Shown piece after piece: positions 1-64,000 of a stretch of DNA of 64,000 nucleotides. The stretch is from positions 1,184,001 to 1,248,000 of the forward strand of contig CAVVCZ010000004.1 in assembly GCA_963746845.1 (NCBI GenBank), written 5' to 3'. The stretch comes from an uncultured Chloroflexia bacterium. Lineage in GTDB: Bacteria; Chloroflexota; Limnocylindria; Limnocylindrales; CSP1-4. Numbering within the stretch: the stretch's first letter is position 1; the number at the start of each line of letters is the position of its first letter. Under the pieces are notes generated by a model. It was not told the DNA's origin. It searched no databases and was given only the letters and a program-made list of their open reading frames with translations. The translations under genes were made by a program, and so were the position numbers.

Positions 1-194
1 TGCGCCCGCGCCGCGACCTCCGGCACGATCCCGCCCGCCGCCGCGTGAAGCGCCGTCTGGCTCGCGACGACGTTCGAGAGGATCGTCCGACCGCCCTGGA
101 TCACCGCGATCCCGGTCTCGTCGCACGACGACTCGACCGAGAGCACGACGCTCTCCTCCAGCGGCGGGCTCGGACGACCGCCGCCCGACGTCAT
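1..194 (-). CDS. tsaD: tRNA N6-threonylcarbamoyltransferase TsaD, 5' part (runs off the window edge)
   Basis: Not in the ORF track. Manual translation from ATG 194 (ATGA overlap with the rimI stop) gives [43 protein letters not shown], the TsaD N-terminal signature. Confidence 0.93.
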
Positions 195-793
195 GGGTCG
201 GTCCTCGGGGGCGGCTCCGTGCCTTCGTCGACGACCAGGTCCTCGTCCGGCTCGAACGGGCCGGTCGGCGCCGGGCCGTCGTCGAGGTCCACCCGGAGAC
301 GCTCGATCCGCGCCCGGACCACGGGGTCGTCGAGCGGCTCCGTCGTCATGATCAGCGCGTCCTCGTTGTTGTCGCTGTAGTAGCGCGGCCGGAGCCCCAC
401 CGGGCGGAAGCCGTACTTCTCGTACAGCCGGCGCGCGGCCACGTTCGAGAGGCGGACCTCCAGGGTGGCCTCGCGCGCGCCCCGGTCCCGGGCGAGGTCG
501 AGGAAGGCGAGCAGCAGGCGCTCGCCCAGCCGCTGGCGTCGCCAGGCCGGATGGACCGCGAACGTCGTGATGTGCGCCTCGTCGACCATCAGCCACATCC
601 CGCCGTAGGCGACGATCCGTCCGCCCGCCCGGGCGACGAGGTACGACGCGAGCCGGTTCGTCATCAGCTCGCTCCGGTAGGCGTTCGGCGGCCAGGGCGT
701 CGTGAAGCTGGCCTCCTCGATCCGGAGCACCTCGTCGAGGTCCTCGAGACGCATCGCCCCGATCACGATCTTCACCGGCGGTCGCGCGACCAT
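191..793 (-). CDS. rimI: Ribosomal-protein-S18 alanine N-acetyltransferase RimI (GNAT)
   Basis: [28 protein letters not shown] motif; tsaB-rimI-tsaD context. Confidence 0.93.
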
Positions 794-1503
794 GCGACCT
801 CCCCGCTCTCCGCGCGGACGCCGCGCGGCAGGCTGACGTACTCCGGGACGAGCCGGGCGAGATCGTCGCCGCCGTCCGCGAGCCGGGCCGCACCGAGCGC
901 CGCGAGGGTGCCCGCGAGCCCGGCACGCGCCGCCTCGCCGCGGGCCACCGCGTCGGCCGGGGCCCGGGCGTCGAGGTCGACCGCGATGATGACGTCGCCG
1001 GCACGGAGGTCCGGCTCGGTGCCGCCCGGCAGCAGCTCGGGCGGAACGCCCGCCCGGACGACGTGGCGATCGTTCGGCCCCGCCGGCAGCAGCAGGACGA
1101 TCCGGCCGATGTCGGGCGCGGCCGCGCCGACCGCGGCCGCCTCGACGGCCTCGGCCGCGGCGGCGGCCCGGATGAGCGCCTCGCCGGTCGACACACCGGC
1201 AATCGGAACGCCGAGCTCATGGGCCAGCGCCTTGGCGGTCGCGAGGCCGACCCGGAGCCCCGTGAACGCGCCCGGGCCCGTCCCGACGATCACGGCGCGG
1301 ATCCGCGATCGGCGCAGGTTCGCCTCGCCGTGGAGACGCCCGATCGCCGGGAGCAGCCCTGCGCCGTGCGTGCGGCCGGCCTCCCACGTCGTCACGCCGA
1401 GCAGGTCGCCACCCGGGTCCGCCGCCGCCACGACGACCCGGCTCGTCGCGGTGTCGATGGCGAGGAGCCACGGACGCCGCCCGTCGGAGCCGTTCCCGGT
1501 CAT
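772..1503 (-). CDS. tsaB: tRNA threonylcarbamoyladenosine biosynthesis protein TsaB
   Basis: LAIDTAT and [11 protein letters not shown] motifs. Confidence 0.95.
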
Positions 1504-2015
1504 CGAGCCGCCTCGAGATACCGCCGGTGCCGGTCATCGCCCGCGACGAGCTCGATCGTGCGCGGCTCGTCGCCGCTTCCCTCGATCCGGATGTCCAGCC
1601 GCCCGGCCGGGAGGACGGGACCCATCCGATCCGGCCATTCGACGACGGTCAGCCCGTCCTCCTGGCGCTCGTCGACGACGCCGCCGGCGAGCGCGTCGGC
1701 GGCATCCGCGAGCCGGTACAGGTCGACGTGGAAGAGGGGCAGGCGGCCGCGGTACTCCGACATCAGGACGAAGGTCGGCGAGTTGACCGTGTCCTCGATG
1801 CCGAGGCCCACGGCGACCCCCTTGGTCAGCTGCGTCTTGCCGGCGCCGAGCTCGCCCCACAGGCAGAGCAGGTCGCCGGCCCTCCCCAGCCGACCCAGAC
1901 GCTCGCCGAGCGCCAGCGTGTCGGCCGGCGACGACGATCCGACGAGGGCCCGATTCCCGGTGACGCCACGGGCGACGCCGGCCGCCGCGGCTCCACCGGC
2001 CTGACGGCCGGTCAT
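1500..2015 (-). CDS. tsaE: tRNA threonylcarbamoyladenosine biosynthesis ATPase TsaE
   Basis: Walker A GELGAGKT, SPTF, HVDLYRL and VEWP motifs. Start taken at ATG 2015, just after the upstream stop; the longer 441-aa ORF overlaps another gene. Confidence 0.93.
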   Translation of the reverse strand: MTGRQAGGAAAAGVARGVTGNRALVGSSSPADTLALGERLGRLGRAGDLLCLWGELGAGKTQLTKGVAVGLGIEDTVNSPTFVLMSEYRGRLPLFHVDLYRLADAADALAGGVVDERQEDGLTVVEWPDRMGPVLPAGRLDIRIEGSGDEPRTIELVAGDDRHRRYLEAAR

Positions 2016-2017
2016 CG

Positions 2018-3085
2018 TCAGACGAACCGCTCGAGATCGGCGATCGGCACCGGGCGCGGCGTGTCGTCGCCGAACGACACCCAGCCGGCCTCGAGGAACG
2101 TGCCACCGGCGAACCGGCGGATCCCGGCCAGCCCCGCCCAGCGGCCCTCTTCGCCCGCATGCTCGCCGGATCGAACCCGGACGTGGCTCGGCGGCGGGAT
2201 CCGCACGTCGATCCCCGGCGCATCGAACACGAGCGCCGGCGGGTCGACCGAGATCGCCACCGTCATGCCCGCGAGCGCCTCGAGGATCGCGGCGATGGGT
2301 CCGGCGATCGGGCGGCGAATGACTCCATCGAGGATCAGCACGGCGAACGGCGGCAGGCGATGGAGGGCGGCCCGCTGGCGAGCCTCCGAGGCCAGGAAGT
2401 CGCGCCGCTCCTTGCCGGCCAGCCCGCTGACGATGACCCCCCGGACGCCCATCGCCCGGGCCCGCGTCAGCGCCTCCGCGTCGACCCGCGAGCCGATCAC
2501 GAGGATCGTCCCAGCAAGCCCGACGTCGAGCGAGGTCGAGCGCAGCCGGCCGTGACGGACGTCGCCGCGATCGGTTCCAAGGGACAGCCGCCCGCTCGTC
2601 GGGTCGCCGAGCGCCTCCACGCCCGGCATCGCCCGGCCCTGGGCCTGGACGCGGACGGAGATCCCCGGCCGGATCTCTCGCACCACGCCGGCGGTCGGGC
2701 AGTCGACGCCCTCGACGTGATCGCCGGTCGCGAGCGCCCAGTGCCCGCCGTGCTCGTAGACCAGCTCGCCAGCGTCCGCGCCGACCGACCGCCGGACCCG
2801 GGCCGCCTGACCGGTCCCGGACCACGCCGAGCCGGGACGCGCGAGCTCGTCGGTCGAACCGGACGGCAGCTCCGCCAGCCGCGGATCCCGGAGGCGCTCC
2901 GCGATCGTCGTGCCCGCGACGATCGCGTCCCCGGTCCGGACGAGGATCCGATCCCCGGGCCCGAGCCTGAACGCGATCTCGATCGCGTCGCGGAGCAGCG
3001 TCCGGCCCGTGACGAGGTCCAGCCCACGGCCGTGCGGGCGCGGCTCGACCGTCTCGGGGGTCTCGGATCGGACGTCGGTCGTCAT
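2018..3085 (-). CDS. Conserved hypothetical protein with barrel-sandwich-hybrid-like N-terminus, central alpha/beta domain and KOW/SH3-like C-terminus
   Basis: ATG 3085 overlaps the upstream stop (ATGA). Motifs: LVRTGDAIVAGTTIA and CPTAGVVREI (biotinyl/lipoyl-like half motifs), GTILVIG..ALTRARAMGVRGVIVSG, and VRVRSGEHAGEEG..VPIADLE. Confidence 0.75.
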   Translation of the reverse strand: MTTDVRSETPETVEPRPHGRGLDLVTGRTLLRDAIEIAFRLGPGDRILVRTGDAIVAGTTIAERLRDPRLAELPSGSTDELARPGSAWSGTGQAARVRRSVGADAGELVYEHGGHWALATGDHVEGVDCPTAGVVREIRPGISVRVQAQGRAMPGVEALGDPTSGRLSLGTDRGDVRHGRLRSTSLDVGLAGTILVIGSRVDAEALTRARAMGVRGVIVSGLAGKERRDFLASEARQRAALHRLPPFAVLILDGVIRRPIAGPIAAILEALAGMTVAISVDPPALVFDAPGIDVRIPPPSHVRVRSGEHAGEEGRWAGLAGIRRFAGGTFLEAGWVSFGDDTPRPVPIADLERFV

Positions 3086-4713
3086 CGGTCCCGGGTCAGC
3101 CACAGGGATTCCTGCCACGCGTCGAGCAGCTCTCGCCGGCGCTCGAGTCGATCGGGCAAGCGGAGCGGCACGTCGCGAAGGTCGACGAGCAGGCCCCCCA
3201 GCCCGCCCCCGACGTCGACCGCGAACCGCCGGCCGCGCACGCCGAGCCGGACCGCATCGCGGAAGTGCAGCTCGGCCGTGGCCACCTCGCCCGGCGGCAG
3301 GTCGACGAGCTCGAGGCCGCCGGGCACCAGATCGCTGTCCGAGACCCCCGAGCCGCCGTGGATCCGGAGCGTGCCGGCGCTCTGGCCGGCGCGGATCCCG
3401 GCCGGGATCACCACGCTGCCGAGGGGCGTCAGCACGTCGTCCACGAGGTCGATCAGCGCCTGCCGGCGCTCGACGGGGTCCGGGATCACGCCGAGCGAGC
3501 CGAGGAGGCGGGAGTGGTCCTGGGCGATCGCGATGGCGGCCGGGCGACGCACGACATCCGCGAGAGCGAGGGCGACGGCCGGGCCCGGGGCGCAGGCAAA
3601 GGCTCCACCCGAGACGATGACGAGGTCCGGGGCGGGCAGCGCCGACTGGGCCGGCGTCGCCTCGACGAGGACGCCCAGGGCGGCGCGCGCCGCCGCGAGC
3701 CGGAGACGGGCCCCGTCACCGGCGATCGCCGACCACGGCCACAGACGCAGCTCGCGCAGCCGGTCGCGCAGGCGATGACGGTCGAGGGAGATCGTGGACC
3801 AGGCGAGGACGCGATCGACCGTGACGTCGCCGGGGTCCGGTGGGACGAGGCAGGCATCGGCGATGATCGAGACCTGGGCGGTGGCCTCCGCGCCGCCGAC
3901 GCCCGGGCTGGCGGTCGCACGGAGACCGCCATCGAAGCCGATCTCGATCAGCTCGACCCGGCGGTCGAGGACGTCTGCGAGCGCAGCGGTCATCCGTCCC
4001 GCGGCGCGTCGTGGGTCGTCGGGTCCGCCGCGGGCATCGTCGAGCAGGCGCCGCAGCGGCTCGCCGGGCGGGTCGCCGGTCATCGCGGCCGGGGCCAGCA
4101 GGATCTCGCCGCCGCGATCGCCGGACGACGACTCGATCCGGCCGAGTTGATCCGCCATCGCCCCGGCGAGGATCACCGTCAGCTCCGGGCGGCGGGCAAC
4201 GACGCCGGCCACGATCGCGGCGAGCTCGTCGAGCTGGCGCCGCTCGTCGGCACCGGGTGGGTCGCCCGCCCCGACGAGGATGACGTCCACGTCCGGATCG
4301 AGCAGCGCACGGGTGAGGACAAGGGGATCCGCGCCATCGCGGGTCACGCCGCTGGTACGCCAGCCGGTCTTGCGCGCCGCGGCCACCAGGGGCCCCAGGG
4401 CGCGATCCGAGACCGCGACCGCCAGTAGGGACCGGGCGGGTGCGCTGCGCGCCACGAGCCGCGGGAGGTCGGCGGCGATCGTCGCGGGCTCGACGAGGCC
4501 GTCGTGCGGCCCGAGGCCGAGCGCCGACCAGAGCTGGGGATCGGCGGCGTGGACCCGGCGCACGAGCTCGGTGCCCATCGCGTCGACGTCGCCCGGAGCG
4601 GGCAGCTGGAGCGAGCCCACGAGGCGCCAGCGATGGGCCAATCGGCCGATCATGGCAGTCGAGGTCGTCGCGGCACCGAGGTCGACGGCAAGGAACGCGC
4701 GGGGATCCGTCAC
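3082..4713 (-). CDS. Glutamate mutase L (GlmL/MutL)-like ASKHA-fold ATPase family protein
   Basis: N-terminal phosphate-1-like AVDLGAATT, second ELIEIGFDGG, adenosine-like IVSGGAF and C-terminal GGLGGLLVDLRDVPL..RRELL..W. Family assignment is from motif recall only. Confidence 0.65.
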   Translation of the reverse strand: MTDPRAFLAVDLGAATTSTAMIGRLAHRWRLVGSLQLPAPGDVDAMGTELVRRVHAADPQLWSALGLGPHDGLVEPATIAADLPRLVARSAPARSLLAVAVSDRALGPLVAAARKTGWRTSGVTRDGADPLVLTRALLDPDVDVILVGAGDPPGADERRQLDELAAIVAGVVARRPELTVILAGAMADQLGRIESSSGDRGGEILLAPAAMTGDPPGEPLRRLLDDARGGPDDPRRAAGRMTAALADVLDRRVELIEIGFDGGLRATASPGVGGAEATAQVSIIADACLVPPDPGDVTVDRVLAWSTISLDRHRLRDRLRELRLWPWSAIAGDGARLRLAAARAALGVLVEATPAQSALPAPDLVIVSGGAFACAPGPAVALALADVVRRPAAIAIAQDHSRLLGSLGVIPDPVERRQALIDLVDDVLTPLGSVVIPAGIRAGQSAGTLRIHGGSGVSDSDLVPGGLELVDLPPGEVATAELHFRDAVRLGVRGRRFAVDVGGGLGGLLVDLRDVPLRLPDRLERRRELLDAWQESLWLTRDR

Positions 4714-4719
4714 CGGTTC

Positions 4720-4725
4720 ATGCTA
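4720..4725 (-). promoter_or_regulatory. Putative -10 element (TAGCAT) of a leaderless transcript for the GlmL-like gene
   Basis: TAGCAT lies 6 nt upstream of GTG 4713, with no Shine-Dalgarno in between. Confidence 0.45.
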
Positions 4726-4762
4726 CCCGGGCGCCGCCGGGATGGCCGGACCTACCGGCGCG

Positions 4763-5053
4763 CTATGCGTCCCAGGTGACCTCTTCGTCGATCTCCTCGA
4801 GCCGCGCGATCAGCAGCTCGATCCCGGCATCGTCGGCAAGGATCAGCGACGCCGACGCGTCGTCCCCGCCGAACAGGCCGCGGAGCACCGGGTCGAAGAA
4901 GAGCATCGCGTTCGCCCCGAGGGGGCGGTACGGGCGGCTCGCCTCGAGGAAGTGGACGGCCGGGCCGGTCAGCCCGCGCAGCTGGATCTCGCGAGCGACC
5001 CGCTCGACCAGCTCGTCGCGCTGCTCCTCGGTCCGCTCGTACGAGAAGCTCAT
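4763..5053 (-). CDS. Small helical hypothetical protein (96 aa)
   Basis: MSFSYERTEEQRDELVERVAREIQLRGLTGPAVHFLEASRPYRPLG..LLIARLEE. The ATG overlaps the macrodomain stop (ATGA) and the composition is globular. Confidence 0.8.
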   Translation of the reverse strand: MSFSYERTEEQRDELVERVAREIQLRGLTGPAVHFLEASRPYRPLGANAMLFFDPVLRGLFGGDDASASLILADDAGIELLIARLEEIDEEVTWDA

Positions 5054-5610
5054 GCCGGGATCGGCTTGGGCACGATCGACGAGGTGGCCGGACCGACGGA
5101 ACCGCCGATGGGCGTCGCCAGGGCGGCCTCGAGGGCGTGATAGGCGGCGGCGCCGCGCATCGCGAAGATGACATGCTCGATCGTCGGCGAGCGCTCGAGC
5201 TCGTAGCGCACGGCGTGGACGGTGACGCGGGCCGCCTCGTCGAGCGGGAACCCGCCGACGCCGGTCCCCATCGCCGGGAAGGCGATGCTCCGGACGCGCA
5301 GCTCGCGGGCCCGGGCCATCGCGCTCCGGATGGCCCGGTCGAGGATGTCCGCGCTCGTCCGCCGGTCGCGGTCGAGCGACACGGCGTGGACCACGAAACG
5401 CGCGGCCAGCGATCCGGCCGGGGTCACGATCGCCTCGCCGAGCGGGACGGGCGCCTGGCGCACGGCGGCGAACTCGATCTGGTCTCCGCCGGCTCGCTTG
5501 ATCTCGCCGCCCACGCCCGTCGACATCCACAGCGACAGGTTCGCGGCATTCACGATGGCGTCGACCTCGAGGTCGCAGATATCGCCATTCCAGAGCTCGA
5601 TCCGAGCCAA
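5050..5610 (-). CDS. Macrodomain protein (MacroD/YmdB-type ADP-ribose binding or O-acetyl-ADP-ribose deacetylase)
   Basis: GDI..DAIVNAAN..GVGGEI..AGG, VVHAV and SIAFPAMGTGVGG motifs. TTG start at 5610 with GGAGG upstream. Confidence 0.88.
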   Translation of the reverse strand: MARIELWNGDICDLEVDAIVNAANLSLWMSTGVGGEIKRAGGDQIEFAAVRQAPVPLGEAIVTPAGSLAARFVVHAVSLDRDRRTSADILDRAIRSAMARARELRVRSIAFPAMGTGVGGFPLDEAARVTVHAVRYELERSPTIEHVIFAMRGAAAYHALEAALATPIGGSVGPATSSIVPKPIPA

Positions 5611-6863
5611 GAGGCCTCCATCCCGGAAAGGGCACGCGTGCCCGTGATTCCAGCCGGCGCATCGTACACCCGGGTCAGCCGAGCGGACATGGCGGTGACG
5701 ACCTCCCACGAGTTCGTGGTGCGCCATCGCGCCACCTCACCGGCCGGGATCGTCTCGTCGGCCTGCGTCCCGATCAGGACGACCTCGTCGGCGACGTTCA
5801 CGGGCGCGCCCGGCACGTCGGTCACGTCGATCATCGTCGCGTCCATCGCCACGTTGCCGACGACCGGCACGCGCTTCCCGCGGACGAGCGCCGCGGCCCG
5901 GTTCGACAGCGATCGCGGCCAGCCGTCGCCGTAGCCGATCGGCAGGGTGGCGATCCGGCTCGGCCGCGACGCCCGCCAGGTCGGGCCGTACGAGACGCCG
6001 TGCCCCACCGGCAGCTCGACGACCCGGACCGGCCGCGCCCGGAGCGACAGGGCGGGTCGCAGGCCCTCGGCGCCCGGGACGAATGCCCCGGTTCCGAGCC
6101 CGGCGGCCGGCAGCTCGTCGGGGATCAGGCCGTAGGTGATGAGGCCGGGTCGGACCGCGTCGTACCGGGGGACGGTGCCGAGGAGGATCGCGGCGCTCGC
6201 GGCGAGGTGACGGCGGGGCACCCGGATGTCGGCCGCCTGCAGCGACGCGAGCGCCGCGTCATAGCGTCGGACCTGCTCGATCGTGATCAATTCGACCTCG
6301 GCCTCCTGGAGATGCGACCAGACGCCGCTCAGCCGGGCCCCGGCCGCGAGGATCCGGTGACCGACGTCCGCGACCTCGTCCACGGCCGCGCCGCCGCGAC
6401 CCAGGCCGGTCTCGACCTCCAGCTCGATGTCGAGCTCGCCGACGACGCCGGCGTCCACCGCCGCCGCGAGCAGCGCGTCCACCGCCGGCCCGTTGCCGGC
6501 GGCCACCGCCACCCGCGCGCGGACCGCGGTCGCGACCTCGGCCGGTGGGATCGGGTAGAGGACGAGGATCTGCACCACGATCCCGGCCGCGCGCAGCGCA
6601 ACCGCCTCGTCGAGCGTCGCCACGCACAGCGCGGCGGCACCGGCGGCCTCGACGGCCCGGGCGATCGGGACCATCCCGTGGCCGTAGGCATCGGCCTTCA
6701 CGACGGGCATCGTGGGCAGGCCGCCGGTCATCGTGCCGATCGCGCCGAGGTTGCCCTCGATCGCGGCGAGGTCGACCTCGATCCAGGCCGTGCGCCGAAG
6801 GGCCGGGAGACCGGCCGCGGCGAGGCGTGTCTCGATCGACGGGCGGTCGCCGGTGCCGGTCAG
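5550..6863 (-). CDS. alr: Alanine racemase (PLP-dependent)
   Basis: VVKADAYGHG (catalytic Lys), ETGLGRGG, VRPGL, GVSYG (catalytic Tyr) and IGYGDG. The conserved N-terminal AWIEVDLAAI lies upstream of the first ATG (6731), so the start is placed at CTG 6863; the start is uncertain. Confidence 0.88.
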   Translation of the reverse strand: MTGTGDRPSIETRLAAAGLPALRRTAWIEVDLAAIEGNLGAIGTMTGGLPTMPVVKADAYGHGMVPIARAVEAAGAAALCVATLDEAVALRAAGIVVQILVLYPIPPAEVATAVRARVAVAAGNGPAVDALLAAAVDAGVVGELDIELEVETGLGRGGAAVDEVADVGHRILAAGARLSGVWSHLQEAEVELITIEQVRRYDAALASLQAADIRVPRRHLAASAAILLGTVPRYDAVRPGLITYGLIPDELPAAGLGTGAFVPGAEGLRPALSLRARPVRVVELPVGHGVSYGPTWRASRPSRIATLPIGYGDGWPRSLSNRAAALVRGKRVPVVGNVAMDATMIDVTDVPGAPVNVADEVVLIGTQADETIPAGEVARWRTTNSWEVVTAMSARLTRVYDAPAGITGTRALSGMEASWLGSSSGMAISATSRSTPS

Positions 6864-7996
6864 GAGCCGGTCCCCGATCGATCGGCGGGCGCCGCGGGGA
6901 CGGGCGCCGCGGCGGGCTCAGCCGCGGTCTCGTCCGCGCCCGGAGCGGCACCCGGCAGGCGGATCCCGAACCCGAGCCGGCCTGCCGACGCGCGTCGCTC
7001 GGCGACGGCCGCGAGCCGCTTGCGGGCCATGGCGATCGGCTCGGGGAGGTCGGAGGCGAGGAGGCCGGCGTCGCCGAACCGCTCCCGGACCGCGTCGCCG
7101 GCGAGACCATGCAGGTACACCCCGAGCCGTGCCGCGTCGTACGGCGCGAGATGCTGGGCGAGGAGCGACCCGATCGTCCCGCTCAGGACGTCGCCGGTCC
7201 CCCCGCTTGCGAGCGCCGGGTTCTCGAACGGGGCGATCGCCAGGCGACCGTCCGGTGCCGCGATCACCGTCTTCGCGCCCTTCAGGACGACGACCTGGCC
7301 CCAGCCGGTCGCGGCGTCGCGGGCCGCGACGGCCCGGGCAGTGTCGTCGCCGCCGAGGTCGCCGTCGGCGTCCGCCTCCACGCCGCTGCCGGCCCGGAGA
7401 CGGGCGAACTCGCCCGCGTGCGGCGTGAGGATCGACGGCCGGCGATCGCCCTCCCACCACCGCTCCTCGGCGGCAAGGGACCGGAGCGCCTCGGCGTCGA
7501 GCACGACGGGCGCCGCGCCGTCGTCGCGCGCCGCGAGCATCAATCGAACGAGCTCGGCCGTGGCCAGACCCGGCCGGAGCCCCGGCCCGATGACGATCGC
7601 GTCGTGGTCGTGGTCGAGGATCCGGGCCAGGGCGGGCTCCGGGTCGATCTCCTCGACGTCGTCCTCGGGGAGGGCCATCGTCGTCGCCTCGACGACCTTC
7701 GCCGCGAACAGTGGCTGGAGCGACTCGGGGACGGCGAGCGTGACCAGGCCGGCGCCCGCCCGCCCCGCCGCGCGACAGACGAGGAGCGCGGCGCCGGCAT
7801 AGTCGAGCGAGCCGGCGAGCACGAGGAGCTTCCCGAATGAGCCCTTGTGGCCCCGCTTGTCGCGGGCCGGGAGGAGGCCGGCGGCGATCTGGTCGTCGAG
7901 GAGCTCGGCGCCCTCGACCGGCGGCTCCTTCGCCGAGCCCGCCGCCGGCCCCGAGCCCTCGGCCGGGGCGAACCCGAGCCGGCCGCGGTCAGCCAC
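6860..7996 (-). CDS. nnrD: ADP-dependent NAD(P)H-hydrate dehydratase (stand-alone YjeF C-terminal domain)
   Basis: HKGSFG..GS..YAGAA, IGPGL, VLDAEAL, LTPHAGEF, VLKGAKT and ASGGTGDVLSG motifs. Confidence 0.92.
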   Translation of the reverse strand: MADRGRLGFAPAEGSGPAAGSAKEPPVEGAELLDDQIAAGLLPARDKRGHKGSFGKLLVLAGSLDYAGAALLVCRAAGRAGAGLVTLAVPESLQPLFAAKVVEATTMALPEDDVEEIDPEPALARILDHDHDAIVIGPGLRPGLATAELVRLMLAARDDGAAPVVLDAEALRSLAAEERWWEGDRRPSILTPHAGEFARLRAGSGVEADADGDLGGDDTARAVAARDAATGWGQVVVLKGAKTVIAAPDGRLAIAPFENPALASGGTGDVLSGTIGSLLAQHLAPYDAARLGVYLHGLAGDAVRERFGDAGLLASDLPEPIAMARKRLAAVAERRASAGRLGFGIRLPGAAPGADETAAEPAAAPVPAAPADRSGTGS

Positions 7997-8591
7997 CGTC
8001 GCCGTCCGGCTCGCCGTCGAGCGCCGCGCGACGGGCGTTCGCCTCGTGCAGCACGCGCAGCCGCTCCATCCGCGCCAGCAGGCGCTTCTCGCGGTCGTCG
8101 AGCCGCTCCTCGATGTCGAGCGGGAAGACGTACTTCCCGCCGGCCGACCGCACGCCGAACGCGATCGCCACCGCGTAGTCCAATTCGTGGCTGATCGACA
8201 CGGCGATCCGGTCCATGCCCAGCTGATCCGCCCGGGCCGCGGCCCGCCCGTGGAGCCGCACCGCGGGCTGCCCGGTCGGCAGCCGCTCGATCTCGATGTC
8301 GCGCCAGCCGATCCCGCGGACGCCGAGCCCGAGAACCTTGCTCACCGCCTCCTTCGCGGCCCACCGGCCCGCGAACGTCTCCGGCCGCTGCCGGACGTAG
8401 CGCTGTTCGGAGGTGGTCAGGACGCGGTTCGAGAAGCGATCGCCGAACTTCTCGATGGAGCGGCGGATCCGATCGACCCTGATGATGTCGATCCCCAGCT
8501 CGGTCGTACCCTCGGGCGCATGGGGTCGCAGAGCTCCCCCTGCGACCTCCGGGGGCAGCGTGGCGGGCGCTCGCTGAGGTTGCCGGCTCAA
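7989..8591 (-). CDS. acpS: Holo-[acyl-carrier-protein] synthase with terminal extensions
   Basis: GIDII, AGRWAAKEAVSK and VSISHE motifs. Confidence 0.92.
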   Translation of the reverse strand: MSRQPQRAPATLPPEVAGGALRPHAPEGTTELGIDIIRVDRIRRSIEKFGDRFSNRVLTTSEQRYVRQRPETFAGRWAAKEAVSKVLGLGVRGIGWRDIEIERLPTGQPAVRLHGRAAARADQLGMDRIAVSISHELDYAVAIAFGVRSAGGKYVFPLDIEERLDDREKRLLARMERLRVLHEANARRAALDGEPDGDGG

Positions 8592-8601
8592 CGCCCCGCG
8601 C

Positions 8602-10434
8602 CTACTCGACCGTGACCGACTTCGCGAGGTTGCGCGGCTGGTCGACGTCCGTGCCGCGCGCGAGGGCCACGTAGTAGGCGAAGAGCTGGAGCGGGATGAT
8701 TCCGATCACCGGGCTGAGCGCCTCGTGGATGTCGGGCACGTACCAGACGTCGTCGGCGTAGCGGCCGATCTGCGTGTCGCCCTCGGTCGCGACCGCGATG
8801 ACCCGCGCATCGCGGGCCCGGCCCTCCATGACGTTGCTGATCACCTTGTCGTAGACCCGTGACCGGGTCGCGACGGCGACAAGTGGGTACTCCGCGTCGA
8901 GCAGGGAGATCGGTCCGTGCTTCAGCTCGCCGGCCGCGTAGCCCTCGGCATGGACATAGCTGACTTCCTTGAGCTTCAGCGCGCCCTCGAGCGCGGTCGG
9001 CATCGCGTAGCCACGCCCGACGAACATGAAGCCGCGCGAGTTCACGTACCGGCGGGCGATGGCCGGCGCCGCCGCGGACGACGCGTCCAGGGCCCGCTGC
9101 GCCGCGTCGGGCAGCGCGTGGAGCGCCGCCGCCAGCTCGGCCTCGAGGGCCTCGCTGAACGACCCGCGGGCCTTCGCGATCGCCGCGGCGAGGATCACCA
9201 GCGTCGTGACCTGGGTCGTGAACGTCTTCGACGCGGCGACCGCGATCTCCGGCCCGGCCTGGAGGAACACGACCGCGTCGGCTTCGCGGGTGATCGCGGA
9301 CCCGACCGTGTTCGTCACCGCGACGATCGGGCAGCCGCGCTCCCGGGCATGGCGGGTCGGGGCGATCGTGTCCGCCGTCTCGCCCGACTGGGTCACCGCG
9401 ATGACGAGCGTCTTCCCGTCGAGCGGCGGCGGGCTGTAGCGGAACTCCGACCCGACGGTGGCCCGCGCCGGCAGACCGGTCCACTCCTCGAGGGCGGCGG
9501 CGCCGACCAGCGCTGCGTAGTACGCCGACCCGCAGGCCACCAGCTCGATCCGCGTCGCGGCACGGAGCCGCGCCTCGAGCCCGGCGATCTCGTCGAGCCG
9601 GATCGTGCCGTCCCGCGTGACCCGCCCGGCGATGCACTGGCGGAGCGCCTCCGGCTGCTCGTGGATCTCCTTGGCCATGAAGTGGTCGAAGCCGCCCTTC
9701 TCGGCGGCCTCGGGGGTCCAGTCGACGATCGTCTCCGACCGATGGCGCGGGTTGCCGTCCACGTCGGTGATCACGACGCCGGTCGGCCGGACGTCGGCGA
9801 CGTCACCCTCCTCGAGGAAGACGATCCGGTTCGTGTGAGCGAGGATCGCGGCGACGTCGCTCGCGATGAAGCTCTCCTCGCCGTGCAGCCCCACCACGAG
9901 TGGCACGTTCTGGCGGGCGCCGACGAGACGGCTGACCTCGGCCTTGTGCATGACGACGAGCGCGTAGGCCCCGTCGAGCTGGCGGAGCGCGGCCCGGACG
10001 GCATCGGCCAGGTCGCCGGCATAGGCCTCCTCGATGAGGTGGGCGATCGCCTCCGTGTCGGTCTCGGACGTCAGGTGGTGGCCACGCGCCTCGAGCCCGT
10101 CGCGGAGCTCGCTGAAGTTCTCGATGATCCCGTTGTGGATGACCGTGACGTTGCCGGTGCAGTCCTGGTGGGGATGCGCGTTGAGGTCGTTCGGCCGGCC
10201 GTGGGTCGCCCAGCGCGTGTGGGCGAGCCCGATCGCCGCGTGCGGTGTCCGGTCGGCGATCGCCGTCTGGAGGTTCGAGAGCTTGCCGGCCTTCTTCTCG
10301 ATGAAGAGATCGCCCTCCTCGTCGACGAGGGCGATCCCCGCGGAGTCGTAGCCGCGGTACTCGAGCCGCTGGAGGCCTTCGATGAGGATCGGGCCCGCCT
10401 CCCGGGGGCCGGTGTACCCGACGATGCCGCACAT
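8602..10434 (-). CDS. glmS: Glutamine--fructose-6-phosphate transaminase (isomerizing)
   Basis: N-terminal MCGIVG, HTRWATHG and C-terminal PRNLAKSVTVE. Confidence 0.98.
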   Translation of the reverse strand: MCGIVGYTGPREAGPILIEGLQRLEYRGYDSAGIALVDEEGDLFIEKKAGKLSNLQTAIADRTPHAAIGLAHTRWATHGRPNDLNAHPHQDCTGNVTVIHNGIIENFSELRDGLEARGHHLTSETDTEAIAHLIEEAYAGDLADAVRAALRQLDGAYALVVMHKAEVSRLVGARQNVPLVVGLHGEESFIASDVAAILAHTNRIVFLEEGDVADVRPTGVVITDVDGNPRHRSETIVDWTPEAAEKGGFDHFMAKEIHEQPEALRQCIAGRVTRDGTIRLDEIAGLEARLRAATRIELVACGSAYYAALVGAAALEEWTGLPARATVGSEFRYSPPPLDGKTLVIAVTQSGETADTIAPTRHARERGCPIVAVTNTVGSAITREADAVVFLQAGPEIAVAASKTFTTQVTTLVILAAAIAKARGSFSEALEAELAAALHALPDAAQRALDASSAAAPAIARRYVNSRGFMFVGRGYAMPTALEGALKLKEVSYVHAEGYAAGELKHGPISLLDAEYPLVAVATRSRVYDKVISNVMEGRARDARVIAVATEGDTQIGRYADDVWYVPDIHEALSPVIGIIPLQLFAYYVALARGTDVDQPRNLAKSVTVE

Positions 10435-10509
10435 GTCGCTGTTCTCCTCCGCGTCCCGCGGCAGCGACCGCCGGGCCAGATCGTGTCGTGCGCCTTGCGG
10501 CGCGAGGGC

Positions 10510-11844
10510 TCAGTTTAGTCGCTCACCCGCGAGGATCGAGATCGCGTCGGCCAGCTCGGAAACAAGTGTTGCGTCCTCGCCCTCGACCATGACCCGCAGG
10601 GCGGGCTCCGTGCCGGACGGCCGGACGAGGACACGACCACCGCTGCCCAGCCGCTCCTGCGCGTCGCCGATCGCCCGCTGGATCGCCGGATCCCCCTCCC
10701 ACTGGTCCTTGTGACGGGCCTTGACCGCTCGCTGCTGCTGCGGCAGGAGCGGGATCCGTGAGGCGAGCTCGGCCAGCGGCCGGCCCGTGCGCGTCATCAC
10801 CCGGAGGACCTCGAGCGCGGTGACGATCCCGTCGCCGGACGTCGTGTGCTCGAGGACGATGACGTGGCCGCTTTTCTCGCCGCCGAGGCCGGCCCCGGAC
10901 ACCTGCATCCCCTCGAGGATGTACTTGTCGCCGACCGGCGTCCGGATGACGTGGCCACCGGCGCCTTCAACGGCGGACTGGAGCCCGCCGTTCGACAGCA
11001 CCGACACGACCAGGGCGCCGTGCGGAAGCACGCCGCGCTCGAGTCGGTCCAGGGCGAGCACCCCAAGCACCTGGTCGCCGTCGACGACCTCGCCGGTGGC
11101 ATCGACCGCGATCAGCCGGTCCGCGTCGCCGTCGAGGGCAAACCCGATGTCAGCGCCACGCTCGCGGACCGCCCGGGCAAGCGACGCGGGCGCCGTCGCC
11201 CCGGCGGCGACGTTGATGTTGATCCCGTCCGGGTCGTTGTGGATCGCCTCGACGGTCGCCCCCGTGGCCGCGAGGATCTCCGGCCCGACGACGCCACCGG
11301 AGCCGTTGGCGCAGTCCAGCACGATCCGCAGGCCGGCTGCCGGGACGGACCGGGCGAGCCCGAGCCGATGGCCGCGATACCGGTCGAGCAGGGACGGATC
11401 CACGACCGATCGTCCGATCTCGGCATTGCCGACCGATCCGAGCTCCTCGGTGCGCCAGATCAGCGCCTCGATCTCGTCCTCGACGCTGTCGTCGAGCTTG
11501 AGCCCGTTCGCGTCGAGGACCTTCAACCCGTTGTCGTCGGCGGGATTGTGCGAGGCCGAGACCATGATGCCCGCAGCGAAGTCGTCGGTCCCTGCCAGGA
11601 ACGCCAGCGCCGGCGTCGGGACGCAGCCCGCGATCCGGACGTCTGTGCCAAGGCTGGTCGCCCCGGCCGAGATCGCGGCCACGAACATGTCGCCCGAGCG
11701 ACGGGTGTCCTGCCCGACCACGAGCTGCCCGCCCTTCCCGACGAGGCGATGCGCCGTCGCCCGCCCGAGCGCGTAGGCGAGGGTCGGCTTGAGCTCGAGG
11801 TTCGCGACACCGCGGATCCCGTCGGTGCCGAACAGGCGGGGCAT
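10510..11844 (-). CDS. glmM: Phosphoglucosamine mutase
   Basis: FGTDGIRG, SASHNP, DGDADR and RPSGTEP motifs. Confidence 0.97.
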   Translation of the reverse strand: MPRLFGTDGIRGVANLELKPTLAYALGRATAHRLVGKGGQLVVGQDTRRSGDMFVAAISAGATSLGTDVRIAGCVPTPALAFLAGTDDFAAGIMVSASHNPADDNGLKVLDANGLKLDDSVEDEIEALIWRTEELGSVGNAEIGRSVVDPSLLDRYRGHRLGLARSVPAAGLRIVLDCANGSGGVVGPEILAATGATVEAIHNDPDGININVAAGATAPASLARAVRERGADIGFALDGDADRLIAVDATGEVVDGDQVLGVLALDRLERGVLPHGALVVSVLSNGGLQSAVEGAGGHVIRTPVGDKYILEGMQVSGAGLGGEKSGHVIVLEHTTSGDGIVTALEVLRVMTRTGRPLAELASRIPLLPQQQRAVKARHKDQWEGDPAIQRAIGDAQERLGSGGRVLVRPSGTEPALRVMVEGEDATLVSELADAISILAGERLN

Positions 11845-11845
11845 G

Positions 11846-13075
11846 TCAGGGAGCCGCCGGCGACGGGCTGGCGGGCGCGGTCACCGTCACGCTGACGGTG
11901 GTCGGCGTCACCGAGAGCACGCGGAGACCCGCCTGGACGTTGGGGACCGGCTGGATCTCGTGGACTCCCGGTCCGAGACCCGCGACATCGACGGTGATCG
12001 TGAAGGCCGCCGGATCGATCCGGTCGAGGTCGGCCACGGGGCCGCCGAGCGTCACCTGGACGCTGCCGGTCGACAGCGTGTAGCCGTAGCCGGGCTGCCG
12101 CCCGGACAACACGAGCGCGGCCTCGAACGTGCGGGTGCCCTGCTTCGGCAGGATCTCGACCGTGACGTGGACCGTGGTCACGTTGAGGGCGATGACGCCC
12201 GGCGGCAGCGCGAGCGCGACCGGCGTGTCGATCGAGCCGGTCGCCGTGCTGACCGGGATCGGGGCCGTGTCCGCGGTCGTGAGCGAGGACAGCGCCGCCG
12301 CGTCGCCCTGGACGGTCACGTTGACCGGCTCGACCGTCACCGGACCGACCTCGTAGCCGGCCGGCGGCGTGCCGACGACGGCGGGATGCACCGGGATCGT
12401 CTTCGACTGCGCATTGCTGATGACGTCGATCCGCACATGGACCGTCTTCGGGTCGACGTTGACCGGTCGGAGCTCGTTGCCCTGGTTGTCGACCGGGATC
12501 AGCGGGACATCGCGATCAACGGACAGCCCGTGCGGGTCGATGGCCACGTCGGCCTGGGCCGCGACGACGTACTTCACGACCGAGTCGGGCCCCGACACCT
12601 TCGCGGTCTCCTGGGTCAGCTGCGGCGTTCCGACCTGGAGGTCGGGCGGCGTCGTCCCCGTGTCGACCGTGATCGGCACCGTGTATGTCGTGTACGGATC
12701 GAGCTGGACGTTGACCGCCCGGGGCTCGTAGTCGATGACGATGAAGCGGGGGTCGACCGAGGTCACATGGACCGTCTGGTACGACGAACCTGCGTTCGGA
12801 TCGACGCCGGCGAGGTCGACCGTGGCCAGCCACGTGTCGGGCGTCGGACCCGAGCCGACGTCGCCGTTGACGATGTACCGGATCCGGGTGACCGGTGGCA
12901 GGTTGCCGAGGACCACGGCGTCCTGGGGCTGGTTGAGGATCCGGATCGGGACGGGGCTCGTGAACTCGAACTGGCTCTGCGACACGACCAGGCCGGCATA
13001 CAGCAGGAATGCCAGGGCGATCGCCAGGAGCTTGAGCGGCCAGTTGTGGACGACGAGACCGACGAGTCGCTTCAC
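11846..13075 (-). CDS. cdaR: CdaR/YbbR-domain regulator of diadenylate cyclase
   Basis: N-terminal membrane anchor (NWPLKLLAIALAFLLY) followed by repeated Val/Pro-rich beta domains; position between cdaA and glmM. Confidence 0.85.
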   Translation of the reverse strand: MKRLVGLVVHNWPLKLLAIALAFLLYAGLVVSQSQFEFTSPVPIRILNQPQDAVVLGNLPPVTRIRYIVNGDVGSGPTPDTWLATVDLAGVDPNAGSSYQTVHVTSVDPRFIVIDYEPRAVNVQLDPYTTYTVPITVDTGTTPPDLQVGTPQLTQETAKVSGPDSVVKYVVAAQADVAIDPHGLSVDRDVPLIPVDNQGNELRPVNVDPKTVHVRIDVISNAQSKTIPVHPAVVGTPPAGYEVGPVTVEPVNVTVQGDAAALSSLTTADTAPIPVSTATGSIDTPVALALPPGVIALNVTTVHVTVEILPKQGTRTFEAALVLSGRQPGYGYTLSTGSVQVTLGGPVADLDRIDPAAFTITVDVAGLGPGVHEIQPVPNVQAGLRVLSVTPTTVSVTVTAPASPSPAAP

Positions 13076-14037
13076 CTGGGCGCTCGGGCCGCCGCTGCTG
13101 CGTCTTCGTCCACGACCTTGGCTGTCCCGTTCGAGGACGTGGCCGACGTCCCGTTCGAGCGACTCCGCCCGACCAGGTGACCGAGATCGCTCAGCCGCGG
13201 GGCCCGGCCGCCGAAGTCGCCGGTCGAGCCGAGGCGGCGCCCGATCCGGCCGCGGGCGCGGTCCGGCGCGAGGAGGGCCCGGATCGCCTTCACGAGCTGC
13301 GGCTGGCCGAGGTTGCGGACGATCCGCGCCCGCTCGACGAGGCTGACCTGGCCGTTCTCCTCGGAGACGACGATCACGACCGCGTCGGTCTGCTCGGTGA
13401 TCCCGAGCGCGGCCCGGTGGCGGGTCCCGAACCGCTCCGTGTGGACCGTCATCTCGGCGAGCGGCAGGAGCGCCCCGGCCGCGAGGATCGTGTCGTCGCG
13501 GATGATCACCGCGCCGTCATGGAGCGGCGTGCGCGGGGCGAACAGCGTCCGGAGGAGATCCGAGCTGATGTCGGCGTGGAGCATCACGCCGGTCTCGGCG
13601 ACCTCCTCGAGGCCCGTCTCCCGCTCGAGGACGATCAGCGCGCCGTGACCGTCCTTGGACAGCAGCGTCGCGGCCCGTGCGACCTCGTCCGCGACGTGGA
13701 CCACGGTCCGTGCCTCGGTCGACGAGAAGAGCCAGTTGAAGGACCCGACGCGTCCGACCCGCTCCAGCGCCCGGCGCAGCTCCGGCTGGAACACCACGAC
13801 GAGCGCGAACAGCCCGACGACGGCCAGGGTCTGGAGGATCTGGGTGAGCAGCCGGAGGTCGAACGCCCGGGCAGCGGCGTACACCGCGAACAGGACGCTG
13901 ACGCCGATGACGAGGCTGACGGCGCGGGTCCCGCGGATCAGGCTGAACAGCCAGTAGATCAGCAGCGCCGTGATCCCGATGTCGATCAGCGCGGTCAGGT
14001 CGATCTGGTCGACGATGGACCTGAGAAGCTCCGGCAT
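13072..14037 (-). CDS. cdaA: Membrane-bound diadenylate cyclase CdaA/DacA
   Basis: Three N-terminal TM helices, FQPELRRALE, LHDGA and GTRHRAA catalytic motifs. Confidence 0.95.
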   Translation of the reverse strand: MPELLRSIVDQIDLTALIDIGITALLIYWLFSLIRGTRAVSLVIGVSVLFAVYAAARAFDLRLLTQILQTLAVVGLFALVVVFQPELRRALERVGRVGSFNWLFSSTEARTVVHVADEVARAATLLSKDGHGALIVLERETGLEEVAETGVMLHADISSDLLRTLFAPRTPLHDGAVIIRDDTILAAGALLPLAEMTVHTERFGTRHRAALGITEQTDAVVIVVSEENGQVSLVERARIVRNLGQPQLVKAIRALLAPDRARGRIGRRLGSTGDFGGRAPRLSDLGHLVGRSRSNGTSATSSNGTAKVVDEDAAAAARAPR

Positions 14038-14114
14038 CGTTCGTGCAGTCTACATCGCGGGGGCAGGCGGACAGCCGCTCGGGCGGTCCGCCGCCCGCGT
14101 GGGCGACGTGGTTC

Positions 14115-15434
14115 TCAGGCGCACAGCTCCGCGACGCGCGGCTCGTCGGCCAGACGCGTTGTGACGAGCTCGCACAGGCGCCGCCGGGTGTCGGCGTCGG
14201 CGTCGAGCTCGGCGATCCGGCCCAGGAGCAGGAGCTTGTCGGCGGCCTGGCTGCGCCAGCCCCGGTCGAGGTACAGCTCGGACAGGAGCAGATGGAGATC
14301 GGGGTCGGACGGGGCGAGGCCGATCGCTAGGTAGCAGGCGTCGATCGCGGCCACGAGCCGGCCGGCTCGGCGATGGGCTCGCGCCGCGGCGAGGAGACCG
14401 GCATGGGCCTCCTCGAGCTCGCCGGCGTACAGATGGGCCTCGGCCGCCGCGCCGAGCGCGATGCCGAGACCGATCGGCTCGACGACCTCGAGCTCGGGCT
14501 CGGCCGGGACCGTCGCGGGCTCGGCCGGGACCGTCGCGGGCTCGGCCGGGACCGGCTCGGCCTCGGCGGCCGCAGCCGGTTCGGGTTCGGGCTCCGCTCC
14601 GGCATCAGGCGGCTCCGGGGCGGGCTCGGCTGCGGCGACGACCGGCGCCGGTTCGGCATCGGACGCAGGCGCCTCCGTGACCGCCTCGGGCTCCGGGGCG
14701 GGCTCGGGCTCGGGCTCGGCCGGCTCGGGCTCCGGGGCGTTGGCTTCCTCGACGGGCTCGGGCTCGGGCTCCGGGGCGGGCTCTGCCACCGCCGGCTCCA
14801 ACAGCCGGAGCGCCTGGGACAGCGCACGCTGGGCCGCCTCGTCGCCCGGCGACGCTTCGCTCAGCCGGGCGGTCAGCTCCTCGACATGGGACCGCCGGGC
14901 CCGCGATTCGGCCAGCTCGAGCGACCGCCGGGCGGCGTCGGTCGCGTCGGCCAGCCGGCCGGCATCGTCCAGGGCGTCAGCCAGGCGATCCAGCGCATCG
15001 GCCGCCGCGGTCCGGCGCCCGAGGCGGGCCAGGGTCTCGGCGATCCCGCGCAGGGCGACTTCGTCCTTCGGTGCGAGGGCGAGGGCGCGTTCGTAGGCCG
15101 CCACCGCGTCGGCGGGCCGGTTCATCTTCGCGAGGATCCCGCCCATGCTCGCGTGCGGCAGCGCCCGGTCCGGCGCGATCGATGCGGCCTCGCCGTAGGC
15201 ATCGATCGCCGCGTCGTTCCGACCGCGGAGCGCCGCGACGTGACCGCGTCGGAGCGCGTCCTTGTACCGCTCGTAGAGCGCCGCGGAGCCCAACGGGACC
15301 CGGGCCGTCGCGCTCGGCCGCGACGTCGTCCCGGACCGCGGCGTCACCCGTGGCCCCCCCTTGCCCGCCAGCCCGTCCTGCTCGGCGCCGGTCGGCCAGG
15401 CGGACTTCCGGTCCGGATCCTTCGCCGGGCTCAT
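14115..15434 (-). CDS. Tetratricopeptide-repeat protein with a central Pro/Glu/Ala-rich linker
   Basis: TPR-like helices (AIDAYGEAASIAPD, AVAAYERALALAPKD) on both sides of an EPEPEP linker. The ATG overlaps the argF stop. Confidence 0.8.
   Translation of the reverse strand: MSPAKDPDRKSAWPTGAEQDGLAGKGGPRVTPRSGTTSRPSATARVPLGSAALYERYKDALRRGHVAALRGRNDAAIDAYGEAASIAPDRALPHASMGGILAKMNRPADAVAAYERALALAPKDEVALRGIAETLARLGRRTAAADALDRLADALDDAGRLADATDAARRSLELAESRARRSHVEELTARLSEASPGDEAAQRALSQALRLLEPAVAEPAPEPEPEPVEEANAPEPEPAEPEPEPAPEPEAVTEAPASDAEPAPVVAAAEPAPEPPDAGAEPEPEPAAAAEAEPVPAEPATVPAEPATVPAEPELEVVEPIGLGIALGAAAEAHLYAGELEEAHAGLLAAARAHRRAGRLVAAIDACYLAIGLAPSDPDLHLLLSELYLDRGWRSQAADKLLLLGRIAELDADADTRRRLCELVTTRLADEPRVAELCA
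14496..14554. repeat. 21-bp in-frame tandem repeat (about 2.8 copies) encoding VPAEPAT
   Basis: GGGCTCGGCCGGGACCGTCGC repeated directly. Confidence 0.85.
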
Positions 15435-16402
15435 CCGCCGAGGATCTCGACGAGGAGGGCCTTCTGGACGTGGAGGCGGTTCTCAGACTGGTCCCAGATG
15501 ATGCTCCGCGGACCGTCCATCACCGCAGAGGTGATCTCCTCGCCGCGGTGGGCCGGCAGGCAGTGCATTGCGACGGCGCTCGGCCCCGCGGTCTCGAGCA
15601 GCGCTTCGTCGACCTGGTAGTCCGCGAACGCGTCGCGTCGGGCCTCGGTCTCGGCCTCCTGGCCCATCGAGGTCCAGGCATCCGTGTACACGACGTCGGC
15701 GCCGCGGACCACCTGGGCCGGGTTGCGTCCGAAGACGAGGATTCCGCCGGTGGCGGCCGCCAGGGCCTCGGCCCGCTCGACGATCCGTGGGTTCGGGCCG
15801 TACTCGGCCGGATGGGCGAGCCGGACTTCCATCCCGAGCATGGCGCCGAGCAGCGCGAGCGAGTGGTACACGTTGTTGCCGTCGCCGACGAACGCGAGGA
15901 CGCGGCCGCGCAGGTCGCCGAAGCGCTCGCGGAGCGTGAAGATGTCGGCCAGGGCCTGGCACGGGTGCTCGCGCAGGGTCAGGCCGTTGATCACGGGGAT
16001 CGAGGCCTGCGCGGCGAGCTCGACGACGACCTCGTGCGGGCCCGTGCGGGCGACGATCGCGTCGACGAACCGGTCGAGGTTCCGGGCGACATCGCGGACG
16101 CTCTCCCGGGCCCCCATCACGACGTCCTCGGTCAGGTAGATCGCCTGCCCGCCGAGCTGGTTCATCCCGGCCTCGAACGTGACCCGGGTCCGGAGGCTCG
16201 GCTTCTGGAACAGCATCGCCAGGGTCCGCCCCGCCAGCGGCGTGGCGCCCGGGGCGTCGTGGTCGCGCCGAGCCCGGTCCTCGGCCTTCAGGCGGGCGGC
16301 GCGCTCGAAGAGCCGCTCGACCTCGCCGGTCGACAGGTCGGCCACGGACAGCAGGTCCCGTCCGCGCAGCGACACTCCGGAACCGGCAACGGCATTCACC
16401 AC
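15431..16402 (-). CDS. argF: Ornithine carbamoyltransferase
   Basis: SLRT, HPCQ, GDGNN, DAWTSMG and HCLP motifs. Confidence 0.93.
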   Translation of the reverse strand: MVNAVAGSGVSLRGRDLLSVADLSTGEVERLFERAARLKAEDRARRDHDAPGATPLAGRTLAMLFQKPSLRTRVTFEAGMNQLGGQAIYLTEDVVMGARESVRDVARNLDRFVDAIVARTGPHEVVVELAAQASIPVINGLTLREHPCQALADIFTLRERFGDLRGRVLAFVGDGNNVYHSLALLGAMLGMEVRLAHPAEYGPNPRIVERAEALAAATGGILVFGRNPAQVVRGADVVYTDAWTSMGQEAETEARRDAFADYQVDEALLETAGPSAVAMHCLPAHRGEEITSAVMDGPRSIIWDQSENRLHVQKALLVEILGG

Positions 16403-16405
16403 GCC

Positions 16406-16411
16406 ATGCTA
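16406..16411 (-). promoter_or_regulatory. Putative -10 element (TAGCAT) directly upstream of argF (leaderless)
   Basis: TAGCAT lies 3 nt from GTG 16402 and 6 nt from in-frame GTG 16399, with no SD. Confidence 0.45.
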
Positions 16412-16705
16412 ACGGTCAGGTCCGCCGCAGACTGCGTGACCATCGTCCCGTCGACCCCGGCCGCGACGGCCATGGGCGCGCTCGGCGCCCACCTGAGCCC
16501 TCGGTCATGCGCCCGCTGGGTCAAACGACGCCTGACGACCGTGCCGGCGGTCGATTCAGGCGCCCAGCGCAGCGTCCGACGCCGGAAGGGCCGGGAATGG
16601 GCCGAGTGAGCCCCGAGGGCGTCCTGCCGGGCGTCGTCTGACGCATCCGGCGCATGAGACGCGCCCGAGGCGGCGCGAGGCGGCGCGAGGCCGCCAGCCG
16701 CGGAC

Positions 16706-17104
16706 CTAGCGCTTGGTGTACTGCGGCGCCTTGCGGGCTCGCTTCAGGCCGTACTTCTTGCGCTCCTTCATCCGCGGGTCGCGGGTGAGGAGGCCGGCCT
16801 GGCGGAGGGGAAGCCGATTGGCGTCGGCGTCGACCTCGAGCAGGGCCCGGGCGATGCCATGGCGGATCGCCCCGGCCTGGCCGGTGACCCCGCCGCCCTC
16901 AACCTTGATCATCGCGTTGAAGTGGCCCTCGGTGCCGGTCACGCGGAAGGGCATCCGGACGTCCGACTCGTTCACCGCGTTGCCAAAATGCTCCTCGAGC
17001 GTCCGGCCGTTGATGACGATCTCGCCCTCACCGGGCAGGAGGCGGACACGGGCGATCGCCGTCTTGCGACGGCCTGTCCCGGAGAAGAAGGCAGGGCTGG
17101 TCAT
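16706..17104 (-). CDS. rpsI: 30S ribosomal protein S9
   Basis: [12 protein letters not shown] and [19 protein letters not shown]. Confidence 0.98.
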
Positions 17105-17117
17105 CGATGACTCCTCG

Positions 17118-17549
17118 TCAGGCGAGCGGCTCAGGCCGCTGGGCCTGATGGGGGTGGTCGGTGCCGGCGTAGACCTTCAGCTTGCGGAGCTGCTGCACGC
17201 CCAGGCGATTGCGCGGCAGCATCCCCTTGACGGCCCGCCGGATGACCTCCTCGGGACGGCGCTCCAGGAGATGACCGAGGGTCTCCTCCTTGTAGCCCTG
17301 GGGGTGGCCGCTGTGGCGGATGTAGAGCTTCGTTTCCTTCTTGTTGCTCGTCACCGCAATCCGAGACGCGTTCAGGACGATGACGTGATCGCCTGAGTCG
17401 AGGTTCGGCGTGTACGTCGGCTTGTGCTTGCCCTCGAGCACGCGCGCGATGCGCGAGGCGAGGCGACCGAGGGTCTCGTCCGCCGCGTCGACGACGTACC
17501 AGCGCCGCTCGATCTCGCTCTCGCGGACCGTGTAGGTCTTCGTGCTCAT
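17118..17549 (-). CDS. rplM: 50S ribosomal protein L13
   Basis: [21 protein letters not shown] and KGMLP. Confidence 0.98.
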
Positions 17550-18331
17550 CGTTCTTCGTTCGTCTCCGTCTGTTCGGTCATCCCTCGCCGCCGTCCGAGG
17601 ACGACCCGGCGAAGGCAGAGTCCCTTGGCCGGCGCCGCAACGCCGTTCCTGGCCGGTTGCCGGGCGGCGAGCGCCTCCCGGACCTCTGCTTCCGTCATCG
17701 TTCCGTGCCCGACCTCGAGGAGGACGGCCACGATCCGCCGGACCATGCCCCGGAGGAAGGCATCCGCCCTGACATCGATCGTCACGAGCGATCCCTGCCT
17801 CCGGACCCGGACCGCGTGGACGGTCCGGACCGGCGTCCGACCCTCGATCACCACCCCGAAGGCGCTGAAGTCGTGCCGGCCGACGAAGGCCTGCCCGGCT
17901 CGTTCCATCGCGGCGATGTCGAGCGGGACCCGCACCCCGAGCGCCTGACGCTCGCGAAGCGGGCTGCGCGGCCCGTTCCAGACGGTGTAGCGGTACTCCC
18001 GGTACCGCGCCGCATGACGGGGGTGGAACCCCGACGGTGCCCGGCGGACGTCGCGGATCGCGATGTCCGGCGGGAGCAGGCCGTTGATCGCCGCCCCGAG
18101 CGCGGTGGCGTCCAGCCGGCCGGCGTAGGTGAAACCGATCACCTGCCCCGCGGCGTGGACGCCGGCGTCCGTGCGGCCGGCCCCGTCGACCGGTCGGCGC
18201 TCCCCATCGCTGAGGCGGGCCAACGCGGCTTCGAGCTCTCCCTGGACCGTCCGGACTCCGGGTCGTTGGACCTGGAAGCCGGCGAAGTCGGTCCCGTCGT
18301 ATTCGACCGTGGCGCGAAAGCGCCGCGGCAC
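17546..18331 (-). CDS. truA: tRNA pseudouridine(38-40) synthase
   Basis: [19 protein letters not shown] and FLRGMVR. Confidence 0.96.
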
Positions 18332-18372
18332 GCCCTCTCGAGCGTGTGTGGTGGTCGTGTTGTCTCGGCCCC

Positions 18373-18726
18373 CTAGACCAGCTCGATCTGGACGATCGGG
18401 GCCGCGTCGCCGCGCCGAGGGCCGATCTTGACGATCCGGGTGTACCCGGACGATCGATCGGCGTACTTGGGGGCGATCTCGTCGAACAGCTTCGTGACGA
18501 CGAGGGGCTCGTTCGGGAACTGGGCGACGACGGCCCGGCGGGCGGTCAGGTCACCCTTCTTGGCAAGCGTGATCATCCGCTCGACGCGGCCCTGGATCTC
18601 CTTGGCCTTGGCCTCGGTGGTCTGGACCCGCTCGTAGCGCAGGACGGACACGGTCAGGTTCTTGAACAGGGCCAGACGCGGCCCTCGCTTCCGGCTGAGC
18701 TTGCGGCCGTCGACGCGGTGCGCCAT
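18373..18726 (-). CDS. rplQ: 50S ribosomal protein L17
   Basis: TTEAKAK and GYTRIVK..RRGDAA. Confidence 0.97.
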
Positions 18727-18727
18727 C

Positions 18728-19720
18728 TCAGGCCTCGCCCTCGTCGTCGGTCTCGTCCTCGTACACGCCGTCGTCCAGGCCGTCGGCCTCGGTCTCCGGA
18801 ACGATGAAGCCGCGCATCCGGAGGCGCTCCTTCATCTCGTCGAGCGACTTCTTGCCGAAGTTGCGCATCCGGAGCAGGTCGTCGTCCTTCAGCTGGAGGA
18901 GCTGGCCGACCTTGACGATGTTGTTGCGCTTGAGCGAGTTGTAGGCGCGCATCGGGAGGTCGAGCTCCTCGATCGGCATGTCGAGCATGTTCGGGGGGAG
19001 CTGGGCCAGCCCGCCCGGTGCCTGCTCGCCGACCGCGGCCGCCATCCCGATCGTCACGAACGGTCGGAACTGGTTGACGAGGATCTCCGCCGAGCGGCTC
19101 AGGGCCTCCTCGGGGGTGATCGTCCCGTCGGTCTCGATCTCGATCGTGAGCTTGTCGTAGTTGGTCATCTGACCGACCCGCATGCTCTCGACCCAGTAGT
19201 TGACCTTGCGGACCGGCGTGAAGATCGCGTCGATCGCGATGACTCCGATCGGGAGCTGCTCGGTCCGCTCCGCGCCGAGGTAGCCGACCCCGCGCTCGAC
19301 CGTCAGGTCCATCTCGATCGTGACGTCGTCCGTGTCGAGGGTCATCAGGACGAGGTCCGGATTGATGATCTCGACGTCGGCGGACTCGGCGATGTCCGAC
19401 GCGCTGACCTGGCCGGCGCCGCTCTTGATCAGGCGGAGCTGGACCGGGTGGGTCGCGAAGCTCTTCAGGCGGAGCTTCTTGACGTTCAGGACGATCTGGG
19501 TGACGTCTTCCTTGACGCCCGGGATCGTCGAGAACTCCTGGTAGACGTCGCGGATCTGGATGCTCGTGACCGCCGCCCCTTCGAGCGAGGACAGCAGGAC
19601 CCGGCGGAGGGCGTTGCCGAGGGTGACGCCATAGCCGGCCTGGAGGGGGCCGGCCTCGTACTTGGCGTACGTCCCGGCTTCCTCGACGGGCTCGATCTGC
19701 GGATTCTCGAGTTCGATCAT
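18728..19720 (-). CDS. rpoA: RNA polymerase subunit alpha
   Basis: GYGVTLGNALRRVLLSS and NFGKKSL. Confidence 0.98.
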   Translation of the reverse strand: MIELENPQIEPVEEAGTYAKYEAGPLQAGYGVTLGNALRRVLLSSLEGAAVTSIQIRDVYQEFSTIPGVKEDVTQIVLNVKKLRLKSFATHPVQLRLIKSGAGQVSASDIAESADVEIINPDLVLMTLDTDDVTIEMDLTVERGVGYLGAERTEQLPIGVIAIDAIFTPVRKVNYWVESMRVGQMTNYDKLTIEIETDGTITPEEALSRSAEILVNQFRPFVTIGMAAAVGEQAPGGLAQLPPNMLDMPIEELDLPMRAYNSLKRNNIVKVGQLLQLKDDDLLRMRNFGKKSLDEMKERLRMRGFIVPETEADGLDDGVYEDETDDEGEA

Positions 19721-19729
19721 GGGGGCGGC

Positions 19730-20356
19730 TTACCTCGAGTAGTACTCGACCACGAGCTGCTCGTTCAGGTCGAGCGGCATCTGGTCGCGGCGGGGCAGCT
19801 CGGCAACGGTCCCGGCGAGCTTGGCGGCATCGAGGGACAGCCACTCCGGAGCCTGGTGGGAGCGGAGGGTCTCCTTGGCCAGCTTGAAGGGCTCGCGGGC
19901 GCGGCGGCTCTCGCGAACCTCGATCCGGTCGCCCGGCTTCACCTGGAAGGAGGGGATGTTGGTCGGGACGCCGTTCACATTGAAGTGACCGTGTCCGACG
20001 AGCTGGCGGGCCTGGGCCCGCGAGCTGGCGAAGCCCATCCGGTAGACGACGTTGTCGAGACGCAGCTCGAGCGTCCGGAGGAGGCTCTCGCCGGTGACGC
20101 CGGGGCGATTCTCGGCGCTGTCGAAGTAGTTCCGGAACTGGCGCTCGAGGACGCCGTAGACGCGGCGGACCTTCTGCTTCTCGCGCAGCTGGAGACCGTA
20201 GTCGCCGACCTTGCGACGGCGGACGCCGTGCTGGCCGGGCGGGGTCGGGCGGCGCTCGAAGGCGCACTTCTTCGTGTAGCAGCGGCTGCCCTTCAGGTAG
20301 AGCTTCGCGCCCTCCCGACGGCAGAGGCGGCAGACGGCTTCGGTGTAACGGGCCAT
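19730..20356 (-). CDS. rpsD: 30S ribosomal protein S4 (Zn-binding type)
   Basis: [14 protein letters not shown] and [11 protein letters not shown]. Confidence 0.98.
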
Positions 20357-20372
20357 GTCGTTCCTTCCCCGC

Positions 20373-20768
20373 TCAGACCCGGCGCCGCTTCGGGGCGCGG
20401 CAGCCGTTGTGGGGGATGGGCGTGACGTCGGTGATGGCGGTCACCTCGAGGCCGGCGGCCTGGAGAGATCGGATCGCCTGCTCGCGACCGGCTCCCGGTC
20501 CCTTGACGTAGACCTCGACCTGGCGCATCCCGTGCTCCATCGCGCGGCGTGCGGCGCCGTCGGCGGACAGGGCGGCGGCGTACGGCGTGCTCTTGCGGGA
20601 GCCCTTGAAGCCGGCCACGCCGGCAGAGCCCCAGCTGACCACGGCGCCACCGAGGTCGGTGATCGTGATGATCGTGTTGTTGAACGTCGCCTGGATGTGG
20701 ACGTGCCCCTGCGGGACGTTCTTCCGTTCGCGGCGGCGCTGCTTCACCGCCCGCTTGCGTTCAGCCAT
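20373..20768 (-). CDS. rpsK: 30S ribosomal protein S11
   Basis: [19 protein letters not shown] and [11 protein letters not shown]. Confidence 0.98.
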
Positions 20769-20788
20769 GTGCTGTCAGGTCCCTCGGG

Positions 20789-21160
20789 CTACTTCTTCCG
20801 CCGCACGCCGACCGTCTTCTTCGGTCCGCGCCGCTGACGGGCGTTCGTCTTGGTTCGCTGGCCGCGCACCGGCAGGTTGCGCCGGTGGCGCATGCCGCGG
20901 TACGAGCCGATCTCGATCAGGCGCTTGATGTTCAGTGCGACCTCGCGGCGCAGGTCGCCTTCGACCTTGTACCGGCGGTCGATCAGCTCGCGGAGCCGGT
21001 TGACCTGCTCCTCGGTGAGATCGCGGACCCGGGTGTCCGGGTTGACGTTCGTCTGGGCGAGGATCTTCTGGGACGTGGGCAGGCCGAGCCCGAAGATGTA
21101 CGTGAGGGCGACCTCGACGCGCTTCTCGCGCGGGATGTCGACGCCGGCAATGCGTGCCAT
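20789..21160 (-). CDS. rpsM: 30S ribosomal protein S13
   Basis: [10 protein letters not shown] and [13 protein letters not shown]. Confidence 0.98.
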
Positions 21161-21163
21161 CGA

Positions 21164-21277
21164 TTACCCCTGCCGCTGCTTGTGCTTCGGGTTGGTGCAG
21201 ATGACCATCACGGTGCCGTGGCGACGGATGACCTTGCAGTTGTCGCAGCGCGCCTTGACGGAAGCTCTGACTTTCAA
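21164..21277 (-). CDS. rpmJ: 50S ribosomal protein L36 (Zn-binding type)
   Basis: Not in the ORF track. Manual translation from TTG gives [37 protein letters not shown]. Confidence 0.97.
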
Positions 21278-21321
21278 CGGATCCTCGACTCGTGCTCGTG
21301 TCGACCGGCTGGGCGGTCGGG

Positions 21322-21540
21322 TTACTTCAGGCGGTAGGTGATCCGACCGCGGGTGAGGTCGTAGGGCGACAGCTCCACCCGGACGCGGTCTCCCGGCAGG
21401 ATCCGGATGAAGTTCATTCGGAGCTTGCCGCTGATGTGGGCCAGGACGCGGTGACCGTTCTCCAACTCGACGGCGAACATCGTGTTGGGCAGCGGCTCGA
21501 TGACCGTGCCTTCCACTTCGATCGCATCACGTTTGGCCAC
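21322..21540 (-). CDS. infA: Translation initiation factor IF-1
   Basis: [29 protein letters not shown]. Confidence 0.98.
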
Positions 21541-21604
21541 AGGCGCCCAGGCTTCCCTTTCTCACGATGAGTGCCGGCCCGGGCGGACCGACACACGAAT
21601 GAGT

Positions 21605-21613
21605 AGCGTATCA
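21605..21613 (-). promoter_or_regulatory. Putative extended -10 internal promoter for infA-rpmJ-alpha genes
   Basis: TGaTACGCT in an AT-richer intergenic patch between map and infA. Confidence 0.45.
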
Positions 21614-21647
21614 AAACCTCGACCAATTGGCCAGCGCGTCATCGTCA

Positions 21648-22406
21648 TCAAACCGTTGTCAGGATCTCTGGTCCATTGTCCGTTACTGCGATCGTGTGCT
21701 CGAAGTGGGCGGCAAGGGAGCCGTCGACCGTCGCGACGGTCCAGCCGTCCGGCCGGACGGCGACCTCGCCGTTCCCGAGGGTCAGCATCGGCTCGATCGC
21801 CAGGCAGATCCCCGGTGCCAGCTTCATGCCGCGGACACCGGTCCGGTAGTTCGGGACCTGCGGCTCCTGGTGCATCTCGGTCCCGATGCCATGGCCGACG
21901 AACTGGCGGACGATCCCGTAGCCGCCCGGCGTGGCGACGTCCTCGATCGCGGCCGAGATGTCGCCGAGGTTGGCACCCGGCACGGCCGCCGCGATCCCCG
22001 CCATCATCGCCAGCCGGGTCGTGTCGACGAGGTCCGTGACCGTCGCGGACGGATCGCCGACGAAGAAGGTCCGCGCGCCGTCGCCGTGCCAGCCGTCGTA
22101 GATCGCCCCCGCGTCGATCGACACGATCTGGCCGTCCTTGATCACCCGATCGCCCGGGATCCCGTGGACGACCTCGTCGTCGATCGAGATGCACAGGCTG
22201 GCCGGGAACGGGTTGCTGCGATGGCCGTAGCCCTTGAACGACGGCACGGCGCCGGACGAGCGGATGTGGTGCTCGGCGAGGCGGTCGAGGTGGCCGGTGG
22301 TCACGCCCGGTCGCAGCTCGGTCTGGACGAGCGCCAGGACCTCGGCGACGATCCGGCCGGCGACGCGCATCTTCTCGATCTCGCGGCGCGACTTGCGAGT
22401 CACCAT
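21648..22406 (-). CDS. map: Methionine aminopeptidase, type I
   Basis: VVHGIP, SIDAG..WHGD, GHGIG.EMH, AIEPM and HFEHT. Start at ATG 22406. Confidence 0.97.
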   Translation of the reverse strand: MVTRKSRREIEKMRVAGRIVAEVLALVQTELRPGVTTGHLDRLAEHHIRSSGAVPSFKGYGHRSNPFPASLCISIDDEVVHGIPGDRVIKDGQIVSIDAGAIYDGWHGDGARTFFVGDPSATVTDLVDTTRLAMMAGIAAAVPGANLGDISAAIEDVATPGGYGIVRQFVGHGIGTEMHQEPQVPNYRTGVRGMKLAPGICLAIEPMLTLGNGEVAVRPDGWTVATVDGSLAAHFEHTIAVTDNGPEILTTV

Positions 22407-22419
22407 CGGGGGATCGCCA

Positions 22420-23103
22420 TCATGGCATCGCCTGACCCGCGGGTCCGCCCGACGGGGTCTCGTCGACCGCGGCCACCACGGCCGCGCTGACCTCCTCGAT
22501 CGGGAGCCGCCCGTCCACGGTCCGGAGCACGCCACCCTGGCGGTAATGGTCGACGACGTCGAGGAGGGGCGGGATCTGCTCGCGCATCCTCGCCCGGACG
22601 GTCTCCTCGCGATCGTCCTCGCGGTGGACGAGCGGCGACCCGTCAATGTCGCAGACGCCGCTGCGCACCGGCGGGTTCGAGGTGAGGTTGTAGACGTGGC
22701 CGTTGGCGGTGCAGATCCGACGGCTCGCCATCCGGAGGATCAGGTCCTCCGTCGGCACGTCGACGAGGATCGCCCAGTCGACCCGCCGGCCGGCGTCCGC
22801 GAGCTCGGTGTCGAGCGCCTGCGCCTGGACACGCGTCCGGGGAAAGCCGTCGAGGATGGCACCCTTCCGTGAGTCGTCCTGGTCAAGTCGGTCGAGGAAG
22901 ACCCGGACGATGGTCTCGTCGGGAACGAGCTGCCCCCGGCTCATGAACCGATCCGCCTCGCGACCGAGGGCCGTGTTGGCAGCGACGGCAGCGCGGAGCA
23001 GCTCGCCGGATCCGAGGATCGGCACGCCGAGGTGCTGGGCAAGCACCGGAGCCTGGGTGCCTTTCCCCGCACCCGGTGCTCCGAGGAGGACGACGACGGC
23101 CAT
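22420..23103 (-). CDS. adk: Adenylate kinase
   Basis: GAPGAGKGTQ, LDGFPRT and LID domain. Confidence 0.97.
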   Translation of the reverse strand: MAVVVLLGAPGAGKGTQAPVLAQHLGVPILGSGELLRAAVAANTALGREADRFMSRGQLVPDETIVRVFLDRLDQDDSRKGAILDGFPRTRVQAQALDTELADAGRRVDWAILVDVPTEDLILRMASRRICTANGHVYNLTSNPPVRSGVCDIDGSPLVHREDDREETVRARMREQIPPLLDVVDHYRQGGVLRTVDGRLPIEEVSAAVVAAVDETPSGGPAGQAMP

Positions 23104-23118
23104 CTCGGGACCCCCGCC

Positions 23119-24399
23119 CTAGCGGATGAATCCTTCGTAGTTGCGCATCAGGAGCTGGGCCTCCAACTGCTTCATCGTCTCGACGATGACGCTGACGACG
23201 ATCAGCAGACCGGTGCCGCCGAGGGCGATGCCGGTCAGGGTCGGGACGATCAGGCCGACGATGGTCGGGAGGGTCGCCACGGTGCCGAGGAACAGCGCAC
23301 CGGCGATCGTGATCCGGCTGACGACCTTGGCGAGGTAGTCGGCCGTCGGGCGCCCCGGACGGATGCCCGGGATGTACCCACCGTTCTTGCGCAGCTGCTC
23401 GGAGGTGTCATCCGGCTTGAATGTGAACGCCGTGTAGAAGTAGGTGAAGCCGACGGTCAGCGAGAAGTACAGGATGACGTACGGCAACGAGTGGGGGTTC
23501 AGGAAGTTGACGATCGCCTGGGCGATCGACGCCACCCACGTCACCTCCGAGTTCGTGAAGTACGAGGCGATCTGCTGCGGGAACAGCAGGATGCTGATCG
23601 CGAAGATGATCGGGATCACGCCGGCCTGGTTGACGCGGAGCGGCAGGAACGTCTGGCCGCCCTGGTACATCCGCCGGCCGCGGACCCGGCTCGCGTACTG
23701 GATCGGGATCCGGCGCTGCCCTTCCTGGATGTAGATGATCGAGGCGACTGCGCCGATCGCGAAGAGGATGAAGCCGATGACGAGCGGGACGTTCGGGGTC
23801 GACAGGAATCCGCCGATCGCGTTCGGGGCGCGGCTGACGATGCCCGCGAAGATGATGAAGCTGATGCCGTTGCCGATCCCCTTCTCGGTGATCAGCTCGC
23901 CCAGCCACATCAGGGTCATCGACCCGGCGGTCAGGGTGATGATCTGGGTGATCGTGTAGAAGTTCGACAGGTCGAACCCGCTCGACAGCACGCCCTGGGA
24001 GTTCAGCAGCGCCAGGAACCCGTACGACTGGAGCAGGGCCATCGGCACGGCCAGGTAGCGGGTGTACTGGTTGATCTTGTTCCGGCCGTACTCACCCTCG
24101 CGCTGGAGCGCCTGCAGCGACGGGATCACGCCCGTCATCAGCTGCATGATGATCGAGGCGTTGATGTACGGGTTCACGCCCAGGGCCACGACCGAGAAGC
24201 TCGACAGGCCGCCGCCGGACAGCAGATCCAGGACGCCGAACAGGGCGTTGTTCTGGAGGTACTGGGCGAGCTGGGCCTGGTCGACGCCCGGGACCGGGAC
24301 ATGGGCCAGGAACCGGAAGACGATCAGGATCCCGAAGACGTAGAGCAGCCGCCGCCGGATGTCGGGCGCGCGGAACGCGTTGAGGAGCGAGTCGAACAC
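23119..24399 (-). CDS. secY: Preprotein translocase subunit SecY
   Basis: LGVNPYINASII, GIGNGIS, IPGIRPG and GGTGLLIVV. Confidence 0.98.
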   Translation of the reverse strand: MFDSLLNAFRAPDIRRRLLYVFGILIVFRFLAHVPVPGVDQAQLAQYLQNNALFGVLDLLSGGGLSSFSVVALGVNPYINASIIMQLMTGVIPSLQALQREGEYGRNKINQYTRYLAVPMALLQSYGFLALLNSQGVLSSGFDLSNFYTITQIITLTAGSMTLMWLGELITEKGIGNGISFIIFAGIVSRAPNAIGGFLSTPNVPLVIGFILFAIGAVASIIYIQEGQRRIPIQYASRVRGRRMYQGGQTFLPLRVNQAGVIPIIFAISILLFPQQIASYFTNSEVTWVASIAQAIVNFLNPHSLPYVILYFSLTVGFTYFYTAFTFKPDDTSEQLRKNGGYIPGIRPGRPTADYLAKVVSRITIAGALFLGTVATLPTIVGLIVPTLTGIALGGTGLLIVVSVIVETMKQLEAQLLMRNYEGFIR

Positions 24400-24405
24400 G
24401 GAACG

Positions 24406-25311
24406 CTACGCGTCGTCGCCGGGGACGGCGCTGTCGGTCTCCGTGTCGTCCGCGGTCGCGGACGGCTCGTCCGCCGTCCCGTCCGCCGTCTCGATGACGG
24501 CCGCGGCGTCGACCGGCGCTTCGGTCTCGGCACCGGACCCGCTCGGGGCCTCGTCGTCGACCGGCGCGGCTGCCTCGGCCGCGGACGCCGTGTCCGCGTC
24601 GTCCGGGACGTCCGCCGCCTTGGCCTTCGCGGGCCTGGACGCCTTCTCCTTCGCGACCGCCGCGGCCTCCGCCGTGGCGGTTGCCTTGTCGGCGTCGCGG
24701 CGTGCCCGCGCGTCGACCTTGCGGTCGGCGGCGTCGCGGCCGGCCGCGGTCCGGGCCACGCGGGGCGTCCGGACGATGGGCTCGCCGTCCGCGCCGAGCG
24801 CGGGGAGGCTCTCGGCCGGGACCTCGAGGATGCTCACCGCGCCTCCGGCGGCCTCGATCTTCGCGGTCGCCGACCTGGTGAACGCGTCGGCCACGACGAA
24901 CAGGGCCGTCGAGAGCTCGCCGCCGCCGAGCACCTTGAGGGGCTTCCGGACGTCACGGACGAGGCCGACCGCCCGCAGGATGTCGGCGTTGATCGTCAGC
25001 TGCTCGCCCTTCTTCGGCGCGGTCCCGGCCGCGGCGAACGCCCCGGCCTCGACCCGCCCGGCGATGTCGCCGACGTTGACGATCTCGTAGACGACCTTCG
25101 CCCGGTTCTTGAAGCCGCGCAGCTTCGGAATCCGCATGTGGAGCGGGGTCTGGCCGCCCTCGAACCACGGCGGGATCGAGCCACCGGCACGGGCCTTCTG
25201 GCCCTTCGTGCCCCGGCCGGCGGTCTTGCCCTTGCCCGCGGCGATGCCGCGGCCGACCCGGGTCCGGGCGACGCGGGCGCCGTCGGCGGGGCGCAGGTCG
25301 TGGAGCTTCAT
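24406..25311 (-). CDS. rplO: 50S ribosomal protein L15 with a long C-terminal extension
   Basis: GRG..GKTAGRG.KGQKAR and FEGGQTPL, followed by an extension of about 140 aa. Confidence 0.96.
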   Translation of the reverse strand: MKLHDLRPADGARVARTRVGRGIAAGKGKTAGRGTKGQKARAGGSIPPWFEGGQTPLHMRIPKLRGFKNRAKVVYEIVNVGDIAGRVEAGAFAAAGTAPKKGEQLTINADILRAVGLVRDVRKPLKVLGGGELSTALFVVADAFTRSATAKIEAAGGAVSILEVPAESLPALGADGEPIVRTPRVARTAAGRDAADRKVDARARRDADKATATAEAAAVAKEKASRPAKAKAADVPDDADTASAAEAAAPVDDEAPSGSGAETEAPVDAAAVIETADGTADEPSATADDTETDSAVPGDDA

Positions 25312-25517
25312 GCCTTCTCCTGGGAATCCGGCCCGGCGATCTCCTCGACCGTGACGAGGAAGCGGACCTGGCGGACCATGCCGCGGGTCGCGGGGTTGTC
25401 GGTGATCTCGACCGTGTGCCCGATCCGCTTCAGCCCGAGGGCGCGGATCGTCGCCCGGTTGCGGGCGATGTGGCTGATCGTGCTCTTCGTCTGGGTCACG
25501 CGGAGCTTAGCGACCAT
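25308..25517 (-). CDS. rpmD: 50S ribosomal protein L30
   Basis: [19 protein letters not shown]. Confidence 0.96.
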
Positions 25518-26049
25518 CGGCGGCCTCCATCGCGACCGGCGCCGGCTGCCCGGAGATCCGGATCGTCAGCTTGACGCCACGCCGCGCGCTGAGCTCCTCG
25601 GCGGAGTGCAGGCTGCGGAGCGCCTCGATCGTCGCCCGGGTCACGTTGACCGGGTTCGTCGAGCCGTGAGTCTTGGCGAGGATGTCGCGGATGCCGGCCG
25701 CCTCGACGACGGCGCGGACGGCGCCACCGGCGATCACGCCGGTTCCCTGCGACGCCGGCTTCAGCATGACGCGGGACGCCGAGAACACCTGGCGGACCTC
25801 GTGGGGGATCGTCGTCCCGACCATCGGAATCCGGATGAGGTTCTTCTTCGCGTCCTCGACGCCCTTGCGGATCGCCTCGGGGACCTCGCCGGCCTTGCCG
25901 AGCCCGGCGCCGACATAGCCGGCGCCGTCGCCGACGACGACGACCGCAGAGAAGCTGAAGCGACGGCCTCCCTTGACGACCTTCGCCACCCGGTTGATCT
26001 GGACGACGCGCTCCTCGAGCGCGAGCTTGTTGGGGTCGATGCGTGCCAC
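25507..26049 (-). CDS. rpsE: 30S ribosomal protein S5
   Basis: [15 protein letters not shown] and GTGVIAGG. Confidence 0.98.
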
Positions 26050-26064
26050 GTCAGCTCCTCACGA

Positions 26065-26427
26065 TCAGAAGTCGAGGCCGGCTTCGCGGGCGGCATCGGC
26101 GAGCGACTTGATCCGCCCGTGGTACCGGAACCCGGCTCGATCGAAGACGACGCGCTCGACGCCTGCGGTCTTCGCCCGCTCGGCGATCAGGCGCCCGACG
26201 ACGGCCGCCTCCTCGGTCTTCGTCTGCTTGGAGCCGCGAAGCTCCTTCTCGACGGTCGACGCCGCGGCGAGGGTCTTGCCCGTCCCGTCGTCGATGACCT
26301 GCGCGTAGATGTGGATGTTGCTGCGGAAGACTGCGAGACGCGGCCGCGACCCGGTCCCCTCCAGGCGGAGGCGGATCCGGTCGTGGCGCTTGCGTCGTGC
26401 GGCGCCGCGGCTGGCAACCTGCGTCAT
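26065..26427 (-). CDS. rplR: 50S ribosomal protein L18
   Basis: [10 protein letters not shown] and [13 protein letters not shown]. Confidence 0.98.
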
Positions 26428-26448
26428 CGTGTTCGTTCCTTCACTGGG

Positions 26449-27000
26449 TTACTTCTTTCCGCCGATCTTGCCGGCCTTGCCGGCCTTGCGGCGGATCTGC
26501 TCCCCGGCGTAGCGGACGCCCTTGCCCTTGTACGGCTCGGGCTTGCGCGTCGCGCGGACCCGGGCGGCGATCTGCCCGACCAGCTCCTTGTCGATCCCGA
26601 CGACCGCCAGGCGGGTCGGGTTCTCGACCTCGAAGCTGATGCCGGTCGGCGGATCGATCTCGATCGGGTGGCTGTAGCCCAGGTTGAGCTGGAGCTTCTC
26701 GCCGACCTTCGTTGCGCGATAGCCGACGCCGGTGATCTCGAGGCCCTTGCGGTACCCGTCGGTCACCCCGACGACCATGTTGTTGACCAACGTCCGGGTG
26801 AGCCCGTGGAGCTGCTTGTGGGTCTTCTGTTCCGTCGGCCGGGTGACGACGAGCGTGCCGTCCTCGCGGCTGACGGTCATGTCCGGGTGGAGGTCCCGGG
26901 TCAGGGTGCCCTTGGGGCCCGTGACCGTGAGCCGTCGGCCCTCGATCGTCACGTCGACGGTCGAGGGAACGGTGATGGGCAGGCGGCCGATCCGTGACAT
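26449..27000 (-). CDS. rplF: 50S ribosomal protein L6
   Basis: MSRIGR, LGYSHP and [11 protein letters not shown]. Confidence 0.98.
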
Positions 27001-27010
27001 GTCTTCGCCC

Positions 27011-27409
27011 CTACCAGACGAACGCGAGGACTTCGCCGCCGAGCTCGGCCTTCTTGGCCTGCGCGCCGGTCATGATCCCCTGGCTCGTGCTGACGATCAC
27101 GATGCCCAGACCGCCGAGCACGCGCGGGATGTCGGTCTTGCGGGCATAGACCCGCAGCCCGGGCTTGCTGATCCGCTTCAGCCCGGACACGACCGGCACC
27201 TTGCCGTCGACGTACTTGAGGGTCAGGCGCAGGACGAGCGTCGGGCCGTCCTGCTCCTCGCGGACGTCGGCGATGAAGCCCTCGTCCTTGAGGATCCGGG
27301 CGATCTCGCGCTTCGTCCGCGACGCCGGCACGACGACCTCGGTGTGGTGCGCCCGGGAGGCGTTCCGCACGCGAGTCAGCATGTCGGCGATCGGGTCGGA
27401 GATGTTCAT
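27011..27409 (-). CDS. rpsH: 30S ribosomal protein S8
   Basis: [20 protein letters not shown] and GGEVL. Confidence 0.98.
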
Positions 27410-27415
27410 CGTTCT

Positions 27416-27601
27416 CTACCAGCTCGACTTCGTGACGCCCGGCAGCTCGCCCAGCAGGGCGCGCTCCCGGAAGCAGATCCGGCACAGGGCGAACCGCCGC
27501 ATGTAGGCGCGCGAGCGCCCGCACACGAAGCATCGGCTGTAGCCGCGAACCTTGAACTTCGGTTCGCGCTTCTGCTTGGCGATCAATGATTTCTTGGCCA
27601 T
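27416..27601 (-). CDS. rpsN: 30S ribosomal protein S14, type Z (61 aa)
   Basis: [23 protein letters not shown]. Start at ATG 27601. Confidence 0.97.
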
Positions 27602-27618
27602 CGTGTCCTCCCCCGCGC

Positions 27619-28161
27619 CTACGAGGCGAAGGGCATGCCGAGGAGCTCGAGCAGACGCTTGCTCTCCTCGTCGGTCTTCGCCGTCGTCACGATGCTGATC
27701 TCCAGCCCGCGGAGACGGTCCACCTTGTCGTATTCGATCTCGGGGAACGCGAGCTGCTCGCGAAGCCCGAGGCTGAAGTTGCCGCGCCCGTCGAACGACT
27801 TGCCGGGGACGCCGCGGAAGTCGCGGATCCGGGGCAGGGCGAGGGTCGTGAGACGTTCGAGGAAGTCCCACATCCGCTCGCCGCGGAGGGTCACCTTGGC
27901 CCCGATCGTGTTGCCCGTCCGGAGCCGGAACTGGGCGATCGAGCGCTTGGCCTTCGTCACGATCGGCTTCTGGCCGGTGATCATGCTCAGGTCGCCGACG
28001 GCCGCGTCCAGCGCCTTGGCGTTGGTCAGCGCCTCGCCGAGGCCGATGTTCACGACGATCTTCGCGAGCCGCGGCACTTCCATCGGATTGCCGTACTCGA
28101 ACTGCTTCTGGAGGGCCGGCACGACCTCGGTCGTGTAGCGCGCGTGCAGCAGGCTGCTCAC
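27619..28161 (-). CDS. rplE: 50S ribosomal protein L5
   Basis: [21 protein letters not shown] and FPEI. GTG start overlapping the rplX stop. Confidence 0.97.
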
Positions 28162-28610
28162 AGACGCACCTCCACCTGCTCGCCGCAGTGGCGGCAGACG
28201 CGCACGCGCCGGCCGTTCTCGAGCGTCTTGTGGGCGATCCGGGTCGGCTTGTCGCAGTGGGTGCAGACGAGCATCACCTTGCTCATCGCCATCGGCTGGG
28301 CGAGATCGAGGATGCCGCCCTGGGTGATCTTCGGCGTCCGGTCGGTCGTGTTCGAGCTCTGGCGCGGCTTCGTGTGGCGCTTCGCGATGTTGATCCCGTC
28401 GACGACGACCGCGGTCGTCGCGAGCGGGGACATCGTCTTCCACGCGGCGCCGTACTTCGACTGCGACTTCTTGTGGCCCTGCCGGTTGGTCACGACGTGA
28501 TCGACCGTGCCGCGCTTGCCGGCGTCCTTGCCGGTCAGCACGACGACCGTGTCGCCGCGACGGATCTCGGGGACCTTGGTGACCCGCTTCTGGGTCCGCC
28601 CGGCGGCCAT
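28158..28610 (-). CDS. rplX: 50S ribosomal protein L24
   Basis: KOW motif [24 protein letters not shown] and C-terminal CxxC pairs. Confidence 0.95.
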
Positions 28611-28978
28611 CACAGCACCTCCGGGGCGAGCGACACGATCTTCATGTAGTTCCGGTCCCGTAGCTCGCGCGCGACCGGGCCGAAGATCCGGGTCCCGCGC
28701 GGGTTGCCCTGGTTGTTGATGAGGACGGCGGCGTTCTCGTCGAACCGGATGTAGCTGCCGTCGGGACGGCCGTACTCCTTGGCGGTCCGCACGACGACGG
28801 CCCGGACGACGTCGCCCTTCTTGACGGCGGCGTTCGGAATCGCCTGCTTGACGCTGGCGATGATCACGTCGCCGACGCCGGCAGAGGTCTTCAGCGAGCG
28901 GCCCATGACCCGGATGCACTGGATCGACCGGGCGCCCGTGTTGTCGGCGACGCGCAGACGCGACTGGGGCTGGATCAC
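28610..28978 (-). CDS. rplN: 50S ribosomal protein L14
   Basis: VADNTGA, FDENAAV and [12 protein letters not shown]. Confidence 0.98.
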
Positions 28979-29412
28979 GCCTCGGCCTCCTCGCCGATCG
29001 GCGCCGCCTCGGCGATCACCTCGGCCGCGGCCGGGTCAGCCTCGGCCGCCGCCTCGCGCGTCCGGCCCGGGTGGGCGGCCGCGTGGATCGCCTCGGACGT
29101 CTCGGCCTCATCGGCCACGAGGTCCGCGGAGCTGCCGTGCTCGCCGGCCCGCTGGACGATCTTCACCAGGCGCCAGCGCTTGGTCGCCGAGAGCGGCCGC
29201 GACTCCTCGATCATGACGGTGTCGCCGACGTGGGCGTCGTTCTCCTCGTCATGGGCCTTGAACTTCGTCGTCAGCCGGATGACGCGCTTGTAGAGAGGGT
29301 GGCGCGTCAGGCGCTCGACGGACACGACGATCGTCTTGTCCATCTTGTCGCTGACGACGCGGCCGACCTTCGTCTTCCGCTTGTTCTGCACCGGGGTGGT
29401 TGCTCCTGTCAT
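28975..29412 (-). CDS. rpsQ: 30S ribosomal protein S17 with an acidic C-terminal tail
   Basis: [15 protein letters not shown] and [11 protein letters not shown]. Confidence 0.97.
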
Positions 29413-29425
29413 CGCGTGATCTCCC

Positions 29426-29632
29426 TCACGCCGTCTTCGCGCGGGCGCCGGAGCGCTCCCGCTGGACGGTCAGGATCCGCGCGATCGTTCGCCGCGTCTG
29501 CGGGATCGTGCTGTAGTCCTTCAACTGGCGGGTCGACAGCGCGAAGCGGGCCTGCCAGAGGTCCTGCTTCGCCTCGCGAAGTGCGTTCTCGAGCTCCGTG
29601 TCGGAGAGCTCGCGGACCTTCACGATGTCCAT
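29426..29632 (-). CDS. rpmC: 50S ribosomal protein L29
   Basis: Helical protein with RRTIARILT; position between rplP and rpsQ. Confidence 0.95.
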
Positions 29633-30057
29633 CAGCTCGCCTCCTTGGCGCCGTCACGCATCACGACGCGGGTGGCGACCGGCAGCTTGTGGCTGGCGAG
29701 GCGCATCGCCTCGACCGCCGACGCGTGGTCGACACCGGCCATCTCGAACAGGATCCGGCCGGGGCGGACGACGGCGACCCAGTGATCCGGGGCGCCCTTG
29801 CCCGAGCCCATCCGGGTCTCGGCGGGCTTCTTGGTCGCCGGCTTGTCCGGGAAGATCCGGATCCAGATCTTGCCGCCGCGCTTGACGGATCGGGTCATCG
29901 CCCGCCGGGCGGCCTCGATCTGGCGGCTCGTGATCCAGGCCGGCTCCTGGGTGGCCAGGCCGTACTCGCCGAATGCCACGGTGTGGCCGCCCTTGGCCAT
30001 CCCGGACATCCGGCCGCGCATCACCTTGCGGTGCTTGACGCGTCGGGGCATCAGCAT
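29632..30057 (-). CDS. rplP: 50S ribosomal protein L16
   Basis: [14 protein letters not shown] and RMGSGKG. Confidence 0.98.
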
Positions 30058-30060
30058 GGG

Positions 30061-30744
30061 TCAGCTCCCCTGCCCGACGACCGCGGGCGGGTTCGTCGCC
30101 TCGTGCGGCAGCTGCCGCTCGGGGGCGAAGTCGCCGCGATAGATCCAGACCTTGACGCCGATGCGGCCGTAGGTCGTGTGGGCGTGGATCTGGCCGTAGC
30201 TGATGTCGGCGCGGAGCGTCCCGAGCGGGATGCGCCCCTCGCGGTCCCACTCGCGCCGACCCATCTCGGAGCCGCCGAGGCGGCCGGAGACGGCGATCCG
30301 GACGCCCTTGGCGCCGGCCTTCATCGACCGCTGGATCGACTGCTTCATCGCCTTCTTGAAGGCGATCCGCCGGGTGAGCTGTCCGGCGATGTTCATCGCG
30401 ACGAGGTGGGCGTCGAGCTCCGGCTGGCGGATCTCCTTGATCTCCAGCTTGACCCGGCGCTTCGTGAGCCCGCCGATCTGCTGGCGGAGGATCTCGACGT
30501 TGGCCCCGCCCTTGCCGATGACGATCCCGGGCTTCGCCGTGTGGATCGTGACGGTCACGTGGTTGATGCCGCGCTCGATCTCGACGCCCGACACGCTCGC
30601 GTTGGCGAGCCGCCGCTCGACGAGCTTGCGGATCGTGATGTCCTCCTTGAGGAGGGACGTGTATTCCTTGTCCGCGTACCACTTCGCGGTCCAGGTGCGC
30701 GAGACACCCAGGCGGAAGCCGTACGGATGGACTTTCCTGCCCAT
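30061..30744 (-). CDS. rpsC: 30S ribosomal protein S3
   Basis: [23 protein letters not shown] and [11 protein letters not shown]. Confidence 0.98.
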
Positions 30745-30746
30745 GT

Positions 30747-31085
30747 TCAGGCCTCCCGGTCCGCGACGATGATCGTGATGTGAGTCATGGGCTTGTGGAT
30801 CGGGAACGCCCGGCCCTGGGCCCGCGGCCGCCAGCGCTTGATCGTCGGGCCCTCGTTGGCGATGGCGTCGGCGACGATCAGATCCTCGGCGGACAGGTTG
30901 TGGTTGTTCTCCGCGTTGGCGGTCGCGCTCTTCAGCACGCGCAGCACGTCGGCCGCGGCGTGCTGCGGCATGAACCGGAGCAGATCCGCGGCCTCCTCGA
31001 CCGGCCGGCCGCGGATCGCGGCGACGACGAGGTTGGCCTTGCGGGTCGACCCGCGGAGATACTTGGCGGTGGCGGACACGCGCAC
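30747..31085 (-). CDS. rplV: 50S ribosomal protein L22
   Basis: SATANAENN and GPTIKRWRPRAQGR. Confidence 0.97.
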   Translation of the reverse strand: MRVSATAKYLRGSTRKANLVVAAIRGRPVEEAADLLRFMPQHAAADVLRVLKSATANAENNHNLSAEDLIVADAIANEGPTIKRWRPRAQGRAFPIHKPMTHITIIVADREA

Positions 31086-31097
31086 GATCGTCGGCTC

Positions 31098-31382
31098 CTA
31101 CTTCAGCGCCGTCGATCGCTCGGTGTGCTTGCCGTGCCCGCGGTAGTTGCGGGTGTGGGCGAACTCGCCGAGGCGATGGCCGACCATGTTCTCGGTCACG
31201 TAGACCGGGACGTGCTTCTTGCCGTTGTGGACCGCGATCGTGTGCCCGATGAACGACGGGAAGATCACCGACGCACGCGACCAGGTCTTGATGACCTTCT
31301 TCTCGTTGCGCCGGTTCATCTCCTCGACCCGCCCCTGGAGGCGGAGCTCGATGAACGGGCCCTTCTTGATGGAACGAGACAT
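31098..31382 (-). CDS. rpsS: 30S ribosomal protein S19
   Basis: KTWSR and MVGHRLGEF. Confidence 0.98.
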
Positions 31383-31397
31383 CTCCGACCTCCCTCC

Positions 31398-32225
31398 TTA
31401 CTTGCGGTGGCGCGAACGGACGATCACGCGACCGGTCGTCTTGGCTCGGCGGGTGCGGTAGCCCATGGCAGGCTTGCCCCACGGGGTCTTCGGCGGCATG
31501 CCGGTGGGGGACTTGCCTTCCCCACCGCCGTGCGGATGGTCGCGCGGGTTCATGACGACGCCGCGGACCTCCGGTCGCTGCCCGAGGTGACGGGCGCGGC
31601 CGGCCTTGCCGAGATTCTGGTTCTCGTGGTCGAGGTTGCTGACCTGGCCGATCGTGGCCATGCAGCGAAGCGGGATGCGGCGCATCTCGCCCGACGGCAT
31701 CCGGACCGTCGCGGAGTCGCCTTCCTTGGCGAGGAGCTGGGCCGCCGTCCCGGCGGACCGGACGACCTGGCCGCCCTTGCCCGGGACGAGCTCGATGTTG
31801 TGGATCGTCGTGCCGAGCGGGATGTTGGCGAGCGGCAGGGCATTGCCGAGGCGTGCCTCGGCGTCGGGCCCGGCCACGATCACGTCGCCGACCTTGAGCC
31901 CGTGGGGCAGGAGCATGTAGCGCTTCTCGCCGTCGCGGTAGAAGAGCAGGCCGATCCGGGCCGACCGGTTCGGGTCGTACTCGATCGTCGCGAGCCGCGC
32001 CGGCACGCCGAGCTTGTCGCGCTTGAAGTCGATCCTGCGGTAGTGCTGCTTCTCACCGCCACCGCGGTGGCGGACCGTCATCCGTCCGGCGTTGTTCCGG
32101 CCGGAGCCGCGCTTCTGTGGCTCGAGGAGCGGCTTGTGCGGCTCGTCGGTCGTGATCTCCTCGAACGTCGAGCGGGTCATGAACCGACGACCGGGAGAGG
32201 TCGCCTTGTACGAACGAAGCGGCAT
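31398..32225 (-). CDS. rplB: 50S ribosomal protein L2
   Basis: EYDPNRSA and [13 protein letters not shown]. Start at ATG 32225. Confidence 0.98.
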
Positions 32226-32227
32226 CG

Positions 32228-32566
32228 TCAGACCCCCTCGAAGAACTCGATCTTCTGGCCGGGGGCCAGGGTGACGATCGCCTTGCGCCACGGCGTGGTG
32301 AAGCCGAGAATCCGGCCGCGCTTGGTGCCGCGGCGCTTCTCCTTGGCCTTCGTCGTCAGGACGTTGACGCTGACGACGGTGACCTTCTCCTTGGCGTAGA
32401 GCTCCTCGATCGCCTCCTTGATCTGGATCTTGTTGGCGTCGTGGTGGACGGCGAACGTGTACTTGTTGCCCACGCGCGGGTTCCGGTCGGTCAGGGTCGA
32501 GACGTCGATCGACTTCTCGCTGATCACCGGGCGCAGGATGATGTCGGTGGCGGTCAGGACGCTCAC
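32228..32566 (-). CDS. rplW: 50S ribosomal protein L23
   Basis: [18 protein letters not shown] and WRKAIVTL. Confidence 0.96.
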
Positions 32567-33186
32567 GCGTACACCTCCTCCATCCGGGCGAGGGCGGGCT
32601 GCTCGATCAGGACCACGTCGGCCTTCAGCAGGTCGACGACGTTGAGCGAGTCGGCGAGGATCACCTCGACGGTCGGCAGGTTCCGCGCGGACAGCTCGAG
32701 CTTGTCGTCGCGGCCCGGGGCGACGACGAGGACCCGGCCGTGGGCCTCGAGCGCCCCGAGGACGCCGGCGAGGTCGCGAGTCTTGATCGCCTCGAGCCCG
32801 AACGCGTCGATCACCTTGATCGCCTCGTCCCCGAGCTTCGCGGTCAGGGCGCCGCGCAGGGCGAGGCGCTTCATCTTCCGCGGCAGGCGCTGCTCGTAGC
32901 TGCGCGGGTGCGGGCCGAAGACGGCCCCGCCGCCGCGATAGTGCGGCGCGGTGCGCGAGCCCTGGCGGGCGCGGCCGGTGCCCTTCTGGCGGTACGGCTT
33001 CTTGCCGCCGCCGCGGACCTCGCCGCGGGTCTTCGTGTCGTGCGTGCCGATCCGGCGGCCGGCCAGCTGGGCCGTCACCACCTGGTGGAGGACGGCGGCG
33101 TTGACGGGCGCGGCGAACAGCGCGTCGGCCAGCTCGACGCTGCCGACGGACTTGCCGGTCCGGTCGTAGAGGGTGGTCTGCGGCAT
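32563..33186 (-). CDS. rplD: 50S ribosomal protein L4
   Basis: [15 protein letters not shown] and GGAVFGP. Confidence 0.98.
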
Positions 33187-33188
33187 CG

Positions 33189-33812
33189 TCAGGCCTTCTT
33201 CACGAGGATGAGCGAGCCACGCGCGCCCGGCAGCGACCCCTTCACGAGGAGGAGGTTCTTGTCCGGGTCGGCGCGGACGACCCGCACCTTCTTGATCGTC
33301 GCCCGCTGGTCGCCCATGTGGCCGGCCATCCGGAGACCCTTGTAGACGCGGCCCGGGGTCGTGCCGGGGCCGATCGAGCCGGGCTCGCGGTGATGGTCCG
33401 ACCCGTGGGTCTTGGGACCGCGCTTGAAGTTGTGGCGCTTGATCTGGCCGGCGAAGCCCTTGCCCTTCGAGACGCCCGTGACGTCGACAAGGTCGCCGTC
33501 GGCGAAGACGTCGGCGAGCGCGATCGTCTGGCCGACCTCGTACCCGTCGACGCTGTCGAGCCGGAACTCGCGGATCGTCGCGAGGGACTGGCCGGCCTTC
33601 GGCAGGTCCTTCAGCTGGCCCGCCTCGGGCTTCGTGAGCCGCTTGGCCGGATGCGTCCCGAGCTGGACGGCCGTGTAGCCGTCGCGCGCCTCGGTCCGGA
33701 GGCGGGTCACGGTATTCGGTTCGATGGCCAGGACGCTGACGGCCACCATCGTGCCGTCGGCCTGGAACACCTGGGTCACGCCGACCTTGCGGCCGATCAA
33801 TCCAATGCTCAT
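33189..33812 (-). CDS. rplC: 50S ribosomal protein L3
   Basis: DGYTAVQLG, SKGKGFAG and HREPGSIG. Confidence 0.98.
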   Translation of the reverse strand: MSIGLIGRKVGVTQVFQADGTMVAVSVLAIEPNTVTRLRTEARDGYTAVQLGTHPAKRLTKPEAGQLKDLPKAGQSLATIREFRLDSVDGYEVGQTIALADVFADGDLVDVTGVSKGKGFAGQIKRHNFKRGPKTHGSDHHREPGSIGPGTTPGRVYKGLRMAGHMGDQRATIKKVRVVRADPDKNLLLVKGSLPGARGSLILVKKA

Positions 33813-33822
33813 GACGCTCTGA

Positions 33823-34131
33823 TCACATCTTGATTTCGATGTCGACGCCCGCGGCCAGCGAGAGTCGCATCAGGGCGTCGACCGTCTTCGAGCTCGGGTC
33901 CAGGATGTCGACGAGCCGCTTGTGCGTGCGGATCTCGAACTGCTCCCGGCTGTCCTTGTCGATGAAGGGCGACCGCAGGACGGTGAACTTCTCGATGCGC
34001 GTGGGCAGCGGCACCGGACCGACGACGTCCGCGCCGGTCCGCTGGGCCGTCTCGACGATCTGGGCCGCCGACTGATCGAGCAGCCGGTGGTCGTAGGCCT
34101 TGAGGCGGATCCTGATCCGCTGCTTTGCCAT
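33823..34131 (-). CDS. rpsJ: 30S ribosomal protein S10
   Basis: [17 protein letters not shown] and [12 protein letters not shown]. Confidence 0.98.
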
Positions 34132-35334
34132 GTCGTCCCTACTCGACGATCGTGACGATGGCGCCGGCGCCGACGGTCCGGCCACCCTCGCGGATGGCGA
34201 ACCGCTGGCCGACCTCGAGGGCGATCGGGGTGATCAGCTCGACGCTCATCTCGACGTTGTCGCCGGGCATGATCATCTCGGCCCCGTCGGGCAGCCCGAT
34301 CGCACCGGTCACGTCGGTCGTGCGCAGGTAGAACTGCGGCCGGTAGCCGTTGTAGAAGGGGGTGTGGCGGCCGCCCTCCTCCTTGGTCAGGACGTAGACC
34401 TGCGCCGTGAACTTCGTGTGGGGCTTGACCGAGCCGGTCTTGGCCAGGACCTGGCCGCGCTCGATCTCCTCGCGCTCGATGCCCCGGATCAGGCAGCCGA
34501 CGTTGTCGCCGGCGCGGCCCTCGTCGAGGAGCTTCTTGAACATCTCGACGCCGGTCACGACGATCTTGCGGGTGGCCTTCACGCCGACCAGCTCGACCTC
34601 GTCGCCGACCTTGACGATGCCGCGCTCGATCCGCCCGGTGGCGACCGTCCCCCGGCCCTTGATCCCGAACACGTCCTCGACCGGCATGAGGAACGGCTTG
34701 TCGATCGCCCGCTCGGGGGTCGGGATGTACGCGTCGACCGCGTCCATCAGCTCCTGGATCGGGGCGTACGCCGGGTTGGACGGATCGTCCGGTGCCTCGA
34801 GCGCCTTGAGGGCGCTGCCGCGCACGACCGGCAGGTCGTCGCCCGGGAAGTTGTACTTGCTCAGCAGCTCGCGGACCTCGAGCTCGACGAGGTCGAGCAG
34901 CTCCGGGTCGTCGACCATGTCGACCTTGTTGAGGAACACGACGATGTACGGGACCTCGACCTGGCGGGCGAGCAGGATGTGCTCGCGGGTCTGGGGCATC
35001 GGGCCGTCGGTCGCGGCGACGACGAGGATCGCGCCGTCCATCTGGGCGGCACCGGTGATCATGTTCTTGATGTAGTCGGCGTGGCCCGGGCAGTCGACGT
35101 GGGCGTAGTGGCGCTTGTCGGTCTCGTACTCGACGTGGGCGATCGCGATCGTGATCCCGCGCTCCCGCTCCTCGGGGGCGTTGTCGATCGTGTCGAACGC
35201 GCGGTACTCCGCCTCGCCCTTCAGGGCGAGGTACTTGGTGATCGCCGCGGTCAGGCTCGTCTTGCCGTGGTCGATGTGGCCGATCGTGCCGATGTTCACG
35301 TGCGGCTTGGTGCGCTCGAACTTCTTCTTGGCCA
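34127..35334. repeat. About 1.2-kb direct repeat, copy 1 (tuf plus the downstream RBS and start codon)
   Basis: Appears identical to 50658-51865; the ORF track gives identical translations, including alternate frames. Confidence 0.92.
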
Positions 35335-35335
35335 T
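34139..35335 (-). CDS. tuf: Elongation factor Tu (copy in the str operon)
   Basis: [16 protein letters not shown] and NKVD. Confidence 0.99.
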
Positions 35336-35372
35336 CTCGTGACTGCTCCCTGGCTCCTGCCCCTCCGGGCGC

Positions 35373-37448
35373 CTAGACCTTCGACTTCTGGACGAGCTCC
35401 GAGGCCAGGCTGGCCGGGACCTCGGCGTAGTGACTGAACTCCATCGACGACGTCGCGCGACCCTGGGTCATCGACCGCAGGTCCGTGACGTAGCCGAACA
35501 TCTGGGCCAGCGGGACGAAGGCCCGGACGACCTGGGTCGATCCGCGCGACTCCATGCCCTCGATCTGGCCGCGACGGCTGTTGAGGTCGCCGATCACGTC
35601 GCCCATGAACTCCTCGGGCATCGTGACCTCGACCCGCATGATCGGCTCGAGGATCGCCGGATCGGCCTTCGCGAACGCGTCCTTGATCGCGAGCGAGCCC
35701 GCGATCTTGAACGCCATCTCGGACGAGTCCACCTCGTGGAACGACCCGTCGAACAGGGTGACCTTGATGTCGACGACCGGATACCCGGCGTAGATGCCGG
35801 TCTGGAGCGCCTCCTGGATGCCCTGGTCGATCGGCTTGATGTACTCGCGCGGGATCGCGCCGCCGACGATCTTGTCGACGAACTCGTAGCCCGCGCCCTT
35901 CTCGGTCGGCTCGATCCGGATGATCGCGTCGCCGTACTGGCCCTTGCCGCCGGACTGACGGACATGACGGCCCCGTCCCTCGGCGGCGCGCCGGATCGTC
36001 TCGCGGTAGGAGACCTGCGGCTTGCCGATGTTCGCGGCGACCTTGAACTCGCGGATCATCCGGTCGACGAGGACGTCGAGGTGGAGCTCGCCCATCCCGG
36101 CGATCAGGGTCTCGGACGACTCCGGGTCGGTGTGGACGCGGAAGGTCGGATCCTCCTCGGCGAGCCGCTGGAGGGCGACCGCGAGCTTGTCCTGGTCGGC
36201 CTTCGTCTTCGGCTCGATCTTGACTTCGATGACCGGCTCCGGGAAGGTCATCGACTCGAGGATGATTTGGTGATCCGGATCGGTCAGCGTGTCGCCGGTG
36301 AAGGTGTCCTTCAGCCCGACGGCGGCGGCGATGTCGCCCGCGTAGACCTCGTCGATCTCCTCGCGATGGTTCGCGTGCATCTGGAGGATGCGCCCGATCC
36401 GCTCCTTCTTGCCCTTGGTCGGGTTCGTGACGTACGAGCCCGCCTTGAGCGTGCCGGAGTACACCCGGAAGAAGGCGAGCTTGCCGACGAACGGGTCCGC
36501 GGCGATCTTGAAGGCGAGAGCGCTGAACGGCTCCGTGTCGTCCGGGGTGCGGATCACCTCGTTGCCGGTCCGGACGTCGATGCCGATCATCGGCGGCACG
36601 TCGAGCGGCGACGGGAGGTAGTCGACGACCGCGTCGAGCATCTTCTGGATGCCCTTGTTGCGGAGCGCCGAGCCGGTCAGGACGGGGATGATCTTCGTCG
36701 TGAGGGTCCCGAGACGGAGGCCGCGCTTGATCTCGGCGACCGTCAGCTCCTCGCCCTCGAGGTACTTGTGGGTGAGGTCGTCGTCCATCTCGGCGACCGC
36801 CTCGATCATGACGTGGCGATGCTTGTCCGCCTCGGCCCGCAGCTCGGCCGGGATGTCGACGACCTCGATGTTGTTGCCGAGGTCGTCCCGGTAGTAGATC
36901 GCCTTCATCTCGACGAGATCGATGACGCCCTGGAACTGGTCCTCGCGGCCGATCGGGATCTGGATCGGCACCGCGTTCGCGCCCAGGCGGTCGCGGATCG
37001 AGTCGACGCCGCGCCAGAAGTCGGCGCCGGTCCGGTCGAGCTTGTTGATGAAGCAGAAGCGCGGCACGCCGTAGCGGTCGGCCTGGCGCCAGACCGTCTC
37101 GGACTGGGGCTCGACGCCGGCGACGCCGTCGAACACGACGACCGCGCCGTCGAGGACCCGGAGGCTCCGCTCGACCTCGACCGTAAAGTCCACGTGCCCG
37201 GGCGTATCGATGATGTTGATGCGATGATCGCCCCAGAACGCCGTCGTCGCCGCAGCGGTGATCGTGATCCCCCGCTCCTGCTCCTGGGGCATCCAGTCCA
37301 TCGTGGCAGCGCCCTCATGGACCTCGCCGATCTTGTAGATCTTCTTCGTGTAGAAGAGGATCCGCTCGGTGACGGTCGTCTTGCCGGCGTCGATATGCGC
37401 AATGATTCCGATGTTCCGCGTGCGTGCGAGCGGAACCTGACGTGCCAC
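35373..37448 (-). CDS. fusA: Elongation factor G
   Basis: [17 protein letters not shown] and GMGELHL. Confidence 0.99.
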
Positions 37449-37470
37449 GGTGTTCTCTAGGCTCCTGGGT

Positions 37471-37938
37471 CTACCACTTGAAATGGCTGAAGGCGCGGTT
37501 CGCCTCCGCCATCTTGTGCGTGTCTTCGCGGCGCTTCACGGCGGCGCCGAGGCCGTTCATCGCGTCGACCAGCTCCTGGGCGAGCTTGTCGCTCATGCTC
37601 TTGCCGCTCCGCTTGCGGGCCGCCTGGACGAGCCAGCGGACGCCGAGCGACAGGCGGCGATCGCCGCGGATCTCGACCGGGACCTGGTAGGTCGCGCCGC
37701 CGACGCGGCGGGGCTTGACCTCGATGATCGGGGTGGCGTTGCGGAGGGCCGCCTCGAGGACCTCGAGGCCGGGCCGATGGGCGGTGGCCTCGGCGCGCGC
37801 GAGGGCCTGGCGCAGGATCCGATCCGACAGGTTGCGCTTGCCGTTCGCCATGAGCTTGGCGGTGAAGCGCGCCGTCGTGCGGTTCGCCGGCTCCGTGTGG
37901 TACTTGGTCATGCGCGGGATCGACTGACGGCGGGGCAT
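37471..37938 (-). CDS. rpsG: 30S ribosomal protein S7
   Basis: [11 protein letters not shown] and [10 protein letters not shown]. Confidence 0.97.
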
Positions 37939-38369
37939 TACTTCCTGCCTCCGGGCCCGGTCGCCGCCTTCGCTCCGTACTTGCTGCGGCCCTGCTTGCG
38001 ATCCCGCACGCCGGCCGCGTCGAGGGTGCCCCGGATGATGTGGTACTTGACCGACGGGAGGTCCCGGACGGGGCCCCCACGGACCAGCACGACCGAGTGC
38101 TCCTGGAGGTTGTGGCCGATCCCGGGGACGTAGGCGGTCACTTCCATCTGGTTCGACAGCCGCACGCGCGCGATCTTGCGCAGCGCCGAGTTCGGCTTGC
38201 GGGGCGTCATCGTCCGGACCTGGAGACAGACACCGCGCTTCTGCGGGGCGCCCGGAATGGACACCTGCTTGCGGTCCAGGCCGTTCCAGCTCTTGCGCAT
38301 GGCCGGCGCCTTGATCTTGGAGATCTTGCGGGTGCGGCCGTGTCGCACGAGCTGGCTGATCGTCGGCAC
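37938..38369 (-). CDS. rpsL: 30S ribosomal protein S12
   Basis: [16 protein letters not shown] and [11 protein letters not shown] start at 38369. Confidence 0.98.
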
Positions 38370-38532
38370 GAAGACGCTGCTCCTTTCGGTCCGATGTGTC
38401 ACTGGGCGGGGGTCGCCGGCGTGTCGCCGGCGGCGCGAGCGGTCAGGCTCGCGGGACCCTCCTGGGGTGGTGTTCTCGTCGGGTGGTCGACGCGCAGTCG
38501 ACCGCGGACCCCTCCCGAGGCCACGAACGCGG

Positions 38533-38562
38533 AGTGTATCAGCGGCCCGAAAACCGTGTCAA
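38533..38562 (-). promoter_or_regulatory. Sigma70-type promoter of the str operon
   Basis: TTGACA (38562-38557), 18-nt spacer, then TACACT preceded by an extended -10 TG. Confidence 0.75.
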
Positions 38563-38628
38563 ACGAGAATCGGGCCGCCGTCACGTTCAAAACGCACCAC
38601 CCGAACGACGCTCCGGGGGTGCCCGGGA

Positions 38629-43140
<4,512 letters not shown>

Positions 43141-43247
43141 GGTTCTCCTCGGCGCCACCGCCTGGCCCGGCGGCGCGATGCGGCCTCAGGACGAGCGAGG
43201 CCGGTCCGGCCGGGCCTCCACCCGGCCGGTGCGAAAGCAGTGTTCGG

Positions 43248-46200
43248 TCAGTCCTCGAACCCGGCGAGGTTGATCCCGCCGAGATCCGGGAGCATGTAGC
43301 CGGAGACGTCGTCTTCGGCGAGCTGGATCTCCTCGTCGTTCTGATCGAGGATCTCCGCGTTCAGCCCGAGGCTGCGCAGCTCCTTGATCAGGACCTTGAA
43401 GGACTCGGGGACGCGCGGCGGCTGGATCTCCTCCCCCTTCACGATGGCTTCGTACGTCTGGACACGCCCGAGGACGTCGTCCGATTTCACGGTCAGCAGC
43501 TCCTGGAGGATGTTCGCGGCCCCGTAGGCCTCGAGCGCCCAGACCTCCATCTCGCCGAACCGCTGGCCGCCGAACTGGGCCTTGCCACCGAGCGGCTGCT
43601 GGGTGATCAGGCTGTACGGGCCGGTCGACCGGGCGTGGATCTTGTCCTCGACGAGGTGGTGGAGCTTGAGCATGTAGATGTAGCCGACGGTGATCGGACG
43701 ATCGAACTTCTCGCCCGTCCGTCCGTCGCGAAGGACGATCTTGCCGTCCTCGGGCAGGCCGGCCTCCTTGAGCTCGGCCTTGATCTGCTCCTCGGTCGCG
43801 CCGTCGAAGACGGCGGTCGCCGCCTTTTGGCCCTTCTCGTGGAGCGCCCAGCCGAGGTGCGTCTCGAGGATCTGGCCGATGTTCATCCGGCTCGGCACGC
43901 CGAGCGGGTTGAGGATGATGTCGACCGGCGTCCCGTCCGGCAGGAACGGCATGTCCTCCGCCGGCAGGATCTTGGCGATGACGCCCTTGTTGCCGTGGCG
44001 GCCGGCCATCTTGTCGCCGACGCTGATCTTCCGCTTCTGGGCGACCGACACCCGGACCAGGCGGTTGACGCCCGGCTGGAGGTCGTCGTTCAGCTCGCGC
44101 CGGAACTCCCGGATCTCGACGACCTTGCCGCGCTCGCCGTGGGGCAGGCGCAGGCTCGAGTCCTTCACCTCGCGGGCCTTCTCGCCGAAGATCGCCCGGA
44201 GGAGGCGCTCCTCCGCGGTCAGCTCCGTCTCGCCCTTCGGGGTGATCTTGCCGACGAGGATGTCGCCGGGCCGGACCTCCGCCCCGATGTAGACGATCCC
44301 CTCCTCGTCGAGGTCCTTGAGGGACTCCTCGCCGACGTTCGGGATGTCGCGGGTGATCTCCTCGGGCCCGAGCTTCGTGTCGCGCGACTCGATCTCGTGC
44401 TTCTCGATGTGGATGCTCGTGAAGAGGTCGTCCTTGACGAGGCGGTCGCTGATGACGATCGCGTCCTCGTAGTTGCCGCCCTCCCAGCTCATGAACGCGA
44501 CGAGCACGTTCCGGCCGAGGGCGAGCTCGCCCTCCTGGGTCGACGAGCTGTCGGCGATCGGCTGGCCGTCGCCGACGCGATTGCCGACGTCGACGATCGG
44601 GCGCTGGTTGATGCAGGTGCCCTGGTTGCTGCGGACGAACTTCTGGAGCTTGTACTCGTCGAGCTCGCCCGAGTCGGTCTCGATCCGGATCCGTTCGGCG
44701 GTCACGCTGGTGACGACGCCGGCGCGGCCGGCGACGAGGACCTGGCCGGAGTCGCGCGCGGCGCGCTCCTCCATGCCCGTGCCCACGATCGGCGACTCCG
44801 GCTCGAGGAGCGGCACGGCCTGACGCTGCATGTTCGAGCCCATGAGGGCGCGGTTCGCGTCGTCGTGCTCGAGGAACGGGATGAGCGCCGTCGCGACCGA
44901 GACGACCTGCTTCGGGCTCACGTCCATGTACTCGATCTGGCCCGGGCGCGCCTCCGGGAACGTGTCGCGGTAGCGCGACGGGACGCGCTCGGCGATGAAG
45001 TGGCCGGCCTCGTCGAGCGGCGCGTTCGCCTGGGCGACGACGTGCTCCTCCTCCTCGTCGGCCGGGAGGTACTCGATCTCCGCGGTCACGATCGGCCGGA
45101 TCGGGAAGGCATTGGCCTTCTGCTTCTTCAGCTCGGCGATCGCGGCCGGGGTGAACGCGGCACCGGACTTCAGGACGGTGTCGCCACCCTTCGACAGGAG
45201 GTCGCCACCGGCCTCGTACTCGGCGAGCTTCGGGTCGTCCCAGGCCACCGTCCGCTTGACGCGTCGGTACGGCGTCTCGATGAAGCCGTAGCTATTGATC
45301 CGCCCATAGGTCGCGAGGGACCCGATCAGGCCGATGTTCGGCCCCTCCGGGGTCTCGATCGGGCAGATCCGGCCGTAGTGGCTGTGATGGACGTCGCGGA
45401 CGTCGAACCCGGCCCGTTCTCGGGACAGGCCGCCCGGGCCGAGGGCGCTGAGGCGCCGCTTGGACGTCAGCTCGGCGAGCGGGTTCGTCTGGTCCATGAA
45501 CTGGCTCAGCTGGCTGCCGCCGAAGAACTCCTTCATCGCGGCCACGACGGGCCGGATGTTGATGAGGGCGTTCGGGGTCGCCTTGTCGATCTCCTGGATC
45601 GTCATCCGCTCGCGGACGACGCGCTCCATCCGGAGGAGGCCGATCCGGAACGCGTTCTGGATCAGCTCGCCGTTGGCCCGGATCCGGCGGTTGCCGAGGT
45701 GGTCGATGTCGTCCTTGGCATGGAGGCCGCGGTTCGACTCGATCAGGTTGCCGACGATCGCGGCGATGTCCTCGCGGGTGATCGTCCGCTGCTCGCGCTG
45801 GAGCTCGATGCCCATCCGGCCGGCGACGCCGTCCAGCTTCTTGTTGAACTTGTATCGCCCGACCCGACCGAGGTCGTACCGGCGGAAGTTGAAGAAGAGG
45901 CTCTCGACGAGCTGGCGGGCGTTGTCGCCGGTCGGCGGATCGCCCGGGCGGAGCTTCTTGTAGACCTCGATCAGGGCTTCCTGCTGGGTCTTCGTGAGGT
46001 CCTTGTCGAGCGTGTTCGCGATGAACGGATGCTCGGGATCCGTGTCGACGCTCGAGAAGAGCGCGGCGATCGCGTCGTTCTCCTCGTAGCCGACGGCGCG
46101 GAGGAGGGTCGTCGCGGCGATCTTGCGCTTGCGGTCGACCTTGACCCAGAGCTGGTCCTTGTTGTTGGTCTCGAACTCGAGCCAGGCGCCGCGGTTCGGG

Positions 46201-46700
46201 ATGACCTTCGCGCTGAACAGCATCCGCCCGGAGGCCGGGTCCTCGAGCTCGCTGTAGTAGACGCCGGGCGAGCGGACGAGCTGGCTGACGACGACGCGCT
46301 CGGCGCCGTTGATCACGAAGGTGCCCTGGTCGGTCATCCACGGGTAGTCGCCCATGTAGACCCGCTGGCGCTGGATCTCGCCGGTCTCCTTGATCAGGAG
46401 CTCGACGTTCACGTAGAGCGGCCGGGAGAAGGTGAGGTCCTTGGTCCGGCACTCCTCCTCGGAGTACTTCGGGTCCCCGAACTCGTAGTCCAGGAACTGG
46501 AGCTCCATCACCTTGCCGGTGAAGTCCTTGATCGGGCTGATCTCGTCGAAGAGCTCTCGCAGCCCCTTGTCGATGAACCAGGCGAACGAGTCCAGCTGGA
46601 GCTCGATCAGGTTCGGGATCGGGAGAACTTCGGGGATCCGGGCATAGCGCGTGCGCGCCAGCGCCGAGGCCGTCCGGTTCGACGACTCAGCAGACAGCAT
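43248..46700 (-). CDS. rpoB: RNA polymerase subunit beta
   Basis: [20 protein letters not shown] and GGQRFGEME. Confidence 0.99.
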
Positions 46701-46762
46701 GAAACACCACTCCTTGACGGAGGTTGGGAGAGAGGGAGAGGGCCGCGCTCACAGAATTGAAT

Positions 46763-46790
46763 AGGATACCGCGCTCCCGCCCAATGTCAA
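46763..46790 (-). promoter_or_regulatory. Sigma70-type promoter of rpoBC
   Basis: TTGACA-N16-TATCCT about 60 nt upstream of the rpoB ATG. Confidence 0.75.
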
Positions 46791-46844
46791 ACGGGCGCCG
46801 GCCTCCCGGCCAGCGCCCATTCGATGGCAGACGCCCCGTCGGGG

Positions 46845-46937
46845 CTAGCGGATCTCGACCTTTGCATCCTCCGGCCGAGGGCTGGCGGGAGCCTGACCTC
46901 GGCCGTCGGAGAATGCCTACCGGATCTCGACCTTTGC
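46845..46937. repeat. Direct repeat of the rplL 3' end (17 bp exact, 20 of 21 including the stop) flanking a GC hairpin
   Basis: CTAgCGGATCTCGACCTTTGC at 46845-46865 versus CTAcCGGATCTCGACCTTTGC at 46917-46937. Confidence 0.85.
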
Positions 46938-47318
46938 TCCTTGCTCTTCAAGGGCAGTCTTGATCTTCTCCGCCTCGTCGCGGGCGACGCCTTCCTTGAC
47001 GGGCTTCGGCGCGGCGTCGACGAGGTCCTTGGCCTCCTTGAGGCCGAGCTGCGTCAGCTCGCGGACGACCTTGATCACGGGGATCTTGTTCGGGCCGACC
47101 TCGGTGAGGACCGCGGAGAACTCGGTCTGCTCCTCGGGCGCCGCGGCAGCGGCGCCGTCACCGGCGGCGGCACCGGCGGCCGGGGCCGCGGCAACCGCGA
47201 CCGGGGCCGCGGCGGTGACGCCGTAGCGCTCCTCGAAGCGCTTGATGAACTCGGACAGCTCGAGGACGGTCATCTTGTCGATCGCCTCGAGCAGGTCGTC
47301 CTGGGTCAGGACTGCCAT
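46917..47318 (-). CDS. rplL: 50S ribosomal protein L7/L12
   Basis: MTVLELSEF, Ala-rich hinge and [19 protein letters not shown]. Confidence 0.98.
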
Positions 47319-47391
47319 GGCATGTCTCCTTGTCGGTGGGCCGGCGGACCGGCCTGGATGGTCTGGCTCATGCGTCGTGGATGGACGCGGG

Positions 47392-47919
47392 TCAGGCGCC
47401 CTCGGCCGCGGCCTTCTGGTCGCGGAGCTGGGCCAGCCCGGAGCCGAGGTTCCGGATGTTGGCGCCGAGCAGGCCGGCCAGGGTCGCGACCGGTGCCTGC
47501 ATCCCGCCCGCCAGCTTGGCGAGGAGGACGTCGCGCGACGGCAGGGTGGCCAGGCTGCGGACGCCGTCGGCGTCGATCGCCCGGTCCCCGAGCACACCGC
47601 CGGTGATCGTCACCAGCTTGAACGGCCGGGTCGCGTCGATGACCGCCTTCGCGGTCGACGACTCGTCGTTGCCGAACGCGATCGCCGTGGGACCGGTCAG
47701 GAGCGGCCCGAGGGCCTCACCGATCGTGTCCCGGGCGGCGATCCGCATGAGGCGGTTCTTCACGACGCGGTAGCTCACGTCCTGCTTGCGCAGGGCGCGA
47801 CGGATCTCCGCGATCTCCTTGACGGTGAGGCCGCGGTACTCGGAGACGATCAGGGTCCGGCTGCCGGCAAGTGCTGCCTGGAGCTCGGCGACGGTCTCCT
47901 TCTTGGCCTCGGTGGGCAT
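47392..47919 (-). CDS. rplJ: 50S ribosomal protein L10
   Basis: [22 protein letters not shown] and LATLPSR. Confidence 0.97.
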
Positions 47920-48059
47920 GCTGCCCTCCTCGTTCGTGCGCACGGCCGGTGCGCGGCGGTGGCGCGGCGCGGTCCGGAGACCACGACGCCCCTGCGACGG
48001 CGCCTGTTCGGCTGGCCTGACACGCAGGGGCGCTGCCACCGCGAACGGTGGTTGCACTG

Positions 48060-48190
48060 GTCCTGCCTCGGCGTGCTCGCCGTCGTCCCCGGCGCGGTTG
48101 CCACCGCGCCGATCCGATCCGGCGGATCAAGCCCCGACCGTCACCCCGTGATCGGGGTCGCGGTCTGCGGGCGCAGGCTGTCTCTGGCTG
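48060..48190 (-). ncRNA. Probable L10 leader (L10-L12 autoregulatory element)
   Basis: In the 378-nt rplA-rplJ gap the minus strand shows GCCAGAGACAGC and GCCGAGGC arms resembling the L10-leader core, with internal hairpins. Confidence 0.5.
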
Positions 48191-48297
48191 TCCCGTCGAT
48201 GTTCCTCGGACCGAGCGCTGGCGGAGCCTGAGCTCGGTCCTCGGAGGGTTGCGAAGTATGCCACAGGCCGCTGGAGCGGCCGGAGCTCCTACGCGGT

Positions 48298-49005
48298 CTA
48301 GCCGCCGGCGGCGGCGAGGACCGCCGGGACGTCGACCCGGATGCCCGGGCCCATCGTCGTGGCGATCGTGAGGGTCTTGAGGTACTGGCCCTTCGCCCCT
48401 GCCGGTCGGGCGCGGTTGATCGCGTCGACGAGGGCGGCAAGGTTCGCGACGAGCGCCTCCGCCTCGAAGCTCGACCGGCCGAAGGCGGTGTGGACGATCC
48501 CGGCCTTGTCGACCTTGAACTCGACCCGGCCACCCTTGACCTCCTTGATCGCGCGCTCGAGGTCGAAGGTGATCGTCCCGGCCTTCGGGTTCGGCATCAG
48601 GCCACGCCGGCCGAGGATCTTGCCGAGCTTGCCGACCATGCCCATCGAGTCGGGGGTCGCGAGCGCGACGTCGAACTCGAGCCAGCCGGCCTCGATCTTC
48701 TTGACCAGGTCCTCGCCGCCGACCTCGTCGGCACCGGCGCGGAGCGCCTCCTGGGCCTTGTCGCCCTGGGCGAAGACCGCGACCCGGACGACCTTGCCGG
48801 TCCCGTGCGGGAGGACGACCGTGCCGCGGACCATCTGGTCGGCGTGGCGGGGGTCGACCCCGAGTCGGAGGTGGGCCTCGACGGTCGAGTCGAAGTTGAC
48901 GACCGCCGTGTCCCGGGCGAGCGCCGCCGCCTCATCCGGGCTGTAGACCTTCTCGCGGTCGACGAGCTTCGCCGCCTCGAGGTACTTCTTGCCATGCTGT
49001 GCCAT
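48298..49005 (-). CDS. rplA: 50S ribosomal protein L1
   Basis: [23 protein letters not shown] and TTMGPG. Confidence 0.98.
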
Positions 49006-49026
49006 GTCGGTTCGGTCCCTTTCGTC

Positions 49027-49050
49027 GACTGGCGGTCCAGTCTCCCCCTG
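49027..49050 (-). promoter_or_regulatory. Possible L1-binding leader hairpin upstream of rplA
   Basis: GGGA followed by a GACTGG/CCAGTC stem next to the rplA RBS; resemblance to known L1 sites is partial. Confidence 0.3.
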
Positions 49051-49105
49051 CATGTCCGTTGGTCCCGCGGCCGGGGTGCTGCCGCGAGCGGATCCCCTAG
49101 AGGCG

Positions 49106-49528
49106 CTAGACGACCTCGATGCCCATCGACCGGGCGGTGCCCTCGACCTGCTTCATCGCGGCCTCGATGTCGTTCGCGTTCAGGTCGGTCATCTTCGTCT
49201 CGGCGATCTGGCGGACCTGGTCGCGCGACACGCGGCCGACGGTCTCGCGGCGCGCCATCCCCGACCCCTTCTCGAGCCCGGCGGCCTTGCGCAGGAGGTC
49301 CGCGGCCGGCGGGGTCTTCAGGATGAACGAGAACGACCGATCCTCGAAGATCGTGATCTGGGCCGGGATGATCTGGCCCGACTTGTCGGCGGTCTTCTCG
49401 TTGTAGGCCTTGGTGAACTCGACGATGTTGATGCCGTGCGGGCCCAGCGCCGTGCCGACCGGCGGGGCGGGCGTCGCCTTGCCGGCTGGCAGCTGGAGGG
49501 TCAGGACGATTCGGATCTTCTTGGCCAC
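49106..49528 (-). CDS. rplK: 50S ribosomal protein L11
   Basis: [18 protein letters not shown] and GTARSMGI. Confidence 0.98.
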
Positions 49529-49546
49529 GGGACGGGGAATTCCTTT

Positions 49547-50140
49547 CTAGAGCTTCTCGACTTGCAGGAAGTCGAGCTCGACCGGTGTCTCGCGGCCGAA
49601 GATGCTCACGAGGACCTTGACCTTGTTCCGCTCGGGGTTGACCTCGTCGACCGTGCCGATGAACTCGGCGAACGGCCCGTCGGTCACGCGGACGCTCTGG
49701 CCCTTCGTGAAGGCGACCCGGAACTTGGGCGTCTCGACACCCATGTGCCGGAGGATCTGCTTGACCTCGTTCTCGTCGAGCGGGATCGGCTCGCTGCGGA
49801 CGCCCGGGATGTTGGCGCCGCCCACGAAGCTCGTCACCCCCGGGGTGTTGCGGACGACGAACCAGCTGTCCGGGTCGAGGATCATCTCCACGAGGACGTA
49901 GCCGGGGTAGACCTTCTTCTGGACCGTGTGCCGCTGGCCCTGGCGGATCTCGATCTCGTCCTCCATCGGGACGAGGACCTGGAAGATCCGATCCTCCATG
50001 CCCATCGACTCGATCCGGTGCTCGAGGTTCGCCTTGACCTTGTTCTCGTAGCCCGAGTAGGTGTGGATGACGTACCAGCGCTTCTCGGGCGCCTTGCTGG
50101 TCTCGGTCGTGGTCGTCTCGGTCATCGTCGTGTCCGTCAC
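49547..50140 (-). CDS. nusG: Transcription termination/antitermination factor NusG
   Basis: [22 protein letters not shown] and C-terminal KOW with [13 protein letters not shown] start overlapping the secE stop. Confidence 0.97.
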
Positions 50141-50319
50141 CCGACCAGCCGTCCGACGAGCTGCGCGAACACGAAGTCGAGCAGCGTGATGTACACGCCG
50201 ACGGCGAAGCTGACCACGAAGACGAGCACCGTCAGGTTGCGCACCTGCTGGCGTGTCGGCCAGGAGACCTTCTTCAGCTCGGACCACGCTTCGTTGGCGA
50301 AGCGGCGGATGCGTTTCAC
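50137..50319 (-). CDS. secE: Preprotein translocase subunit SecE
   Basis: [10 protein letters not shown] followed by one TM helix. Confidence 0.96.
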
Positions 50320-50407
50320 GTCGATTTGGTTCTCAACTACGAAGCTTGACTGTGTGGGCCTCTCCGAGGACTGAGGCGACGCTCCTGCGAGCCATCAGCC
50401 CGAGGAT

Positions 50408-50483
50408 TGGCAGGGGCGATAGGACTCGAACCTACAACCGCTGGTTTTGGAGACCAGTGCTCTGCCAATTGAGCTACACCCCT
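50408..50483 (-). tRNA. tRNA-Trp(CCA)
   Basis: 76-nt cloverleaf, anticodon loop CTCCAAA, T-loop GTTCGAGT and encoded CCA end. Confidence 0.96.
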
Positions 50484-50497
50484 GCGATCGGCCGCCC

Positions 50498-50662
50498 CTA
50501 CTTCGCTTCGCGGTGAAGCGTGTGCCGGCGGTCCCGGGGACAGTACTTCATCAGCTCGATCCGGTTCGGATCGTTCTTCTTGTTCTTGCGCGTCGTGTAC
50601 GTCCGCTCCTTGCACTCGGTGCAGGCGAGCTGGATCGTCGGACGCGCTTCGACTCGAGCCAT
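50498..50662 (-). CDS. rpmG: 50S ribosomal protein L33
   Basis: [35 protein letters not shown]. Confidence 0.97.
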
Positions 50663-51865
50663 GTCGTCCCTACTCGACGATCGTGACGATGGCGCCGGCG
50701 CCGACGGTCCGGCCACCCTCGCGGATGGCGAACCGCTGGCCGACCTCGAGGGCGATCGGGGTGATCAGCTCGACGCTCATCTCGACGTTGTCGCCGGGCA
50801 TGATCATCTCGGCCCCGTCGGGCAGCCCGATCGCACCGGTCACGTCGGTCGTGCGCAGGTAGAACTGCGGCCGGTAGCCGTTGTAGAAGGGGGTGTGGCG
50901 GCCGCCCTCCTCCTTGGTCAGGACGTAGACCTGCGCCGTGAACTTCGTGTGGGGCTTGACCGAGCCGGTCTTGGCCAGGACCTGGCCGCGCTCGATCTCC
51001 TCGCGCTCGATGCCCCGGATCAGGCAGCCGACGTTGTCGCCGGCGCGGCCCTCGTCGAGGAGCTTCTTGAACATCTCGACGCCGGTCACGACGATCTTGC
51101 GGGTGGCCTTCACGCCGACCAGCTCGACCTCGTCGCCGACCTTGACGATGCCGCGCTCGATCCGCCCGGTGGCGACCGTCCCCCGGCCCTTGATCCCGAA
51201 CACGTCCTCGACCGGCATGAGGAACGGCTTGTCGATCGCCCGCTCGGGGGTCGGGATGTACGCGTCGACCGCGTCCATCAGCTCCTGGATCGGGGCGTAC
51301 GCCGGGTTGGACGGATCGTCCGGTGCCTCGAGCGCCTTGAGGGCGCTGCCGCGCACGACCGGCAGGTCGTCGCCCGGGAAGTTGTACTTGCTCAGCAGCT
51401 CGCGGACCTCGAGCTCGACGAGGTCGAGCAGCTCCGGGTCGTCGACCATGTCGACCTTGTTGAGGAACACGACGATGTACGGGACCTCGACCTGGCGGGC
51501 GAGCAGGATGTGCTCGCGGGTCTGGGGCATCGGGCCGTCGGTCGCGGCGACGACGAGGATCGCGCCGTCCATCTGGGCGGCACCGGTGATCATGTTCTTG
51601 ATGTAGTCGGCGTGGCCCGGGCAGTCGACGTGGGCGTAGTGGCGCTTGTCGGTCTCGTACTCGACGTGGGCGATCGCGATCGTGATCCCGCGCTCCCGCT
51701 CCTCGGGGGCGTTGTCGATCGTGTCGAACGCGCGGTACTCCGCCTCGCCCTTCAGGGCGAGGTACTTGGTGATCGCCGCGGTCAGGCTCGTCTTGCCGTG
51801 GTCGATGTGGCCGATCGTGCCGATGTTCACGTGCGGCTTGGTGCGCTCGAACTTCTTCTTGGCCA
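50658..51865. repeat. About 1.2-kb direct repeat, copy 2
   Basis: Appears identical to 34127-35334. Confidence 0.92.
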
Positions 51866-51866
51866 C
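50670..51866 (-). CDS. tuf: Elongation factor Tu (copy after the tRNA cluster)
   Basis: Protein identical to 34139-35335; GTG start. Confidence 0.99.
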
Positions 51867-51926
51867 GAGACCGTTTCACTCCATTTCAGGCGCGGCTTCG
51901 CCGCAAGGGTGCCCCTGGGGCTTGGG

Positions 51927-52002
51927 TGGAGCCCACAATCGGACTTGAACCGATGACCTCTTCCTTACCAAGGAAGTGCTCTGCCAGCTGAGCTATGTGG
52001 GC
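51927..52002 (-). tRNA. tRNA-Thr(GGT)
   Basis: 76-nt cloverleaf, anticodon loop TTGGTAA and CCA end. Confidence 0.96.
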
Positions 52003-52024
52003 CCGAGTCCAGTCGCGGGATCAG

Positions 52025-52109
52025 TGGTGGGCAGGGAGGGAATCGAACCCCCACAGTCAGAGACGGCTGATCTACAGTCAGCGGAGCTCACCACCTGCTC
52101 AACCTACCC
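52025..52109 (-). tRNA. tRNA-Tyr(GTA)
   Basis: 85 nt with a long variable arm, anticodon stem GCTGA/TCAGC, loop CTGTAGA and CCA end. Confidence 0.92.
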
Positions 52110-52173
52110 ACTGGATGAGCGACGAGTCGAGACTGCGGCCCCGTGGTGAACCCATCGCCCGGACATCTGCACT

Positions 52174-52249
52174 TGGAGCCGACGACGGGACTCGAACCCG
52201 GAACCGGCGGTTTACAAAACCGCTGCTCTACCAATTGAGCTACGTCGGC
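52174..52249 (-). tRNA. tRNA-Thr(TGT)
   Basis: 76-nt cloverleaf, anticodon loop TTTGTAA and CCA end. Confidence 0.96.
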
Positions 52250-52293
52250 GCGGCGCAGGGCCATACCGCAGAAGGACCCTTCGGCGCCGGGGA

Positions 52294-52323
52294 ATGATAC
52301 GGTCCGGCCAACGGGCCGGTCAA
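52294..52323 (-). promoter_or_regulatory. Sigma70-type promoter of the tRNA-tuf operon
   Basis: TTGACC-N18-TATCAT about 45 nt upstream of tRNA-Thr. Confidence 0.7.
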
Positions 52324-52339
52324 GCGCGCCGGAGCGAGG

Positions 52340-54283
52340 TCAGCCGCCCCCGGGACCGCCCGGCAGCAGGTCGTCCGATCCGCCGCCGGCCGCCGCCTCC
52401 GGCTTCCGCCTTGTCCCCGTCGCCGGCTTCGCCTTGGTCGCCGGCCTCGGCGTTGTCGCGGCCTTCGCCTTGGTCGCGGCCTTGGCCTTGGTCGCCGGCT
52501 TCGGCTTGGTCGCGGCCTTCGCCCTGGTCGCGGTCTTCGTGGTCGACTTCGACGTTGTCGCGGCCGTCTTCGCCGGCTTCGACTTCGCCGTTGCGCCCGC
52601 CCGCGGCGACGCGGGTGCTGCGACCGTGGCGGACGCCTTCGTCGATGTCGCCTTCGCTCGCGGCTTCCGGGCGGGCTGTGCAGGCTCGGCCGCGGCCACC
52701 GGCTCGGGTTCGGCCGCCCGCGGCGTCCCGGCGTCGTCCCCGACTGCCTCGATCGCCGACACGACCGGAGCCGCCGCGCCGGCCGGACGCTGGGCGACCG
52801 CGGCGAAGAGGAGGATCGAGCCGGCCACGGCCGCGTTCAGGGACTGCACCGCCCCACGCATCGGGATCCGGACCGCGAGATCGGCGCGCCGTCGGATCGC
52901 CGGCGACAGGCCCTGGCCCTCGCTGCCGACGACGATCGCCAACGGGCCCCGGAGGTCCGCCTCGGCGGCCGTCAGGGGTGCGTCCGCCTCGGCCGCAGCG
53001 ATCCGGAGTCCGCGGATCCGCAGGTCCGACATCGTCCCCGGCAGATCGTCGACCGGGCAGAGCAGGAGGTGCTCGACGGCGCCCGCCGAGGCCTTGACGG
53101 CGGCCGGACTGAGCGGCGCCTGATGATGAGTGGGAAAGACGACGCCGTGGACGCCGGCCGCCTCGGCGCTCCGGAGGAGCGTGCCGACGTTCTGGGGGTC
53201 CTCCAGCGAATCCATGACGAGGACGAACGGCGGCTCGCCCCGCTCGACGGCCCGGGCGAGGATGTCGTCCAGGCCGGCCCACGTCCGGGGCTCGACGACG
53301 AGGGCGATGCCCTGGTGGCCGTCGAAGCCGGCAATCGAGGTGAGCGTGCCGCCCTCCACCTCGACGACGGGGATCCGCAGGCTCGTCGCGTGGAGGACGA
53401 GCCGTTCGAGCGCCTGCCGGCGCTGCGGCACGACGAGCAGACGACGGGCGGGCCGCTTCGCGACGAACGCCTCCTCGACGGGCCGTCGACCGGCAATCAG
53501 CTCCTCGTCGGCACCGAGGAGACCGGCTTCGGCGAGCGGAGGCCGGACGGGCGCGCCGTACGGTGGCCGCGGCGGCCGATCGGGACTGCCATGGGCCGGT
53601 CGAGGAGGTCGAGGCGGGCCGCCATCCGGCGGTCGCGGCGGTCGATCCTGCCACGGACGCGACGGGCGGCCGCCGGCGAACGGCGGGGGCCCACCGGGTC
53701 GCGGCCGACCCGGCGCGGGTCGCGCGGTTCGTGGCCACGACCGGTCCCCGGCGTCGGGGTTCGGACGCGGCGGCCCATCGGCGCGCGGACCGGATCGGTG
53801 GTCCGGGCGGACTCCGGGCGGTCGATCCTGACGGGGTGCCTGGTCGAAGTCCCGACGGGGACCATGTGGCGGCGGGCCGTGGCGGCCGCGGTCGGGGCGG
53901 AACCCGCGATCGGGCCCGGCATGGCCACGATGGTCGCGGGCCGGCGGGCCGCTTCTCGGCGGGCCGCCGCCGGGCCGGTGGTCCGGTCGGGCATCATCGG
54001 CGGACGATCGCGGACGCGGATCACCGTCGGCGCTGAAACCGAACCCGCGCCGGCCTCGGTCGTCGAACCCCGACGAGGGATGCGGTCGCGGACCGCCGGA
54101 CGATCGCGGCGGCCCGGCATGGGACGCGCCGCCCGACCGAGGAGCTGCGTCGCGGTGGCCGTGCTGGCCGCCAGGCCGTCCGGATCCGACTGGCTTGCGC
54201 GATCCGCCGGGCTTGCCGGACTTGCCGGGCTTGCCGGACTTGCCGGGCTTGCGGCCGCTGTCTCCCTCCGGCCGGTCAGCCAC
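52340..54283 (-). CDS. rlmB: 23S rRNA Gm2251 methyltransferase RlmB (SPOUT) with long N- and C-terminal low-complexity extensions
   Basis: HQGIAL, DPQNVGTLLRSA, VGSEGQG and IPMRGAVQSLNAAVAG motifs. GTG 54283 overlaps the end of cysS; start uncertain. Confidence 0.88.
   Translation of the reverse strand: MADRPEGDSGRKPGKSGKPGKSGKPGGSRKPVGSGRPGGQHGHRDAAPRSGGASHAGPPRSSGGPRPHPSSGFDDRGRRGFGFSADGDPRPRSSADDARPDHRPGGGPPRSGPPARDHRGHAGPDRGFRPDRGRHGPPPHGPRRDFDQAPRQDRPPGVRPDHRSGPRADGPPRPNPDAGDRSWPRTARPAPGRPRPGGPPPFAGGRPSRPWQDRPPRPPDGGPPRPPRPAHGSPDRPPRPPYGAPVRPPLAEAGLLGADEELIAGRRPVEEAFVAKRPARRLLVVPQRRQALERLVLHATSLRIPVVEVEGGTLTSIAGFDGHQGIALVVEPRTWAGLDDILARAVERGEPPFVLVMDSLEDPQNVGTLLRSAEAAGVHGVVFPTHHQAPLSPAAVKASAGAVEHLLLCPVDDLPGTMSDLRIRGLRIAAAEADAPLTAAEADLRGPLAIVVGSEGQGLSPAIRRRADLAVRIPMRGAVQSLNAAVAGSILLFAAVAQRPAGAAAPVVSAIEAVGDDAGTPRAAEPEPVAAAEPAQPARKPRAKATSTKASATVAAPASPRAGATAKSKPAKTAATTSKSTTKTATRAKAATKPKPATKAKAATKAKAATTPRPATKAKPATGTRRKPEAAAGGGSDDLLPGGPGGG
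54206..54252. repeat. 18-bp tandem repeat encoding KPGKSG
   Basis: GCCGGGCTTGCCGGACTT repeated about 2.6 times. Confidence 0.8.
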
Positions 54284-55688
54284 GGCTCGGCTCCAGGAGC
54301 CGCCGCCAGCGCTGGCCGTCGCGGGTGTCCTCCACGGAGATCCCGATCGCCGCCAGCTCGTCGCGCAGCCGGTCGGACGCCGCCCAGTCACGGTTCGCCC
54401 GCGCGGCGGCGCGCTCGTCGAGGAGCCGTCGGACGTCGTCGCCCAGCTCGTCGGCCGGGTCGGGCAGCACGCCGAGCACCTCGTCGAACGAGCGCAACGC
54501 CTCGAGCGCCCGCTCGGCGTCCGCCGTCGAGAGCGCCCGGCCGTCGATCCGGCGGTTCAGCTCGCGGACCAGGTCGAACACGACGGCGAGTGCAACGGAC
54601 ACGTTGAGATCGTCGTCCAGTGCCGCGCCGAAGCCGGCGTCCGCGTCGTCGAGCAGACCGGCCAGGCTCGCGTCGTCCGGCCCGTCGTTCCGATATGCCC
54701 CGAGGGCAGAGACGGCGGCGTCCAGTCGGTCGAGCGCCGCGCCGGCAGCGGCCAGCGCCTCGTCGCTGTACTGGTTGGCAGCGCGGTAGTGGACCGAGAT
54801 CAGCGCGTAGCGGAGCGCCCGTGGTGCCACGCCGGCGTCCAGCAGGTCGCCGACGCGGGCGATGTTTCCGGTCGACTTCGCCATCTTCGCCCCGCTCGAC
54901 TGGAGGTGGGCGCAATGGAGCCACGTCCGGACGAACGGCTGGCCCGTCGCGGCCTCGCTCTGGGCGATCTCGTCCTCGTGATGCGGAAAGATCAGGTCGA
55001 CCCCGCCCGTGTGGATGTCGAACGACGGCCCGAGATGCTTCATCGACATCGCGGAGCACTCGATGTGCCAACCGGGCCGGCCAGGACCGATCGCGGTGTC
55101 GAAGGTGGGCTCGCCGGGCTTCGGGCCCTTCCACAGGGCGAAGTCGCGGACATCGTCCTTCGCATAGTCGTCGCTCTCGACCCGCTCGCCGACCCGGAGC
55201 TGGTCGGGATCGAGCCTCGCGAGCCGCCCGTACGCCGGCCACGACGCGATCCGGAAGAAGATCGATCCGTCGTCCGTCCGGTAGGCATGCCCGCGATCGA
55301 GCAGCGTCCGGATCAGGGCCACCATCACGTCGATGTGGGCGGTCGCCCTCGGCAGGACGTCGGGATGCGTCATCCGCAGCCGCTCGGCGTCGTCGAGGAA
55401 GACGGCCAGCCAGCGATCGGCCAGCTCGCCGATCGTCGTCCCGGCTTCGGCCGCGCCGCGGATGATCTTGTCGTCGATGTCGGTGATGTTCATCACCCAG
55501 GTCACGCGCAGGCCGCGGCGCCGGAGGTGCCGGACCAGCAGGTCGGCGAACAGGAAGCTCCGGAAGTTGCCGATGTGGGCCGGCCCATAGACCGTGGGAC
55601 CGCAGCTGTAGATCCGGACGTGACCGGGCTCGAGCGGATCGAGCGGCCGGGTCTCGCCCGACAGCGTGTCCTGGAGGCGGATCGTCAT
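54276..55688 (-). CDS. cysS: Cysteine--tRNA ligase
   Basis: CGPTVY..HIGN, PGWHIECSAM, FPHHE and KMAKS. ATG 55688 overlaps the ispF stop. Confidence 0.96.
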   Translation of the reverse strand: MTIRLQDTLSGETRPLDPLEPGHVRIYSCGPTVYGPAHIGNFRSFLFADLLVRHLRRRGLRVTWVMNITDIDDKIIRGAAEAGTTIGELADRWLAVFLDDAERLRMTHPDVLPRATAHIDVMVALIRTLLDRGHAYRTDDGSIFFRIASWPAYGRLARLDPDQLRVGERVESDDYAKDDVRDFALWKGPKPGEPTFDTAIGPGRPGWHIECSAMSMKHLGPSFDIHTGGVDLIFPHHEDEIAQSEAATGQPFVRTWLHCAHLQSSGAKMAKSTGNIARVGDLLDAGVAPRALRYALISVHYRAANQYSDEALAAAGAALDRLDAAVSALGAYRNDGPDDASLAGLLDDADAGFGAALDDDLNVSVALAVVFDLVRELNRRIDGRALSTADAERALEALRSFDEVLGVLPDPADELGDDVRRLLDERAAARANRDWAASDRLRDELAAIGISVEDTRDGQRWRRLLEPSRG

Positions 55689-56185
55689 CGCGGGTCGGAC
55701 GCGCGCGGGCCGCCTGCCAGCGTCACGATCGCCAGCGCCGAGCAGCCGCGACCGGCCCCTTCGAACCCGGCCAGGTTGCCCGTGGACGCTTTCACGTTGA
55801 CCGCGCCGGCGCCGGCCCCAACGAGCTCGGCGATCCGGGCCGCCATCGCCGGCAGCGCGTCGCCGAGTCGCGGCCGCGCGGCCACGACCGTCACGTCGAC
55901 GCCGGACACGTGCAGGCCCGCCGCGTCGACCCGGCGGACGATCTCCTCCAGGAGGTCGCTGCTCGCGACCCCCCGCGGCGTCTCCGGTCCGGCCGGGAAG
56001 AGCCGGCCGAGGTCGCCGAGACCTGCGGCGCCCAGGATCGCGTCGGCGACCGCGTGGAGCACGACGTCGCCGTCCGAGTGGCCGGACAACCGGGGAGCGC
56101 CCGGGATCGTGACCCCGCCGAGCACGAGCGGAGCGTCGGGCCCGAACGGGTGGAGGTCCTGGCCGATCCCGACGCGGACGATGGA
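55685..56185 (-). CDS. ispF: 2-C-methyl-D-erythritol 2,4-cyclodiphosphate synthase domain (out of frame with IspD, no canonical start for its N-terminus)
   Basis: The frame reads IVRVGIGQDLHPF..LGGV..GHSDGDV..HA..DA.LGA..GDLG.LFP..VNVKAST. The first GTG (56125) lies downstream of the D-x-H metal ligands. Confidence 0.85.
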   Translation of the reverse strand, partial: SIVRVGIGQDLHPFGPDAPLVLGGVTIPGAPRLSGHSDGDVVLHAVADAILGAAGLGDLGRLFPAGPETPRGVASSDLLEEIVRRVDAAGLHVSGVDVTVVAARPRLGDALPAMAARIAELVGAGAGAVNVKASTGNLAGFEGAGRGCSALAIVTLAGGPRASDPR

Positions 56186-56909
56186 TGCGGGCGTCGCTCC
56201 GCAGGGCCGCCTCGACGCGGTCGAGGTCGCCGGGCACCGTCACCTTGAGGTTGGCGGGGTCGCCTGCGATCGCATGGACGGGAATGGTACAGGCCTCCAG
56301 CAGGGCGGCCTCATCGGTCCAGGCCTCGGGCCCGGCCGGCGGGAAGCGCTCGAACGCCGAGCGGAGCAGCCCGCGCCGCACGCCCTGCGGGGTCTGGGCG
56401 GCGGCCAGGCCCTCGCGGTCGACGGTGCCCCCGATCAGCCCGCCGTCGACGCGCTTCAGCGTCTCCGTGACCGCGACGACCGGGATCGCGGCGCCGTGCT
56501 CGCTCGTCGCCGCCACCACCCGCGAGACGAGCTCCGGCGCGACCAGCGGTCGGGCGCCGTCGTGGACGAGCACCACCCGCTCGTCGACCGGGCCCGTGCC
56601 GCCGAGGATGTCGAGGGCCGCCAGACCGGCCGCCACCGACTCGTGACGACGGGACCCACCCGGGACCACCGCCCGGACGGCCTCGGGCAGCCAGTCGGAC
56701 GCCACGATCCGCTCGATCCGTTCGGGCGCGGTCACGAGCGCGATCGACTCCACCTCCGGGCTGGCCGCGATCGCGATGAGCGCGTACGCCAGCAGCGGTC
56801 GGCCGGCGACGACGCGGTCGAGCTTGTCGATCCCGTGCATCCGTCGCGAGGACCCGGCCGCGACGACGATCGCGTCGGCGATGGGCGTCTCGGAGGTCGC
56901 CGCCGCCAT
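56186..56909 (-). CDS. ispD: 2-C-methyl-D-erythritol 4-phosphate cytidylyltransferase domain (no stop at the domain end)
   Basis: AAGSSRRM..DK, GG.RRHESV, VLVHDGARPL, QTPQG, TDEA and NLKVT..DL motifs. Confidence 0.88.
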
Positions 56910-56922
56910 CGGCCCGGGGACG

Positions 56923-57981
56923 TCAGTCCAGCCGGGGCTGGGCGAAGATCATCCGGCCCGCCACGGTCTGGAGGACGCGCGTGACGGACACGTCGAGGTC
57001 CTTGTCGATGTAGCGCACGCCGCCCTCGACGACGATCATCGTCCCGTCGTCCAGGAACCCGACGCCCTGGCCGGCCTCCTTGCCCTCCTGGATCACCCGG
57101 ACCCGGAGCTCCTCGCCGGGGAGCACGGCCGGCTTGACGGCGTTCGCGAGCGAGTTGATGTTCAGGACGCGGACGCCCTGCAGCTCGGCGACCCGGTTCA
57201 GGTTGTAGTCGTTGGTCAGGATCGCCTTCGATCGCGCCCGGGCCAGGGCGACCAGCTTCGCGTCGACCTCGGCGATCTCCGGCAGTGGCTCGTCGACGAT
57301 CTCGATCGGCGTCGGCGAATCCTTCTGCATCTTCGCGAGGATCTCCAGACCGCGACGACCGCGGTTGCGCCGGAGCGTGTCCGAGCTGTCGGCGATGTGC
57401 TGGAGCTCGTCGAGGACGAACTTCGGAACGACGAGCGTGCCGTAGATGAAGCCGGACTCGACGATCTCGGCGATCCGGCCGTCGATGATCGCGCTCGTGT
57501 CGACGACGATGTGGGGATCGCCGGAGGCGGACCCGCGGCCCGTCTCGGGCACGGGTCGGCGGACCAGCCCGATGGCCTCGGCGGCGATGATCAGGTCCTC
57601 CCGTTTCGCGACGGTCAGTCCGAGCATCCCGAGGCCCAGGAACAGGGACACCCCGAGGGGCAGCCACGTCCCGAGCGGATCGGGGAAGGCGGACAGCGGC
57701 AGCCCGAGCAGCAGCCCCATCAGGAGCCCGATCAGGAGGCCCGCGACGGCGGTCACGAACTCGGCGGTCGAGAGCTGCTCGATCTGGCGGAGGACCCAGA
57801 CGGCGGGCACCACGGTCAGGTACGGGAGGATCGCGAAGCCGACGACGATCCACGCGACGACCCAGGCGAAGAGCAGCCAGCCGCTGTCCGCCGACTGTTC
57901 GAACAGGTGCGCCGACGCTGCCAGGCCGAGCCCGACGAGCCCGCCGAGGGCGGCACCGAGGAGGCGGATGTTGCGGATCAC
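56923..57981 (-). CDS. Membrane-anchored PIN/TRAM-domain protein (YacL family)
   Basis: Four TM segments, then VDTSAIIDGRI, ELQHIADS, TNDYNLN and GVGFLDDGTMIVVE..LQTVAGRMIFA. Confidence 0.92.
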   Translation of the reverse strand: MIRNIRLLGAALGGLVGLGLAASAHLFEQSADSGWLLFAWVVAWIVVGFAILPYLTVVPAVWVLRQIEQLSTAEFVTAVAGLLIGLLMGLLLGLPLSAFPDPLGTWLPLGVSLFLGLGMLGLTVAKREDLIIAAEAIGLVRRPVPETGRGSASGDPHIVVDTSAIIDGRIAEIVESGFIYGTLVVPKFVLDELQHIADSSDTLRRNRGRRGLEILAKMQKDSPTPIEIVDEPLPEIAEVDAKLVALARARSKAILTNDYNLNRVAELQGVRVLNINSLANAVKPAVLPGEELRVRVIQEGKEAGQGVGFLDDGTMIVVEGGVRYIDKDLDVSVTRVLQTVAGRMIFAQPRLD

Positions 57982-58051
57982 GTGGTCCTCGCGTCGTCCC
58001 TCTCGAGGCGCCGAGGCCCGTCGCCCTCGCTCACGCCGCAGCGGCCGTACC

Positions 58052-59506
58052 TTAGCATCGGGCCGACCCCACCGCCACGCGTCCGGACCGCTCCGGACCA
58101 CCCACGAGCGCCGCGTCGATGGCGTCGCGAGGGCTCGTCACGGCGATGACTTCCAGACCCGGGATGTCCGGAGGGGCGGTGCCGCGCGCGAGCCGTGGCA
58201 CGATCGCCCGACCGAACCCGAGACGGGCCGCCTCCCGCAGCCGGCGCTCCAGACCGACGACCGCCCGGAGCTCGCCGAGCAGGCCGACCTCGCCGATCGC
58301 GACGGTGCCGACCGCGACCGCCCGGTCCCGGAGCGACGACGCGAGGGCCAGCGCGAGCGGCAGGTCCAGCCCGGGCTCGTCGACGGTGAGGCCGCCCGCG
58401 AGATTGACGTAGACGTCGTGCGTCGCGAGCCCGATCCCGGCGCGCCGGCCGAGGACCGCGACGAGCAGCGCGACCCGGTTGGTGTCGACACCGCTGGCCG
58501 TCCGGCGCGGCGTCCCGCCCGGTCCGGCGGCGACGAGCGCCTGGACCTCGACCAGGAGCGGCCGGGACCCCTCCATGGTCGGTGCGACGACGCTGCCCGG
58601 CGCCGGCCCGTCGTGCTCGGCGAGGAACGCCCGGGCCGGATCGGCGACCTCGCGCAGGCCGCCATCGCCCATCTCGAACACGCCGACCTCGTCGGTCGAC
58701 CCGAACCGGTTCTTCGAGGCGCGGAGCAGCCGCACCGCGGCGTACCGCTCGCCGTCGAGGGTCAGGACCGCATCGACGAGGTGCTCGAGGGTCTTCGGGC
58801 CGGCGATCGAGCCGTCCTTGGTCACGTGGCCGACGAGGACGACCGCGATCCCGTTCGGCTTCGCGACCTCCATCAGCCGGAGCGCCGCGGCCCGGACCTG
58901 GCCGACGCTGCCGGCGGCGCCGTCCAGATCGTCGACGGTCGCGGTCTGGACCGAGTCGACGACGAGGAGCGCGGGCGCCGGCGACTCGAGCGCAATCTCG
59001 GCGATCCGGTCGATGGACGATTCGGCGGCGATCCGGATTCCGGCGGCCGCACCGTCCAGCAGCCCGAGGCGCTCGGCGCGGAGGCGGATCTGGGCCGCCG
59101 ACTCCTCGCCGGTCGCGTACAGGACGCGCTCGGGACCGACCGTTGCTGCGACACCGGCGGCGGCCTGGAGGAGGAGCGTCGACTTGCCGATCCCCGGCTC
59201 GCCGCCGACGAGGACGACCGAGCCCGGGACGAGCCCGCCGCCGAGGACGCGATCGAGCTCCGGCATGCCGATCGCCAGCCGCGCGTGCTCGGATGGGCCG
59301 ATGTCCGCGAGACGCGTCGTGATCGTCGCTCCGCCGAACCCGGGACCGGTCGCGGCCCGTGTCGCCCGCGCCTCGGTCCGAACCGCGGTCTCGACGAGGC
59401 TGTTCCACGCCTGGCAGGCGCGGCACTGGCCCTCCCAGCGAAGGAATGCCTCGCCGCACGACTGGCAGACGTAGCGCGTCTGGGCGCGACCGGCCGACTT
59501 GCTCAT
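58052..59506 (-). CDS. radA: DNA repair protein RadA/Sms
   Basis: CxxC..CxxC Zn finger, GEPGIGKST, KNRFG and Lon-like C-terminal domain. Confidence 0.97.
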   Translation of the reverse strand: MSKSAGRAQTRYVCQSCGEAFLRWEGQCRACQAWNSLVETAVRTEARATRAATGPGFGGATITTRLADIGPSEHARLAIGMPELDRVLGGGLVPGSVVLVGGEPGIGKSTLLLQAAAGVAATVGPERVLYATGEESAAQIRLRAERLGLLDGAAAGIRIAAESSIDRIAEIALESPAPALLVVDSVQTATVDDLDGAAGSVGQVRAAALRLMEVAKPNGIAVVLVGHVTKDGSIAGPKTLEHLVDAVLTLDGERYAAVRLLRASKNRFGSTDEVGVFEMGDGGLREVADPARAFLAEHDGPAPGSVVAPTMEGSRPLLVEVQALVAAGPGGTPRRTASGVDTNRVALLVAVLGRRAGIGLATHDVYVNLAGGLTVDEPGLDLPLALALASSLRDRAVAVGTVAIGEVGLLGELRAVVGLERRLREAARLGFGRAIVPRLARGTAPPDIPGLEVIAVTSPRDAIDAALVGGPERSGRVAVGSARC

Positions 59507-59534
59507 CCCGGTCGCCGACTGGACCGGCGGGCGC

Positions 59535-62006
59535 TCAGGCCTCGACCGGCGTCAGCGGCTCGGCGGCGTGGATCTCGAGGCCGGCCTCCGGGTCGCGGTC
59601 GACGACGATCGTCGTGCCCGGCTCGTACTTGCCGAGCAGGAGGTGCTCGGCGAGGACGTCCTCGACCATGTTCTGGATGACCCGGCGGAGCGGCCGCGCG
59701 CCATAGGCGACGTCGTAGCCGAGCTTGATGATGTGCTCCTTCGCCGCCTGGGTGATCTCGAGGTTCATCTGCTGGGCACGGAGCTGGTCGTGGACCCGGG
59801 CGAGCATGAGATCGACGATCTGGGTGATCTCCTCGACCGTCAGCGACCGGAAGACCACCGTCGCATCGATCCGGTTCAGGAACTCCGGCCGGAAGTTGTT
59901 CTTCAGCTCGGCCGCGACCTTCTCCTTCATCACCTCGTAGGAGGCCTCGGCCTGCGTCTCCGCGCTCTCGCCACGGTTCCGGAATCCGAGCGTCGAGTTC
60001 GTCTGGAGCTGCTTGGCCCCGAGGTTCGAGGTCATGATGATGATGCAGTTCCGGAAGTCGACCCGACGGCCCTTGGCGTCGGACAGATGCCCATCCTCGA
60101 GGATCTGGAGGAGGATGTTGAACACTTCCGGATGGGCCTTCTCGACCTCGTCGAGGAGCACGACCGCGTAGCTCTTCCGGCGGACCGCCTCGGTCAGCTG
60201 GCCGCCCTCGTCGAACCCGACGTAGCCCGGAGGGGCCCCGACGAGCCGGCTCACGTTGTGGCGCTCCATGAACTCGCTCATGTCGATCTTGATGAGCGCG
60301 TCCTCGCTGCCGAACATGAACTCGGCGAGGGCCTTGGCGAGCTCGGTCTTCCCGACGCCGGTGGGGCCGAGGAAGATGAACGAGCCGATCGGGCGCTTGG
60401 GATCCTTCAGACCGGCCCGGGCGCGGCGGACGGCCTTCGAGATGACCTCGATCGCCTCCTGCTGGCCGATGACGCGGCTGTGAAGGGCCTCCTCCATGTG
60501 GAGCAGCCGCTCCGACTCCTCGGCGGCGATCCGGGTGACCGGGATTCCGGTCCACATCGCGACGACCTGGGCGATCTCCTCCTCGTCGACCGTCGGCTGG
60601 TCGCTCGAGACCTGGGACTGCCACTCGGCGCGGAGCTTGTCGACCGTCTCGCGGGCGGTCGCCTCCGCCTCGCGCAGGCGCGCCGCCTCTTCGTACTCCT
60701 GGTTGTTGATCGCCGCGTCCTTCTCCTTCGTGACGCGATCCAGCTCCTTCTGCCCCTCGCGCAGCGCGGGCGGGGCGGACGCGTGGCGGAGGCGAACGCG
60801 TGAGGCGGCCTCGTCGATCAGGTCGATGGCCTTGTCCGGCAGGTGGCGGTCCGTGATGTACCGGCTCGACAGGTCGGCGGCGGCCTTCACCGCGTCGTCC
60901 GTGATCGTGACCTTGTGGTGCTGCTCGTAGCGCTCACGGATGCCCATGAGGATGTCGACGGTCTGTTCGAGCGTCGGCTCCTCGACCATCACCGGCTGGA
61001 AGCGGCGCTCCAGGGCGGCGTCCCGCTCGATGTACTTGCGGTACTCGTCCAGCGTCGTGGCGCCGATGCACTGGAGCTCGCCGCGCGACAGCGGCGGCTT
61101 GAGGATGTTGGCCGCGTCGATCGCGCCCTCGGCGGCGCCGGCCCCGACGAGCGTGTGGAGCTCGTCGATGAACAGGACCGCGTCGTTCGTGTTGCGCAGC
61201 TCCTCGATGATCTTCTTGAGCCGCTCCTCGAACTCGCCCCGGTATTTCGTGCCGGCGACGAGCGAGCCGATGTCCAGGGTCAGGACCCGCTTGTTCAGCA
61301 GGGTCTCGGGGACGTCGCCGGCGACGATCCGATGGGCGAGGCCCTCGGCGATCGCGGTCTTGCCGACGCCGGGCTCGCCGATCAGCGCCGGATTGTTCTT
61401 CTGGCGCCGCGACAGGATCTGGATGACCCGCTCGATCTCCTTGTCCCGGCCGATGACGGGATCGAGCTTTCCGGACCGGGCGAGCTCCGTGAGGTTGATC
61501 CCGAGCTGGTCGACGGTCGGGGTCTTGCTGGCGCGCTTCGTCTCCTGGGCCGGGCCGGCGGACGAGCTCTGCGACAGGACCCGGATGACCTCGTGGCGGA
61601 CCTTGTCCAGGTTCACGCCGAGGGACTCGAGGACGCCCGCGGCGATCCCCTCCCCTTCGCGGACGAGGCCGAGCAGCAGGTGCTCCGTGCCGATGTAGTT
61701 GTGGCCGAGCCGCCGGGCCTCGTCGATCGCGAGCTCGATCACCCGCTTGGCCCGCGGCGTCAGGCCGACCTCGCCGACGACCGGCCGGTCGCCGCGCCCG
61801 ATGATGAACTCGACCGCGGTCCGGACCTTGGCGAGCTCGACGTTCATGTTCTCGAGGACGCGCGCCGCGACACCCTCGCCCTCGCGGACGAGGCCGAGCA
61901 GCAGGTGCTCGGTGCCGATGTAGTTGTGGTTGAACCGCTGCGCCTCGTCCTGCGCCAGGGTCAGGACCTTGCGCGCGCGATCCGTGAACTTGTCGAAGCG
62001 GTCCAT
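59535..62006 (-). CDS. clpC: ATP-dependent Clp protease ATP-binding subunit ClpC
   Basis: Two Clp-N repeats, Walker A motifs GEPGVGKT and GPTGVGKT, short UVR coiled coil and an LGF ClpP-docking loop. Start at ATG 62006. Confidence 0.97.
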
Positions 62007-62056
62007 CGAGTCGAACGTCTGTTTCCCTGTGAGCGTCCGAACGGACGCCTTTGGCC

Positions 62057-62065
62057 ATGCTAGCA
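62057..62065 (-). promoter_or_regulatory. Putative extended -10 promoter for clpC
   Basis: TGcTAGCAT about 50 nt upstream of the clpC ATG. Confidence 0.4.
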
Positions 62066-62204
62066 CGGAGCCCTGACCCCACAACCAACCGATGGAGCCA
62101 CCCCATCTGGGTGGTCCGGTGTGGTCGGGTCGCCCGATCCCGTGGCCGGATCATCCACGAGACGCCGCAGGCTTGCGTCGGGATCCGGTCATCGACATCC
62201 GTGA

Positions 62205-62241
62205 AGGAATCGAAACGACCCGCCGGGATCCGGCGGGTCGT
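62205..62241 (-). terminator. Intrinsic terminator-like hairpin after rpsA
   Basis: 12-bp perfect stem ACGACCCGCCGG/CCGGCGGGTCGT followed by a T-rich tail on the minus strand. Confidence 0.65.
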
Positions 62242-62269
62242 CGGGAGATCGCGTGTGCGCGACGGGTCG

Positions 62270-64000
62270 TCAGCCTTCGGGCTCGTCGTCCTTCGCGTCC
62301 CTGGCCGTCTTGGCGTCCCTGGCCTCGTCGGCGGATCCGCCCTTCGGGGCCTTGGCGCTCTTCGTCTCGGGCTCCTCGACCTTGGCATCCTCGACCGTGG
62401 CGTCGGCCTCGGTCGCGTCCGCCTCGACGGCACCTGCGTCCTCGAAGAGGGCGGTCTCGAGCGTCGCCTCGTCCTCGGCCACGTCTTCGACGATCTCGGC
62501 GATCGCATCGGCCGCGACGGCCTCCTCGGCCTCCTCGGCCGCGGCGACTTCCTCCACGATGTCCACGACCTCGGCCTCGGCAGCCGGGGCGTTGTCGTCG
62601 TTGGCGGCTGCAGCGTCGACGAGCTGGTCGATCTGCCCGGCGGCCTCGGCCTCCATCTCGGTCTCGTCGGCGGCCACCGCCTCGACGATCTCGTCGATCG
62701 CCTCGGCTGCCGCGGTCTCCTCGACCCCCTCGGCCGCAACGACCTCGTCGACATCGCTCGAGAGGCGCGCCTCCTCCGACGCGGCGAGCTGGTCGCGAAC
62801 CTGGGCGAATGCCGCCGCGAGCGTGTTGTCGATGCCGCCCTCGGGCTCCTGGACGGCGTCGCTCGCCGACCAGCCCCGATCGGGACGTGGGCGTCGCTCG
62901 CCGCGCGGTGCGGCGGCCGCGGGTGCCCCCGCCTCCGGTGCCGGTCGAGCCGGCGGCTCCTCCGCCTGCTTGAGGCTGAGGCCCAGGCGATGCCGCTCGG
63001 AGTCGAGCGAGATGATCTTCAGCTTGAGCGTCTGACCCTCGTGGACGACGTCGCCCGGATGGGCGACGCGCTGATGGGACAGCTCGCTGATGTGGATCAG
63101 GCCCTCGAGCCCGTCGCGCACGCGGACGAAGGCGCCGAAGTTGACGAGCTTGGTGACGGTGCCATCGATGATGTCGCCGACCTTGAAGTCGGCCACCGTC
63201 GAGTGCCACGGGTCCGGCTGCAGGCGACGGATCGACAGGCTGATCCGTCCGCGCTCGTGGTTGATGTCGATGACCTCGGCCTCGACCTCGTCACCGACCT
63301 TGTAGCCGGCCTCGGGGTTGTTGACCTTGTTCCACGACAGCTCGCTCTTGTGGACGAGGCCGTCGATCCCGCCGAGGTCGATGAAGACGCCGAACGGGGC
63401 GATCGAGCGGACGGTGCCGGTGACCTTCTGGCCGACCTGCAGGCTGCTGAACAGCTCGTCCCGCTTCTCGCGCCGCTCCTCGTAGAGGGCGACCTTCTCC
63501 GAGAGGATCAGGCGGTTCGCCTTGCGGTTGACCTCGAGGATCTTCAGGCGAAGCTTGCGGCCGACGAACGGCATCAGCTTCTCCGCGATCTCCTGGGCGG
63601 CGTCGCGCGGCTGGTCGTTCTGCGGCCGGCGCGGGAAGTCGACGATCTGGCTGATCGGCACGAAGCCACGGATGCCGCAGTCGACGATGAGCCCGCCCTT
63701 GTTGTGGTCGATGACGGGCGCCTCGATGATCACGCCCGCCTCGAACTGCTCCTGCATCGCGCGCCACTTGCGCTCGAGGCCCGCCCGGCGCAGCGACAGG
63801 ACCGCGTGGCCCTCCTGCGATTCCGGCTGGAGGACATAGACGAGGACGGTGTCACCGATCGCCAGCTGAGGCTGGGACTCGGCATGGCGTCCGTAGAGCT
63901 CGCGATTGCTGACGACGCCCTCGGACTTCGCGCCGATGTCGACGAGGATCTCGTCCTTGTCGATCCGGACCACGGTGCCCTCGACGACGTCGCCGTGCTT
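62270..64000 (-). CDS. rpsA: 30S ribosomal protein S1-like protein (four S1 domains plus an acidic tail; 5' end outside the window)
   Basis: Repeated S1 domains (VDIGAKSEG, GFVPISQI, FGVFIDLGGIDGLVHKSELSW, FGAFV..EGLIHISELS). Confidence 0.93.
   Translation of the reverse strand, partial: KHGDVVEGTVVRIDKDEILVDIGAKSEGVVSNRELYGRHAESQPQLAIGDTVLVYVLQPESQEGHAVLSLRRAGLERKWRAMQEQFEAGVIIEAPVIDHNKGGLIVDCGIRGFVPISQIVDFPRRPQNDQPRDAAQEIAEKLMPFVGRKLRLKILEVNRKANRLILSEKVALYEERREKRDELFSSLQVGQKVTGTVRSIAPFGVFIDLGGIDGLVHKSELSWNKVNNPEAGYKVGDEVEAEVIDINHERGRISLSIRRLQPDPWHSTVADFKVGDIIDGTVTKLVNFGAFVRVRDGLEGLIHISELSHQRVAHPGDVVHEGQTLKLKIISLDSERHRLGLSLKQAEEPPARPAPEAGAPAAAAPRGERRPRPDRGWSASDAVQEPEGGIDNTLAAAFAQVRDQLAASEEARLSSDVDEVVAAEGVEETAAAEAIDEIVEAVAADETEMEAEAAGQIDQLVDAAAANDDNAPAAEAEVVDIVEEVAAAEEAEEAVAADAIAEIVEDVAEDEATLETALFEDAGAVEADATEADATVEDAKVEEPETKSAKAPKGGSADEARDAKTARDAKDDEPEG

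Follow-up and report, generated by a model that had tools for sequence, protein, structure and literature searches.

The window, that is, the whole 64,000-nucleotide stretch of DNA that was analysed, carries two adjoining open reading frames on the minus strand, here called P1 and P2, and translation of the window bore out the coordinates given for both in an initial annotation. P1 (3082..4713, minus strand) starts with GTG and encodes a putative, divergent ASKHA-like protein of 543 aa, and P2 (2018..3085, minus strand) encodes a protein of 355 aa. As had been described, the two are joined by an ATGA stop/start overlap (3082..3085, minus strand), wherein the P2 ATG occupies 3085-3083 and the P1 TGA 3084-3082. 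Third-position GC is 0.90 in P1 and in P2 alike. The public gene call of P1 is too short by 20 codons.

Downstream, on the same minus strand, P2 is followed by tsaE (1500..2015; Pfam TsaE, E 2.3e-34), a probable operon member whose ATG at 2015 lies only 2 nt past the P2 stop, then by tsaB, a TsaD-family paralogue (772..1503; Pfam PF00814, E 5.6e-18, together with synteny) that overlaps tsaE by 4 nt, by a rimI-like GNAT acetyltransferase gene (191..793; Pfam Acetyltransf_1, E 5.5e-21, together with synteny), and by the 5′ part of tsaD (3..194), which is cut by the window edge and whose ATG overlaps the rimI stop. The N-terminus encoded at 3..194 we take to be TsaD-like, and homologues of this fragment come after rimI in related loci with a median identity of 77% (69 loci). 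Both the spacing and the Pfam matches of the downstream genes agree with the earlier description of the pair as running into tsaE-tsaB-rimI-tsaD, and judging from the spacing, co-transcription of P1-P2 into these genes is likely. The genes upstream of P1 form a cell-wall related block of cdaA, cdaR, glmM, glmS and alr.

Conservation of the gene pair and its candidate promoter

Database relatives at E≤1e-3 number 1,456 for P1 and 1,491 for P2, none of them named, and where labelled they belong to Limnocylindria, an uncultured Chloroflexota class of soil and freshwater whose genomes come from environmental metagenomes. One database ORF (P0358) appears to join P1, P2 and TsaE. Neither P1 nor P2 has a match in Pfam, NCBIfam or PADLOC models, or among PDB sequences. 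In a synteny set of 80 related genomic loci, covering up to 8 kb either side, P2 comes directly after P1 in 71 of the 71 loci with enough downstream sequence, so that the two genes, initially regarded as a candidate module, are conserved together, and tsaE comes after P2 in 69 of 69, the candidate P2-tsaE gap having a median of about 36 nt (70 loci). Of 76 loci, 56 show a 4-nt overlap of the P1 stop with the P2 start (ATGA in 43, GTGA in 12 and TTGA in 1) and 13 an 8-nt one, while the other 7 differ; with 69 of the 76 junctions overlapping by 4 or 8 nt, the translational coupling read from the window extends to its relatives.

The pair occupies the same housekeeping position in every genome examined, and the 12-gene order from glmS to tsaD is frozen throughout the class in the related loci. 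Because this order is frozen within a single class, the adjacency to the t6A genes carries little independent information, and it may reflect no more than an insertion of P1-P2 between two old housekeeping blocks. P1 and P2 are real, conserved genes, neither defence genes nor plasmid-borne, and they constitute a new protein family pair.

A TAGCAT -10-like hexamer (4720..4725, minus strand) lies 6 nt upstream of the P1 GTG, and the pair had been credited with its own candidate leaderless promoter. The comparison of loci bears this out: 57 of 71 have TAGCAT ahead of the start codon of P1, 6 nt off in 49 and 7 nt in 8, and the remaining 14 hold TANNNT variants (6 loci) or no box (8 loci). The hexamer is otherwise rare, as 57 of its 62 occurrences on both strands of 1.19 Mb of loci are these pre-P1 sites, and the intergenic length upstream of P1 is otherwise variable, ranging from 24 to 337 nt. 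A simple consensus sigma-70 scan upstream of P1 yielded no site. In mycobacteria and Deinococcus-Thermus, leaderless genes are known to be marked by a TANNNT -10 box directly before the start codon (PMC3898074, PMC12340547). TAGCAT is thus supported, by comparison of upstream sequences, as a conserved candidate leaderless promoter of the pair.

Fold of P1 and its relation to GlmL

As read from AF2 secondary structure and the alignment of 28 members (32-53% identity), P1 would open with an N-terminal beta-beta-beta-alpha unit carrying DxGxxT, followed by an inserted CheY/flavodoxin-like alpha/beta domain (residues about 85-196), a second lobe with the [DE][IV]G..GG and GG motifs, and a C-terminal part composed of a beta domain and a terminal helix. 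The three motifs noticed initially, AVDLGAATT (residues 9-17), IEIGFDGG (256-263) and IVSGGAF (366-372), are all present. Across the 28 members, D11 and G13 of the phosphate-1 loop (A-V-D11-L-G13-A-A-T16-T) and G369 and G370 of the adenosine-like loop are at least 90% conserved. The phosphate-2-like loop, [DE]257-[IV]-G259-x-x-[GA]-G-x-R, was placed by position and predicted strands and is without the canonical GGG-T; read by eye, the alignment shows an acidic residue 257 in 26 of 28 members, and G259 is conserved to at least 90%. D399, R416, D426 and P430 are invariant in the alignment, and P1 has no conserved lysine. With the phosphate loops retaining their acidic and glycine residues, and the adenosine loop its GG, P1 most likely binds nucleotide; since the phosphate-2 loop lacks GGG-T and a conserved lysine is missing, it may be a pseudo-enzyme.

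The AF2 model of P1 has a mean pLDDT of 50.9, with residues 1-200 forming a block at pLDDT 60-89 and the remainder poor. With this low-confidence model, Foldseek gave six matches at E≤1e-3 (E 2e-4 to 1e-3), all of them ASKHA proteins, namely four Ppx/GppA chains, an N-acetylmannosamine kinase and an N-methylhydantoinase, and lower down CoaX, Hsp70, a 2-hydroxyacyl-CoA dehydratase activator, EutJ and Kae1 (rank 48); owing to the poor models, the TM-scores are very low (0.07-0.13) and the E-values marginal. The insert matched flavodoxin-like folds and Spo0F with a Foldseek probability of 1.0, and CheY weakly (E 0.011). In the Atlas, 26 of 30 feature hits (scores 0.94-0.98) fell in cluster sets with PF13941, the GlmL/MutL family, at a partial share in 17 and at 100% in 9, and the other 4 hits were without a common family; the nearest two of the named clusters have shares of 16% and 28%, and a Chloroflexota cluster (582 aa, score 0.94) has one of 100%. 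Profile methods (Pfam, NCBIfam) assign P1 to no ASKHA family. Therefore, of the proposed ASKHA ATPase, the fold stands as plausible from conserved motifs, weak Foldseek matches and embedding neighbours, while a matching profile family did not emerge.

P1 had further been called GlmL-like, and it does resemble GlmL/MutL (PF13941, TIGR01319) in its apparent membership of the actin-like ATPase superfamily, in an N-terminal D-x-G-[ST]-x-T hairpin, and in looking like an accessory protein without an obvious substrate. As a family assignment, however, the label fails the Pfam, hhalign and hmmsearch tests, and membership was rejected. PF13941 is unmatched by P1 at E≤0.1 and by all 39 P1 representatives at E≤0.01, and only one of the 28 family members touches it (E 0.088; the cut-off is 27 bits), whereas the positive control, E. 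coli O157 GlmL, scores 467.8 bits; TIGR01319/NCBIfam likewise gave no P1 match. The hhalign comparison of the P1 family with a GlmL alignment covered the first 31-35 columns, that is, the N-terminal hairpin (E 0.045), and nothing past it, and the P1-family HMM scored at most 4.2 bits on 120 hits of the E. coli GlmL query, where reversed sequences reached no more than -0.9 bits. Since the GlmL alignment is shallow (22 sequences, 55-99% identity), P1 and GlmL may yet be distantly related. Additionally, P1, with 543 aa, exceeds E. coli O157 GlmL (462 aa) by about 80 aa, adjoins no glmE/glmS, unlike GlmL, and has an obligate, translationally coupled partner in P2, whereas the E. coli O157 glm cluster shows none.

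These comparisons bear on the reading that P1 is a true GlmL/OraF-type reactivase and that the pair serves to repair or load a radical enzyme, B12-dependent or other, whose gene lies elsewhere in the genome. The Atlas neighbours with PF13941, the single member at E 0.088 and the N-methylhydantoinase among the top Foldseek matches would suit it, as would the description of GlmL as a chaperone reactivating glutamate mutase in a figure legend (PMC4682846, Fig 4). The failed profile comparisons weigh against it, and so does the neighbourhood, where, as stated in the initial annotation, no mutase or B12 gene was found: a tblastn search of the window and the 80 loci (about 8 kb either side) for E. 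coli O157 GlmE, GlmS, GlmL and methylaspartase returned two chance-level hits (E 0.95-0.98), and Pfam on 16 further window ORFs revealed no B12 or mutase gene save a PGM-type phosphoglucosamine mutase. By position and length, the remaining window ORFs would be the ribosomal-protein, rpoB/C and tuf block. With the pair also fixed at one housekeeping locus in every genome seen, we regard this reading as rather unlikely.

Domains of P2 and the predicted P1-P2 complex

P2 begins with an N-terminal tail that is variable in the alignments, followed by a split barrel-sandwich-hybrid-like beta domain (residues about 36-148) suggested by a low-confidence AF2 model (mean pLDDT 48.1), a highly conserved alpha/beta domain (residues about 190-290), and a KOW/SH3-like C-terminal beta domain (residues about 300-355). 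P2 has a single conserved lysine, K225, which falls within the alpha/beta domain, outside the beta hairpin. Foldseek with the pLDDT-48 model found no match at E≤1e-3; the best matches, all below significance (E≥0.02), were the RNAP Si3 SBHM, the RnfC N-terminal domain, domain II plus KOW of Thermotoga maritima NusG, and DUF2118, led by 8emb_F, 8ahx_C and 2xhc at E 0.02-0.04, with RnfC chains at E 0.023-0.12. The Atlas neighbours of P2 bear RnfC_N or Biotin_lipoyl, and in one cluster the RnfC_N share is 25%, but Pfam detected RnfC_N (PF13375) in 0 of 30 P2 members. KOW (PF00467) was matched by 3 of these 30, with a best E of 0.011 and below the gathering score, and SH3_18 by one further member, and a KOW-like V-R-V-x-x-G-x-x-x-G-x-E-G motif is visible at the C-terminus in the alignment. 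Unlike the RnfC- and NusG-type modules, P2 lacks an NGN domain, Fe-S and flavin motifs, and a lipoyl/biotinyl lysine. A role as a biotinyl/lipoyl carrier was rejected, as PF00364 was matched by 0 of 30 members at E≤10 and the hairpin, in which only generic barrel-sandwich half-motifs were seen, holds no conserved lysine. From these faint resemblances, P2 looks like a barrel-sandwich hybrid with an alpha/beta domain and a KOW-like end, and the three-part reading given initially agrees with the predicted secondary structure, the weak Foldseek matches, the Atlas neighbours and the KOW matches.

That the two proteins form a complex, as the initial annotation had it, agrees with structure prediction, in which the pair reached an ipSAE of 0.86, 0.86 and 0.85 in three runs, against 0.00 for the best control. 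The predicted interface comprises 143-147 contacts, with at least 90% of contacts agreeing between runs, and the pLDDT in the complex is 82-83 for P2 and 86 for P1. The score is the model's own confidence and not a measurement; 116 of 157 solved complexes and 2 of 215 mismatched pairs attain the mark applied, a calibration that is rough here, own alignments having been used. Because no PDB sequence resembles P1 or P2, the pass is not the recall of a solved complex. Physical binding of P1 to P2 is therefore supported by prediction.

Such a pair could also act on a small molecule as a hydantoinase-, kinase- or carboxylase-type enzyme, wherein P1 would phosphorylate or activate a metabolite and P2 would supply a second catalytic or swinging-arm domain. 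Hydantoinase-type enzymes are multi-subunit and ATP-dependent with a large ASKHA subunit, and hydantoinase A/N-methylhydantoinase/acetophenone-carboxylase subunits occur among the P1 Foldseek matches (9h03_A, E 7.9e-4; 5l9w_b, E 1.5e-3), a list made up mostly of kinases, phosphatases and N-methylhydantoinase. The barrel-sandwich hybrid is a fold typically found in swinging-arm and carboxylase components, which would suit P2, and D399, R416, D426 and P430 of P1 could make an active site together with K225 of P2. However, Hydantoinase_A/Hydant_A_N gave no Pfam match in the 28 P1 members, P2 is unlike HyuB by the tests run, the barrel-sandwich hairpin offers neither a conserved lysine nor a Biotin_lipoyl match, no enzyme family model matches, and the operon is without metabolic genes, so that we give an enzymatic role only a small chance.

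A proposed ATP-dependent switch

Based on these results, we propose, at about even odds, that P1 and P2 form a two-subunit complex acting as a nucleotide-driven switch or chaperone, with the translation apparatus perhaps as its client. First, the leaderless TAGCAT promoter would drive a unit in which P1-P2 come first and tsaE-tsaB-rimI-tsaD follow, and translational coupling would provide matched amounts of P1 and P2 as subunits of one cytoplasmic complex. P1 would then bind, and probably hydrolyse, nucleotide in the cleft that separates its lobes, and P2 would clamp P1 at the inserted domain, at its most conserved helix (residues 311-336) and at the loop after the GG motif, such that nucleotide-driven opening and closing of P1 could reposition P2 or a client held by P2. 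The complex would thereby work as an ATP-dependent switch or chaperone akin to the ASKHA reactivases, without their tie to a B12 mutase. Our best guess at the client is the t6A machinery, tRNA or the ribosome, drawn from the operon position and the KOW-like domain and from nothing else. A role in envelope biogenesis, raised as a possibility in the initial annotation, gained no specific backing. The ASKHA fold, nucleotide use, mechanism and client are all inferred here.

As a mechanistic analogy, we adopt DdrA-DdrB, the diol/glycerol dehydratase reactivase, which is a two-subunit ASKHA chaperone whose extra domain and small partner bring about ATP-dependent exchange with a client; unlike those of P1-P2, the DdrAB genes accompany that of a B12 enzyme, its client.

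A narrower version, to which we assign a low probability, is that P1-P2 adds, in this lineage specifically, an ATP-driven accessory pair of subunits to t6A or ribosome maturation, expressed under the leaderless promoter with tsaE-tsaB-rimI-tsaD. The KOW-like domain of P2 would then dock on tRNA or the ribosome, K225 would reach towards the nucleotide site of P1, and P0358 would be a genuine Rosetta-stone fusion of P1, P2 and TsaE. TsaB and TsaD share the ASKHA fold proposed for P1 and probably belong to one transcription unit with the pair. However, PF00814 (TsaD) is matched by 0 of 28 P1 members even at E≤5, the domain layout of P1 differs from those of TsaB, TsaD and TsaE, and P1-P2 has so far been seen in one class, against the near-universal occurrence of TsaBDE in bacteria.

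The idea that P1 polymerises as actin-like proteins of the ParM/MreB/FtsA kind do, with P2 as its adaptor in cell shape, division or segregation, fits an actin-superfamily fold with a dedicated partner and the upstream cell-wall block, but is very unlikely, since no filament-forming actin-like protein (MreB, ParM, FtsA, MamK) is named among the Foldseek matches listed, the large insert and C-terminal beta domain of P1 are unlike those polymers that are known, and the TAGCAT promoter stands between the wall genes and P1.

In conclusion, P1-P2 is universal among the genomes examined, neither gene is named by any protein-family library, and the TAGCAT-N6-start signature offers practical help in calling starts and promoters within Limnocylindria. 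If the predicted complex is real, it would represent a new two-subunit architecture in the actin/Hsp70/kinase superfamily, namely an ASKHA core with a CheY-like insert that is clamped by a barrel-sandwich/KOW partner, and would extend the range of reactivase-like ASKHA proteins beyond B12 metabolism. Should the pair act together with TsaBDE, this would alter the view of an essential tRNA-modification pathway that has been deemed fully described in bacteria.

A conserved and translationally coupled gene pair

The 543-aa ASKHA-like protein P1 (3082-4713, minus strand, GTG start) and its 355-aa partner P2 (2018-3085, minus strand) are encoded by a real, conserved and unannotated two-gene module, predicted to form a heterocomplex of a new ASKHA-like family with a new partner. 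According to the ORF listing and sequence reading, every gene in the left 16 kb of the window lies on the minus strand, and the TGA of P1 and the ATG of P2 overlap as ATGA. Third-position GC is 0.90 in both ORFs, which is typical of real genes in DNA of 70-75% GC, and the P1 translation holds all three motifs quoted by the initial annotation. Downstream follow tsaE (1500-2015, minus strand), with its ATG 2 nt from the P2 stop, tsaB (772-1503, minus strand) and a rimI-like GNAT gene (191-793, minus strand), both overlapping adjacent genes, and the start of tsaD (3-194, minus strand), overlapping the rimI-like gene. Upstream of P1 are a small 96-aa ORF (4763-5053, minus strand) and a macro-domain gene (5050-5727, minus strand), then alr, an NAD(P)HX dehydratase gene, acpS and glmS, and also glmM, a YbbR/CdaR-type gene and cdaA. 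The only Rfam matches in the window are four tRNAs, all far from the pair.

One genome per GTDB species was scanned, giving 323 P1 relatives, and the best 80 of these 323 loci were compared through tblastn of twelve window proteins, as far as each contig extends. Among these best 80, all loci share the order glmS-acpS-nnr-alr-macro-small ORF-P1-P2-tsaE-tsaB-rimI-tsaD, a claim that covers the compared genes and excludes glmM, the YbbR-type gene and cdaA. P2 directly follows P1 in 71/71 loci with room, tsaE follows P2 in 69/69, and the small ORF precedes P1 in 70/70. Within the same best 80 of 323, of 76 P1/P2 junctions, 56 are 4-nt overlaps (43 ATGA, 12 GTGA, 1 TTGA) and 13 are 8-nt overlaps; the other seven differ, and some of them are probably assembly errors. 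An overlap of 4 or 8 nt is therefore kept in 69/76, and the coupled two-gene module that had been proposed from the window alone is borne out. Since P2 and tsaE are separated by a short gap of variable length (median about 36 nt in the best 80), the tight translational coupling is specific to P1-P2. Few genes of the block evolve as fast as P1 and P2 (median identities 56% and 53% across these loci); alr (56%) and tsaB (58%) are close, and glmS reaches 81% and rimI 74%.

Labels of Chloroflexota type are borne by 78 of the best 80 records, and the remaining two, labelled Verrucomicrobiia and Patescibacteria, keep the full synteny and are probably mislabelled bins. Among the candidates scored, 1,456 relatives of P1 and 1,491 of P2 were found at E<=1e-3, with organism labels mostly of Candidatus Limnocylindrales or Chloroflexi. 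These labels place the source of the window in the class Limnocylindria (Chloroflexota). The best 120 relatives of each are 69-100% identical and without a Pfam domain, and every given name is "hypothetical protein". A profile search of 1.84 billion cluster representatives returned 561 proteins at E<=1e-3, 142 of them at E<=1e-30. A Pfam scan of 39 of them matched no actin-like family, and 12 of the 150 representatives listed carry P1 and P2 segments in one ORF (P0270, P0283, P0294, P0301, P0302, P0312, P0319, P0320, P0336, P0358, P0382 and P0389). In P0358 a TsaE domain is present as well, the junctions being roughly contiguous; these ORFs are either real fusions or frameshift artefacts. Pfam, NCBIfam and PADLOC gave no usable match and no curated model for either protein or for their family alignments, and sequence searches of the PDB with four profiles returned no relative, only noise and a weak CheY match. 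A plasmid comparison yielded no match for the pair, and with none in PADLOC either, a mobile or defence origin was rejected. No paper on such a pair was found in the PF13941, GlmL, ASKHA reactivase, Limnocylindria and t6A literature, a coverage outside which subscription journals lie.

Several other features of the window were observed. The small 96-aa ORF starts MSFSYERTEEQ and shares an ATGA stop/start overlap with the macro-domain gene before it. Neither Pfam nor PADLOC matches it, yet its conservation exceeds that of P1 and P2, with a median identity of 80% over 71 loci of the best 80 of 323. This unnamed and highly conserved small protein probably forms a pair with the macro-domain protein. 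At 10510-14037 (minus strand) lie cdaA (DAC domain), the YbbR/CdaR-type gene, glmM and glmS, directly followed by acpS, nnr and alr, and the order of the first four presumably matches the Firmicutes arrangement. An 877-aa ORF at 54276-56909 (minus strand) combines, in a single frame, an IspD domain (residues 13-237) with a full cysteinyl-tRNA synthetase (residues 424-869), being either a fusion or two genes without an in-frame stop between them. Two 398-aa ORFs (34139-35335 and 50670-51866, minus strand), identical in length and codon-position GC values, are probably two tuf copies, judging from their position in the ribosomal-protein/rpoBC region.

Candidate promoter and start codon of P1

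The spacer between the small ORF and P1 ranges from 24 to 337 nt among the loci and is unconserved except for one element. TAGCAT, usually after GG, precedes the P1 start codon in 57/71 loci (best 80 of 323), at 6 nt in 49 and 7 nt in 8; six more loci carry TAGGAT, TACCAT or TACCCT, and eight have nothing obvious. In 1.19 Mb of locus sequence, both strands included, TAGCAT occurs 62 times in all, 57 of them at the P1 start. Leaderless genes are known to be marked by a TANNNT -10 box placed immediately ahead of their start codon (PMC3898074, PMC12340547). The candidate leaderless promoter of the initial annotation is thus well supported, although a simple sigma-70 scan missed the element; sigma-70 and terminator consensus scans of 1900-5800 gave no match.

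The conserved spacing also identifies the GTG as the start codon of P1. In the public annotation, the P1 call (P0001, 523 aa) starts at Met21, 20 codons too late, and misses 4654-4713 (minus strand), which removes the conserved DxGxxT N-terminus kept by all homologues; the call probably went wrong because of the leaderless GTG start without a Shine-Dalgarno sequence. The window has four TAGCAT sites in all, and TAGCAT-N6-GTG also stands before an ornithine carbamoyltransferase ORF (15431-16402, minus strand; site 16396-16411), suggesting a general leaderless promoter form in this class.

Fold of P1 and its predicted complex with P2

In an alignment of 28 members (32-53% identity to P1), D11 and G13 of the D-x-G-x-x-T hairpin, G259 and G369-G370 are at least 90% conserved. 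G259 sits in [DE]-[IV]-G-x-x-G-G-x-R, and residue 257 is acidic in 26 of the 28. The AF2 models of P1 and P2 were built on shallow alignments (72-100% identical) and are both poor, so that their Foldseek results are indicative only. The P1 model (pLDDT 50.9, fair for residues 1-200) begins with beta-beta-beta-alpha and a five-stranded alpha/beta domain at about 85-196, followed by helices and, around the [DE][IV]G loop, a second beta-beta-beta unit; after a helical stretch come a beta domain at the C-terminus and, last, a long helix. Its six PDB matches at E<=1e-3 are all ASKHA proteins, namely four Ppx/GppA chains, N-acetylmannosamine kinase and N-methylhydantoinase, and lower-ranked matches comprise ROK kinases, CoaX, Hsp70/BiP, the 2-hydroxyacyl-CoA dehydratase activator, EutJ and Kae1; the bad packing of the model keeps all TM-scores very low (0.07-0.13). 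The insert matches flavodoxin-like folds and Spo0F with Foldseek probability 1.0, and the family profile weakly matches CheY (E 0.011). Among ESM Atlas embedding neighbours, 26/30 feature hits (scores 0.94-0.98) fall in cluster sets with PF13941, the GlmL/MutL family of glutamate mutase accessory ATPases, whose share is partial in 17 and 100% in 9. Taken together, alignment, AF2, Foldseek and Atlas make it very probable that P1 adopts an ASKHA fold into which a CheY/flavodoxin-like domain is inserted. Hydropathy gave no convincing membrane segment in P1 or P2, the maxima of 1.78 and 1.89 (19 residues) being on the GG strand and an Ala/Gly-rich helix.

P1 had been called GlmL-like, and this family assignment fell on Pfam, hhalign and hmmsearch alike. 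GlmL of E. coli O157:H7 Sakai, the positive control, scored 467.8 bits on PF13941, which matched neither P1 nor any of 39 cluster representatives (0/39); one of the 28 family members gave a match too weak to count (E 0.088). Against a 22-sequence GlmL alignment, hhalign aligned the first 31-35 columns only (E 0.045), and the P1-family HMM gave at most 4.2 bits on 120 GlmL-query matches (reversed-sequence control, at most -0.9 bits); the GlmL alignment is shallow (55-99% identity), which limits detection of a very distant relationship. P1 was therefore rejected as a PF13941 member, homology with GlmL being confined to the first hairpin. MutL/GlmL is described as a chaperone reactivating glutamate mutase in the Fig 4 legend of PMC4682846, and PMC5597319 lists glutamate mutase among actin-superfamily enzymes. 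As had been stated for the window, no mutase or B12 gene was found nearby: tblastn with GlmE, GlmS, GlmL and methylaspartase against the 80 loci and the window returned nothing real, and the other scanned window ORFs include no B12 gene. That P1 is a true reactivase of the GlmL type, serving an enzyme whose gene lies elsewhere, is unlikely, since only the first hairpin aligns, although the Atlas neighbours keep a very distant kinship alive as a lead. A hydantoinase- or kinase-like metabolic enzyme, of the kinds met among the Foldseek matches, is similarly unlikely. A polymerising actin-like P1 with P2 as adaptor is very improbable.

For P2, an alignment of 30 members (45-71% identity) divides the protein into four: a variable tail at the N-terminus; two half-motifs of the barrel-sandwich kind (PGDR-x-LV-x-x-G-x-x-V-x-x-G and P-x-x-G-x-V-x-x-V-x-P-G) with a variable loop between; a very conserved core (L-D-V-G-x-A-G-x-I-L-V-V-G-S-R-V-D-A-E-x-L-T-R-A-R-A-M-G-V-R-G-V-I-V-x-G-L-A-G-K-E-R-R-D-F); and a C-terminal segment (V-R-V-x-x-G-x-x-x-G-x-E-G ... 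D-L-E-R-F) of KOW-like appearance. The poor AF2 model (pLDDT 48.1) agrees in secondary structure with a beta / alpha-beta / beta layout. Its Foldseek matches are all above E 0.02, the top ones sharing the sandwich-barrel hybrid motif (RNA polymerase Si3, RnfC, Thermotoga NusG, DUF2118), and some clusters among its Atlas neighbours carry RnfC_N (25%) or Biotin_lipoyl (12-19%). Pfam KOW weakly matches 3/30 members (best E 0.011); Biotin_lipoyl and RnfC_N match 0/30. The earlier sketch of biotinyl/lipoyl-like half-motifs, an alpha/beta core and a KOW-like end is thus reasonable but weakly supported. The single lysine of P2, K225 (about 2411-2413, minus strand), present in at least 90% of the 30 members within G-L-A-G-K-E-R-R-D-F, lies in the alpha/beta domain and not at a hairpin tip; therefore, P2 is not a lipoyl or biotinyl carrier. 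The segment GTILVIGSRVDAEALTRARAMGVRGVIVSG, which we take to resemble the PEP-utilising "mobile" phosphohistidine domain, was dropped as such a domain, with Pfam matching 0/30 members and alanine at the histidine position.

Complex prediction with diverse alignments of P1 and P2 supports that the two proteins bind each other, as the modelling proposed earlier was to probe: ipSAE was 0.86, 0.86 and 0.85, versus 0.00 in all three controls. The models have 143-147 contacts, pLDDT 82-83 for P2 and 86 for P1, and runs that share at least 90% of contacts. For calibration, 116/157 solved complexes and 2/215 mismatched pairs reach the mark, counts that apply only roughly here, own alignments having been used. 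Neither chain resembles a PDB sequence, so the score is not recall of a solved complex. The predicted interface involves, on P1, helix 41-52, residues 129-175 of the inserted domain, the best-conserved helix (313-336) and the post-GG loop (374-376), and on P2 the barrel-sandwich domain, 223-225, 254-256 and the C-terminal domain. K225 falls within it, and the single lysine of P1 is absent from the listed conserved columns; that K225 completes the P1 nucleotide site in trans is pure speculation.

Proposed mode of action and client

Computation supports a coupled and conserved pair with its own leaderless promoter motif, a large predicted interface and conserved nucleotide-loop residues. We propose that P1 may act as a nucleotide-dependent two-lobe switch, that P2 would ride on the insert and lid of P1, and that ATP-driven closure of P1 could move P2 or a P2-bound client. 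Two-subunit ASKHA reactivases work by a comparable ATP-driven movement, and the likeness would lie in a closure that shifts the partner or client.

Probable co-transcription with tsaE-tsaB-rimI-tsaD and the KOW-like domain weakly suggest tRNA, the t6A complex or the ribosome as the client, these pointers having little force since all 12 genes keep one frozen order throughout the class. The pair may also have entered a pre-existing, old housekeeping block, the alr to tsaE neighbourhood.
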